A DNA stretch of 32,000 nucleotides from positions 330,001 to 362,000 of the forward strand of contig CP064964.1 of NCBI GenBank assembly GCA_016699205.1. Direction: 5' to 3'. Origin of the DNA: Candidatus Saccharimonadota bacterium (GTDB lineage Bacteria; Patescibacteriota; Patescibacteriia; 2-12-FULL-60-25). This document shows positions 1-32,000 of this stretch, piece by piece. The notes under the pieces were generated by a model. It saw only the letters and a program-made list of their open reading frames with translations, did no database searches and was not told where the DNA came from. Both the position numbers and the translations under genes were made by a program. Position 1 is the first letter of the stretch; every line of letters starts with the position of its first letter.

Positions 1-354
1 CTTTTCCGCGTTTACGAGATCAGGCTCGCTAAAAACAGGAAGCTTTCCTTCTCTCAAAAGATTGGGTAGCCATGGAATAATCGTATTATGCTGGGAGTTG
101 CGCGAAATGTTGTCGACGGCCTTGAGAACGGCTTCTGGCGTACGATCAACGGTACGGATTGCAATACCGAAGCCGCGCAAGAGCAGCTCAGCAAACATTG
201 CGCGACGCTCGGGCTTGCGCGATAAAACAAAACGTAGCTCAAGGGGCAATTCATCTGCAAGCTCAAGCTCCTCAGGATGCGTAACAGTGAGAATGTGATA
301 GCGATCGATATGGCGTTTTTCTTTTATACCAAAAAGCCGAGCAACAAGATTCAT
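1..354 (-). CDS. hypothetical protein, N-terminal 118 codons; the rest runs off the left edge
   Basis: Absent from the ORF track because it has no stop in the window. ATG at 354..352 opens a frame that stays open to base 1 (MNLVARLFGIKEKRHIDRYHILTVTHPEELELADELPLELRFVLSRKPERRAMFAELLLRGFGIAIRTVDRTPEAVLKAVDNISRN...). It starts 14 nt after the EVE gene stop on the same strand. The listed ORFs here (54..266 -, 62..298 +) translate to Cys/Ser/Arg-rich junk. Confidence 0.55.
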   Translation of the reverse strand, partial: MNLVARLFGIKEKRHIDRYHILTVTHPEELELADELPLELRFVLSRKPERRAMFAELLLRGFGIAIRTVDRTPEAVLKAVDNISRNSQHNTIIPWLPNLLREGKLPVFSEPDLVNAEK

Positions 355-367
355 AGATGCCGAATCT

Positions 368-778
368 TTACACGGTTTTGGTATATTTCAAAATCGCTTC
401 CCATTGTGCCGGGGTTACGGACATGACGGACAAGCGCGGCTGCTCGACGAGAGGCATGATGGAGAGGCCAGCGGTATTTCGAATTTCATCGAGCGTGAGG
501 GTGCGGCCGACAGGCTTGATCGCCTTCAAGCGCACGGATACCCACTTCCCTTCTTCATCGGTCGGGTCTTGCTTGGCTGTGGCGGCGACCTCTGCAATAC
601 CGACAATTTCCTTGTCGTCTTCCGTGTGATACACCAAGACCGGATCGCCGACGGCCATCTCGTTCAAAAATTTCCGAGCCTGAAAATTGCGGACACCGGT
701 CCAATCAGCCTCGCCGTCTTGCACGAGCTGATCCCAGGAATATTCCGATGGATCGGATTTTACGAGCCAATATGCCAT
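368..778 (-). CDS. EVE (PUA-like) domain protein
   Basis: 136 aa. MAYWLVKSDPSEYSWDQLVQDGEADWTGVRNFQARKFLNEMAVGDPVLVYHT...IVGIAEV matches the EVE-domain signature (YWLxKSEP..YSxDxL...WxGVRNYQARNxL..MxxGDxxxxYHS...IVGIxEV) by eye. Confidence 0.85.
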   Translation of the reverse strand: MAYWLVKSDPSEYSWDQLVQDGEADWTGVRNFQARKFLNEMAVGDPVLVYHTEDDKEIVGIAEVAATAKQDPTDEEGKWVSVRLKAIKPVGRTLTLDEIRNTAGLSIMPLVEQPRLSVMSVTPAQWEAILKYTKTV

Positions 779-823
779 ACAAATTCACTGTAAACCGGAA
801 TATCTATACTGTAAAATAAGATT

Positions 824-1270
824 ATGAACCGATTTGAATGGACCTCGCTTGGATTGCAGCTTCTCACGCTCTGCCTAGCCTCATATTTTGCCTTAGTACA
901 GAACCAAATCAATAATCGCCAAGCAGCGATCGCCGACTATGTATCCGTCTCCATCACGCCCGATCAGGGCGGGGTGCGCTTTCTGAATACGGGAGCGACA
1001 AACGTCTACCTCGACCGTATCACCGTAGATGGAGAAGCCACTGTTTACAGCCAGCCGAGACAGATTGCCGCCAAAGCCGGAGAGGCTTCCACCTATTTCT
1101 CGCCAATCAACTTTGAAACAGCAAACAAAAAAGAATTCACGATCGTCCTTGAGCTGACCGATGAATTTGGAACGCGTTGGGTTTCTCGCCACGCCGGCTC
1201 TGCGGCGGATGAAGATCCCAAAACCGGACTATTTAACGTTTGGACGTATCGGACTTCGCGCGCACCTTAA
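824..1270 (+). CDS. hypothetical membrane-anchored protein
   Basis: 148 aa with an N-terminal hydrophobic helix (LGLQLLTLCLASYFALV). It is preceded by TATACT (806..811) 13 nt before the ATG. It converges on miaA and overlaps its 3' end by 38 nt. No family recognised. Confidence 0.6.
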   Translation: MNRFEWTSLGLQLLTLCLASYFALVQNQINNRQAAIADYVSVSITPDQGGVRFLNTGATNVYLDRITVDGEATVYSQPRQIAAKAGEASTYFSPINFETANKKEFTIVLELTDEFGTRWVSRHAGSAADEDPKTGLFNVWTYRTSRAP

Positions 1271-2312
1271 GCCATTTGGCGACGAGCTTCTCCGCTTCGT
1301 CTTCATCCTTTACCCAGTGGATGCGCTGATCGCGTTTGAACCACGTTAATTGGCGTTTGGCGTATTGCCAGGTCGCACGCTTAGTTTTTTCTATCGCCTG
1401 CTCCAATGTCGATTCCCCTCTTATATAGGCCCCTAGTTCGCGATAGCCGATCGAGGTCATTGCCGGAGCATCCCAACCGATGCCGGATCCATTCAGACGG
1501 CGGATTTCATCAATCCAACCCGCCTCGACATAGGCTTCAACAGCAAGGTTGATGCGTTCTTTTAATTCCTCCCGCTCCCGTTTCAGACCAATCATCAGCG
1601 GGTCGATCACGGGCTTGGCGGCGCCCTTTTGCTCCGTAAACGGTTTGCCGGTGAAGGTTGTGACTTCTAGCGCACGAAGCACGCGGCGGGGATTCTTCAT
1701 GTCAACGAGTTTTTCTGCCGCAGGATCAAGACGCAATAATAATTTTACAAGCTCCGCAAGCGTCTTTTTTTCCATCGCTTTTCGGAACGAGTCCTGCGGA
1801 GGCACGGCGGGGATTTGATAGTTGTCGACCAATGCTTGAATATACAAACCCGTGCCGCCGACGACAAACGGGAGCTTTCCGCGTTCTCGGATACCCCGGA
1901 TCGCCGTCATGGCTTTTTCTTGCCACTCAGCAACTGTGAGCAGCTCCGAAGGAGGAAGGTAATCCATCAAGTAGTGCGGGATATCACCAAATAAATACAT
2001 GCTTCTTCCGCCTTTAGAGGTGCGCTTTCCGCCGATCGGTTTACCGGTTCCGATATCAAATTCCCGATAGACTTGCCGGGCATCAGCATTGATAATTTCT
2101 CCCCCGAATTTTTTAGCTAGATGTATTCCGAGCAGCGTTTTTCCGCTAGAAGTAGGACCAATAATACATAAAACGCGCGGAAGAGCGCGTTTCGTACCTA
2201 CGCTCGTTTTTCTCGAGCGGGTCTTGGTCTTGGCCTTTTGTCTGATAGCGGCCATTACTAAAAAGCTTAGCGGAGATCGACCTAAACAGCAAGTTCGCAC
2301 TCCAATACCCAT
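1233..2312 (-). CDS. miaA: tRNA dimethylallyltransferase
   Basis: P-loop IIGPTSSGKT, then NADARQVYREFDIGTGKP and VGGTGLYIQAL, typical MiaA motifs. ATG 2312 has AAGGA 7 nt upstream. An alternative ATG at 2255 would remove a Cys/Arg-rich leader. A basic K/R-rich stretch precedes the P-loop either way. Confidence 0.9.
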   Translation of the reverse strand: MGIGVRTCCLGRSPLSFLVMAAIRQKAKTKTRSRKTSVGTKRALPRVLCIIGPTSSGKTLLGIHLAKKFGGEIINADARQVYREFDIGTGKPIGGKRTSKGGRSMYLFGDIPHYLMDYLPPSELLTVAEWQEKAMTAIRGIRERGKLPFVVGGTGLYIQALVDNYQIPAVPPQDSFRKAMEKKTLAELVKLLLRLDPAAEKLVDMKNPRRVLRALEVTTFTGKPFTEQKGAAKPVIDPLMIGLKREREELKERINLAVEAYVEAGWIDEIRRLNGSGIGWDAPAMTSIGYRELGAYIRGESTLEQAIEKTKRATWQYAKRQLTWFKRDQRIHWVKDEDEAEKLVAKWLKVRAKSDTSKR

Positions 2313-3604
2313 GATTTTCCTTCTGTGACCTTGGCGTTGATGAGCGAGCCGATCGGCGTGGATTCCGTGGCGCGTAAACGAGCCAATTTCATTTCACGCG
2401 TACAGCCGTAAGCAAAGCCGTGGTCGAGACGATCAACCAGGATCTCGACCGTGCCGCCGACCATCGCCTGGTTTTTGGCGAGCGAGGTCTGCTCCATTAA
2501 TGTTTGAAGGTCGTCCCAACGGTCGCGTTTTTCTTCTTTGGAGATATCGTCGGCAAACAATTTTACGCCGAGCGTTCCGGAACGCGGAGAGTACTGCGCA
2601 TTGTAGGAGATATCGTAATCGACATCTTTATAGAGCGAGATCGTTTCTTCAAATTGCTCACGCGTCTCTCCCGGAAAACCAACAATGATATCCGAGCCAA
2701 GCGCGATTTGCGGTCGGCGTTCTTTAATCTTGCGAATGACCTCAAGATATTGTTCGCGTGTATATTTACGATTCATGCGACGCAATACTTCATTTGATCC
2801 GGCTTGTACCGGCAAATGAAGATAATTCACCTGTTTTGGCAGACCGAGTGCATCGATGACTTCATCCGTCATCGAGTTTGGATGGGCAGCCGTCCAGTGG
2901 AGGCGGCGAAGTCCTTCGATTTGATTGATTTCCCAGAGCAAGGCGGCGAAATGGTCTTTGTAGGGATTTGCTTTTGAAAATGTTTCCGTGTCCCCTGCTT
3001 TGTAAGAGTTCACGGTTTGGCCAAGAAGCGTAATTTCAATCACGCCATGAGCAACAAGCTCGCGACACTCGTCGAGAATATCTTTGGCTGGACGATTACG
3101 CTCGAGACCGCGCGCATATGGAACAACGCAGTAGGTGCAGAACTTGTTGCAGCCTGTTTGAATCGTTACATAGGCCTGCACCGATGGAGCGCGGAGCGGA
3201 TGGATTTTGAGATAATCATCCTCGAGCGAGTCGGAGTTCACGAGATCGGGACGCAGCTCTGAAATCCAGCGTGGAAGATGGATCATTTCCGGCGTCGGGA
3301 AATACAGGTCCGTCGCTGGGAGCTGCTTCTTGAATGAGGACGCTTTATCGCGTCCCGGCATACAACCCGTGACCGCCACAATCATTTCGGGCTTGGTCTT
3401 TTTGTATTCCAGATACTTTTCCTGCGCACCAAACACACGATTTTCTGCAGATTGGCGGACGGAACACGTGTTAATGATAATGAGGTCCGCAATTGACTCA
3501 TTTTCCGTAGACGAAAAGCCGAGCGAATCGAGGAGTCCCGCGATGCGCTCGGAATCGTTCTTGTTCATTTGGCACCCGTAGGTGGTGATGGAATAGGTCG
3601 GCAC
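2282..3604 (-). CDS. miaB: radical-SAM methylthiotransferase, tRNA-i6A37 type (MiaB)
   Basis: 440 aa. The N-terminal region (YGCQMNKNDSERIAGLL...INTCSVRQSAE) is an MTTase domain. It has the radical-SAM CNKFCTYCVVP motif and a TRAM-like C-terminus. It lies directly upstream of miaA. The MiaB versus RimO/MtaB choice rests on this context. Confidence 0.85.
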   Translation of the reverse strand: MPTYSITTYGCQMNKNDSERIAGLLDSLGFSSTENESIADLIIINTCSVRQSAENRVFGAQEKYLEYKKTKPEMIVAVTGCMPGRDKASSFKKQLPATDLYFPTPEMIHLPRWISELRPDLVNSDSLEDDYLKIHPLRAPSVQAYVTIQTGCNKFCTYCVVPYARGLERNRPAKDILDECRELVAHGVIEITLLGQTVNSYKAGDTETFSKANPYKDHFAALLWEINQIEGLRRLHWTAAHPNSMTDEVIDALGLPKQVNYLHLPVQAGSNEVLRRMNRKYTREQYLEVIRKIKERRPQIALGSDIIVGFPGETREQFEETISLYKDVDYDISYNAQYSPRSGTLGVKLFADDISKEEKRDRWDDLQTLMEQTSLAKNQAMVGGTVEILVDRLDHGFAYGCTREMKLARLRATESTPIGSLINAKVTEGKSWVLECELAV

Positions 3605-3624
3605 GGTGCGACGCTACCACAGCT

Positions 3625-4065
3625 TTACTTTCCTTTGAAGTCTCTGATCGCCTTTACGACCTTGGAGTCTTCTTTCAGATCTTGGATGAAGAGAATTTGC
3701 TCGCGATTGATCTCCAGCTTGTCTTCCGGTCCATGCGCTTCTTTTCCAAGCTTGATCAGTGTCATGTCACCAGAGCCGAGCATGGTCACATCGGGAATCA
3801 ACCCGTCTTTAGCTTGGAAGTAGTAGACATCCGTTAGACGTACATATTTTGACCAAGGATTAGCCGCTTTTCCAAAGTAAACCTGACCGTCACTTAGGAA
3901 TACGGCCTGAAACGCATTCGGTTTAATAAGGGCGTTCAGACAAAAAATGTAGCCAATATAACCAATGATTCCGAGCAGCAAAATAAAACCAGCAACGATC
4001 AATTGACGTTTGGTGGTTGAAGTAATTTTTAGAGTAAGGGTACCTGGGTCAACAATTCTTGGCAT
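3625..4065 (-). CDS. hypothetical single-pass membrane protein
   Basis: 146 aa with one TM helix (LIVAGFILLLGIIGYIGYIF). It sits 19 nt after the mega-gene stop and 20 nt before miaB. No family recognised. Confidence 0.65.
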   Translation of the reverse strand: MPRIVDPGTLTLKITSTTKRQLIVAGFILLLGIIGYIGYIFCLNALIKPNAFQAVFLSDGQVYFGKAANPWSKYVRLTDVYYFQAKDGLIPDVTMLGSGDMTLIKLGKEAHGPEDKLEINREQILFIQDLKEDSKVVKAIRDFKGK

Positions 4066-4084
4066 ATGAGGATTCTAGCATGAA

Positions 4085-7000
4085 TTACGGTGCAGGCTCA
4101 GGGGCTGGCTCTGGTGCTGGCTCCGGAGCAGGCTCCGGTTCAGGAGTCGGCTCTGGTTCCGGAGTTGGAGCAGATTCCGGGGCGGGCTCCGTGCTTGTCG
4201 GCGACGCAGGGACTTCTGGCGGCGGCTCGATACCGGTGTCTGTAGCTATGTCCGGAATGATCGGCCCACCAAGGATGATTTCGACGGTTGAAGTCGTCCC
4301 GTCGGAAATCGTCACAATGCCCTCTTCGGCTCCAAAAGCGGTCCAGTTAAATAAGACAGCCTCTGCTTGCTCCGGACGCATAGCGATATCAAACCCTTCC
4401 ACGGTCACATTTTCCACACCGTAGTCGATCGACTTGAGGCCAATCGGGGTAATGCTTACGATTGGCTGCTTGTCATACGTATTTTCAAATCGTACGCGGA
4501 GCTGTGTTGCACCGCTCAGCATTTTGGCTTGGCCAACCGTATCCGATCCAAAGTTCACCCGCTCTTTGACAACAACCACGCCGCTAAAGGTCGATGTCGA
4601 AACAAAAACGTCCGTGGACTCGATCGGCGAATCCGTCACCGTAATCGAGCCGGTTGTTGTGGCGCCGATTCTGTTTTGCAGATCCGTAATGAGACCCTGC
4701 TGCTCTTTCACCGAGTTGATCAACGCATAGGTAAGTGCGTTGGGATCAAAAGTGAATACTTCGGTTTTTTCTACATCATCTTTATTAAGCTTCATTCGTG
4801 TAGAAGAAACCATATATGGCGCGATACCCTGAACATCCTGCGCGATAACGCCGATGTAACTCGTACCAGTCGCTATGCCTCCGAGACCGTTGTAACGGAA
4901 ATGTACTGGGTTGATCTTTGTAATGACATTCAATCCATCAACAAACGAAGAGACGTCTTCTTTCAAACGCTGGTCTGAGAACGTCTGCCAGGTACCTCCT
5001 CCAATCTTTGAGGCATCTCCATTCACACTGAGTAGATTATCTGGCGCCAATGTTCCAATACCGACTTGACCTGACTCATCAATAGTAAATACGGATGCGG
5101 ATCCTGGGCGATTGGGATACACCGAGAATGTACCGTTGATATTGGCACTTCTACCCACATGCAAGCCACCTTTGACCTCAAGCTCTCCTCCGATAGAAGC
5201 GTCCTCACGCGTCGCAAGCGTATCTGTCTCCAGGCCGCCAATTTCTGCTTGCTGAAATACGGAGCCGCCTAAGTCAAACACCTCTAATATCCGATCACTG
5301 GAGTTGGGAACAAAGATATATCGACCCTGTACAGCAGCGTATTGCGGGGAGCCACCCGTCCTGTTTGAACCTAAATAGATAGGACTTGCGCGATTTGTAA
5401 TATCGATAAAATCAACCGTATCATTACCAGAAGCAGTCACATAAGCCATATCTCCTTGCACATTTACCGAGATTGGATCCCTATTCGTATTTTCCGTGCC
5501 TGACAACACTGGAGAAGCTGGGTTTGAAATATCAATTATCTCCAAGGTTCGATCTCGATTAGAAACAACGTATGCATAACGCCCCTGAACCTGAACATCC
5601 GTAGGTAAGCGATTCGTTGCAATAGTACCAACAATCGATGGTGCGCTCGGTAATCGAATGTCGACAATCTGCAGTTCTCCGGTTGAGCAAACCACGTATG
5701 CATATCGATCCTTTACCGTCATGCGCGCAGGATCGGCACAAATACCGAGACTCGTAACAGGTGTGGCTTGCGAAGGATCAGCAACATCGATTACTTCAAA
5801 GCGTCCACTATCACCCGCCGTGTATGCATAGCGACCTTGAACAGCAAGCGCCCTTGGACCAGCCGAAATCCCTTCTGCATCCGAGACACTAATATTTACC
5901 GGGTCCGTAATGTCATAAATATAGAGTAGAGCTGTGTCGTTTGCAATAACATAAACATAGTGGCCAAGAACAACGACGTCTACCGGTACCTTATCCACCG
6001 ACACAGAACCTAGCACGGCCATATTTGCAGGTTCCGTCACATCGACAATATTCAATTCGAAAGAGTTGCGATTTATTACCGCTGCGTAACGACCCTGGAT
6101 ATCGACCGCGTATGTTCCTGCCGACAGCCCAATACTACTTATCGCAGGTTGATCAAAGCGCGCCGCTACTTGAAACTGGCTTACTGGTGTCGCTGTTCCA
6201 ATGCCAACGTTTTGCGCTTCCGTCACTCGCATTACCTCAGTATTGTTTGTACCAAATACGATGGGAGTCGATATATCCGTGTTCAGCATCAATCCTGAAG
6301 GAGCATTGCTGCGAATAAAACTCCCTGTCGCAAGCGGGATATTGCCCAATGTACCCCCAACAGAAGCTCCGTATTGATAAAAGCCTAAAGTATTTCCTGC
6401 ATTATCCGATGTCCCAATTCTTGCCGTACCACCAGCATTATTACTCTTCGCAACGATCGCTGCTTCGGATAACGAGTTCTCAACGGTCAACGCCCATTGT
6501 GGATTTGTCGAATCACCAAAACCAACGAATCCATTTGCATTATTTATCACCATGCGAGAAGCAGCGCCCGGACCAACAATTCCACCAGGACCATTCAAGA
6601 TCTGGAATTGACGATCGCCATTTTGCGTCATGCTCCACGTCGAGGTTCCGAGGTTGATGGTATTGATCCAGGCGTTATTCCAACGTGAAGTGGAAGCGCC
6701 GAGGTCAAAGGCGAGGCCGGTTTGCGGGAGAATTGTTTGAAACGTGGAGGTATTTTGAACGTAGATAGGGAGTGTCGTTGTGTTTCCGCGAGCGGTAACG
6801 GTCTGGAAGGTGTCAGCGGAATTGGTACCAGTTGCAACAACAGCCCAACCCGTAAGCGTATTGGTACCCGTCTCCTTGATGTACATGCGGCCATTCGTTG
6901 AATCGATCGCAAGATCACCGATAGAACCGGTTGTGTTTCCGTTAGGCACGGCATCGACACGGAATAACTGGAAGTCACCCCCAGCATTAGCGACGGTCAT

Positions 7001-9859
7001 GATTGCTTGTGTATTTGTTGCGCCGTTATTAAACCGCGCGGCGAGATTTGTGCCGCCGCTCAAGCCTGCAAGAGCAATGTCAAGACCAATGTTTAAACCC
7101 GTTGAATTTAGACCGCCGTCATCGGGATTAATAATGAGCTGAGTCGTATCCCCTGTTTGGTTACCAGAATTAGTCGCGCTCGCGATTCTTTGACCAAAAC
7201 GAGCTGTTCCAGAACCCGTTAGTGCGTTGTTTACACGGAATTCGCGATTTGATTGGACAATGTTAGCGCTCGTGATCGAAAAATCCGCCTGCGTCGTTCC
7301 GCCATTGGCGCCAAGGTGCAGCTGCCTTCCGGTTAATGCATTGATGTACGTATCTCCGCTAGCCGTACGAATTGTAAAGACATCAGAGCTGTTGCCTTGT
7401 TGCGCATAAATCGTGTCCCCTGCGCCCGTTACTCTGAGCGCGTGACTTGAGGCGCTTGCACCTACATTCATCGTATAGTTACCGCCGCCGGTCGTCTCAC
7501 CTGCAACCGTCACAATACCTGTTGTACCCACCGTGATGCGATTCGTGCCGTTTGTTTCAAGCGCTAAACTCTGCGTATCATTTGTTCCGAGCACCGCGGT
7601 TGCGCCAAACGAATTACCATTTTGCTGGAAGAAGTTGCTCGTCGAAGGGATCGTACCCGTCGCTATAGAAACCCATCCGGTATTTGTTCCAGCACCCGTC
7701 TCCTTGAGATAGAGCCGGCCATTCGTCGAGTCAACCGTCAGATCGCCCTGCGAACCCGCAATCAGACCCTCGGGCGTGGTTGAAGCATTGAAGATCTGGA
7801 AATTGCCGACAGGATTCTCTACCGTCAAAATACCGACCGCTTGGTTGGAAGTGCTCAATAAATGCAGCTTGGTCGCTGGGGTCGATGTACCAAAGCCGAC
7901 ATTGCCTTGGACAATGAGACCATTTGCCGGGGCGTTCACTGTTGAATACCCTGTTCCTCCGACCGCAAGCGAGCCATTTACACTCAGTCTATTTGAGGTA
8001 TATGGAACCGTTCCGATTGCGACTCCGCCCGTGGAGCTGACCGCAATAAATGAAGCTCCATTATACATCAGATCAAAACGGTTAGGAGCTGTTCCGTCGC
8101 TCGCCAATTTCCATTCATTTGTATCAGATGTCCCGACTGCTAAATAAGCATTGTTTGTAGCACGAACCGTTATTCCGTCTCCATTACCAACATTTACATA
8201 CAGCTTAGAAGTCGGGTTAACCGTGCCAATACCAACGTTTCCACTTGTTGCCGAGATCGAGAAGCGTTCATTTCCGGTTCCTGATCCACCGTCAAAAATC
8301 GAGAAACGTTGACCGGCGGATTGCGCTAACGACCAGGTCGATGTTCCAACATTCACGATGCCCGCAAATAATTGCGCCCAGCGTGTTGTCGTTGAACCAA
8401 GCGAGTAGGTATTGTGAGCTTCCGGGATAATGTCGCGGAAGGTTGAGGTGTTTTGTATGTAGATCGGGAGCGTGGTCGTATTTCCGCGAGCGGTGACCGT
8501 TTGAAGGGTGTCGGCGGTATTTGTACCCGTAGCCACACCGACCCATCCCGTGTTGGTGTTTGTTCCCGTTTCCTTAATGTACATGCGACCATTCGCCGAG
8601 TCGAAGGCGATATCGCCTAGCGAACCGGTAACCGCGCCTTCAGGGGAGGCTTGCGTAACAAATTGCTGTATATCACCCCCATTATTCTGATAGGTCGTGA
8701 TCGCTGTTGTGGAAGCAGCGCCTGTACCGATATGCAATCGTGCGGTAGCGGTTGTTACGCCGACACCAAAGTTGCCCGTGTTATTAAAGACACCGACTTG
8801 TGAACCACCGAGGTTGAGACGCATGTGCGTGCCGCTCGCCATGACGATACCCGTGCCGGAGCGGTTGGCGATATTGAAGTAGTCAGCGCCAAAGGAGTTG
8901 CCTAAGTACTGGATCATGCCCGAATTTGTACCAGTCGGATTTGTAGCATCGGCTGAGAGATACATTCGCGCACCGTCGGAGTCGGTGTGGAAGCTATAGC
9001 CGTCACTCGTGCCGCCGGCAACGATGCGGAAGTGAGAAGGCGAGAGGCCGCCAGATACAGGGACGCTTAGCTCAACCGGGCCTGAATCAACGACAATAAC
9101 TCGTCCGGCTCCAGCGCCGGTGTCATCATAAGCAGAATCGAGGGAGTTGCCCGTACTGCTCGCACTCGACAGCGCGAACCATCCTGTATTACCACCGTCT
9201 GTTGTCTTTACGTAGAGCTGTGATGCGCCGTCCGGACCATCGGTTCGCATGTATAAGCTACCGGAGTCGGCCGTATAGACACCTTCCGGACTACCCGTAT
9301 TTACGAACATGTTAACGGATCCGCCGGTCTGTGAAAGTTGAAGCAGTGATACATCCCCAGAAGCTGCCGCGTTGAAATTAAAACCGTATGTCACGGCACT
9401 TTGGTTGGCGAAAAAATTGATTGAAGAACTGTTATGACTGATATCCATCGAGTCATAGTTCATCTCAATATTTGCCGTCTGCCCTCCAAGCACATCAAAT
9501 AACGAATACGCCGCTACCGGATATACACCACCGGTGTTCGTAAAATACATCGATGCGTATGAGGAGTTATCAAAACGATCGACACCTTCACCTAGTTTTA
9601 AAAAGTCGATTCGATTTGGACCGGCATTTAATTTACCGACCGAGAAACCAGTCGATGTCGCATTACCGTCAATCCCGTCCCCTCCGATGACAAATGCCGG
9701 ATTGTATCCGAGGAATGATTGTGACCTCGAGGGGGCAAAAATGGATACTGGTTGCCCCTCAAGAGCTGTGATCGTACGACCCGCGTCGTAAGCGCCCTGC
9801 AAGGATCGGTGCCTCCAACATAGCTCGCAAAGGTGGAAGATGTAACGATCGCATCCCAA
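4085..9859 (-). CDS. giant tail-fibre-like surface protein, distal 1,924-codon ORF (knob/shaft repeats, LVIVD propeller, S74-type chaperone domain, lectin-like domain, PE-rich tail)
   Basis: Long uninterrupted ORF with Ser/Thr/Gly/Asn-rich repeats. Motifs are described in the findings. The listed start is a TTG with five stops directly upstream, no signal peptide, and a junk-like first ~20 residues. The true 5' end is therefore probably in the upstream ORF. Confidence 0.85.
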   Translation of the reverse strand: MGCDRYIFHLCELCWRHRSLQGAYDAGRTITALEGQPVSIFAPSRSQSFLGYNPAFVIGGDGIDGNATSTGFSVGKLNAGPNRIDFLKLGEGVDRFDNSSYASMYFTNTGGVYPVAAYSLFDVLGGQTANIEMNYDSMDISHNSSSINFFANQSAVTYGFNFNAAASGDVSLLQLSQTGGSVNMFVNTGSPEGVYTADSGSLYMRTDGPDGASQLYVKTTDGGNTGWFALSSASSTGNSLDSAYDDTGAGAGRVIVVDSGPVELSVPVSGGLSPSHFRIVAGGTSDGYSFHTDSDGARMYLSADATNPTGTNSGMIQYLGNSFGADYFNIANRSGTGIVMASGTHMRLNLGGSQVGVFNNTGNFGVGVTTATARLHIGTGAASTTAITTYQNNGGDIQQFVTQASPEGAVTGSLGDIAFDSANGRMYIKETGTNTNTGWVGVATGTNTADTLQTVTARGNTTTLPIYIQNTSTFRDIIPEAHNTYSLGSTTTRWAQLFAGIVNVGTSTWSLAQSAGQRFSIFDGGSGTGNERFSISATSGNVGIGTVNPTSKLYVNVGNGDGITVRATNNAYLAVGTSDTNEWKLASDGTAPNRFDLMYNGASFIAVSSTGGVAIGTVPYTSNRLSVNGSLAVGGTGYSTVNAPANGLIVQGNVGFGTSTPATKLHLLSTSNQAVGILTVENPVGNFQIFNASTTPEGLIAGSQGDLTVDSTNGRLYLKETGAGTNTGWVSIATGTIPSTSNFFQQNGNSFGATAVLGTNDTQSLALETNGTNRITVGTTGIVTVAGETTGGGNYTMNVGASASSHALRVTGAGDTIYAQQGNSSDVFTIRTASGDTYINALTGRQLHLGANGGTTQADFSITSANIVQSNREFRVNNALTGSGTARFGQRIASATNSGNQTGDTTQLIINPDDGGLNSTGLNIGLDIALAGLSGGTNLAARFNNGATNTQAIMTVANAGGDFQLFRVDAVPNGNTTGSIGDLAIDSTNGRMYIKETGTNTLTGWAVVATGTNSADTFQTVTARGNTTTLPIYVQNTSTFQTILPQTGLAFDLGASTSRWNNAWINTINLGTSTWSMTQNGDRQFQILNGPGGIVGPGAASRMVINNANGFVGFGDSTNPQWALTVENSLSEAAIVAKSNNAGGTARIGTSDNAGNTLGFYQYGASVGGTLGNIPLATGSFIRSNAPSGLMLNTDISTPIVFGTNNTEVMRVTEAQNVGIGTATPVSQFQVAARFDQPAISSIGLSAGTYAVDIQGRYAAVINRNSFELNIVDVTEPANMAVLGSVSVDKVPVDVVVLGHYVYVIANDTALLYIYDITDPVNISVSDAEGISAGPRALAVQGRYAYTAGDSGRFEVIDVADPSQATPVTSLGICADPARMTVKDRYAYVVCSTGELQIVDIRLPSAPSIVGTIATNRLPTDVQVQGRYAYVVSNRDRTLEIIDISNPASPVLSGTENTNRDPISVNVQGDMAYVTASGNDTVDFIDITNRASPIYLGSNRTGGSPQYAAVQGRYIFVPNSSDRILEVFDLGGSVFQQAEIGGLETDTLATREDASIGGELEVKGGLHVGRSANINGTFSVYPNRPGSASVFTIDESGQVGIGTLAPDNLLSVNGDASKIGGGTWQTFSDQRLKEDVSSFVDGLNVITKINPVHFRYNGLGGIATGTSYIGVIAQDVQGIAPYMVSSTRMKLNKDDVEKTEVFTFDPNALTYALINSVKEQQGLITDLQNRIGATTTGSITVTDSPIESTDVFVSTSTFSGVVVVKERVNFGSDTVGQAKMLSGATQLRVRFENTYDKQPIVSITPIGLKSIDYGVENVTVEGFDIAMRPEQAEAVLFNWTAFGAEEGIVTISDGTTSTVEIILGGPIIPDIATDTGIEPPPEVPASPTSTEPAPESAPTPEPEPTPEPEPAPEPAPEPAPEPAP
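4088..4200 (-). repeat. tandem 6-nt-periodic repeat encoding the C-terminal PEPAPE/PEPEPT tail
   Basis: The plus strand reads ggtgcaggctcaggggctggctctggtgctggctccggagcaggctccggttcaggagtcggctctggttccgga. On the minus strand this translates to ...PTPEPEPTPEPEPAPEPAPEPAPEPAP*. Confidence 0.85.
4670..4985 (-). other. S74-type intramolecular chaperone / autoproteolysis domain inside the giant ORF
   Basis: GGGTWQTFSDQRLKEDVSSFVDGLNVITKINPVHFRYN...IGVIAQDVQGIAPYMV...LTYALINSVKEQQGLITDLQNRI. The SDxRLK motif (Ser codon TCA at 4978..4976) plus the terminal coiled helix is the hallmark of the endosialidase/tail-fibre chaperone domain. Confidence 0.75.
5263..6120 (-). other. seven LVIVD-type repeats (predicted 7-blade beta-propeller) inside the giant ORF
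   Basis: There are seven ~42-aa units of the form V(Q/K)GRYAYVV...(L/F)ExIDIsxPxxPxxxG. Examples are VQGRYAYVVSNRDRTLEIIDISNPASPVLSG and VQGRYAYTAGDSGRFEVIDVADPSQATPVTS. Confidence 0.75.
8391..8512 (-). repeat. intragenic DNA repeat, copy in the 1,924-codon ORF
   Basis: Hand alignment to 11726..11847 gives 99 of 122 identical positions. A ~59-nt core has only 4 mismatches (gaggtgttttgtatgtagatcgggagcgtggtcgtatttccgcgagcggtgac). It encodes ...TARGNTTTLPIYIQNTSTFRDIIPE.HN.YSLG. Confidence 0.8.
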
Positions 9860-10751
9860 TCACTATTATCACCATCACAGGTTGTTTAACAAACAATTGA
9901 TTTGTAGCTCCAACTGCATCCGTCTGAAAGTAAATTGACCCACTTTCAGCTACGATTACGCTCTCCGGGGACCCGACGCCAACGTACTGAATGATGGATG
10001 CTACATCGGTATCGTTCGACAAACGCAATAACGCCTGCTGATTTGCGTTTGCAGAATTGGAAATATTCATCGCTGCAAGTGAACTGATTTCCGTATTGTT
10101 CAGTGCAAAATTGGATTTCGTGCTACCGCCATTGCCTAACAAAGAAAAACCAAAGCTGTTTAGATCATGGTTGTAGTAAGCAAATGTTCCTGATGCCCCG
10201 GCTGGATTCAATACATCATCCGTCATGCCAAATGATGAAATATCATTTGCGAAATTTGATCGGCCAAATACGATTCCTCGGCTCGTGTTCAAATCGGTAG
10301 TGATGGCGAGACCTGGCACGCTTGAGAACGCGCCGGGTGTAGGCACCGAGATATAGACCGGGGTTGAAGTCGATGATGTCAAAATTGCATTGCCGCCGTC
10401 ATAAGCAGTTTGAAGAGATACTGCCGTCGTTGTTGACGTTAGCGAGGAAACATCCGCAAGTGCAACCCATCCCGTCGTACCACCCCCATTAAAGACCTTT
10501 ACATAAACCTGCGTTGACGAGCTGCCGCTTGAATCCGTGCGGTAGTACATAGAACCGAGCGTTGCAGAAACGACTCCTTCCGGATCACCCGTTCCTACGT
10601 ATTGATTCATTGCAGCCACGTTGTTGGCTAAACGTAATACGCTCACTTCCGGGGCCGTCGAGTTATTGTAAATGAGCACGGCTCCATCCGTCCCAAATCC
10701 TGTCAGCGCAATCTGACCATCGCCGATAATATCAACGTCCGTAGCCTCCAA
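9759..10751 (-). CDS. middle fragment (330 codons) of the tail-fibre-like mega-gene; probably not an independent gene
   Basis: TTG start with no SD and no signal peptide. It contains two knob motifs. Its last ~40 residues look out of frame, and the repeat modules continue across both of its borders in other frames. It overlaps the next ORF by 101 nt. Confidence 0.6.
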   Translation of the reverse strand: MEATDVDIIGDGQIALTGFGTDGAVLIYNNSTAPEVSVLRLANNVAAMNQYVGTGDPEGVVSATLGSMYYRTDSSGSSSTQVYVKVFNGGGTTGWVALADVSSLTSTTTAVSLQTAYDGGNAILTSSTSTPVYISVPTPGAFSSVPGLAITTDLNTSRGIVFGRSNFANDISSFGMTDDVLNPAGASGTFAYYNHDLNSFGFSLLGNGGSTKSNFALNNTEISSLAAMNISNSANANQQALLRLSNDTDVASIIQYVGVGSPESVIVAESGSIYFQTDAVGATNQLFVKQPVMVIIVIGMRSLHLPPLRAMLEAPILAGRLRRGSYDHSS

Positions 10752-10797
10752 GAAAGCCGTGCCAGACTTGGATTGAAGGCAATACGCGCTCCGGAAT

Positions 10798-13700
10798 TTA
10801 ATAAACCGAGCTCAAATCATTTGTTTCTTTTGTATGCGAAAGATAGCCCGTGTAGGTGGTAGACCAGTTTGTTAAATCATTACCAAAAACAGCGACCGTG
10901 CCGCTCGAGAACCCAAAATCAAATGTTCCCACCGAGAAACCACCGGCTGTGTCGGTAGGACTCTGTATCTGGATAGCGGGATAGTAGTCGAGGCCGCCGC
11001 TAACAACTCCGCTGACATTAAGCTGAACCGGACCGCTGTCGAGTGAGATAGCACGTCCACTGCCGGCGCCAGATGCGCCGTCGTACGCTAAGTCGAGCGT
11101 TGGAAATGCCACAGACGTGCCCGTAGCTACTCCAACCCATCCGGTATTTGTATTTGTTCCTGACTCTTTGATGTAGAGTCGGCCGCTTGTGGAATCGACA
11201 GCTAAGTCGCCACGAGATCCAGTAATAGAACCATTTGGGTCCGCCTGAATAGTAAACAGCTGATAGTCGCCTGCCGTATTTCCGATCGTCATGATCGGCG
11301 TTGTGCTTGCGCTAGAGGCCAACAAATCGAGCTTTGTTGCCGGTGTCGATGTTCCAATACCAACAAACCCATTTGGCATGATGATTCTGGCTGCGTTGTC
11401 ATCGACACGGATAAACGTATTGGAATTCCAGCCGATATAATCTCCAATAGAAACCGTATTTGCTACTGGATCAAGCAAAAAGATCTCTTCACCGCTATTG
11501 CCGCCCATCAAAACACTTCCTCCTAGCACATGCAGACGCGCAAGCGGTACCGTCGTTTGATCAGAAGTACCAATTCCAACATCTCCATTTGGATTGACAC
11601 GGATCGAGTCATTTAAATTAGCGGTGTTTCTCAATGAGAATCCGGCATTTGATGCTTGTTCCAAGGCCCAGGTACTTGAACCGACATAGGTCGTAACCGC
11701 GTACAGCTCTTTCCATCGCGTTGTTGTTGTGCCGAGCGAGTACAGGTTGTGCGTTTCCGGAACAATGTCTCTGAACGTCGAGGTGTTTTGTACGTAGATC
11801 GGAAGCGTGGTCGTATTTCCGCGTGCGGTGACGGTTTGTAACGTATCGACTTCCGTCCCGGATCCTGTTCCCGTGGCAAACGGAGCCCAGCCCGTAACCG
11901 TGGCTGTGCCAGTTTCTTTAATGTAGAAACGCCCCCCGACAAGATCAACAGCAAGATCCCCTATCGATCCAGAGACAAATCCTTCTGGTGACCCCGTTGC
12001 GTTGAACATCTGAATGTCCCCATTCGTATTTTGCAAGGTGAAAATCGGAACGATGGTTGACGCGCCGGAATTTACTTGCAATCTCGATGTCGCCGTTGTG
12101 ACGCCGATCCCCAAACTACCCTCCATCACGTTCAAGGAGTTTGATCCAGCCGAATACAGATTGTAATTGTTTACTCCAACACCTGCCTGATTTGCCAAAA
12201 AAAGACCGTAGTTATTCGTAATCGTTGCACCAGCGCCATTATTAAAGGTCTCGCCATAAAGCGCATAGGCACTCGTTACATTTCCCGCTCCAAACGAATA
12301 GGACTGTCCAAACACGCCAATCGAACTTCCGATCGTTCCTGTTCCACCAATGGCGGAAATACCGATTGAGCCATACGACGTTTGCAATAACCCGGTGCCA
12401 ATATGTGAAACCTGGCCTCTGACACCTGAAATTTCGCTTGTAAAATTTGTCGCGCCAGCTGTTTCTACAGAAGATTCGTAGGCGCTTACAGATGCGGGTG
12501 TACTAGCTTCACCAGAATTCAGCCTCAAAAACGATGCGACACCGCGCGTATAATCGGCGAGAGGGCTTGTAAACTCTTCCTCTACATTCAGCACCACCGA
12601 GCCCGGTGTGCTCGCGAACACAGATCCTCCGTCAATAATTCCGGAGTTTCCTACGGTCATATGACCGAGAATCTGGAAATTGTCAGAGACCGTCGAGGTT
12701 CCTGCGCCGGTGATATTAAGGACACCGGTTGAGGTACCGCCCGCAAACTGAATCGTGTTCGTAGTTGAATTGCCGCGGTTCGTGACGGTTTGTAACGTGT
12801 CGACTTCTGTGGTTGATACATTAGAAATTGCGAGATCTAAATCATCCAATACATCCTGAATATTGGTCGCGTTAGAGAAGGTGAATTCATCAAAGACACC
12901 GATCAACCAGGCACCGGAGTTCGTGGAGGTTGTGCCTGTGGCATTGATGGCAATCGTGTTGATGTAGAGGGTGTTGGAGAGATTTAGGGAGACACCGGTC
13001 GCCGAATCAAAGTTGATATACGTCGCACCGACATTGGTCGCAAACAGATTGGTGCTCGTCGTATTGGTACCCGTCGCATTCACCCAGGTGATGTCTGTAA
13101 AGTTGGCTGCACCGAGAACGTTAAGATTTGTTGTTGTCACTGTTCCAAACTCGCCATTCCAGCGATTGGCGGCGCTTCCAAGGGAGTAGGCAAGGTCGAG
13201 AGCTGGAACAAGGTCGGTGTTGAAACGGCCATTCACCGAGATAAGATCGGCGGAAGAACTGCCCAAGGTCGTATTCCCCTGCACATCAAAATTGCCAGCG
13301 ATCGTGGAAGTAACGGTTGAAGAGCTCATCGTGAAGTAGGCTCCGAGGAAGCCTCCGGTCAGGATGTTGAAATTCAGGTTCTGATCGAGAGCAAGAAGCG
13401 TGTTGGCAGCGGCCGTCGAGGAAGCGGAGAAGGTGTCGACCGCTTCTGCATTCAAAGCGTATGGAAAGGCCGAGAGCTGAACGCGGGGGTTGGCTTCTGC
13501 ATCCGCGCCGATACGGACACCGAGGAAGAGCGTCTGGTTCCAATCGATGTAAGACGGGAAGACAGCACAGGCGGAACCGAGCTGAACAGCAAAGTAGCCA
13601 TCAGCATCCGGGGTGATTTGGGGACAAGCACCGCCATCGTAGACACCCTTCCAGAGAAGCGGACCGGAGGAAGATGCGGTGTCGGTGTATGCACCCAACG

Positions 13701-13908
13701 TCTGGGACGAGTAGATGCTGAATTGAATGTCCGTCGGAACCGTAATAGGAGCAAGGGTCGATGAACGGAGGCGAGATTGGTAGTTAATTTCCCGAGGAAC
13801 GGAAGCAAGCGCGGAATTTACTTGAAAGAAACCTAAGATAGCGAAAAAAACTACCGTGAATACGGCTATCAAAGAGCGGAAGGTGCTTTTCTTACCCGAA
13901 AGGGGCAT
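10798..13908 (-). CDS. giant tail-fibre-like surface protein, proximal 1,036-codon ORF with signal anchor
   Basis: It has an N-terminal signal/anchor (KKSTFRSLIAVFTVVFFAILGFFQVNSALA). The head begins REINYQSRL...FSIYSS...LLWKGVYDGG. It carries the fibre motifs LAYSLGSAANRW and LYSLGTTTTRW and two knob motifs (GGRFYIKETGTATVTGW, SGRLYIKESGTNTNTGW). Confidence 0.85.
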   Translation of the reverse strand: MPLSGKKSTFRSLIAVFTVVFFAILGFFQVNSALASVPREINYQSRLRSSTLAPITVPTDIQFSIYSSQTLGAYTDTASSSGPLLWKGVYDGGACPQITPDADGYFAVQLGSACAVFPSYIDWNQTLFLGVRIGADAEANPRVQLSAFPYALNAEAVDTFSASSTAAANTLLALDQNLNFNILTGGFLGAYFTMSSSTVTSTIAGNFDVQGNTTLGSSSADLISVNGRFNTDLVPALDLAYSLGSAANRWNGEFGTVTTTNLNVLGAANFTDITWVNATGTNTTSTNLFATNVGATYINFDSATGVSLNLSNTLYINTIAINATGTTSTNSGAWLIGVFDEFTFSNATNIQDVLDDLDLAISNVSTTEVDTLQTVTNRGNSTTNTIQFAGGTSTGVLNITGAGTSTVSDNFQILGHMTVGNSGIIDGGSVFASTPGSVVLNVEEEFTSPLADYTRGVASFLRLNSGEASTPASVSAYESSVETAGATNFTSEISGVRGQVSHIGTGLLQTSYGSIGISAIGGTGTIGSSIGVFGQSYSFGAGNVTSAYALYGETFNNGAGATITNNYGLFLANQAGVGVNNYNLYSAGSNSLNVMEGSLGIGVTTATSRLQVNSGASTIVPIFTLQNTNGDIQMFNATGSPEGFVSGSIGDLAVDLVGGRFYIKETGTATVTGWAPFATGTGSGTEVDTLQTVTARGNTTTLPIYVQNTSTFRDIVPETHNLYSLGTTTTRWKELYAVTTYVGSSTWALEQASNAGFSLRNTANLNDSIRVNPNGDVGIGTSDQTTVPLARLHVLGGSVLMGGNSGEEIFLLDPVANTVSIGDYIGWNSNTFIRVDDNAARIIMPNGFVGIGTSTPATKLDLLASSASTTPIMTIGNTAGDYQLFTIQADPNGSITGSRGDLAVDSTSGRLYIKESGTNTNTGWVGVATGTSVAFPTLDLAYDGASGAGSGRAISLDSGPVQLNVSGVVSGGLDYYPAIQIQSPTDTAGGFSVGTFDFGFSSGTVAVFGNDLTNWSTTYTGYLSHTKETNDLSSVY
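11726..11847 (-). repeat. intragenic DNA repeat, copy in the 1,036-codon ORF
   Basis: Partner of 8391..8512 (see that entry). A more diverged third copy lies at about 6700..6830. Confidence 0.8.
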
Positions 13909-13952
13909 TTTTGCTTTTGTATTCGGGATTTTTTGTCCCTATTACAGTAATT

Positions 13953-13981
13953 ATTATAGCACATTCCTAAACTCTTTATAA
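13953..13981 (-). promoter_or_regulatory. candidate sigma70-type promoter of the fibre mega-gene
   Basis: The minus strand reads TTATAA-17 nt-TGCTATAAT. This is an extended -10 (TGnTATAAT, -10 at 13958..13953), ~45 nt upstream of the ATG at 13908 and directly after the terminator hairpin. Confidence 0.45.
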
Positions 13982-13983
13982 AC

Positions 13984-14027
13984 GAACACTCCCGCAGAGT
14001 AGCGGGAGTGTTCATAGCTATTTTTTT
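13984..14027 (-). terminator. stem-loop terminator between the anchor-protein gene and the fibre mega-gene
   Basis: Perfect 12-bp stem gaacactcccgc/gcgggagtgttc (13984..13995 and 14002..14013) with a 6-nt loop. It is flanked by an A/T run (tattttttt on plus, GTTTAT on minus). The minus-strand U-tract is weak. Confidence 0.6.
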
Positions 14028-14030
14028 GGC

Positions 14031-15017
14031 TTAGAATACGAGTTTCCACTTCCCCTGCTCCATCATGAACGTGTAATTTGCGATTCCGCTTGAAGTGAAG
14101 ACCTCAATGTTGATAACTTGTGGAAATATTTCGCCCGAAATTACGGACTGATACTTGTCGATTCGCTTGATACTTCCGATGTAAACCGGTCCAGAAGAAA
14201 GATCGACCGGGGTGAAGTTCGTCTTATACGAGTTCACGTACTGATCCTGAGAATAGCCTGCCTTGATTTTATCTGCGGTAACTTGCTTATAGAGATTGCG
14301 CTTGTCCCCTTTTGCTTCAAGCTCGGCTACCTCGACGAGCGACTGCATAAGTCCCGGATCAAAGATGAGATCAATCTTGCCCGGGCCCTGGACCTCTTTG
14401 TTGATAACGCGCTTTACTGCCGGATGTGAGATGCGGATTCCGGCCTCCGAGGATACCGATGGGAAGGCAAACATACCGCTCTCCCCTGTCACGATACTCG
14501 TATCTCCCGAGATCAGCGTTGCGCCTTGGACAGGCATGCCGTTTGCGTCGACTAATGCACCGCTTACATCTTTTACCATCATTTTTTGACCTGGAGCGAT
14601 ATAATTCATCGTTTTCTCAAGAATCGATGTACCCCAGTTCAGCGTGAGACCGACAATGAGCGACAAGACAACCATTACGACAGAGAAATACATTGCATGA
14701 CGCAAATATTTCTTCTTTTTCTTGAGATCAGCGTTTTCGTCGGCGATTTTTCCAAGTCGGATGTTATTTGCAGCCAAAATCAGAATGATGACCAGAAAGA
14801 ACAGGAAGGACAGACCAAAAACCGGAGGCATAACCTGCGTTAAACGGTCGACCATGCTGCGCTCAACGTAAAGCAGCGCATCATCCTGGGCCCCGTTATC
14901 GTCCTCAACAACGACTTTATGTAAGCCGGCCGGAACATTTGGCGGCACCTCGATCTGCCAGGTTCCGTTTGGCGCGATCTCGGCTGTGCCGGTCGCGATG
15001 ATTGTTTGGTCGGCCAT
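14031..15017 (-). CDS. two-TM membrane protein with an N-terminal half Ig-like domain and a CarboxypepD_reg-like domain
   Basis: ATG at 15017 (MADQTIIATGTAEIAPNGTWQIEVPPNVPAGLHKVVVEDDNG). The ORF is open up to 15071, and the track lists a TTG at 15065. It has two TM helices (VFGLSFLFFLVIILILAA, AMYFSVVMVVLSLIVGLTL) separated by a KKKKK loop. VSGALVDANGMPVQGATLISGDTSIVTGESGMFAF resembles a carboxypeptidase-regulatory-like fold. Confidence 0.75.
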   Translation of the reverse strand: MADQTIIATGTAEIAPNGTWQIEVPPNVPAGLHKVVVEDDNGAQDDALLYVERSMVDRLTQVMPPVFGLSFLFFLVIILILAANNIRLGKIADENADLKKKKKYLRHAMYFSVVMVVLSLIVGLTLNWGTSILEKTMNYIAPGQKMMVKDVSGALVDANGMPVQGATLISGDTSIVTGESGMFAFPSVSSEAGIRISHPAVKRVINKEVQGPGKIDLIFDPGLMQSLVEVAELEAKGDKRNLYKQVTADKIKAGYSQDQYVNSYKTNFTPVDLSSGPVYIGSIKRIDKYQSVISGEIFPQVINIEVFTSSGIANYTFMMEQGKWKLVF

Positions 15018-15021
15018 AGTT

Positions 15022-17544
15022 TTAGTAAATAATGATACGAATATTTCCAACTCCGCCGCTTCCAAACAAGTTCAATGTACCGCCAACCGGAGCAATATTC
15101 TCGATCTTAGGACCATTTCCTGTACCCGTGGGCTGAGTCGATACTGTTGGCGGACGCGTTGGGTTGACAGGTGTATTCACCTGCACAGGAACGACGCCGT
15201 TACGCGAAGGGCGGGTGGTCGTGCGCGATGGAGCCGGTGTCGGAGCTGGCGCTGGACAAATCAACTCCGTTGGAATCGGCGTACCTTCCTCGCTCAAAAT
15301 ACGCGTTGAAAAGACCGGCGTCATCAAGACTTCTTTACCGTAAACTTCTTGTCCGTTGGACTCCGTGATTGGACGGAAATAGTAGAGTTTTCCAGCTTCA
15401 AGGCCATCGATTACGACCGCATGATAGGTATCATTGTGATTGTATTCTGGCGTAGAATTATCGTAACCGTAATTTGGACGAAGCGTCATATCAACCGATG
15501 TTTGCTCGCCGTAAACAACGCGCCCTGTGCCGGGACGGTTAGACAGCCAAGAGACGAGTACAGAATCCCCGTCAATCTGGTCAACGCGTACCGTGGTAGC
15601 GTTGATTTCAATAACATAAGAGGTTCCGCCGCCGCCAGTCGTAGGACAGCTTGTGACCGTAGTTGAGCTAGCGGTTCCAACGCAAGATGAGCCGTTCCAG
15701 GTCGTATTTACGCCGCAGAATGTTGCACCGGAAGGACAGACGCCTGTACCGTTCGCTACCAACCCGTAGACAACACGCGGCATCAAATTGTTACTCGTAT
15801 CACGTGAGTAAATAATAACCGGAATCGCTTCACCGTCTGCAAATGTTAGCGGACCAATGTTGAAATCGTATTGATTCGTCGAGGTTGAAACGTAGAACGG
15901 CGTGAAGTTCGTAGAGGTCGCAAAGGAGATGATTGTTCCTGAGAGCGTGACTGACCCTGCGCCACCGCCAGCCGAGTAGTAGATACCGTTAATGAAGATC
16001 ACGGTATTGTTAATATCAACGCCCACACCGTCATCACGCAGACCGAACTGTATATTCGTGGATGTTGCTGCAATTTGATCGTTGTCAGGCAATTTGTTGA
16101 TAACGTACGGCGGATCCGTATCTGAGGTATCAAAGAACCAGTTGTCGTCGGCCATTGTGTTAGCAACTAAGTCCTGACAAGCGTAAGCGCGCACCCAAAC
16201 GCGTTCATTTTGTGCAAAATCGGTAGCCGGGTTGATGACGTACTGAAAACCGTAAGAGATCGGGTTGATCGTCACGAATGCACTCGGCAAAGCGTACGTT
16301 GTCGTAGCCTGAGACTCGGACCAGACATCAAAAGCACAGGTCGTTGTAGCAACACCGACACCGGACGGACCTGCTGGGTAGGTTTTACGATCTTCTACGT
16401 TAATCGTAATATTCGTCGCGATTGAATTTCCAGCGCTACTTGCAGCCGGTGTTTCACTCACGACTTGCGGTGCAACCGTGTCTGGCTCCGTGGTAAAGTC
16501 AAAGCACTTGGTTAGCATCGAGTTAGGACCATTTGGTTCACCGAGCTGGTTCTGAGACGCCGACGCCAAGTCCTGATAGTTAGCAATACAAAGCTGATAG
16601 GCTTGGTTATAGAGCCAGTTTCGCGTATCCCCTACAATTCCTAGCGGGCTTGGCGGGTCGATGGTGGTGTTACAGACATTCGTACCCCAGACACCGGAAC
16701 AGGAATAAGCATCAAAACTTGTTGGAACAAAGTGCGTTGGAGTAAGTGTGAGCGTGCCAGGAGGTGTTGCCGTATTTACACCAGTTCCAACGCCGCCAGC
16801 ATTGTTAGCTGTAGAGGTTGAAAAACCTTCACCGTCGCGAGTATCGAATAAGCGGAATAAGTAGTTCGCATCGATAACGACACCCGTGGTGCCCGAGGCG
16901 ATGTTATTTGTTTCCGCGAATGGGCGGATCGTATCGGCCCAAAAGTGGACTTGAAAATCTTCTGCGCTGTCGAGCAAATCGACGCCGGCATTGGAAATAT
17001 TTGATTCCGTTGTAGCCCCAATGACGCCGATGTTTATATCCAAAGTTGCCGGACTCGAGGTTGCGCGCGCTAACGAATTTGGACGGCTTACCGTCCAGTC
17101 GACATTTCCAAAAGTCCCTGTACCGGAAGAAACGGATACCGGAATGTTAGCACCCGTAGAGAAAACGCGACCAACGCCTGGAGAAACCGTCGAACTCACG
17201 TTCTGACCGCTCCACGTGTTAAAAAATGAGCCCGTTGTTAGGTTGGAGGCCGTCGTGGTTGTTGACGGATAATCGATCCAAATATTGGCAGCCGTTGCTC
17301 CTGGACCCGTTGATCGGATTTGGATCACTGACGTAAACGTCTGACCGACATAGTAGTAGTTCAGGTCAGAACCATTTCCCGTGTTTCCATCACCCGTATT
17401 ATCAGAACCTGTTTGCTGGTTGGTTAGGAGCTGGAACCAGTCGGCTCCGGTTGGAGCGGCGGCTTGCGCCATGCCGGACATGCCAATCGCTAGCACAAGG
17501 CCGAGCGTGGCAAAACCTGCAAACCGTCGGAAGAGATGTTTCAT
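15022..17544 (-). CDS. secreted 840-aa surface protein (cohesin-like N-terminal module, Fn3/PAP-N-like module, Pro-rich linker, truncated Ig-like end)
   Basis: Signal peptide MKHLFRRFAGFATLGLVLAIGMSGMAQAAAP. I prefer ATG 17544; the track start is GTG 17562. VRVDQIDGDSVLVSWLSNRPGTGRVVYGEQ...YHAVVIDGLEAGKLYYFRP is Fn3-like. The linker reads APAPTPAPSRTTTRPS. The protein ends ...LNLFGSGGVGNIRIIIY*. Confidence 0.85.
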   Translation of the reverse strand: MKHLFRRFAGFATLGLVLAIGMSGMAQAAAPTGADWFQLLTNQQTGSDNTGDGNTGNGSDLNYYYVGQTFTSVIQIRSTGPGATAANIWIDYPSTTTTASNLTTGSFFNTWSGQNVSSTVSPGVGRVFSTGANIPVSVSSGTGTFGNVDWTVSRPNSLARATSSPATLDINIGVIGATTESNISNAGVDLLDSAEDFQVHFWADTIRPFAETNNIASGTTGVVIDANYLFRLFDTRDGEGFSTSTANNAGGVGTGVNTATPPGTLTLTPTHFVPTSFDAYSCSGVWGTNVCNTTIDPPSPLGIVGDTRNWLYNQAYQLCIANYQDLASASQNQLGEPNGPNSMLTKCFDFTTEPDTVAPQVVSETPAASSAGNSIATNITINVEDRKTYPAGPSGVGVATTTCAFDVWSESQATTTYALPSAFVTINPISYGFQYVINPATDFAQNERVWVRAYACQDLVANTMADDNWFFDTSDTDPPYVINKLPDNDQIAATSTNIQFGLRDDGVGVDINNTVIFINGIYYSAGGGAGSVTLSGTIISFATSTNFTPFYVSTSTNQYDFNIGPLTFADGEAIPVIIYSRDTSNNLMPRVVYGLVANGTGVCPSGATFCGVNTTWNGSSCVGTASSTTVTSCPTTGGGGTSYVIEINATTVRVDQIDGDSVLVSWLSNRPGTGRVVYGEQTSVDMTLRPNYGYDNSTPEYNHNDTYHAVVIDGLEAGKLYYFRPITESNGQEVYGKEVLMTPVFSTRILSEEGTPIPTELICPAPAPTPAPSRTTTRPSRNGVVPVQVNTPVNPTRPPTVSTQPTGTGNGPKIENIAPVGGTLNLFGSGGVGNIRIIIY

Positions 17545-17551
17545 AAGAAAA

Positions 17552-18358
17552 TTATTGTTCACCGTTCAAGTCAAGATTTTTCAGCATAATACTCAAATCT
17601 ACGGAGTTGATTACAATGTCCTGGTTAAGATTTGATCTATAGGCGTTACCCGTAACATCATCCAGGTCGAGCTCCGGCAAGATCAGGGACAAATCAACAG
17701 AATTCACAACATCGTCTCCAAGTGTAGATGTTGACGTCCCCAGATCATTGATATCACCACCAAGTAATCTCAAGTCACCGTAATAACCAGGGGTATTTGT
17801 GGCATTTGTGAAGTTCAGCACCGTTGTCGTACCCGTGTTCAACGTTACATCCTGTAAAATCTTGCGAAGGTGTTGATGTGTCTTGATACCTACATCATAA
17901 ACACCTGCGGGTGCCGCGAATGAGACTGATGTCGTGTATGTACCGTCGACGGAAGTTGTCGCCAAATACGCCATGCTCTCGACAATGACGTTATCCGCAT
18001 CTCCCGGGGTATGGAGACTCAGATAAAAGATGGCGTCATCATTCGTTGATGTTGCGCCTACACGAAGCTCAGGGACGGCCCATTGAATCGAAAGATTGAT
18101 ACCCGTCGCAGAAAAAAACCAAATGGTTCCGTGATCAAAAACAAAGTTTGTCGAGGTCGACTGACCAACGCCCGGGTGACCGATTTCCGCTTTGATGTCG
18201 TAGTTTGTTGAGCCGCCTGTATACTCCACAGGGCCTCCGCGTTCTTGATTTACATCAAAGTTGGTTGACGAAGCTGCAAAAACAAGGGCAGGAACTACAA
18301 TCATGCCACTGGCAACGATGGCCAAGAAACCGTACAAAAATGAACGTCGCGAGGACAT
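17552..18358 (-). CDS. secreted protein with a C-terminal dockerin-like module
   Basis: Signal peptide (FLYGFLAIVASGMIVVPALVFAASS). It has three S(T/S)N(F/Y) motifs. The C-terminus carries two EF-hand-like repeats, LGDDVVNSVDLSLIL and NLNQDIVINSVDLSIMLKNL. These fit the dockerin pattern DxNxDxx(I/V)NxxDLxx(L/M)xK. Confidence 0.8.
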   Translation of the reverse strand: MSSRRSFLYGFLAIVASGMIVVPALVFAASSTNFDVNQERGGPVEYTGGSTNYDIKAEIGHPGVGQSTSTNFVFDHGTIWFFSATGINLSIQWAVPELRVGATSTNDDAIFYLSLHTPGDADNVIVESMAYLATTSVDGTYTTSVSFAAPAGVYDVGIKTHQHLRKILQDVTLNTGTTTVLNFTNATNTPGYYGDLRLLGGDINDLGTSTSTLGDDVVNSVDLSLILPELDLDDVTGNAYRSNLNQDIVINSVDLSIMLKNLDLNGEQ

Positions 18359-18393
18359 GTGACTACGCGTGCAGTATACTACATAAAGAATCT

Positions 18394-18567
18394 ATGAACC
18401 AACCCCTGTCTGCTGAGGAAAAGCAAAAAATCCTCGATGCTTATAAACGTTTTCAGGGCGAGCTCCGGGATATCACCCATAACCATCGGGCAACGGTGGG
18501 TGAAATTCTGTCGACGATCGACAAAAAACAGATTGAGGCACTAGAACAACAAATAAAAAACGCCTGA
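18394..18567 (+). CDS. small hypothetical protein (57 aa)
   Basis: MNQPLSAEEKQKILDAYKRFQGELRDITHNHRATVGEILSTIDKKQIEALEQQIKNA looks helical and protein-like. TATACT (18375..18380) lies 13 nt before the ATG, and the stop sits inside a strong terminator hairpin. The longer listed ORF (18205..) overlaps the dockerin-like gene and looks spurious upstream of this ATG. Confidence 0.5.
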   Translation: MNQPLSAEEKQKILDAYKRFQGELRDITHNHRATVGEILSTIDKKQIEALEQQIKNA

Positions 18568-18582
18568 ATCAGGCGTTTTTCA
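18553..18582. terminator. bidirectional rho-independent terminator
   Basis: aaaaaacgcctg-aat-caggcgttttt is a GC stem flanked by an A-run and a T-run. It serves both the small plus-strand gene and eno (stop at 18569). Confidence 0.75.
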
Positions 18583-19834
18583 TCTCGATTTCTATCTCGA
18601 GCAGCCGGTTGTACTTTTCAACTCGCTCTGAACGGGAAAGCGAACCTGTTTTGATGTACTCGGAGCCGCATGCTACGGCAAGATCGGCAATAGTCGTATC
18701 CGATGTTTCACCCGAGCGATGTGAAATCGAGGTCTTGTAGCCGTTTTGATGTGCAAGATTAATTGCGGCGACCGTTTCTGATAGCGAGCCGATTTGATTG
18801 AGCTTGATAAGGATCGCGTTGGCGGCCTTTGACTCAATTCCTCGGCGCAGACGATCGATATTAGTGACAAAGAAGTCATCTCCGACAATGACTGACTTCT
18901 TTTTGAGTTCCGCCGTTGCCAGTTTCCATGCGGACCAGTCGTCTTCTGCAAAAGGATCTTCGATGGATTCGATCGGATAATCGTGCTGGAGCTTCTTATA
19001 GCGTGCGAGGAGCTCGTTTACCGAGTAATCACGACCTTCTGTACGGAATCGATAGAGCTTGGCTTTGGCGTCGTAGAATTCTGAAGCGGCGATGTCTGTA
19101 GCGATGGCGATATCGCGGCCGGGTTTGTAGCCAGCCATCTTGATCGCCTTTACCAATACATCAAATGCGTTTTCAATCGTTTTGAGCTTGGGAGCAAAGC
19201 CTCCTTCATCGCCAACGGTTGTTGCAAAACCTTCTGCTTTGAGAATTTTAGCGAGGACGTGGAACGTTTCGACGCCGGCACGTAAGCGATCAGCTTGTTT
19301 CTTTTGTTTTGGCACGAGCATGCACTCCTGAACATCGATCGACCAATCCGCATGCGCTCCCCCGTTCAGGACATTCATTGTCATGATCGGTAAACGGACC
19401 TCTCGATGGAAATTGAATGTCTTGCGCAAACTCTTCCAGAGCGGGAGTCGGCGGTGAACGGCGACGGCCTGAGCGCAGGCAAGCGAGACCGCGAGAATTG
19501 CGTTGGCGCCGAGCTTGGATTTGTTCTTTGTGCCGTCGAGATCGAGCATGATTTGGTCGATCTCCTGTTGTTTGGATGCGTCGAGACAATGCAAAACCTT
19601 GGCGATCTTTTTATTGACGTTGTCGACTGCCTTCAATACACCTTTGCCGCCATAGCGTTTGCCGCCATCGCGCAATTCCAAAGCCTCATGGGAACCGGTT
19701 GAGGCTCCTGATGGGACTTTCGCTTCAGACGAAGCCCCTGACTGCAGTGTCACACGACAAGCGACCGTAGGATTGCCGCGTGAATCAAGCACTTCTCTTG
19801 CAAAGACCGTTTTTATTTTTGTTCCTCCGAACAT
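18569..19834 (-). CDS. eno: enolase (phosphopyruvate hydratase)
   Basis: 421 aa. IKTVFAREVLDSRGNPTVACRV...VPSGASTGSHEALELRDG...SHRSGETSDTTIADLAVA are all canonical enolase motifs. Confidence 0.95.
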   Translation of the reverse strand: MFGGTKIKTVFAREVLDSRGNPTVACRVTLQSGASSEAKVPSGASTGSHEALELRDGGKRYGGKGVLKAVDNVNKKIAKVLHCLDASKQQEIDQIMLDLDGTKNKSKLGANAILAVSLACAQAVAVHRRLPLWKSLRKTFNFHREVRLPIMTMNVLNGGAHADWSIDVQECMLVPKQKKQADRLRAGVETFHVLAKILKAEGFATTVGDEGGFAPKLKTIENAFDVLVKAIKMAGYKPGRDIAIATDIAASEFYDAKAKLYRFRTEGRDYSVNELLARYKKLQHDYPIESIEDPFAEDDWSAWKLATAELKKKSVIVGDDFFVTNIDRLRRGIESKAANAILIKLNQIGSLSETVAAINLAHQNGYKTSISHRSGETSDTTIADLAVACGSEYIKTGSLSRSERVEKYNRLLEIEIEMKNA

Positions 19835-19912
19835 ATTGAATGGCAGTGGTTAGTGGTTGGGTGTCAGTATCAGAAAGCAACTAAAACCTGACCACTGAAA
19901 CCTGAAAACTAT

Positions 19913-20719
19913 TTATCGGATTTCGTAGGTGACTGTTACGTTGGCGTTAACATCGAGTTCGCCAGGCTGAATCTCCGGAGCAACTGGGGCGGCTTGAGCT
20001 ACAGCGTCGAGACGGCTGTAGTACATCGGGGGCACTGGCGTACCTGGAGTTGATTCACTAAAGCCGACAACGCGTACAAGATTTACACCAAGCGCTTGGG
20101 CAAGTTCGCGCGCTTTCTTTTCTGCGTCGGCAATCGCTTCTTTACGGGCGGCTTGTTGGATCACGGACGGCTCATCGATGGTAAAGGTGATGCCGTTTAA
20201 CTGGTTGGAACCGAGCTCCCCTGCCTTGGCGACAACGGCGCCGACTTGCGAAAGATTACGAACTTTAACAGTGAGATTCTGGCTTACACTGTAGCCGATA
20301 ATATTCTGTCGGCCATCGGTATACTCGTAGCGCGGGCTGATCGAGTAGTTGCTTGTTTGCAGATCCGCTTCTGCGATGCCGAGACCCTTCAACGCAGCAA
20401 TAATGGCGTTTACCTTCTTGGAATTATCTTCCTGCGTCATAGGAATATCGCGGCCTTCCGAAAGCAAACCAAGGTTCACTTGCGCCAAGGTAGGCTGGGC
20501 CGAGATTTTACCTTCTCCGGAAATAGTAATTGTGTCGCGTCCTGCCGGCTCAAAGCCGACTTCGCGTGCCTCGAGGACTGTTTTCCAGGCCTGAACGCCA
20601 AGGAATACGACGAGGATGATCGCGACTCCGGTCCACGCGCCGGACAGCATGCTCTTATCTTTTAATTCAGATGGCATATTTTTTGGAGGCATAAAATTAT
20701 TTTGCTCCAAGTATACCAC
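19913..20719 (-). CDS. SIMPL/DUF541-family membrane-anchored protein
   Basis: 268 aa with an N-terminal TM helix (WTGVAIILVVFLGV). ...LGIAEADLQTSNYSISPRYEY...IIGYSVSQNLTVKVRNLSQVGAVV...ARKEAIADAEKKARELAQALG matches the SIMPL (26-kDa periplasmic immunogenic protein) family by eye. GTG start. Confidence 0.8.
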   Translation of the reverse strand: MVYLEQNNFMPPKNMPSELKDKSMLSGAWTGVAIILVVFLGVQAWKTVLEAREVGFEPAGRDTITISGEGKISAQPTLAQVNLGLLSEGRDIPMTQEDNSKKVNAIIAALKGLGIAEADLQTSNYSISPRYEYTDGRQNIIGYSVSQNLTVKVRNLSQVGAVVAKAGELGSNQLNGITFTIDEPSVIQQAARKEAIADAEKKARELAQALGVNLVRVVGFSESTPGTPVPPMYYSRLDAVAQAAPVAPEIQPGELDVNANVTVTYEIR

Positions 20720-20739
20720 TGATTCGACCCTTTATCGAT

Positions 20740-21882
20740 TTATCGACGCTGAAGCACAACAATGCCAGGAAGCTTTCCTTTGAGACTTAGAAACTCGAGC
20801 ATAGCTCCCCCACCAGTCGAGATGAAGTCAAACCACTTGGCGGTTTTGGTTTCTGCGAGAATTGGCAGCGTATCTCCGCCACCGGAAACACCAAAGGCAG
20901 AACCCTTTGCACGCGTCGCGATCATGCGCGCCAAAAAGCGCGAGCCATTTCCACAAGGCTTGCACTCGGTCCAGCCAACGGGACCATTCCAGAGAATGGT
21001 TTTAGACGCGCCGATGATTTTTGACCAAGCGGCGAGCGTCGATGGTCCAATGTCGACGACAATGTCCTTTTTACCGATTGCATCGACAGAAACGCGCTTA
21101 AGTTTTGGATTTGCGATGAGCTTATCTGCGACCATGACATCCGACGGGAGGACGAGGCCGGTTTTTTTGAGCAGTTTTGCGGCTTCTTTGATCGAGGCTT
21201 TCTCCAAATAGGATTTACCGACTTGGAGTTTTTTGGCTGCGAGGAATGGCGTCGCCATCGCTCCCCCAACGAGGACCTGGTCACAGCGCTCAAGCAGCTC
21301 CTTCATAACAGGAATCTTGCTCGATAGCTTTTTTCCACCGATCACAGCAATGAATGGCGATGATGGCTTTTCCAAAAGCCGACCAAGATGCACAACCTCC
21401 TGAGCGAGACTTGGGCCTGCATAGGACGGAAGCATTTTTGCGAGACCGACAACCGAGGCATGCGCGCGATGGCAGGAAGCGAATGCATCGTTCACAAAGA
21501 AATATCCGAGTGATGCCCATGCTTTTACCAGCGGCACGGCATTTTTCTCTTCTCCTTTTTCAAAGCGGACATTTTCAAGGAGATGGATAGAGCCTGGCTT
21601 GGCTTTTCCAAGACGATCCGCAAGACGTTTGCGTTCCTCGGGTTTGGAAACAGACTCTGGATGAAAAGCGATGTCGAGTCCGTAGCGCTTCATGCGTTTG
21701 GCGAGCGGGCGCGTTGAGTGAAGCTTGTCTTTACGTTTTGGGCGTCCAAAATGCGTAAGCAAAATCACGATAGCGCCGCGCTTTACAAGCTGCTTGATGA
21801 ATGGAACTGAGCGCTCAAGCTTGAGCGAGCCCTCGAGACCGCGGGCTGCGGCTTCCGGAACATTCCAATCGACGCGTACCAA
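20740..21882 (-). CDS. pgk: phosphoglycerate kinase (5' end unresolved; probably begins at ATG 21938 in another frame)
   Basis: VRVDWNVP...ILLTHFGRP...NVRFEKGEEKN...FVNDAFASCHRAHAS...GGAMATPFLAAK...WNGPVGW...GGGDT...STGGGAMLEFL. The only in-frame start is a TTG that truncates the conserved first strand. See the pgk finding. Confidence 0.92.
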   Translation of the reverse strand: MVRVDWNVPEAAARGLEGSLKLERSVPFIKQLVKRGAIVILLTHFGRPKRKDKLHSTRPLAKRMKRYGLDIAFHPESVSKPEERKRLADRLGKAKPGSIHLLENVRFEKGEEKNAVPLVKAWASLGYFFVNDAFASCHRAHASVVGLAKMLPSYAGPSLAQEVVHLGRLLEKPSSPFIAVIGGKKLSSKIPVMKELLERCDQVLVGGAMATPFLAAKKLQVGKSYLEKASIKEAAKLLKKTGLVLPSDVMVADKLIANPKLKRVSVDAIGKKDIVVDIGPSTLAAWSKIIGASKTILWNGPVGWTECKPCGNGSRFLARMIATRAKGSAFGVSGGGDTLPILAETKTAKWFDFISTGGGAMLEFLSLKGKLPGIVVLQRR

Positions 21883-21938
21883 GATCGGTACGCCTTTTAT
21901 TTTGTGTTTTGGGGTAGAGTCCGGAGATTTAGCTTCAT

Positions 21939-22952
21939 TTATTTTTTATGTAACGATCGGCCAACCTGCAATGCCATCTCTGCCAAGCGATGGGAGTATG
22001 CCCACTCGTTATCGTACCAAGCGATGACTTTTACCAGATCGCCATCGACGACTTTTGTGAGGCCGAGGTCGGCAATCGCCGAGGCTGGGTTGCCGATGAA
22101 GTCGGATGAGACGAGCGGCTCTTCCGTAACTTCCAAAATTCCTTTCCAGCGGGCATTCTTGGATGCTTTTTTGAGCGCGTCATTTACCTGCTCAACCGTC
22201 ACCTTCTTTTTAAGGACAAAGGTGAAGTCGGAAAGCGAGACAACTTGAACAGGAACGCGGATCGAGAGGCCGTCAAAGAGTCCTTTTAATTCCGGGATAA
22301 CTTCTGTTGTCGCGATAGCAGCGCCCGTAGTCGTCGGGACGATATTCTCGGCAGCTGCACGGGCGCGGCGTAGATCTTTGTGCGGACCGTCTTGGAGATT
22401 TTGGTCGGCGGTGTAAGCGTGGATCGTTGTCATCATCGCTTTTTTGACTCCAAAGATTTCGTGCATGACAGCAGCAACAGGTGTTGTGCAATTGGTGGTA
22501 CAGCTCGCATTATTAATGACCTGCGCGCCTTTGCCCGCTTCTTTTTCATTCACGCCGATCACGAATGTTGGCACGTCTCCCCCCTTGGCTGGCGCGCTGA
22601 TGATCACGCGCTTGGCTCCAGCCTCAATATGTTTGGAGGCACCTGCCAAATCCGTAAAGTGTCCCGTACATTCAAGAACGATATCGACATTGAGTTTGGC
22701 CCAGGGCAAAACGGCTGGATCTTTTTCTGCGTAGACCGCGATGGTTTGCCCGCCAACCTTGAGCGACTTGGCATCAGCCGAGACTGTGCGATCCCAAGCG
22801 CGATACGCCGTGTCATGCTTTAAAAGGTGCGCGAGCGTTTTGGTGTCCGTGAGATCATTGATCGCCACGACTTCAAATCCAGGCTTGTCGAAACCGGCCT
22901 TGAAGACATTGCGGCCGATGCGGCCGAACCCGTTGATAGCGATGCGTGGCAT
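21939..22952 (-). CDS. gap: glyceraldehyde-3-phosphate dehydrogenase
   Basis: MPRIAINGFGRIGRNVF...NASCTTNCTTPV...WYDNEWAYS. ATG 22952 is preferred over the listed upstream start 22973. Confidence 0.95.
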   Translation of the reverse strand: MPRIAINGFGRIGRNVFKAGFDKPGFEVVAINDLTDTKTLAHLLKHDTAYRAWDRTVSADAKSLKVGGQTIAVYAEKDPAVLPWAKLNVDIVLECTGHFTDLAGASKHIEAGAKRVIISAPAKGGDVPTFVIGVNEKEAGKGAQVINNASCTTNCTTPVAAVMHEIFGVKKAMMTTIHAYTADQNLQDGPHKDLRRARAAAENIVPTTTGAAIATTEVIPELKGLFDGLSIRVPVQVVSLSDFTFVLKKKVTVEQVNDALKKASKNARWKGILEVTEEPLVSSDFIGNPASAIADLGLTKVVDGDLVKVIAWYDNEWAYSHRLAEMALQVGRSLHKK

Positions 22953-22971
22953 AGAATGAATACAGTATAAC

Positions 22972-23010
22972 AAAATCCCGCCGAACTTGCGTTGGCGGGA
23001 TTTTCTTTTG
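22972..23010 (-). terminator. stem-loop after tsf (terminator or attenuator before gap)
   Basis: The stem is atcccgcc/ggcgggat (22975..22982 and 22994..23001). The minus strand continues ATTTTGTTAT, and the plus strand also has a T-run. Confidence 0.55.
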
Positions 23011-23018
23011 GCGTTTTC

Positions 23019-23633
23019 TTAGCACGCATTCGTCGCGTGAGCGGCCATCTGCATGCGCTGGAAGCGCGTGACCACAATCTTTTCTCCGATCGTTCCGGAC
23101 AAAGCCGTGATCATCTGCTCGATTGTTTTCTCATCATCCTTGATGAAGGACTGTTTGGTGAGACACACCTCGGTGTACCACTTAGCCAGCTTACCCTCGA
23201 TGATTTTGAGCTTGATGTCTTCCGGCTTTTTGTCGTCGGCCATCTCGGCGAGAAATTCCTGCTTCTTTTTCTCGGCGATGTCAGCCGGGATTGTTTCCGG
23301 ACTTACGAATGTTGGATCCATCGCTGCGACCTGGAGCGCGAGATCGTCGGCGAGAGCAATGAAGGATTCATTGCGTGCGACGAAGTCTGTTTCACAGGAG
23401 AGCTCGACGATAGCCGCCAGCTTTTTGTTGTGATGGACGTAGGCCGCGAGGATACCCTCGGAAGCCGTGCGCTCCGCCGACTTTTTTGCGGCCTTGATCG
23501 CACCCTTCTTTTTGAGAACCTCGATCGCCTTATCCATGTCGCCGCCAGCTTCTTCCAAAGCCTGTTTGCAGTCCACCATGCCGGCGGAGGTGCGGTTGCG
23601 AAGTTCGAGGACCATCTTGGCGTCGATTGCCAT
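23019..23633 (-). CDS. tsf: elongation factor Ts (short ~200-aa form)
   Basis: From ATG 23633: MAIDAKMVLELRNRTSAGMVDCKQALEEAGGDMDKAIEVLKKKG...ELSCETDFVARNESF. The listed start 23693 adds 20 non-conserved residues. Confidence 0.9.
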   Translation of the reverse strand: MAIDAKMVLELRNRTSAGMVDCKQALEEAGGDMDKAIEVLKKKGAIKAAKKSAERTASEGILAAYVHHNKKLAAIVELSCETDFVARNESFIALADDLALQVAAMDPTFVSPETIPADIAEKKKQEFLAEMADDKKPEDIKLKIIEGKLAKWYTEVCLTKQSFIKDDEKTIEQMITALSGTIGEKIVVTRFQRMQMAAHATNAC

Positions 23634-23704
23634 ATATTTTTGAATGTAATGATTTTTTATGGTGCTGGGTTCCCGCCTTCGCGGGAATGACATTCGATCA
23701 AATG

Positions 23705-24475
23705 CTATTTGACGGGTTCGGCGAAGGCCTTGTTCATCGTCTGACCATTCGGGACAAGCGAACCTCCGAGGCGGGCGCGGTTGGATTCCCAGTCTTTCTT
23801 GCCGTCATTGATCGCCTGAGCCATCAAGTCGCCAGTCATGGCGATAGCTTTCACGGCGTCGTCGTTAGCCGGAATCGGAAAATCGATATCGGACGGATCG
23901 ACGTTGGAGTCACAAACGGCGATGACTTTCACGCCGCGCTTGGTAGCTTCATCGAGAGCGGTCTTGTCCTTCTTAACGTCGAAGATGAAAAGCGCATCCG
24001 GGATGCGGGTCATGTCCTGAATACCACCGATCTTCTTTTCCAAAATCTTGATGAGTTCTGCGATCTTGAGCTGTTCAAACTTGGTGTATTTTCCGAGTTC
24101 ACCCTTCTCCTGCTTGCGCTTCAAATCCTTGTACTTGCGGATCTGGGCAGCGATGGAGGAAAAGTTGGTAAGCGTACCACCGAGCCAGCGCTCGTTTACG
24201 TATGGCATACCACAAGCTTTGGCAGCTGCCTCAACGAGAGGGGCGGCCTGCTTTTTGGTACCAACGAAGAGCACGACACCGCCGCGACCAGCGGTCTTGC
24301 GAGCAAAACCAAAGGCTTCTTCCATCGCCTTTTGGGTCTCTTCAAGGTTAATGATGTGGATGCCTTGGCGGGAGCCAAAAATGAACTTTTTCATCTTTGG
24401 GTGCCATTTGGATGTCTGGTGGCCAAAGTGCATGCCGGCTTGCAGCATGTCAGCCAATTGCGGGATCTTTCCCAT
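23705..24475 (-). CDS. rpsB: 30S ribosomal protein S2
   Basis: MLQAGMHFGHQTSKWHPKMKKFIFGSRQGIHIINLEET...FVGTKKQA...NERWLGGTLTNF. AAGGAG lies 7 nt upstream of the ATG. Confidence 0.95.
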   Translation of the reverse strand: MGKIPQLADMLQAGMHFGHQTSKWHPKMKKFIFGSRQGIHIINLEETQKAMEEAFGFARKTAGRGGVVLFVGTKKQAAPLVEAAAKACGMPYVNERWLGGTLTNFSSIAAQIRKYKDLKRKQEKGELGKYTKFEQLKIAELIKILEKKIGGIQDMTRIPDALFIFDVKKDKTALDEATKRGVKVIAVCDSNVDPSDIDFPIPANDDAVKAIAMTGDLMAQAINDGKKDWESNRARLGGSLVPNGQTMNKAFAEPVK

Positions 24476-24581
24476 ATCTTAGCTCCTTTTTTACGCGCGT
24501 CCTGGGACTCCGGATCCGCCGAGGCGGACAAGGGGCTGGAGTCTCCAATAGGTTGGACGAACGGTGTGATTTAGTGCCAAA

Positions 24582-24610
24582 AGAATAGCGGAACCCCTTG
24601 ATTTTGGCAA
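24582..24610 (-). promoter_or_regulatory. candidate rpsB promoter (followed by a ~100-nt structured leader)
   Basis: The minus strand reads TTGCCA-17 nt-TATTCT. The downstream leader contains nested GC-rich stems (GACTCC...TCCGC-CTCG-GCGGA...GGAGTC). Confidence 0.45.
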
Positions 24611-24657
24611 GAGTTTGGGCTATTCATATGTAACGCTCTTTTTCCCAGGAGGTTTTC

Positions 24658-25230
24658 GTGAGTGAACGATATCGGACACAGAGGATCAAACGCTGGGGCT
24701 CCAAATCGGAACGGGTACAGAACCCCTACTGGTTGAACCCAAATCAGATCGAGCCTATCGACCTGGAGCATCTCTCCCGCCTGAACGAATCCGAGGATGT
24801 ATCCAGGATGCGAAAGGCTGTCGAAGAGTTTGCTGCAGCCGATGGGGACATGCTCCTCGTCCGTGACTCGGCGAATCAGGTTCATAGCGAGCACAGCCGC
24901 ATCGTCGGATTCCTCACGTTCGCGATCGTCCCTGTCCTCGATGGACGGAAGCTTATCGTGACCGGGGTTCGAATCGAACCGGAGTGCCGCGTCGACGAGG
25001 TTCACACTGTTCTCCAAGCAGAGCTTGCTGACATTGCGAAGCGTAACGACATCCGACACTTTGACCAGGTACCCAGGCCGACGAGCGAGCGGCGCGTCCG
25101 CAACTCCGGCTACAGCGCGGTCAAGATCGTCGAACGCTTTGACGATCTGGTCCCCGATGATCCCAAGATCGACGATACTGCAGATGGTACGCCGACGAGA
25201 AGAATGGGGATTCCCGGGCGTAAACACTGA
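24658..25230 (+). CDS. hypothetical protein (acidic, loosely acetyltransferase-like, not assignable)
   Basis: GTG start 5 nt after a perfect AGGAGG. Third codon positions are G/C-rich in this frame. A plus-strand terminator follows 7 nt after the stop. The fully overlapping minus ORF 24571..25227 is its antisense shadow. Confidence 0.6.
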   Translation: MSERYRTQRIKRWGSKSERVQNPYWLNPNQIEPIDLEHLSRLNESEDVSRMRKAVEEFAAADGDMLLVRDSANQVHSEHSRIVGFLTFAIVPVLDGRKLIVTGVRIEPECRVDEVHTVLQAELADIAKRNDIRHFDQVPRPTSERRVRNSGYSAVKIVERFDDLVPDDPKIDDTADGTPTRRMGIPGRKH

Positions 25231-25236
25231 CTACAA

Positions 25237-25280
25237 GACCCCTGTACCAACACTCGGTACAGGGGTCGCTGCATTTTTTA
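25237..25280 (+). terminator. rho-independent terminator of the plus-strand orphan gene
   Basis: 12-bp stem gacccctgtacc/ggtacaggggtc with a 7-nt loop, followed by gctgcatttttta. Confidence 0.65.
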
Positions 25281-25321
25281 TAAAAAAGAAACGCGCCCCA
25301 CCAGAATTGGTGGGGCGCGCG
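25280..25321 (-). terminator. rho-independent terminator of lipoprotein gene 1
   Basis: The minus strand reads CGCGCCCCACC-AATTCT-GGTGGGGCGCG followed by TTTCTTTTTTAT, starting 4 nt after the TGA stop. Confidence 0.8.
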
Positions 25322-25324
25322 AGT

Positions 25325-26116
25325 TCATGAGGGCGTGATGCGGAGGACGATGATGGAGCCGAAAGCCGTCGGACGACTTTCCTGGCTCACATGACCATCC
25401 GCCGGTGCCGTGCTGCGCTCTACACCATCTTCCCACAGCCGATAGCCGGAGGAGTAGGCGGGGCAGCCGGTAGACGTGCACGCCGGACCCGACGCGTACG
25501 TCGGGTAGGCGTAGAAGGGACCGCTGCCAATGGTCGTTCGTCCAGGATCGGGAACGGTGATCTCGCACTCGGTCGTGCGAGCATCGATGCGGCGAAGGAC
25601 GTCGCAGGCGGAAGCGAAGACCGTGAGGCCTTCTGGATCCCGGTTGTCCGGCATGCGGAAGACTCCGCCGCCGGTGACCGTCCAGTAGAACTGAATCCTC
25701 CATCCAGTCACCTCGGGCGAGCCCTCGGTGTTCTGGAAGCGGATACAGAATCCGCTCGTGGAGTCTTCGCAGCGGCGCGGAGGGCCGCCATCGATGGGGA
25801 CGGGACCGGAGTCTCGTCCGGCGTCGGGAGGTGTTGCCGCATCCGTACCGGCGTCCGTGCCTGCATCGACTCCCCCGTCGGGGTCGATCCAGGCGTCGGG
25901 CAGAGGACCTGCGTCGCCGTCGGGAACCCAGGCATCGACTCCGCCATCGAGCGGCATGCTGCCATCGGGCAAGTCGGCGTCCGCGACGAGAGGCACGCAC
26001 AGCGAGCCCCCCGGCTCGTACATCGTGCCTACGGGACATCCGAGGGCACTGCGATCGAGCATGCAACCCGGCAGAGCCAGGAGCGTCACACAGAACAGGA
26101 GCGATTTTTGAGTCAT
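25325..26116 (-). CDS. secreted lipoprotein, Asp/Gly/Ala/Pro-rich linker plus 6-Cys C-terminal domain (paralog 1)
   Basis: Lipobox LLALPGC. The linker reads DADLPDGSMPLDGGVDAWVPDGDAGPLPDAWIDPDGGVDAGTDAGTDA. The C-terminal domain has CEDSTSGFCIRF...CDVLRRID...ECEI...ACTSTGCPAY. AGGAGG lies 5 nt before the ATG. Confidence 0.8.
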   Translation of the reverse strand: MTQKSLLFCVTLLALPGCMLDRSALGCPVGTMYEPGGSLCVPLVADADLPDGSMPLDGGVDAWVPDGDAGPLPDAWIDPDGGVDAGTDAGTDAATPPDAGRDSGPVPIDGGPPRRCEDSTSGFCIRFQNTEGSPEVTGWRIQFYWTVTGGGVFRMPDNRDPEGLTVFASACDVLRRIDARTTECEITVPDPGRTTIGSGPFYAYPTYASGPACTSTGCPAYSSGYRLWEDGVERSTAPADGHVSQESRPTAFGSIIVLRITPS

Positions 26117-26171
26117 TCGCCCTCCTTTTTGGGGCTAGAGGTTAAAGAGCTATCCAGAATCTGAACATCGA

Positions 26172-26200
26172 AATATAGCATAAAATAGGGGTTTTGTCAA
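26172..26200 (-). promoter_or_regulatory. strong sigma70-type promoter of lipoprotein gene 1
   Basis: The minus strand reads TTGACA-17 nt-(TGC)TATATT: -35 at 26200..26195 and -10 at 26177..26172, with an extended -10 TG. Confidence 0.6.
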
Positions 26201-26240
26201 TGGAATAAGAAGAGCCCTCCAATAGGCATTGGAGGGCTCA
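26200..26240 (-). terminator. rho-independent terminator of lipoprotein gene 2
   Basis: 12-bp stem gagccctccaat/attggagggctc with a 4-nt loop. The minus strand continues TTCTTATTCC. Confidence 0.7.
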
Positions 26241-26265
26241 ACAGAGCGATTATTCAGAACGCGTT

Positions 26266-26988
26266 TTATGGGGTGCGGAACTCCACAGCCATGATCATGC
26301 CATGAGGCGTGGGGCGGCGCGCGAGACTAACTGGGCCAGCACCAGGCATCGACGGGACGGATATTCCATCGATCCAGAACCAATAGCCTGTGAAGAAACC
26401 TGCGCACATCGTGCTGTCGCAGCGCGGGGTGGTTGCGAACGGGTAGAGGTAGATCACGCGCTCGGACGAGAGCGGAATCTCCGTGTACAGACAGTCGACC
26501 GTGTTGGGATCGATACGGCGGAGGCCGCCGACGCAGCTGTCGTACGTCCAGCCAGAATCGACAGTGACTCCCCCTTCCGTCCAGTAACGGATCGAGATAA
26601 TGGCGGTCGTCGGCGAGACAGGCTCGGGGTCTGTGAAACGAATACAGAGTCCGAGCTCGTCGTCGCAGGGATCGGGCGGGACTGGAGCGTCTCCGTCGAA
26701 CGAAGCGTCTGACGCCGCGTCATACGAACCATCGTACGAGCCATCTCGGTCGATGGCGGCATCGAGGAGCGAGCCGTCGGGTCGGACGCGTCCGGAATCA
26801 AACGAGCTATCGACCACATCGGTATCGGCAGACAGGCTGCTGTCGACGAGGATGTTGGCGTCGAGGTCGTAGCGACTCGCGTCGAAGGATGCATCGAGGG
26901 AGGCCGTCTCCGGCCGCGGATCGAAGTCGAGGATCAGGCCGCAGCCCGATACCGCAAACAATGAGAGTACGGAAATCAGGCGTGTCAT
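26266..26988 (-). CDS. secreted lipoprotein, Asp/Ser-rich linker plus 6-Cys C-terminal domain (paralog 2)
   Basis: Lipobox LFAVSGC. The linker reads SLDASFDASRYDLDANILVDSSLSADTDVVDSSFDSG. The C-terminal domain is colinear with paralog 1 (CDDELGLCIRF...CVGGLRRID...DCLY...RCDSTMCAGF). AAGGAG lies 6 nt before the ATG. Confidence 0.8.
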   Translation of the reverse strand: MTRLISVLSLFAVSGCGLILDFDPRPETASLDASFDASRYDLDANILVDSSLSADTDVVDSSFDSGRVRPDGSLLDAAIDRDGSYDGSYDAASDASFDGDAPVPPDPCDDELGLCIRFTDPEPVSPTTAIISIRYWTEGGVTVDSGWTYDSCVGGLRRIDPNTVDCLYTEIPLSSERVIYLYPFATTPRCDSTMCAGFFTGYWFWIDGISVPSMPGAGPVSLARRPTPHGMIMAVEFRTP

Positions 26989-27017
26989 CGCCAGCTCCTT
27001 TCAAGGTGCGTCAATCG

Positions 27018-27046
27018 ACACTAGTATTTAAATGTGTTTTTGTCAA
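27018..27046 (-). promoter_or_regulatory. candidate promoter of lipoprotein gene 2
   Basis: The minus strand reads ATTGACAAAAAC, with -35 TTGACA at 27046..27041. This is nearly the same -35 context as the paralog promoter (ATTGACAAAACC). The -10 17 nt downstream (TAGTGT) is weak. Confidence 0.4.
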
Positions 27047-27050
27047 TCGA

Positions 27051-27683
27051 TTATGCCTGAAAACCACCACCGGCAGTTTCTGATTTTTTTGGGATAATAA
27101 TCTTTGGCTGGAGCTTCATCTCCTGACGGATTTCCTCGCGCATTTTTCTGACGCTCTTGTTGGCTGGCTCGTCCTCGCGCGTCGCGCTACTCGCTACACG
27201 CTCCATCTTGTTTGCACGACCTGCGGCTCCGCGCATTCTGTCGAGCACGCTCATGTCCTCGCTTCCCGCTTCAGTCGTCTCGCCACCTTCTGCTTCTGCA
27301 CGCTGCTCGACCGCAATACGTTTCAGTCGATTTTTAATGGCACCAGCGGTGAGACCGGGGTTGGCTTTCAGCTGCGCATCACGGCTAGCCGTTAACACCA
27401 TCTCTCGCGCCGTCTTGGCCGTTCTTGCGAGTTTCACATCCTGCAACGCCTCCACAAGATTCTTCAGATCACTATGACGCCAGCCGGCACGATGCTCCCC
27501 CGTCAATACTTTGGCGATTTCTTTATGATCTTTTGCGCCGAGACCACGTCGGGATAGCGCTGACTTCATTTTTTCCTTATCGATTTTTCCAAGCGAGCGC
27601 TCAATGCGCTTGGCCGATTGACCGTGGAAAATCATTTTCCCGATACCGGAACCGATATCGACATTGGAGGCGCGTTGGGGCAT
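27051..27683 (-). CDS. hypothetical highly charged protein
   Basis: 210 aa, Lys/Arg/Glu/Ala-rich and probably helical. It has no TM helix and no recognisable family. The overlapping plus-strand ORFs are Ser/Arg-rich shadows. Confidence 0.55.
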   Translation of the reverse strand: MPQRASNVDIGSGIGKMIFHGQSAKRIERSLGKIDKEKMKSALSRRGLGAKDHKEIAKVLTGEHRAGWRHSDLKNLVEALQDVKLARTAKTAREMVLTASRDAQLKANPGLTAGAIKNRLKRIAVEQRAEAEGGETTEAGSEDMSVLDRMRGAAGRANKMERVASSATREDEPANKSVRKMREEIRQEMKLQPKIIIPKKSETAGGGFQA

Positions 27684-27710
27684 AAAAATATATTACCTCG
27701 AATGTAGGCT

Positions 27711-27756
27711 CATAAAAAGCGAAGCGCCCGCCCAGAAGAATTCCGGGCGGGCGCGA
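27711..27756 (-). terminator. rho-independent terminator of the oxygenase gene
   Basis: The minus strand reads GCGCCCGCCCGG-AATTCTT-CTGGGCGGGCGC followed by TTCGCTTTTTAT, starting 3 nt after the stop. Confidence 0.8.
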
Positions 27757-27758
27757 TC

Positions 27759-28817
27759 TCAGGCGGCGGGCTTCACTGCTTTCTCGCTAAGCGTCCTCAT
27801 CATGCGGGTACCGCACTTTTCGCGCTGATTAAAGTACCACTCCGCCGATGGCTCGTTAGTGAAACGGCCGATCGGCTCAAGCCACTCGCTTGTACGAATG
27901 TTGACAAACATCGTTGTGGAGACGCGCCAAGGCGCAACGCCCGAAAGCTTTTCCGCCTCGATTTTGGCGCGCGCTTCTTCACCGATCACGACTTCATGGA
28001 ATCCACGAAGCGTGCGGCCAGCGGTGAGATGCTCGAGTACACGGCCGCTCTGCAAGAGCAGACAGCCGTCGTCTGGAAGACGTACGGCGAACTTACGCCA
28101 GCCGCGCGTCCAAGCCCAGAGACCAGGGTAATTGGAACGGCCGTGCATGGTGATACACGAAAGGTCGTTGTGGAAACCGGCGGCGACTGTGCCCGGAGCA
28201 CCATGCTTGGAGAGATCGAAGCCGGTCGGAGCTAGCTTACGTGTGCCCAGATGAAGCTTGCTTGTGAACAGATCCGGCGATTCGCCGAAGCCGATTGCGA
28301 GAAGCTCCATCACACTGTCGACGGTCGATCCCATCGCAAGACCCCAGGCATCACTAAGGGTCGTCCAACCGTCGATTTCCATCGGCGTAAAACGCGGCAG
28401 GAAGTCGAGGTCAGGGAACTCGCTTTCAGCAGGGCGATCACCCACGGGGTCCATGTAGCGCTCTTTGGGATCTTTTTCCGGGGGCTCAAGCGGCTTTGCA
28501 TCGTCGGGAATGAGGTGCAAGACCTCGGTACGACGACGCGGCAGCTCCGTGAACGGAGGCCGCCAGCCGGTCTCGTAGATCTGCTTGCCGTTTGCGAGCG
28601 GCGGCTGGACGTATTGCTCCTTCACCTTCGGCGGAAGCCGGTAGAAGTCCTGCATCATGTTGCGGTATCGGACCGGTAGTCCGCGGTCGACACGGGGGTC
28701 GCGGAGGATGAGCACACCGAGCTCTTCCATCGCGGCCGCCACCTGCCTCGCTGCAACTTCGTCGTCGCCGGTCTTGAGGTACTGGGTCAGATCCACGATG
28801 GGAATCTCGATGTCCAC
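27759..28817 (-). CDS. 2-oxoglutarate/Fe(II)-dependent oxygenase (isopenicillin-N-synthase-like family)
   Basis: It has the N-terminal IPIVDL motif. The facial triad and 2OG-binding motif are in the usual order: HND (GFHNDLSCITMHG), distal His (RGFHEVV) and RVS (WRVSTTMF). GTG start with AAGGAG 6 nt upstream. Confidence 0.8.
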   Translation of the reverse strand: MDIEIPIVDLTQYLKTGDDEVAARQVAAAMEELGVLILRDPRVDRGLPVRYRNMMQDFYRLPPKVKEQYVQPPLANGKQIYETGWRPPFTELPRRRTEVLHLIPDDAKPLEPPEKDPKERYMDPVGDRPAESEFPDLDFLPRFTPMEIDGWTTLSDAWGLAMGSTVDSVMELLAIGFGESPDLFTSKLHLGTRKLAPTGFDLSKHGAPGTVAAGFHNDLSCITMHGRSNYPGLWAWTRGWRKFAVRLPDDGCLLLQSGRVLEHLTAGRTLRGFHEVVIGEEARAKIEAEKLSGVAPWRVSTTMFVNIRTSEWLEPIGRFTNEPSAEWYFNQREKCGTRMMRTLSEKAVKPAA

Positions 28818-28891
28818 GCTGTTCTCCTTTGAAAGTGCCGACTAAACGATATGGCGCGGGAAAAGCGTGGTCTAGCATTTTGGTCAAGGGT

Positions 28892-28921
28892 TTAACAAAA
28901 CACGCCCGAGCGGGCGTGTGT
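28892..28921 (-). terminator. rho-independent terminator of prfA
   Basis: The minus strand reads ACACGCCCG-CTC-GGGCGTGT followed by TTTGTT, directly after the TAA stop. Confidence 0.7.
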
Positions 28922-29992
28922 TTATTCTTCCTCTTCCTCATTCCCCTTCTTACCGGATTTTACGGCCGCGATGAGCGGCTCGAGATCGCCATCAAGAATC
29001 TGCTCGATATTGTGCCAGGACTTTTTGATGCGGTGATCGGTAATGCGATCTTGCGGCGTGTTGTAGGTACGGATTTTTTCTGAGCGGTCGCCAGAACCGA
29101 TTTGATTACGGCGGTCAGCCTCGAGTGAAGCGCGCTTTTTTTCTTCTTGTGCTTCCCAGATACGTGCGCGGAGAACGGTCATGGCGCGTTCACGATTTTG
29201 CAGCTGCGAACGTTCATCCTGACAAGACACGACAACGCCGGTTGGAATGTGCGTGATGCGCACGGCAGATTTGGTCGTGTTAACCGATTGACCGCCTTTA
29301 CCTCCGGCACAGAAGGTGTCGATGCGGAGATCTTTTGTATCAATAACGACTTCCGTTTCTTCAATCTCTGGAAGCACGGCGACGGTCGCGGTTGAGGTGT
29401 GGATGCGGCCGGCTTTTTCCGTGACTGGAACGCGTTGGACGCGATGGACGCCGGATTCAAATTTAAGCGAGCCGTAAGCACCGGTTCCATCGATTGCCAT
29501 CACCGCTTCTTTGTAGCCGCCGCTTTCATTGGTCGACTCGGAAACAAGCGAGGTCTTCCAGCCGCGACGTTCTGCGTAGCGCAAATACATGCGGAGCAAA
29601 TCGCCCGCGAACAACGAGGCCTCGTCGCCGCCGGCACCAGCGCGGATTTCAATGATGACGTCGCTTGCATCATGCGGGTCTGGCGGAACCATCATTAATT
29701 CAAAACGCTCGAGCGAGGCGGCGAGCTCAGGCTCTAAACGGATAAGCTCGGAGGCTCCCATTTCTTTCATCTCCGCATCGTCCGAGGCTGCAGCTTCTTT
29801 TGCATCGCGGACAGCCTGGTCGAGATCGAGCAACTCCTTGGCGACCTCAGCTTTATCGCGCGCATGCGTGAAGGCGATGGAGGCGACCTTCAGTTTTTTT
29901 GGATCACCAAGAACTTCCGGTGTCGCGAGTGCGGCTTCGGCTTTAATAAGCTCTTCCATGGCCTGTTTGGCCTGTGTCAGAAGTTGTGACAT
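28922..29992 (-). CDS. prfA: peptide chain release factor 1
   Basis: 356 aa. It has the RF1-type tripeptide region [14 protein letters not shown] (PxT class, not the SPF of RF2) and the GGQ motif ([10 protein letters not shown]). The C-terminus is acidic (EEEEE). Confidence 0.93.
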
Positions 29993-30058
29993 ATGAAAAA
30001 CCGGCTCAGCGTTCCGGCGTCATGATAACACCGATAACGAAAAAGCCGGTTTAACTAC

Positions 30059-30346
30059 CTAAGCCTTGCTCGCCTTTTTGGCAGCCTTGGTAGCGGCACG
30101 CTTGGCCGTCTTGATCTTCTTGGAACCGACGCCTGCGCGGTCTTCCTTGGCCTTGGCGAGGCGGGCGAACTTGTCGATACGGCCTGCGGTGTCGACGAGG
30201 TTCTGCTTGCCCGTGTAGAACGGGTGGCAAGCGGAACAAAGTTCTACGCTGATCTCAGGAACGGTAGAACCGACCGTGACAACATTGCCACAGACACACG
30301 AGATTTTTGCATCAGCGGTGTACGCTGGGTGGATTTCAGCCTTCAT
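30059..30346 (-). CDS. rpmE: 50S ribosomal protein L31 (Cys-containing form) with a Lys/Ala-rich C-terminal extension
   Basis: From ATG 30346: MKAEIHPAY...CVCGN...[24 protein letters not shown], then [32 protein letters not shown]. The listed start 30388 adds 14 non-conserved residues. Confidence 0.9.
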
Positions 30347-30448
30347 AGGATTGAGCCGTAGGTTAGCAGAAACCTTGGTAAATGGCAAGAGTTTGACTCT
30401 GCAGCACTTTTTGGCTTAGATAAGCTGGTTCTTTTATCAGGAGGCTCA

Positions 30449-30886
30449 ATGACCAAAGAAGTGGAAGAGTCGACGTTCATCGAGTTCAGCCGGACGCTGA
30501 CCGACGCAAAGGCAGGGTTCACGATCGCCGTCTTCATCAAGCTGGGCGAGGATGGCGTGACCATCGGGCACGACTTTGGGACAAGCGACGGGATGACCAA
30601 TGCTACAGCTCAGGGGCAGATCAGTATCAAGAGTCTCAAGAATCTCCTCGAATTGTGCCGCGATACGAATACTGACGGAGTCGGTGTCGAGACCATGATG
30701 CGTGCGTACAACCAGGACACGCGCAGTATGGAGAGCGAGGTGGAGAGCCTCCAGATCTCGTTCGAAGAGCCGTTGAACTTCCGGCCGTTCCTCCTTCAAT
30801 TTCTACCGATCATCATCAAGGCGGCAGAACTGCTCGACAAGAGCGTTCTTCCCCAGGCGACAAATCCATCGATCGCCAAGTGCTGA
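30449..30886 (+). CDS. hypothetical protein
   Basis: 145 aa. The ATG lies 5 nt after AGGAGG, and the stop is followed by a strong hairpin terminator. The minus ORF 30446..30799 is the antisense shadow. No family recognised. Confidence 0.6.
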   Translation: MTKEVEESTFIEFSRTLTDAKAGFTIAVFIKLGEDGVTIGHDFGTSDGMTNATAQGQISIKSLKNLLELCRDTNTDGVGVETMMRAYNQDTRSMESEVESLQISFEEPLNFRPFLLQFLPIIIKAAELLDKSVLPQATNPSIAKC

Positions 30887-30888
30887 CT

Positions 30889-30925
30889 GAAAACGCCCCG
30901 CCGATTCTCGTGCGGGGCGTTTCTG
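30889..30925. terminator. bidirectional rho-independent terminator
   Basis: Stem acgccccgc/gcggggcgt (30893..30901 and 30912..30920). A T-run follows on the plus strand (tttctgtt) and on the minus strand (TTTTCAG). It lies between the convergent orphan gene and the GT2 gene. Confidence 0.75.
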
Positions 30926-32000
30926 TTAGATGACGAGGCGCTTAATCACGAACCAATAGACACGCATCAAGGGATTGCCGATGTAGTCGAGTACGGGATT
31001 GCGGACGGCTTCTTCTTGGAATCGGATATCTGCGACAGCGAGCCGGAGTAATTCACGATCGCCAATGGAACGCGTCGCGCGAATTACCTTGCGACGAGCC
31101 CTGATCCAGCGCCAGAATTTTGGATCAAACCATTCTCGAATTTGTTTCCATTTCATGTCAGACCAACCGTTTTTGATCGAGAACGCCGTGAGCGCGAGGT
31201 CCATAACGAATGCCATTGGAGCGATCAGAAGAAGGGTCCAGAATCGATAATAGGAAAGAACGATCGCCCAGCGATTACGCTCCATCCAGTAGTAATTGAT
31301 TTTGGCTTTTGCGAATTGATAGTGATGCCAGACAATAGAACGCGGCTCAAGCATGATTTTGTAGCCGCGTGATCGAAGACGCAGAGAAATATCCGTGTCC
31401 TCGTGATAGGAAAAGAATTTTTCGTCGAAGAGCGGCTCGCCGCTTAATGCGGAGATACGGACGAGCATGGCGGCACCGGAAGCGTAACCGATTTCTTCAC
31501 GTGTCACGCGGCACGCTTCACGCGTCATACGGTAATCATTCGAATATCCGAACCCAAGAAAATGGTAGGCGTTTCCTGATGAGTTAATTCGATCACGATC
31601 TTGTCCGAGCAGCATGAGCGATTGCACGATGCCGATTTTTTCATCCGACTGTATGCGTTCTACGGCTGTTTTCAAGAACTCGGGATCGACATCGGTATCT
31701 TCATTCAAAAGGTAGATGAATTCACAGCCAAGTTCACGAGCTTTCTCGAGGCCGAGATTATTGTTGCCGGAGAAACCGATTTCTTGATCTCGAAAAATAT
31801 AGGAAATGCGCGGGAGACTTGTTCCGGATTTTGGAAGCCATGTTTGATCAAACCAAGGTTTGATCGGTTCGCGGCTGCCTTTGGACTCGACACAAATAAG
31901 CTCTACGGATTCACGCGGATAATCGAGCTTCTCGAGCGAAGACAAGCATCGATCAATGTCCTCGCGGCCATTGCTCGTTGGAAATGTCAGATAGATAATG
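30926..32000 (-). CDS. family-2 glycosyltransferase with a C-terminal membrane region; the 5' end lies beyond the right edge
   Basis: The frame stays open above the listed TTG (31945) and reads IIYLTFPTSNGREDIDRCLSSLEKLDYP..., a typical GT2 N-terminus. It has the LLNEDTDVD (DxD-type) motif, ASGAAMLVR and HEDTDISLRL. The C-terminus has hydrophobic helices. Confidence 0.85.
   Translation of the reverse strand, partial: IIYLTFPTSNGREDIDRCLSSLEKLDYPRESVELICVESKGSREPIKPWFDQTWLPKSGTSLPRISYIFRDQEIGFSGNNNLGLEKARELGCEFIYLLNEDTDVDPEFLKTAVERIQSDEKIGIVQSLMLLGQDRDRINSSGNAYHFLGFGYSNDYRMTREACRVTREEIGYASGAAMLVRISALSGEPLFDEKFFSYHEDTDISLRLRSRGYKIMLEPRSIVWHHYQFAKAKINYYWMERNRWAIVLSYYRFWTLLLIAPMAFVMDLALTAFSIKNGWSDMKWKQIREWFDPKFWRWIRARRKVIRATRSIGDRELLRLAVADIRFQEEAVRNPVLDYIGNPLMRVYWFVIKRLVI

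Follow-up and report, generated by a model that had tools for sequence, protein, structure and literature searches.

A split gene among housekeeping genes

The window, i.e. the whole stretch of 32,000 nucleotides that was analysed, carries three open reading frames on its minus strand (ORF1, 10798..13908; ORF2, 9759..10751; ORF3, 4085..9859), which according to their translations and a three-frame comparison are parts of one split gene. The gene, its junctions and the genes upstream of it are as follows.

4085..13908, minus strand: whole gene, ~3,277 codons once frame-corrected, in three ORFs split by four 1-nt deletions
4085-4087, minus strand: stop codon of the gene (translation)
10767..10817, minus strand: junction 1 with two 1-nt deletions, one near 10817 (GATTTGAG, T-run lacking a base), the other near 10767
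9803..9883, minus strand: junction 2 with two 1-nt deletions, one near 9883 (GTTAAACAACC, A-run lacking a base), the other near 9803
14031..18358, minus strand: genes of three proteins (344, 846 and 268 aa), secreted or located in the membrane, upstream of the fibre gene (translations)

The original prediction for this DNA had given the coordinates of the three minus-strand ORFs exactly. However, they lie in three different frames, and there are two shifts per junction rather than one. The open frames comprise 1,036, 330 and 1,924 codons with conserved motifs throughout, and elsewhere in the 9.8 kb of the gene there is no in-frame stop. All four single-base deletions (near 10817, 10767, 9883 and 9803) fall within ~1.05 kb. 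Those of junction 1 were placed by frameshift-aware alignment to P0001 (MCC7523167.1), an uninterrupted syntenic orthologue of 3,288 aa from Uhrbacteria, those of junction 2 by the same kind of alignment to paralogous modules and P0001. Three-frame translation of the 17 codons between the deletions of junction 1 gave FELGLLNSGARIAFNPS and that of the 25 codons between the deletions of junction 2 CDGDNSDWDAIVTSSTFASYVGGTD, each in the third frame; both stretches still encode homologous protein.

ORF1 is 100% identical to QQR61159.1, which was deposited as a separate hypothetical protein of 1,024 aa. The protein belongs to Candidatus Uhrbacteria (Patescibacteria) and its contig has 1.08 Mb, in line with the small-genome bacterium that had been proposed as the source. 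For ORF3, no identical protein was present in the database searched; the annotation of the source record perhaps omits ORF3 as a protein.

The lesions may be read in two ways. Real single-base deletions might have inactivated the gene in this strain (a pseudogene or a phase-off allele), in which case at most the N-terminal fragment of 1,036 aa, comprising the head and two modules, would be made and secreted. The packing of four frameshifts into such a short stretch would fit this explanation, as would the database entries, where ORF1 stands as a protein of its own while ORF3 is missing. Furthermore, the remaining genes of the window look intact, so that the assembly is not full of indels, and repeat collapse does not explain the lesions, since the intragenic DNA repeats share only 66-81% identity and lie clear of them. 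Against inactivation, however, all four lesions are 1-nt deletions, two of them in short homopolymers, which is the signature of consensus errors. Three long open frames with conserved motifs would not be expected in a decaying gene either, and the syntenic orthologue P0001 is intact. We take the IPH19 locus-tag series to stand for long-read (Nanopore) activated-sludge MAGs, in which residual errors are presumably common in strain-variable genes. Consensus errors are thus more likely the cause of the four lesions than real inactivation, which we regard as possible but on the unlikely side.

The neighbours of the gene (miaA, miaB, enolase, PGK, GAPDH, S2, EF-Ts and RF) are housekeeping genes, and the gene annotation of the window agrees with the earlier statement that no other phage gene lies nearby. 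At the locus of P0001 we found the shared order GAPDH-PGK-SIMPL-enolase-x-x-x-fibre. The three upstream genes, whose sole domain match was the FN3-like Pur_ac_phosph_N, occur in the same order beside P0001 and may belong to a surface-protein cluster.

Signal peptide, head and shaft modules

The N-terminal and middle parts of the protein comprise the following elements.

13801..13908, minus strand: Sec-type signal peptide with basic n-region, 16-aa hydrophobic core and a cleavage site between ALA and S (read from the translation)
13222..13800, minus strand: conserved N-terminal head domain, ~190 aa, with REINYQSRL directly behind the signal peptide
13159..13188, minus strand: stem motif 1, YSLGSAANRW (regex scan)
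11713-11742, 8378-8407 and 6680-6709, minus strand: stem motifs 2-4 (regex scan), all three coinciding with DNA repeat family D1
11866..12114, minus strand: shaft-plus-knob module 1 of 8 (internal repeat map)
11116-11364, 10455-10688, 9879-10082, 9164-9406, 8522-8773, 7652-7903 and 6824-7036, minus strand: shaft-plus-knob modules 2-8 (internal repeat map)

The signal peptide reads MPLSGKKSTFRS-LIAVFTVVFFAILGFF-QVNSALA, with cleavage before SV. Its n-, h- and c-regions are visible in the translation of ORF1, which, as predicted, is the only one of the three ORFs to possess such a peptide; the orthologue P0001 shows the same layout. A head starting with REINYQSRL had also been announced and is present in ORF1. 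Its profile matched the N-terminus of ~30 homologues and was found in all 19 genome loci; a comparison of the head profile with the PDB disclosed no relative.

The motif counts that had been made by eye were largely reproduced. A regex scan recovered all four copies of (Y/F)(S/D)LGxxxxRW, at positions 241, 723, 1838 and 2404 of the concatenated protein. At least ten shaft motifs of the form hVGIGTxxPxxxLxV had been claimed; nine regex matches and one longer variant (VGIGTSDQTTVPLARLHV) give about ten. The eight knob motifs correspond to eight modules, found with a profile built from the repeats. In Foldseek searches, an AF2 monomer model of the shaft-plus-knob module (pLDDT 88.9) mostly matched the mosaic adhesive trimer (MAT) fibres of Bdellovibrio bacteriovorus, and among viral models (BFVD) it matched S74 or tail-fibre proteins; the scores that Foldseek gave for monomer models are weak, with E of about 1e-2 to 1e-3.

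Propeller, stalk and S74 domain

Behind the last module, the following features were assigned up to the C-terminus.

5261..6115, minus strand: seven-bladed LVIVD beta-propeller (Pfam PF08309, phrog_22523, blade motif spacing)
4979..5260, minus strand: stalk from propeller to S74, ~94 aa, ending in the shaft motif VGIGTLAPDNLLSV
4670..4978, minus strand: Peptidase_S74 intramolecular chaperone/autoprotease (PF13884; 7dc3 match; SDxxxK)
4277..4615, minus strand: Cdom, a conserved beta domain in the C-terminal part, H-type-lectin-like in its predicted structure
4088..4276, minus strand: Pro/Glu/Ala/Thr low-complexity tail with PEPAPE repeats (translation)

The LVIVD profile PF08309 matched with E = 9.7e-26 (89.3 bits, cut-off 20.2) and phrog_22523 with E = 2.4e-23. 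Seven h-x-h-h-D-h blade motifs with a period of 42-43 aa were counted, in agreement with the seven LVIVD blades noticed before. PF13884 was also found above its cut-off (E = 2.9e-10, 40.7 bits against 22) at aa 1628-1684 of ORF3, which bears out the chaperone domain recognised by SDQRLKEDV. The SDQRLK motif, at 4961-4978, lies at the start of this match, with Ser1628 of ORF3 as predicted nucleophile. SDxxxK is intact here and retained in 17 of 18 aligned S74 domains of the family. The S74 region moreover matched PHROG 1980 'tail fiber protein' (E = 7.7e-19).

The best solved match for stalk plus S74 was the ICA domain of MyRF (7dc3; E = 2.7e-5, 140 aligned residues), to whose upstream beta-helical stalk the stalk of the fibre protein aligns. 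Both proteins exhibit a VGI-T-xPdxxL loop and an S/A-D-x-R-x-K motif. MyRF, however, is a eukaryotic membrane-bound transcription factor, which has only the trimerising, self-cleaving module in common with the fibre protein.

Phage endosialidases and other S74 fibres (K1F endoNF, 3GW6; the L-shaped fibre pb1 of T5, 4UW8) share with the fibre protein the S74 chaperone, the Ser-Lys dyad and a beta-helical stalk in front, trimeric in the phage proteins and presumably also here. In endosialidases, a beta-propeller is situated just upstream of the stalk, the same local order as here. Their propeller, however, is of the sialidase/BNR type and not of the LVIVD type. In contrast to phage S74 fibres, the fibre protein has a Sec signal peptide, lacks a virion-attachment domain and is not encoded on a phage. 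In addition, S74 occupies the extreme C-terminus of the phage proteins, whereas it is internal here, ~190 residues (Cdom and tail) following it in the precursor.

C-terminal domain and tail

At least 30 homologues have the Cdom as their C-terminal domain, whether or not they possess S74. A lectin-like beta domain had been suspected for this region. At the profile level this was not borne out, as H_lectin (PF09458) gave no Pfam match at E <= 0.1; the predicted fold, by contrast, does match H-type lectins. The best PDB match of the Cdom family profile was the H-lectin domain of discoidin-2 (E = 0.06). In a Foldseek search with the AF2 model (core pLDDT about 90), the top four PDB matches were H-type lectins (probability 1.0; TM, relative to the target, about 0.57; E about 3e-3), and this group (Helix pomatia/aspersa agglutinin, coral SLL-2, discoidin I/II) was the best one. 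The same search yielded C-domains of phage tailspikes (LKA1 gp49, phi297 gp61, Pam1) and the knobs of R-pyocin fibres. All three groups are six-stranded beta-sandwiches that form trimers and are located at the tips of fibres. We assign an H-type lectin fold to the modelled Cdom with moderate confidence, given that the structure is a predicted one and that E is about 3e-3. It differs from H-type lectins by the missing Pfam match, by an identity of 10-24% and by its position behind the S74 cleavage site.

The PEPAPE tail is present in the translation as described before, and no sortase or other sorting signal was seen there. P0001 and the homologue P0003 end in similar tails.

Because S74 is internal, cleavage would part the conserved lectin-like domain from the fibre, which a simple model leaves unexplained. 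Relatives without S74 keep the Cdom as their C-terminus; it is thus possible that the Cdom forms the true tip and that cleavage is absent or regulated.

Relatives in Patescibacteria

P0001 is collinear with the fibre protein; the identities amount to 64%, 58% and 48% within aa 13-2218 and then to 52% across the C-terminus. It differs in the tip region and lacks the propeller. Mapping of 58 homologues disclosed conserved ends (head and Cdom) and a mosaic middle. All 19 genome loci found were of Patescibacteria type, and one of them (L018) encodes head, propeller, S74 and Cdom in the same order as the fibre gene. Of the best 149 library representatives, 47 have LVIVD propellers together with S74, Cdom or both, and 30 of these possess the head too. 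The number of propellers reaches about seven in relatives, and some homologues exceed 5,000 aa. A second head-bearing paralogue (P0039) is encoded in the same genome as the fibre gene.

The named relatives (among them MCC7523167.1 of Uhrbacteria, MFH1170763.1 of Vogelbacteria, MFZ6015545.1 and MFA6604350.1), which share the head, S74 and Cdom as well as the shaft modules and LVIVD propellers, are Patescibacteria entries called 'tail fiber domain-containing protein' at NCBI. They are true homologues of the fibre protein that differ in the number and order of modules; their name is automatic and was taken from the S74 domain. In the literature, we found no paper describing these entries. The original prediction held that the domain mosaic matched no described family. 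This has to be revised, as the same set of head, LVIVD, S74 and C-terminal domain occurs in many Patescibacteria proteins.

Relationship to the MAT fibres of Bdellovibrio

The uniqueness of the mosaic is further contradicted by the MAT fibres (Bd2133, Bd3182, Bd1334, Bd2439, Bd2734, Bd2740; Caulton et al. 2024, PMC10769870). The shaft repeats are homologous to four solved MAT fibres: module profile A4 matched Bd2133 (8ond) with E = 8.8e-11, Bd3182 with 4.4e-6, Bd1334 with 9.6e-5 and Bd2439 with 6e-3 in the PDB. Moreover, the layout of the fibre protein follows the published MAT plan, which consists of a signal peptide, a conserved N-terminal domain, a capping-loop motif, mosaic tips and an S74 subgroup with SDxxxK (PMC10769870).

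The MAT N-terminal domain is beta-rich, comprises ~130 aa directly behind the signal peptide and is homologous among the members (PMC10769870). At this place, the fibre protein has a conserved domain of ~190 aa, which its relatives share and which may be a counterpart of the MAT domain. The capping loop, V-G-G/N-pi-x-x-P-x-x-x-L, also given as VG(G/N)xxxPxxxL (PMC10769870), has its counterpart in the ~10 hVGIGTxxPxxxLxV copies of the shaft. Both kinds of protein are mosaics with one conserved end and swapped tips, both contain the S74 subgroup with SDxxxK, and both are encoded by several chromosomal paralogues per genome in organisms living on other bacteria.

There are also clear differences. 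With 3,277 aa, the fibre protein is about three times longer than MATs (about 1,000 aa), and its eight knob modules and two linker types are undescribed for them. It possesses an LVIVD propeller, whereas neither 'propeller' nor 'LVIVD' occurs in the accessible part of the MAT supplementary text (PMC10769870). Its S74 is internal and followed by the H-lectin-like domain and the Pro/Glu tail. Finally, its lineage, Patescibacteria, is outside the listed MAT-bearing taxa (PMC10769870). The fibre gene is an extended form of the MAT-type fibres, with a new phylum, size class and tip type, and not a new kind of system.

Discussion

We conclude that the locus probably contains a single chromosomal gene of Candidatus Uhrbacteria encoding a secreted fibre of ~3,277 aa, which is akin to MAT fibres and to phage S74 tail fibres. 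Its strongest likeness is to the prey-recognition fibres of Bdellovibrio, which makes it a plausible host-contact device.

S74 domains are best known from phage fibres. It could therefore be argued that the gene is a leftover tail-fibre or tailspike gene of a phage or prophage, the product of which belongs to a virion or a tailocin-like particle and not to the cell surface. The matches to PHROG 1980 and to phrog_22523, which spans the propeller, the order propeller-stalk-S74 of phage endosialidases, the resemblance of the Cdom to C-domains of tailspikes and pyocin fibres and the phage fibres among the BFVD matches all point in this direction. However, virion fibres do not carry an N-terminal Sec signal peptide, and not one capsid, tail, terminase, integrase or tRNA gene was found across the 32 kb. 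The housekeeping synteny is repeated in another species-level genome, the GC content resembles that of the surroundings, and each genome has several paralogues that share a conserved head. In Bdellovibrio, fibre genes of the MAT sort are cellular, too (PMC10769870). A phage origin of this kind thus appears highly improbable.

The attachment fibre, which is the best reading, might be assembled as follows. After Sec export and removal of the signal peptide, the ~190-aa head would anchor the fibre to the surface of its own cell. Three chains would twine into a beta-helical shaft containing the eight shaft-plus-knob modules and the two linker types. Near the far end, each chain would contribute a seven-bladed LVIVD propeller, followed by the short stalk and S74. 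As in phage endosialidases and Bd3182, S74 would nucleate folding of the trimer from the C-terminal side and then cut at the Ser of SDQRLK. The cut would leave the propellers as the distal binding tip and free, or keep non-covalently bound, a fragment of ~300 aa consisting of the chaperone, the H-type-lectin-like domain and the Pro/Glu tail. By analogy to the known fibres, trimerisation, cleavage, orientation and an adhesive role are presumed here, and contact with a host or partner cell is the likely job.

The propeller might alternatively be an enzyme that degrades glycan or cell wall, comparable to the sialidase propeller of endosialidase, and is carried by the long stalk to breach the host envelope, the protein then being a spike rather than mainly an adhesin. 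Such a function would be compatible with the propeller-stalk-S74 order of endosialidase NF, with relatives bearing up to about seven propellers and with weak matches of the propeller region to Beta_propel in the fibre protein and to SBP56 and Lactonase in the homologue P0008. On the other hand, none of the catalytic families matched above threshold. No activity is known for LVIVD repeats. Those tips of MATs that have been characterised are binding domains (PMC10769870), which also argues against an enzyme, and we consider this explanation distinctly unlikely.

Building on the attachment fibre, one may speculate that Patescibacteria epibionts possess an enlarged MAT/S74 branch of their own, made up of giant trimers (3,000-6,000 aa) that are exported by Sec, carry LVIVD propellers at their tips and determine host recognition and host range in parallel to type IV pili. 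With S74 being internal, the lectin-like domain and the Pro/Glu tail would provide an assembly platform tethered to the cell wall, to be removed by cleavage after folding. This extended proposal is rather doubtful; if true, it would be a maturation route undescribed for phage or Bdellovibrio fibres.

Apart from type IV pili, little is known about the means by which ultra-small Patescibacteria locate their hosts and stay attached to them. The genomes of Uhrbacteria and further CPR lineages contain genes for very large fibres, in which a shaft homologous to that of Bdellovibrio prey-recognition fibres is combined with the S74 domain of phage fibres. These fibres evolve as mosaics, framed by a head and a tail that are both conserved. 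The locus widens the MAT family by a phylum, a size class and a type of tip, and the fibre genes are concrete candidates for host-range determinants in uncultured lineages.

Reading frames of the fibre gene

The three open reading frames predicted for the fibre gene were recovered at exactly the proposed positions, each in a different frame:

10798..13908, minus strand, ORF1 (1,036 aa)
9759..10751, minus strand, ORF2 (330 aa)
4085..9859, minus strand, ORF3 (1,924 aa)

Three-frame translation disclosed two frame shifts at each ORF junction, and frameshift-aware alignments, made with the orthologue as well as with paralogous modules, confirmed them; in every one of the four a single base is missing. 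Between the paired shifts the third frame still encodes homologous protein, namely 17 codons (FELGLLNSGARIAFNPS) and 25 codons (CDGDNSDWDAIVTSSTFASYVGGTD). The frame-corrected product comprises ~3,277 aa.

Frame shifts in the fibre gene
Shift 1 of 4; ~10817; context GATTTGAG, T-run short by one base
Shift 2 of 4; ~10767; no clear homopolymer
Shift 3 of 4; ~9883; context GTTAAACAACC, A-run short by one base
Shift 4 of 4; ~9803; no clear homopolymer

We regard the ORFs as one gene cut by four 1-nt deletions, the reality of which is uncertain. The deletions might reflect a real inactivation of the gene in the source strain: the remaining genes of the window appear intact, ORF1 possesses a deposited entry of its own (QQR61159.1, 100% identical, a Candidatus Uhrbacteria hypothetical protein encoded on a contig of 1,082,254 bp), and no protein identical to ORF3 was found in the database. 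Assembly collapse at repeats was ruled out as a cause of the frameshifts, since the gene's internal DNA repeats have diverged too far (just 66-81% identity) and are located away from the shifts. However, an old pseudogene is less favoured than an error in the consensus sequence or a very recent event, since the 9.8 kb carry no further lesion and all four lesions are deletions, two of them in short homopolymers. A metagenome scan with ORF2 for near-identical alleles spanning the frameshifts yielded no such allele for comparison but only relatives at 35% identity, so the shifts may be either errors or real mutations.

Architecture of the fibre protein

As predicted, only ORF1 carries a signal peptide (MPLSGKKSTFRS / LIAVFTVVFFAILGFF / QVNSALA|SV), which is directly followed by REINYQSRL. 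Internal repeats were mapped by sliding-window BLAST; a self-BLAST of the whole protein gave the diagonal alone. The four stem motifs and the seven LVIVD blades (spacing 42-43 aa) were reproduced, the eight knob motifs reappeared as eight knob modules, and the count of at least ten shaft motifs was reached with nine regex matches and one longer variant. The protein is rich in Gly, Thr, Ser, Ala and Asn and almost devoid of Cys, as expected for a fibre.

Order of parts in the fibre protein (from repeat mapping)
Parts 1-4; signal peptide, ~190-aa head (13222..13800), stem motif, ~190-aa unique region
Part 5; eight modules, in each of which a ~60-aa knob lies behind a shaft motif (hVGIGTxxPxxxLxV)
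Knob consensus; …SPEG…GSxGDLAxDSxNGRLYIKETGxxTNTGW
Linkers joining the modules, one of two types; A, DTLQTVTARGN…YSLGxxxxRW; B, L(D/Q)xAYDG…
Parts 7-9; seven-bladed LVIVD propeller, ~94-aa stalk ending in a further shaft motif, Peptidase_S74 domain (S74)
Parts 10-11; ~113-aa conserved beta domain (Cdom, 4277..4615), Pro/Glu tail

Similarity to Bdellovibrio MAT fibres

The original prediction had considered the domain mosaic unmatched to any described family. This did not hold. A profile of the shaft-plus-knob module (A4), built from 28 sequences and searched against PDB structures, matched four solved fragments of the mosaic adhesive trimer (MAT) fibres of Bdellovibrio bacteriovorus, the matches running through the shaft part.

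Matches of profile A4 to MAT structures
8ond; Bd2133; E = 8.8e-11
8ojn; Bd3182; E = 4.4e-6
8oml; Bd1334; E = 9.6e-5
8ol4; Bd2439; E = 6e-3

The same proteins were among the weak Foldseek matches of an AF2 model of the module (pLDDT 88.9); in a comparison with viral models, S74, tail-fibre and tailspike proteins were matched. MATs were defined by Caulton et al. 2024 (PMC10769870). Of 21 paralogues, 13 end in an S74 domain with SDxxxK and eight do not, while all possess a conserved beta-rich domain directly behind the signal peptide; their capping-loop motif is V-G-G/N-π-x-x-P-x-x-x-L, and their tips have been exchanged in evolution (PMC10769870). They are exposed on the surface of the predator, and glycan binding has been demonstrated for Bd2439. 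The further organisms listed with MATs include Omnitrophica, Micavibrio and FCB-group members, while Patescibacteria are not listed (PMC10769870). The terms 'propeller' and 'LVIVD' are absent from the supplementary text of that study.

Apart from two points, the fibre protein fits the MAT plan feature by feature: its head may be homologous to the MAT N-terminal domain, and trimerisation and surface localisation are predicted. A search of the PDB with the head profile did not reveal a relative. The order of propeller, stalk and S74 also occurs in phage endosialidases, which thus share a local arrangement with the fibre protein, but their propeller belongs to a different family.

LVIVD, S74 and Cdom domains

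Both Pfam assignments made for LVIVD and Peptidase_S74 were upheld, with E = 9.7e-26 (89.3 bits, cut-off 20.2) and E = 2.9e-10 (40.7 bits, cut-off 22; aa 1628-1684, beginning with SDQRLK), respectively. Among the three ORFs, Pfam matches were confined to ORF3, and NCBIfam gave zero matches for all of them. In PHROGs, phrog_1980 ('tail fiber protein') covers the S74 region (E = 7.7e-19) and the unnamed family phrog_22523 the propeller. The alignment of the S74 region with 7dc3, a structure of MyRF ICA, has E = 2.7e-5 and takes in both the loop upstream and the S-D-x-R-x-K motif. When 18 S74 domains from the family were aligned, 17 of them kept Ser and Lys, a conservation suggesting that autoproteolysis is probably functional.

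The term 'lectin-like' proved appropriate for the predicted fold of Cdom, not for membership in Pfam H_lectin, which was absent from the results for the three ORFs. A Cdom profile (16 sequences) found the H-type lectin domain of discoidin-2 as its best match in the PDB, at only E = 0.06. The core of the AF2 model was confident (pLDDT ~90, residues 32-105); Foldseek ranked H-type lectins first (Helix aspersa and Helix pomatia agglutinins, SLL-2, discoidins), followed by C-terminal domains of phage tailspikes and knobs of R-pyocin fibres.

Genomic surroundings and orthologue

Housekeeping surroundings had been proposed for the fibre gene, and its neighbours indeed encode an EVE-domain protein, MiaA, MiaB, enolase, a SIMPL protein, PGK, GAPDH, EF-Ts, S2 and a release factor, with no phage genes found among them. 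The GC content of the gene is similar to that of the flanking DNA. Scans of the window for tRNA genes and Rfam families gave no hits. A role as target of a diversity-generating retroelement was dropped; reverse transcriptase and template repeat are absent from the window.

The best homologue is MCC7523167.1 of Candidatus Uhrbacteria SJ877, an uninterrupted 'tail fiber domain-containing protein' of 3,288 aa. It is collinear with the window protein in two stretches, aa 13-2218 and the final 270 aa, and lacks the propeller. Its locus shares with the window the order GAPDH, PGK, SIMPL, enolase, three surface-protein genes and fibre gene. The following genes were also recorded in the window:

14031..18358, minus strand, three secreted/membrane-protein genes directly upstream of the fibre gene, kept beside the orthologue in SJ877
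3625..4065, minus strand, 146-aa protein containing a single membrane segment, without Pfam match
25325..26116 and 26266..26988, minus strand, two paralogous predicted lipoproteins without Pfam match

In the first group, one protein (268 aa) has a signal peptide and two copies of a dockerin-like repeat, D-x-N-x-D-x-x-VNSVDLS; no relative of it was found in the PDB. A second (846 aa) is secreted, has a Pro/Thr-rich C-terminus and gave an FN3-like Pur_ac_phosph_N match, and the third (344 aa) contains membrane segments in its interior. These proteins may be partners in anchoring or assembly of the fibre. The 146-aa gene starts 19 nt past the fibre stop codon on the same strand, precedes miaB and miaA, and may share a transcript with the fibre gene. 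The lipoproteins, whose lipoboxes are LALPGC and AVSGC, are Asp-rich in the N-terminal part and have a C-terminal 'LCIRF…' part in common. As they lie in a stretch (25001-27000) with a GC content of 0.59-0.63 compared to ~0.50 elsewhere in the window, the pair may have been acquired from elsewhere.

A fibre family in Patescibacteria

Head and Cdom are conserved among 58 homologues, while the middle consists of shuffled knobs and linkers; several homologues (P0018, P0026, P0029, P0030, P0055) contain a propeller inside the fibre. A scan with the head alignment, using one genome per species, gave 19 loci, many with ORFs of more than 3,400 aa. Informative labels were Uhrbacteria, Magasanikbacteria, Parcubacteria, Saccharibacteria, Peribacteria and unclassified Patescibacteria; the third-party label 'Gammaproteobacteria' of some loci was judged doubtful. 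The proposed search for the same domain order in other genomes was successful, as locus L018 shows head … propeller-S74-Cdom like the window.

When the propeller-S74-Cdom cassette was searched exhaustively at E <= 1e-3, 45,006 cluster representatives were retrieved, mostly via LVIVD alone. Among the best 149 of these, 47 pair propellers with S74 and/or Cdom and 30 have the head too; lengths reach 6,153 aa and propellers up to about seven. Named relatives are 'tail fiber domain-containing proteins' of Patescibacteria (Vogelbacteria, Magasanikbacteria, unclassified Patescibacteria), in four of which Pfam confirmed LVIVD and S74 together. Our literature search on S74, tail fibres or MATs in Patescibacteria/CPR gave nothing relevant, and no paper describing these CPR fibres was found.

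Uhrbacteria SJ877 harbors at least two head genes with differing bodies (L002, L004), and likewise the source genome of the window encodes a second head protein (P0039, IPH19_03350) on the same 1.08-Mb contig. These paralogues echo the multiple MAT paralogues of Bdellovibrio. PF26696, for which a literature search was without result, is precomputed on many relatives (among the homologues noted P0006, P0007, P0010, P0014, P0015, P0017, P0044, P0045 and P0047). For one clade, a head protein of ~850 aa and a headless protein of ~2,600-2,900 aa are listed from the same contig (P0045/P0014, consecutive locus tags; P0047/P0007, common contig). Since the head locus on the P0045/P0014 contig (L010) is a single ORF of 2,874 codons, split gene calls may be common in the family.

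The head alone also opens many short proteins (150-380 aa; P0074, P0078, P0079, P0081, P0095, P0097, P0117), in which it is followed by collagen repeats (PF01391) or by a phage tail-collar domain (PF07484). They originate from Patescibacteria, Chloroflexi and a Betaproteobacteria MAG, with labels including Betaproteobacteria, Chloroploca and Anaerolinea. Because of this occurrence, the head looks like a general N-terminal module of fibrous surface proteins well beyond Patescibacteria.

Proposed working of the fibre

The homologies most likely point to the following sequence of events. The protein would be exported by Sec with removal of the signal peptide, and the head would keep the fibre on the cell. 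S74 would nucleate trimer folding, starting C-terminally, and then cleave itself off at Ser1628 of ORF3, leaving three LVIVD propellers near the distal end as a binding, possibly catalytic, tip. The lectin-like domain and the Pro/Glu tail behind the cleavage site are not accounted for by this scheme. They may constitute a tethered assembly platform that is discarded later, may remain bound following cleavage, or may form the true tip of an uncleaved fibre. The same Cdom is also the C-terminal end of relatives that lack S74, a point in favour of the domain serving as the tip in those relatives.

The original interpretation as an attachment fibre was right in kind, the fibre being a cellular one. 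Judged by its predicted domains, this CPR bacterium's fibre is a giant S74 fibre of MAT-like type with a putative propeller tip, and a member of a large Patescibacteria family.

Follow-up and report, generated by a model that had tools for sequence, protein, structure and literature searches.

A giant modular gene deposited in three pieces

The window analyzed here is a 32,000-nucleotide stretch of CP064964 (Bjer_18-Q3-R1-45_BAT3C.201_fly), a circular MAG of 1,082,254 bp from an uncultured member of the Patescibacteria (class ABY1, 'Uhrbacteria'). It carries three ORFs (A, B, and C; Table 1) that are colinear pieces of one modular gene, with both junctions lying inside modules. All coordinates and peptide strings quoted in an earlier, sequence-only reading of this DNA were reproduced, and its description of the gene as split is true of the deposited sequence, in which three colinear pieces correspond to what is one ORF in relatives. 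The pieces are separated by four −1 shifts on the minus strand, at ∼10815, ∼10769, ∼9885, and ∼9805 (i.e., all within 1,010 nt), and when one base is re-read at each of these sites, a 3,275-codon ORF devoid of stops is obtained (a gene of ∼9.8 kb). The off-frames contain one stop per ∼21–23 codons, whereas the reconstruction is open for 3,275 codons, and the one-gene pattern is therefore far beyond chance; the 1,906 codons (5.7 kb) 3′ of the last shift are wholly open.

Table 1. Features of the giant gene and its junctions (window coordinates; a slash within a sequence marks the shift point)
Feature	Position	Strand	Description
ORF A	13908-10798	minus	1,036 codons; stop TAA 10800-10798, 99 residues into the module starting LDLAYDGASGAG
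ORF B	10811-9759	minus	330 codons; frame open from 10811; ends ...RRGSYDHSS, stop, at 9759
ORF C	9859-4085	minus	1,924 codons; TTG start at 9859, preceded by TGA TGG TGA TAA TAG TGA
Segment 1	10816..13908	minus	Codons 1-1031, start ATG 13908, end ...HTKETND
Shift site b1	10814..10816	minus	−1; one base missing at GA/TTT GAG (T-run or GAN codon)
16-codon third-frame stretch	10769..10816	minus	FELGLLNSGARIAFNP, between b1 and b2
Shift site b2	10768..10771	minus	−1 at CCA/AAG, within short CC/AA runs
Segment 3	9885..10769	minus	295 codons, KSGTAFLEATDVD...QLFVK; genuinely coding part of the 330-codon ORF
Shift site a1	9885..9887	minus	−1 at GTT AAA/ACA
27-codon stretch	9805..9885	minus	TTCDGDNSDWDAIVTSSTFASYVGGTD; same frame as segment 1
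Shift site a2	9804..9807	minus	−1 at GAT/TCC TTG; missing base placed to within a few nt
Segment 5	4085..9805	minus	1,906 codons plus stop; more modules, LVIVD repeats, Peptidase_S74, Pro/Glu/Ala-rich tail
Best-scoring LVIVD repeat	5486..5599	minus	PF08309, E = 9.7e-26, 89 bits (cut-off 20.2)
Peptidase_S74 domain	4808..4978	minus	PF13884, E = 2.9e-10, 40.7 bits (gathering cut-off 22)

The 3,275-aa product is predicted to be a secreted giant surface protein, hypervariable, modular, and tail-fibre-like, with a putative signal peptide (the N-terminus, MPLSGKKSTFRSLIAVFTVVFFAILGFFQVNSALA, looks signal-peptide-like as judged by eye). It contains several PF08309 repeats and thus belongs among the LVIVD-repeat proteins, and the run of these repeats points to a beta-propeller region. 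The C-terminal PF13884 match scores above the gathering cut-off and places the protein in the Peptidase_S74 tail-fibre-like class, with further support from PHROG tail-fibre families (down to 4.5e-20) and from PDB 7dc3, the MYRF ICA domain (5e-6). In tail fibres and endosialidases, Peptidase_S74 serves as the intramolecular chaperone auto-processing domain. These C-terminal PF13884, PHROG, and 7dc3 matches are shared with 'tail fiber domain-containing proteins', the name that NCBI homologues carry. In contrast to phage endosialidase and tail-fibre chaperones and to the MYRF ICA domain, however, the domain here ends a 3,275-aa chromosomal protein of a Patescibacteria cell and, unlike in tail-fibre proteins, is preceded by LVIVD repeats and by ∼200-aa modules for which there is no Pfam model. 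The ∼200-aa modules had no match in Pfam or PDB, and a single-sequence AlphaFold prediction for module 3 gave an unusable model (pLDDT 34).

Two −1 shifts at each junction

At junction (a), the third frame is open from 9885 to 9631 on the minus strand and reads TTCDGDNSDWDAIVTSSTFASYVGGTDP. The sequence-only reading had proposed that two successive −1 shifts are needed to join the flanking frames here, and this holds. The peptide across a1 (...QLFVK/TTCDGDNSDW) aligns with QLYVKTTDGGNTGW in six intact module boundaries, correction of a2 restores the SLQGAYD module start, and the junction rebuilt in this way is colinear with all six intact boundaries, with invariant columns falling before (K30), between (W40 and A42), and after (L59, A62, and Y63) the two shifts. 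The run at a1, now AAA, was probably AAAA before.

At junction (b), the same reading was right that a module is cut but not that a single frame change is involved, having overlooked the 16-codon third-frame stretch that lies between two −1 shifts. This stretch has counterparts in two relatives, SIGLLNSGGSLEFRP in SJ877 and YEIGLLNSGGRIAFNP in L003 (13/16 residues identical to L003), and the other two frames of 10769..10816, which read LSSVY followed by a stop and ARFIKFRSAYCLQS, show no similarity. In the nucleotide alignment across b1 (A2), the window lacks 1 nt (AATGA-TTTGAG) relative to AACGAGTATGAA in L003 and AATGAATTTTCG in SJ877, and the b2 position is likewise uninterrupted in L003 (...AFNPTGILLDGTD) and SJ877 (...EFRPTGAILDATD). 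Segment 3, downstream of b2, takes in module 1 from its midpoint on, together with the greater part of module 2. No other part of the gene is as well conserved, and its identity to SJ877 is 79.7% over 10778-10425.

Uninterrupted homologues and the biological alternatives

Comparison with orthologues had been named in the sequence-only reading as a test that could speak for or against three separate genes. The syntenic locus of SJ877 (L002) holds one open frame, no shorter than 3,305 codons, to which window frames −3, −1, and −2 correspond successively, and at that of L004 (a JGI contig) there is one uninterrupted ORF of 1,678 aa (P0004), a half-size version. Segment 1 is colinear with SJ877 (62.6% identity across 1,337 columns), and segment 5 follows SJ877's single frame to the C-terminus. 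The closest relative, L003, has 93–96% aa identity to the window in the neighbouring genes and 56–75% in the mega-gene; it is uninterrupted across the window's b1 and b2 and broken at other positions. Synonymous sites are saturated between the window and relatives at 56–75% aa identity.

The single ORFs in SJ877 and L004 argue against three separately initiated genes whose products would be distinct subunits, an arrangement that we regard as extremely improbable. In its favor, ORF A has been released by NCBI as a protein on its own and SD motifs are weak genome-wide, so that a missing SD is not decisive; the earlier remark that the downstream ORFs lack a convincing SD is correct but uninformative, as most verified genes in the window are also without a clear one. 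Both boundaries, however, cut through modules that run on unbroken in their paralogous counterparts and in orthologues, and the coding signal crosses two short third-frame stretches that belong to no ORF. In a scan of the junctions, promoter- and terminator-like sites were found at or below chance, and sequence resembling ORF B always lies in the interior of large proteins (in the library, the stretch homologous to segment 3 lies within proteins of 1,600–1,760 aa).

A single protein could also be made from the sequence as deposited if ribosomes underwent programmed −1 frameshifting at four sites, or through transcriptional slippage. All four shifts are in the same direction (−1) and the reading frames that follow them are perfectly intact; in dnaX, IS3-family transposases, and the phage tail assembly chaperone G/GT, the −1 downstream frame likewise continues the protein. 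Unlike in those systems, there would have to be four serial shifts rather than one. In the incoming frame, no X XXY YYZ heptamer is present at any of the sites (AAU GAU UUG, AAU CCA AGU, GUU AAA CAA, and ACC GAU CCU), and none of them has an A or T run long enough for transcriptional slippage. Pseudoknot-free folds of the 81 nt downstream of the sites, compared with shuffled sequences, gave z = −0.95, +0.71, +1.33, and −1.46, none of them significant. Moreover, the same peptides are found in one frame in relatives (in the single ORFs of SJ877 and L004, and across b1/b2 in L003) and the sites are not conserved, and four sequential events would yield almost no full-length product. The suggestion that the gene is frameshift-dependent thus finds neither a heptamer, nor a significant downstream structure, nor a conserved shift position, and we consider its probability practically negligible.

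The deletions may instead be real, the giant-protein gene having been inactivated very recently (or frameshifted alleles being abundant), such that only a 1,036-aa N-terminal fragment is made from a fresh pseudogene. Loss or truncation is common among giant hypervariable surface-protein genes; the present one evolves fast, as seen in its identity to L003 relative to that of its neighbours, and the L004 version is half-size. In addition, the rest of the window has no signs of a generally error-ridden assembly, and runs as short as those at the sites are not where Nanopore errors classically arise. Yet a recent inactivation seems unlikely to us. It would require four independent 1-nt deletions in 1,010 nt with no other lesion or stop in 9.8 kb and with the 5.7 kb past the last shift left perfectly open, whereas neutral decay would scatter lesions; given the first shift, the probability that three more fall within the first 1,010 of the 6,727 downstream nt is ∼0.003. 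The low-coverage Nanopore origin of the sequence is a simpler cause. Nor does the word 'decayed', used in the sequence-only reading, describe the gene: once the four 1-nt gaps are set aside, its 3,275 codons contain no in-frame stop, and in place of the scattered lesions of several kinds that mark a decayed pseudogene there is a single kind, confined to 1,010 nt. Were the deletions real, they would signify that an episymbiotic lineage has very recently lost or switched a protein of the host-attachment type.

A variant of this idea, a real local hot spot of single-base indels in a conserved island of a hypervariable CPR adhesin gene that would give heritable ON/OFF or truncation phase variation, is very improbable. 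Contingency loci are surface-protein genes whose phase variation arises from slippage within a long homopolymer or a short repeat, and the present case resembles them in that a surface-protein gene is broken by single-base length changes; furthermore, the window and L003, which are independent assemblies, both have frameshift clusters at approximately SJ877 residues 820–1370. In contrast to contingency loci, however, no site here has a long homopolymer or a short tandem repeat of the phase-variation kind, and the out-of-phase state would have to coincide at all four sites. The shift positions differ between the window and L003, and SJ877 and L004 are intact. The L003 frameshifts are located at both contig ends, with one in enolase at nt 73–75, which points to assembly error; frameshifts do, then, occur in this clade's assemblies. 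If a hot spot existed, populations would carry switchable truncated and full-length fibre alleles, and the L003 cluster would be a second instance.

Assembly provenance and probable consensus deletions

The explanation that we favor, with a probability of roughly 0.7, is that the four lesions are uncorrected 1-nt consensus deletions and that the split is not a real feature. For CP064964, coverage is 15.7x from Nanopore and 8.2x from Illumina reads (Singleton et al., 2021, Suppl. Data 3). MAGs labelled 'fly' were built in Flye (--nano-raw), with subsequent polishing by Racon, medaka, and Racon-Illumina; the window thus comes from a long-read assembly of the error-prone type, polished to a limited depth. 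It is well documented that Nanopore assemblies contain homopolymer indels and need short-read polishing (e.g., PMC9262707). Each of the four lesions is the loss of 1 nt at a short run of 2–3 nt (TTT, CC/AA, AAA, and T/CC) and the relatives are in frame, as would be expected of single-base length errors, although the runs are shorter than is typical. From the nature of the deletions together with the assembly provenance, the missing bases are most likely errors rather than mutations. In this scheme, the Flye assembly of raw Nanopore reads at ∼16x, polished with only ∼8x Illumina, would have retained uncorrected single-base consensus deletions in a 1-kb stretch, each moving the frame by −1, while the cell would make one full-length protein with no 'junctions' in vivo.

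Residual Oxford Nanopore R9.4.1 indels, mostly homopolymer deletions, split genes into adjacent ORFs, and PGAP labels such split genes 'frameshifted' pseudogenes. The present gene resembles these cases in its low-coverage Flye MAG origin, in the 1-nt deletions at runs within an otherwise pristine gene, in having intact orthologues, and in that its downstream pieces are missing from the protein database; it differs in that the runs are short (2–3 nt) and the deletions confined to 1 kb of an otherwise clean, Illumina-polished 32-kb window. Several observations count against consensus errors in the same sense. Within this 1 kb, the frame is kept at runs that are longer (GGGGG, TTTTT, and several 4-mers), and no shifts occur in the gene's other 8.8 kb or in ∼13 kb of further coding sequence checked in the window (12 neighbouring genes, judged either on how fully Pfam domains are covered or on whether relatives match them in a single frame); Illumina polishing had, moreover, been applied to the assembly. 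Under a uniform error rate, the clustering of the four shifts has P = 0.004 within the gene and P = 0.0004 over all checked coding sequence, and clustered errors would therefore need an extra local cause, for example, an Illumina coverage gap or a strain mixture. Two candidate causes were rejected: mis-assembly across near-identical repeats, because the gene's DNA-level repeats do not overlap with 9800-10820, and a methylation motif shared by the four sites, GATC being present at a2 only. It should be noted that consensus indel errors, now the likeliest explanation, were not weighed in the sequence-only reading.

The C-terminus of ORF C has no 100% match in the protein database, in which ORF A of the same genome is present, and the missing ORF C is consistent with NCBI having flagged the remainder of the gene as frameshifted. 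Apart from ORF A itself, a first word-based protein search matched a single phage-like protein. The contig index contained no exact match to ORF A, B, or C or to P0001, and no relative emerged when metagenome contigs were scanned with the reconstructed junction peptide.

Low-coverage Nanopore MAGs of uncultured bacteria can hold local clusters of 1-nt deletions that break their largest genes, and caution is called for where broken giant surface-protein genes, biologically the most interesting ones, mimic 'split genes', 'pseudogenes', or 'recoding sites'. In the present case, homology-guided repair recovers a 3,275-aa fibre-like protein, whereas the gene in the current annotation comprises the first 1,024 residues only; the corresponding NCBI entry, QQR61159.1 (ORF A), begins at TTG 13872 instead of ATG 13908.

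Reading frames and shift sites of the mega-gene

The mega-gene is carried by three minus-strand ORFs, each in a different frame (see table), whose products consist of repeated modules of shared types. All strings and coordinates given for them in the sequence-only reading were reproduced, among them the stop-rich text that precedes the 1,924-codon ORF and an open third frame at 9885-9631. When four ~200-aa modules that begin L[DQ]xAYD are aligned, the A/B boundary, junction (b), lies ~100 residues into one module and the B/C boundary, junction (a), at the end of the next. Between ORFs A and B, 16 third-frame codons (10816-10769) carry a homologous peptide, FELGLLNSGARIAFNP, which matches SIGLLNSGGSLEFRP in Candidatus Uhrbacteria SJ877 and YEIGLLNSGGRIAFNP on L003, the JGI contig of the closest relative, and in a nucleotide alignment the window lacks 1 nt at AATGA-TTTGAG. 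Both junctions are thus pairs of -1 shifts: the break noted earlier at junction (b) is confirmed, not as the single frame change then described, which overlooked the 16-codon stretch, and the split is sharpened to four -1 shifts rather than three. Re-reading one base at each of the four sites yields an ORF of 9,825 nt (3,275 codons) with zero stops, the off-frames of which contain 142 and 158. Once repaired, junction (a) can be aligned to six unbroken module boundaries, taken from this gene and other proteins, with invariant residues before, between and after both shifts. The interior of the gene also contains direct repeats at the DNA level (51-210 nt, 66-81% identity), none of which overlaps the frameshift cluster.

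Coordinates of features in the mega-gene and neighbouring parts of the window
Feature	Position	Strand	Description
ORF A	13908-10798	minus	1,036 codons, ATG start
ORF B	10811/10751-9759	minus	350 open codons, 330 counted from first TTG
ORF C	9859-4085	minus	1,924 codons, TTG start
Site b1	10816-10814	minus	-1 shift at T-run
Site b2	10771-10768	minus	-1 shift at CCA|AAG
Site a1	9887-9885	minus	-1 shift at A-run
Site a2	~9807-9804	minus	-1 shift at GAT|TCC
Direct repeats in mega-gene	6680-6931, 8378-8629, 11713-11856, 12760-12810		repeated ...TLQTVTxRGN... element
Two upstream genes	14031-17562		one 846 aa, weak Pur_ac_phosph_N match; other 344 aa; functions unknown
ORF in GC-rich region	25328-26134	minus	begins MTQKSLLFCVTLLALPGC, D/G/P-rich

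The mega-gene in relatives

Among GTDB genomes, SJ877 (JADZFU010000007.1) has at the syntenic position one frame that stays open for at least 3,305 codons and is cut off by the end of the contig. The window gene is colinear with it at 62.6% identity over 1,337 columns, spanning junction (b) as far as junction (a), and in tblastx a single SJ877 frame gives successive matches to window frames -3 (13887-10810), -1 (10778-10014) and -2 (9346-4088). A full HMMER search with the 295 in-frame residues of ORF B found 307 homologous library proteins, and the best long homologues hold the ORF B-like stretch internally (residues 629-876 of 1,678 and 981-1242 of 1,760). On a further JGI contig, L004, which has the same two genes upstream as the window (85-86% aa identity), the homologue P0004 is encoded by one unbroken ORF of 1,678 aa and has a Peptidase_S74 domain. 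On L003, where the proteins of the neighbour genes share 93-96% identity with those of the window (nucleotide identity 84%), the gene that includes the homologue P0003 is also broken, but elsewhere (SJ877 residues ~822, 1055 and 1264, and near nt 11,100), and L003 is continuous through sites b1 and b2. The L003 shifts are all confined to the two ends of this 11.3-kb contig (first 75 nt and last 2 kb), and its enolase is frameshifted too (nt 73-75), which points to assembly error. By position, these frameshifts fall at L003 1-110 and 9290-11140 (JGI sample 3300056789), with ~5 of them in the part of the mega-gene within the final 2 kb. Relatives do not show three separately initiated genes as in the window, the arrangement that would have spoken against the sequence-only reading; the ancestral and usual state of the mega-gene is one ORF.

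Close relatives differ widely in this gene, which is hypervariable in sequence and in module content alike (compared loci: window 4085-13908, L003 5119-11311, L004 1653-6689). The L003 version is only 56-75% identical to that of the window, as against the far closer neighbour genes, with ~2.1 kb in place of 0.7 kb in the window; in L004 the product reaches only 1,678 aa. It should be noted that the database protein for ORF A, P0001 (QQR61159.1, 'hypothetical protein IPH19_01700 [Candidatus Uhrbacteria bacterium]'), is identical to ORF A read from TTG 13872 (1,024 aa), and that an in-frame ATG at 13908 adds 12 residues upstream (MPLSGKKSTFRS). These are homologous to the P0004 N-terminus, MPLPGNKINFHS, and ATG 13908 is probably the true start.

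Origin of the frameshifts

CP064964 is the MAG Bjer_18-Q3-R1-45_BAT3C.201_fly (Patescibacteria; ABY1; SG8-24), one circular contig of 1,082,254 bp with 8.2x Illumina and 15.7x Nanopore coverage (Singleton et al. 2021, Supplementary Data 3, PMC8012365). For the Patescibacteria MAGs marked '_fly', Flye --nano-raw was used for reassembly, followed by polishing with Racon (Nanopore), medaka and Racon (Illumina) (PMC8012365), and according to PMC9262707 short-read polishing is needed to remove homopolymer indels from Nanopore assemblies. Each of the four lesions is a loss of 1 nt at a base run, and a low-depth Nanopore assembly of this type counts in favor of error. We found no protein identical to the C-terminal 505 aa of ORF C in a 5.8-billion-cluster database that does hold the same genome's ORF A, which would fit NCBI having flagged the remainder as frameshifted. 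We estimate a probability of about 0.7 that the split is an artefact of assembly, without reality in the organism.

A real, very recent inactivation is unlikely: the gene has 1,906 open codons after the last shift and is otherwise perfectly preserved, there are zero nonsense mutations in the repaired gene, and under a decay model the three further lesions would all fall within the next 1,010 of 6,727 nt after the first hit with P ~0.003. Natural decay fits poorly. There is only a very small chance that the ORFs are separate genes; near the junctions, promoter- and terminator-like sites do not exceed shuffle expectation, and the absence of SD motifs at the downstream ORFs is uninformative because most verified window genes have weak ones. 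Programmed frameshifting is equally improbable: an X XXY YYZ heptamer in the incoming frame is absent from all four sites, as is any A/T run of the length that transcriptional slippage needs, the z-scores of 81-nt downstream folds range from -1.46 to +1.33, and the sites are not conserved in relatives. Of the 'split, decayed or frameshift-dependent' gene proposed earlier, the split stands, in the deposited sequence, and the other two descriptions do not.

The distribution of the shifts speaks against assembly error in its simplest form. No frameshifts are present in the remaining 8.8 kb of the mega-gene or in twelve neighbour genes (~13 kb), nine of them (EVE, MiaA, MiaB, enolase, SIMPL, PGK, GAPDH, EF-Ts and S2) judged by full-length Pfam domain coverage and three unnamed ones by single-frame matches to relatives; if the rate were uniform, such clustering would be expected with P = 0.004 in the gene alone and 0.0004 across all checked coding sequence. 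The runs at the shift sites are short, and longer runs nearby are in frame. Clustering and short runs together count against a simple error model, so a local cause is required. A real indel hot spot is very improbable; for an assembly artefact, the local cause could be a gap in the thin Illumina coverage or interference from co-occurring strains. The kilobase concerned stands out as the best conserved island in an otherwise hypervariable gene, and we speculate that reads from related strains would still align there and could disturb the consensus.

The repaired protein and neighboring regions

The repaired protein starts with a hydrophobic stretch that by eye resembles a signal sequence and ends ALA|S, followed by modules over >2,500 residues, LVIVD repeats (PF08309, E = 1e-25), a Peptidase_S74 intramolecular-chaperone domain (PF13884) and a Pro/Glu/Ala-rich tail. 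A ~50-aa motif, G[SD]PEG..G[SD].Y..D....Y.K....GW, for which there is no Pfam model, recurs through the gene (e.g., window 10440-10600, NQYVGTGDPEGVVSATLGSMYYRTDSSGSSSTQVYVKVFNGGGTTGW) and in the 307 library proteins, many short ones of which end exactly at the motif. No Pfam model matches ORFs A or B, and their PHROG matches are only weak and of unknown function. The C-terminal part matches many PHROG tail-fibre families as well as 7dc3, a structure of the MYRF ICA domain, and homologues are named 'tail fiber domain-containing protein'. By analogy with the known behavior of S74 domains, the protein is likely to form a trimeric fibre or adhesin on the surface, from which the C-terminal chaperone would be cleaved off after folding. 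The same ~50-aa motif is found in P0002, a 1,077-aa protein on the 16.6-kb JGI contig L001 (10001-13234), the tightly packed small ORFs of which lie on one strand without Pfam matches; this contig looks phage-like.

Two genes precede the mega-gene in all four loci (window, SJ877, L003 and L004), and may therefore be functionally linked to it. Elsewhere in the window, GC content is 0.59-0.63 at 25000-29000 versus ~0.50 in the rest, and 25281-26141 is open in three frames; the start of the ORF there, MTQKSLLFCVTLLALPGC, looks like a lipoprotein signal. None of five ORFs in 25000-29000 has a Pfam match, and the region may be an acquired island.

Follow-up and report, generated by a model that had tools for sequence, protein, structure and literature searches.

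Gene organisation at the gap-pgk junction

The locus lies on the minus strand of a 32,000-nucleotide stretch of DNA, referred to throughout as the window, in which gap, pgk, a SIMPL-domain gene and eno occur in the same order as in related genomes. The features that bear on the start of pgk are as follows:

21939..22952, minus strand: gap, coding for a type I glyceraldehyde-3-phosphate dehydrogenase (ORF list; NCBIfam TIGR01534)
21897..21938, minus strand: start codon ATG and codons 1-9 of pgk, then four codons out of frame and a stop codon (translation)
21911..21914, minus strand: CCCC, one base shorter than the CCCCC of the nearest relatives, the real point of the frame break (blastn gap placement)
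21900..21903, minus strand: AAAA run before the TAA, not the lesion site (identical AAAACACAAAATAAAAGG in the intact loci L164-L167 and L175)
20740..21912, minus strand: rest of pgk in the PGK frame, codon 10 (CCA, Pro) through the stop codon 20742..20740 (Pfam PF00162)
21880..21882, minus strand: TTG, Leu20 of the intact protein and sole remaining canonical start of the PGK frame
21874..21893, minus strand: 8-bp hairpin GCGUACCG-AUCU-UGGUACGC (predicted folds)

The gap product is identified as a type I GAPDH by NCBIfam TIGR01534 (410 bits), and the stop codon of its gene (TAA, 21941..21939, minus strand) directly adjoins an ATG at 21938, so that the two form a TAAATG junction. The original prediction had pointed to this ATG and to the TAA at 21899..21897 which closes its frame, and both were confirmed at these positions. 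The frame opened by the ATG encodes MKLNLRTLPQNTK and reads MKLNLRTLP|QNTK*, where MKLNLRTLP is identical to the first nine residues in the intact PGKs P0001, P0121-P0123 and P0131-P0134. The frame encoding the PGK domain itself reads *KINEAKSPDSTPKHKIKGVPILVRVDWNVP (…PKHKIKGVPILVRVDWNVP), and translation of the window revealed no ATG, GTG or TTG in it between the upstream stop and the TTG at 21882, which is its first canonical start. The proposal that pgk has no usable in-frame start was thus borne out, and translation likewise confirmed that the conserved N-terminus is split over two frames, -1 apart, a relation equivalent to the absence of one base from the window.

In the public annotation the PGK of the window (P0129) is called as a protein of 380 aa started at the TTG at 21882. 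When its N-terminal part is joined or restored, the protein matches Pfam PF00162 with 362.7 bits over profile positions 3-377 of 379 (cut-off 27), compared to 356 bits over positions 12-377 for the protein started at the TTG. The top solved-structure matches of the window PGK are all PGKs, and in alignment with the solved PGKs the KGVPI motif of the window falls opposite the conserved KGKRV with which their first strand begins.

The gap-pgk junction in related genomes

A set of 23 gap-pgk junctions (L001-L007, L084-L087 and L164-L175) was compared with the window at the DNA level. The compared relatives belong to Candidatus Uhrbacteria (Patescibacteria/CPR) and encode PGKs about 65-97% identical to that of the window. 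Scans of genome and metagenome contig collections yielded no relative above 87% PGK identity, and the relatives above this value were drawn from the protein cluster of P0001, in which no member showed fewer than 11 differences in 379 residues, such that about 97% PGK protein identity is the closest found. An exact-sequence look-up of the window PGK and enolase matched no record. The five loci of the nearest clade, most often referred to below, derive from Logan SRR26425196 (L164), JGI 3300056825 (L165, a contig of 1.11 Mb), JGI 3300057002 (L166), JGI 3300056624 (L167) and NCBI GCA_963851785.1 (L175, a contig of 1.07 Mb).

In each of the 23 related junctions an ATG at the gap stop, or adjoining it, opens an uninterrupted PGK frame. 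The GAPDH of the relatives is called at 337 aa and ends immediately 5' of the pgk ATG, while their PGKs comprise 396-399 aa and begin MKLNLRTLPPKHKIKGVPILVRVD. Among the 17 closest PGKs (65-96% identity), 15 have lengths of 396-399 aa and start with MK(L/S/T)…K(I/L/V)KG.P(I/V)LVRVDWNVP, the closest beginning MKLNLRTLPPKHKIKGVPILVRVDWNVP. The original prediction had suggested looking for the same two-frame arrangement at the gap-pgk junctions of relatives; it was found in none of the 23.

Shorter PGKs have also been called in this group. P0008 and P0009 are called at 379 aa, from VRVD, yet the DNA upstream is intact, as it is for P0133, called at 380 aa. Gene callers also pick the internal TTG/GTG region in the intact relatives L002, L003 and L164. 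The short PGK calls in intact relatives reflect a preference of the gene callers for an internal GTG or TTG, and because internal starts are chosen where the gene is intact (P0008, P0009 and P0133), PGK N-termini are systematically mis-annotated in the clade.

Position and nature of the frame break

Alignment of the window with L164, L165, L166, L167 and L175 by blastn placed the gap at a run of C's, with four in the window and five in all five relatives. At every inspected base of the junction, AAAACACAAAATAAAAGG included, these five loci are identical to the window, with two exceptions, namely one G/A substitution inside gap and the occurrence of CTACCCCCAAAAC in the relatives versus CTACCCCAAAAC in the window. 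The translations agree with this placement. The protein of the relatives, …TLPPKHKIKG, equals the PGK frame of the window from 21912 onward and not …TLPQNTK-IKG; MKLNLRTLP is encoded in the ATG frame and PKHKIKG in that of PGK, which puts the switch of frame between 21914 and 21907.

Adding one C to the window restores a pgk of 399 aa which spans 20740..21938 and whose protein starts with MKLNLRTLPPKHKIKGVPILVRVDWNVPE. The first 87 nt (29 codons) of the restored gene are identical to those of L165, its N-terminal protein sequence is identical to those of L001 and L168, and the whole protein shares 96% identity with P0001 at 100% coverage. The alignments and translations demonstrate that, in position and nature, the break corresponds to a single C missing from a C5 run. 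The original prediction had placed the split at an AAAATAAAA run, 8-11 nt away from this point; the intact relatives carry the same AAAACACAAAATAAAAGG and differ only in having C5 in place of C4. Its suggestion of a one-base deletion in a homopolymer therefore stands as far as the deletion is concerned, while the A-run held responsible (21903..21900) is unchanged in the relatives and the lesion lies in the C-run at 21914..21911. Nor would five A's mark a simple error, as had been proposed, the run at issue being one of C's, of which the nearest relatives have five.

The codons upstream of the TTG also retain the imprint of translation in the ATG frame. Within the first 19 codons, the C-restored window differs from L001 in five and from L168 in eight, and because all 13 codon differences are synonymous, the comparison of these loci demonstrates that codons 1-19 have been under purifying selection in the ATG frame up to the lineage of the window. 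Given such coding evolution, the lesion would be either extremely recent or not real.

Phase variation at the C-run was considered and rejected, since five C's make a short run for such a mechanism and pgk has a housekeeping role.

Translation from non-canonical starts or by slippage

If the C4 run were taken at face value, several routes to a PGK might be envisaged. One of these requires no frameshift at all and has PGK initiate in its own frame at a non-canonical codon such as ATA at 21900 (giving MKGVPILVRVD) or ATC at 21885, both of which occur a short way 5' of the conserved strand. In bacteria, translation can begin at AUA and AUC with very low efficiency. There is, however, no Shine-Dalgarno (SD) sequence upstream of the ATA, which in the relatives varies between ATC, ATT, GTA and CTT, as expected for an internal Ile/Val/Leu codon, and the frame opened by the ATG is kept in all relatives, the changes in it being synonymous only. 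On these three grounds an ATA or ATC start was rejected, its probability being negligible.

A second route, put forward in the original prediction as a slippage-dependent start, assumes that the deletion is real and that full-length PGK arises when the Lys-tRNA in the P site slips by -1 on A_AAA (21903..21900) while the A site is occupied by the slow codon TAA (a 'shifty stop'). Such a slip would yield MKLNLRTLPQNTK-IKGVPILVRVD…, and a hairpin 3 nt downstream might help. Several features of the site are in keeping with such an event: the two frames stand in a -1 relation, AAA can pair again without mismatch on the AAA that overlaps it, a stop codon lies directly 3' of the slip site and the 8-bp hairpin begins 3 nt past this stop. 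Stop codons beside slippery runs can reportedly give frameshifting at the percent level. Against this, none of the 23 related junctions is frameshifted, and the AAAATAAAA run and the hairpin both recur in the intact relatives, so that neither would have evolved for slippage. The zero frame, CTA CCC CAA AAC ACA AAA TAA, contains no X XXY YYZ heptamer, leaving only the single-tRNA slip on A_AAA. The slip product had been regarded as a normal-looking PGK N-terminus, but it carries QNT in place of the conserved PKH (…LPQNTKIKG versus …LPPKHKIKG), whereas one added C gives exactly the sequence of the relatives. Slippage at the percent level would furthermore be a poor route to expressing a core glycolytic enzyme. 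Full-length PGK made by such a slip is consequently highly improbable.

A dedicated stimulatory structure would be expected 5-9 nt from the slip site. The predicted hairpin begins 3 nt past the premature TAA, overlaps part of the TTG and is also present in the unshifted relatives. The region folds no better than shuffled sequences (z = -1.3), and in a covariation test across 10 distinct relatives pairing is retained at 87.5%, versus 85.3% in shuffles, such that the evidence for selection on the predicted structure is weak. Neither Rfam nor tRNA scans gave a match in the window.

The site shares A_AAA before a stop and a downstream hairpin with known cases of programmed -1 frameshifting or 'shifty stops', such as dnaX (A AAA AAG) and the IS transposases, and by analogy with these low-level -1 slippage at the A_AAA of the window is mechanistically conceivable. 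It differs from them in that there is no tandem heptamer, no relative in which the shift occurs and no functional zero-frame product, while the hairpin and the A-run are also found in unshifted genes. Conservation, the defining feature of a programmed frameshift, is lacking, since the arrangement is present in none of the 23 relatives, and programmed slippage at pgk is, on the comparison of these junctions, very unlikely. A recoding event involving a pgk gene has also been described elsewhere, in that the pgk-tpi fusion of Thermotoga maritima is reportedly attributed to frameshifting. That event reportedly concerns the 3' end of the gene, is conserved at its locus and yields a bifunctional fusion, while the lesion in the window affects the 5' end, is a singleton and gives rise to no novel product.

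Consensus error versus genuine base loss

The deletion may alternatively be real and recent in the strain, with the ATG at 21938 giving a peptide of 13 residues and PGK being lost or truncated. Loss would make the locus a pseudogene or a minority variant, while the truncated form would be the 380 aa protein produced by re-initiation at the TTG at 21882. This TTG is in frame, lies 14 nt past the stop and is preceded, 10 nt upstream, by an SD-like AAAGG (21897..21893). Even where relatives are intact, gene callers choose this codon or the GTG beside it, and its product would still match the Pfam PGK profile with 356 bits. Should C4 be real, termination at 21897 followed by re-initiation at the TTG would be the most plausible route to PGK. 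Re-initiation here would, however, discard the 19 codons under purifying selection, KGVPI among them. The TTG is moreover partly buried in the predicted 8-bp hairpin and its equivalent codon in L085 is CTG, while the strong SD sites of the window consist of AAAGGAG at a spacing of 5-7 nt. In addition, pgk forms part of the conserved gap-pgk-eno core-glycolysis cluster, and fermentative bacteria of this kind depend on core glycolysis. A genuine and recent loss of the base, with PGK lost or truncated, is accordingly considered unlikely. It is decidedly improbable that C4 is real and that enough PGK is nevertheless made, be it by the hairpin-helped shifty-stop slip (21903..21897) or by re-initiation at the TTG after a 13-codon leader.

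The C4 lesion is a singleton among the 23 related junctions and lies inside a homopolymer. Homopolymer-length errors are known from long-read assemblies. The window PGK sits on an NCBI contig of 1,082,254 nt, and a contig of 1.08 Mb, the size of a whole CPR genome, is likely to stem from a long-read-type assembly. Long-contig sister assemblies of the same group contain homopolymer deletions which are clearly assembly-specific and thereby also speak against a genuine loss in the window. L167 and L165, from separate JGI samples, are 99.986% identical over 7,153 nt, and their sole difference, G5→G4 in L167, truncates pgk (P0127). In L168 a change of AAA to AA (A3→A2) breaks the C-terminus of pgk (P0130). 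The pgk gene of L175 is intact, and a base has been lost in an A-rich stretch of its tsf gene, with EF-Ts called at only 74 aa, unlike the tsf gene of the window, which is intact. As these singleton homopolymer deletions hit essential genes and differ between assemblies, they bear the signature of consensus errors. In one respect the window speaks for a real deletion: across the 7 kb aligned to L165 the gap in the C-run is its only unambiguous frame-breaking indel, and a window that is not obviously error-riddled over this length counts against an artefact.

The absent pgk start is very probably a consensus or assembly error in the C-run. According to this explanation pgk would be an ordinary gene of 399 aa, started at the ATG at 21938 and translationally coupled to gap via TAAATG, the frame of which would be broken in the record by the loss of one base from C5, leaving C4 at 21914..21911. 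The missing C would most probably represent an error in consensus homopolymer length within a metagenome assembly of long contigs. Once the C is put back, the ribosome would read ATG…CTA CCC CCA AAA CAC AAA ATA AAA GGC… and produce MKLNLRTLPPKHKIKGVPILVRVDWNVP without any special mechanism. The lesion resembles the homopolymer indel errors of metagenome-assembled genomes in that a single base is absent from a 5-base run and restoring it recovers a full-length conserved gene, in the identity of its flanks to those of relatives, in its location on a contig of ~1.08 Mb and in the occurrence of similar lesions in sister assemblies. The restored protein and the coupled TAAATG junction also conform to the bacterial PGK (PF00162) of a gap-pgk operon, from which the record of the window differs in that its frame is interrupted after codon 9.

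Implications for annotation

The frame break in pgk is not a new biological feature. The gene should be annotated as a PGK of 399 aa from the ATG at 21938, with one C restored. The public P0129, at 380 aa, is without 19 conserved N-terminal residues as a result of one missing C, and the value of the observation is mainly one of quality control. Were the deletion real, it would represent a small example of frameshift tolerance or rescue in a core glycolytic gene, a reading which nothing found here favours; were C4 real and PGK made, the locus would be a case in which a CPR bacterium with a reduced genome naturally rescues an essential glycolytic gene despite its frameshift.

Giant-gene region of the window

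Elsewhere in the window, a giant-gene region at about 13908..4085 is occupied by three abutting open frames (13938..10801, 10811..9762 and 9859..4088), while L175 has one gene of 3289 aa in their place. Two protein searches with the giant-gene frames recovered nothing but small fragments, the 3289 aa protein of L175 not being among the matches. The first junction between the frames in the window coincides with a difference of TTT (10816..10814) versus TTTT, and this region hints at possible further indels in the window.

Homopolymer indels in related assemblies and possible frame breaks in the window

In the nearest-clade NCBI relative GCA_963851785.1 (L175:8305-8920, corresponding approximately to window position 23265), tsf has lost a single base within an A-rich stretch, and this breaks the gene. 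The stretch reads GAGAAAAA-AAGC in this locus versus GAGAAAAAGAAGC in the window. The EF-Ts of L175 is called as a protein of only 74 aa, and tsf in the window is intact. Two further nearest-clade loci, L165 and L167, derived from separate JGI samples, share 99.986% identity across 7.15 kb, their sole difference being a G5→G4 change within pgk (L167:4060 versus L165:4060), which truncates the L167 PGK to 383 aa (P0127). In the related locus L168, AAA→AA at position 1969 lengthens PGK to 413 aa and leaves it with an aberrant C-terminal tail (P0130). The G5→G4 and AAA→AA changes suggest that homopolymer indels are common in the datasets behind L165, L167 and L168.

In the window, a giant-gene region (4085..13908, minus strand) is occupied by three abutting or overlapping open frames:

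13938..10801, minus strand, open frame of 1046 codons
10811..9762, minus strand, open frame of 350 codons
9859..4088, minus strand, open frame of 1924 codons

The first frame junction coincides with TTT in the window (10816..10814) versus TTTT in L175. Possibly, the region contains two more frame breaks in the window's assembly, or a giant gene for a surface protein has truly been rearranged here. In L175, the corresponding position is taken up by one gene encoding 3289 aa.

The pgk start and its upstream context

Gene callers took an internal GTG or TTG (VRVD) as the pgk start in three related loci (L002:743, L003:204 and L164:1109), despite the 19-20 codons upstream of the called start being intact and conserved in each. 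Public protein sets therefore systematically under-call the PGK N-termini of this clade (P0008, P0009 and P0133).

The 3' end of gap (21942..21953, minus strand) reads …CAT AAA AAA TAA (HKK*) in the window and its nearest clade. More distant relatives instead carry …GGA AAA TAA (…GK*), which provides a GGA/AAAGGA SD-like motif 7-9 nt upstream of the pgk ATG. The coupled pgk start of the nearest clade thus has no SD upstream of it.

A hairpin lies within the pgk coding sequence:

21874..21893, minus strand, 8-bp hairpin GCGUACCG/UGGUACGC over pgk codons 16-22

Most relatives retain it at the equivalent position, and two pairs are altered on both sides among them (L002 and L004, for example, have C-G in place of U-A). 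The hairpin may simply mirror the Gly-Val-Pro-Ile-Leu-Val-Arg codons, since shuffled controls pair nearly as well.

Higher-G+C stretch

Positions 24001..30000 have a G+C content of 0.56-0.58, versus about 0.50 across the remaining window. Several ORFs of this stretch (24571..25227, 25325..26116, 26266..26988 and 27051..27683) gave no Pfam match, and two further features are located here:

27759..28817, DIOX_N-domain protein
28922..29992, prfA

The part near 27700..28620 can be aligned to L175 only by allowing numerous gaps.
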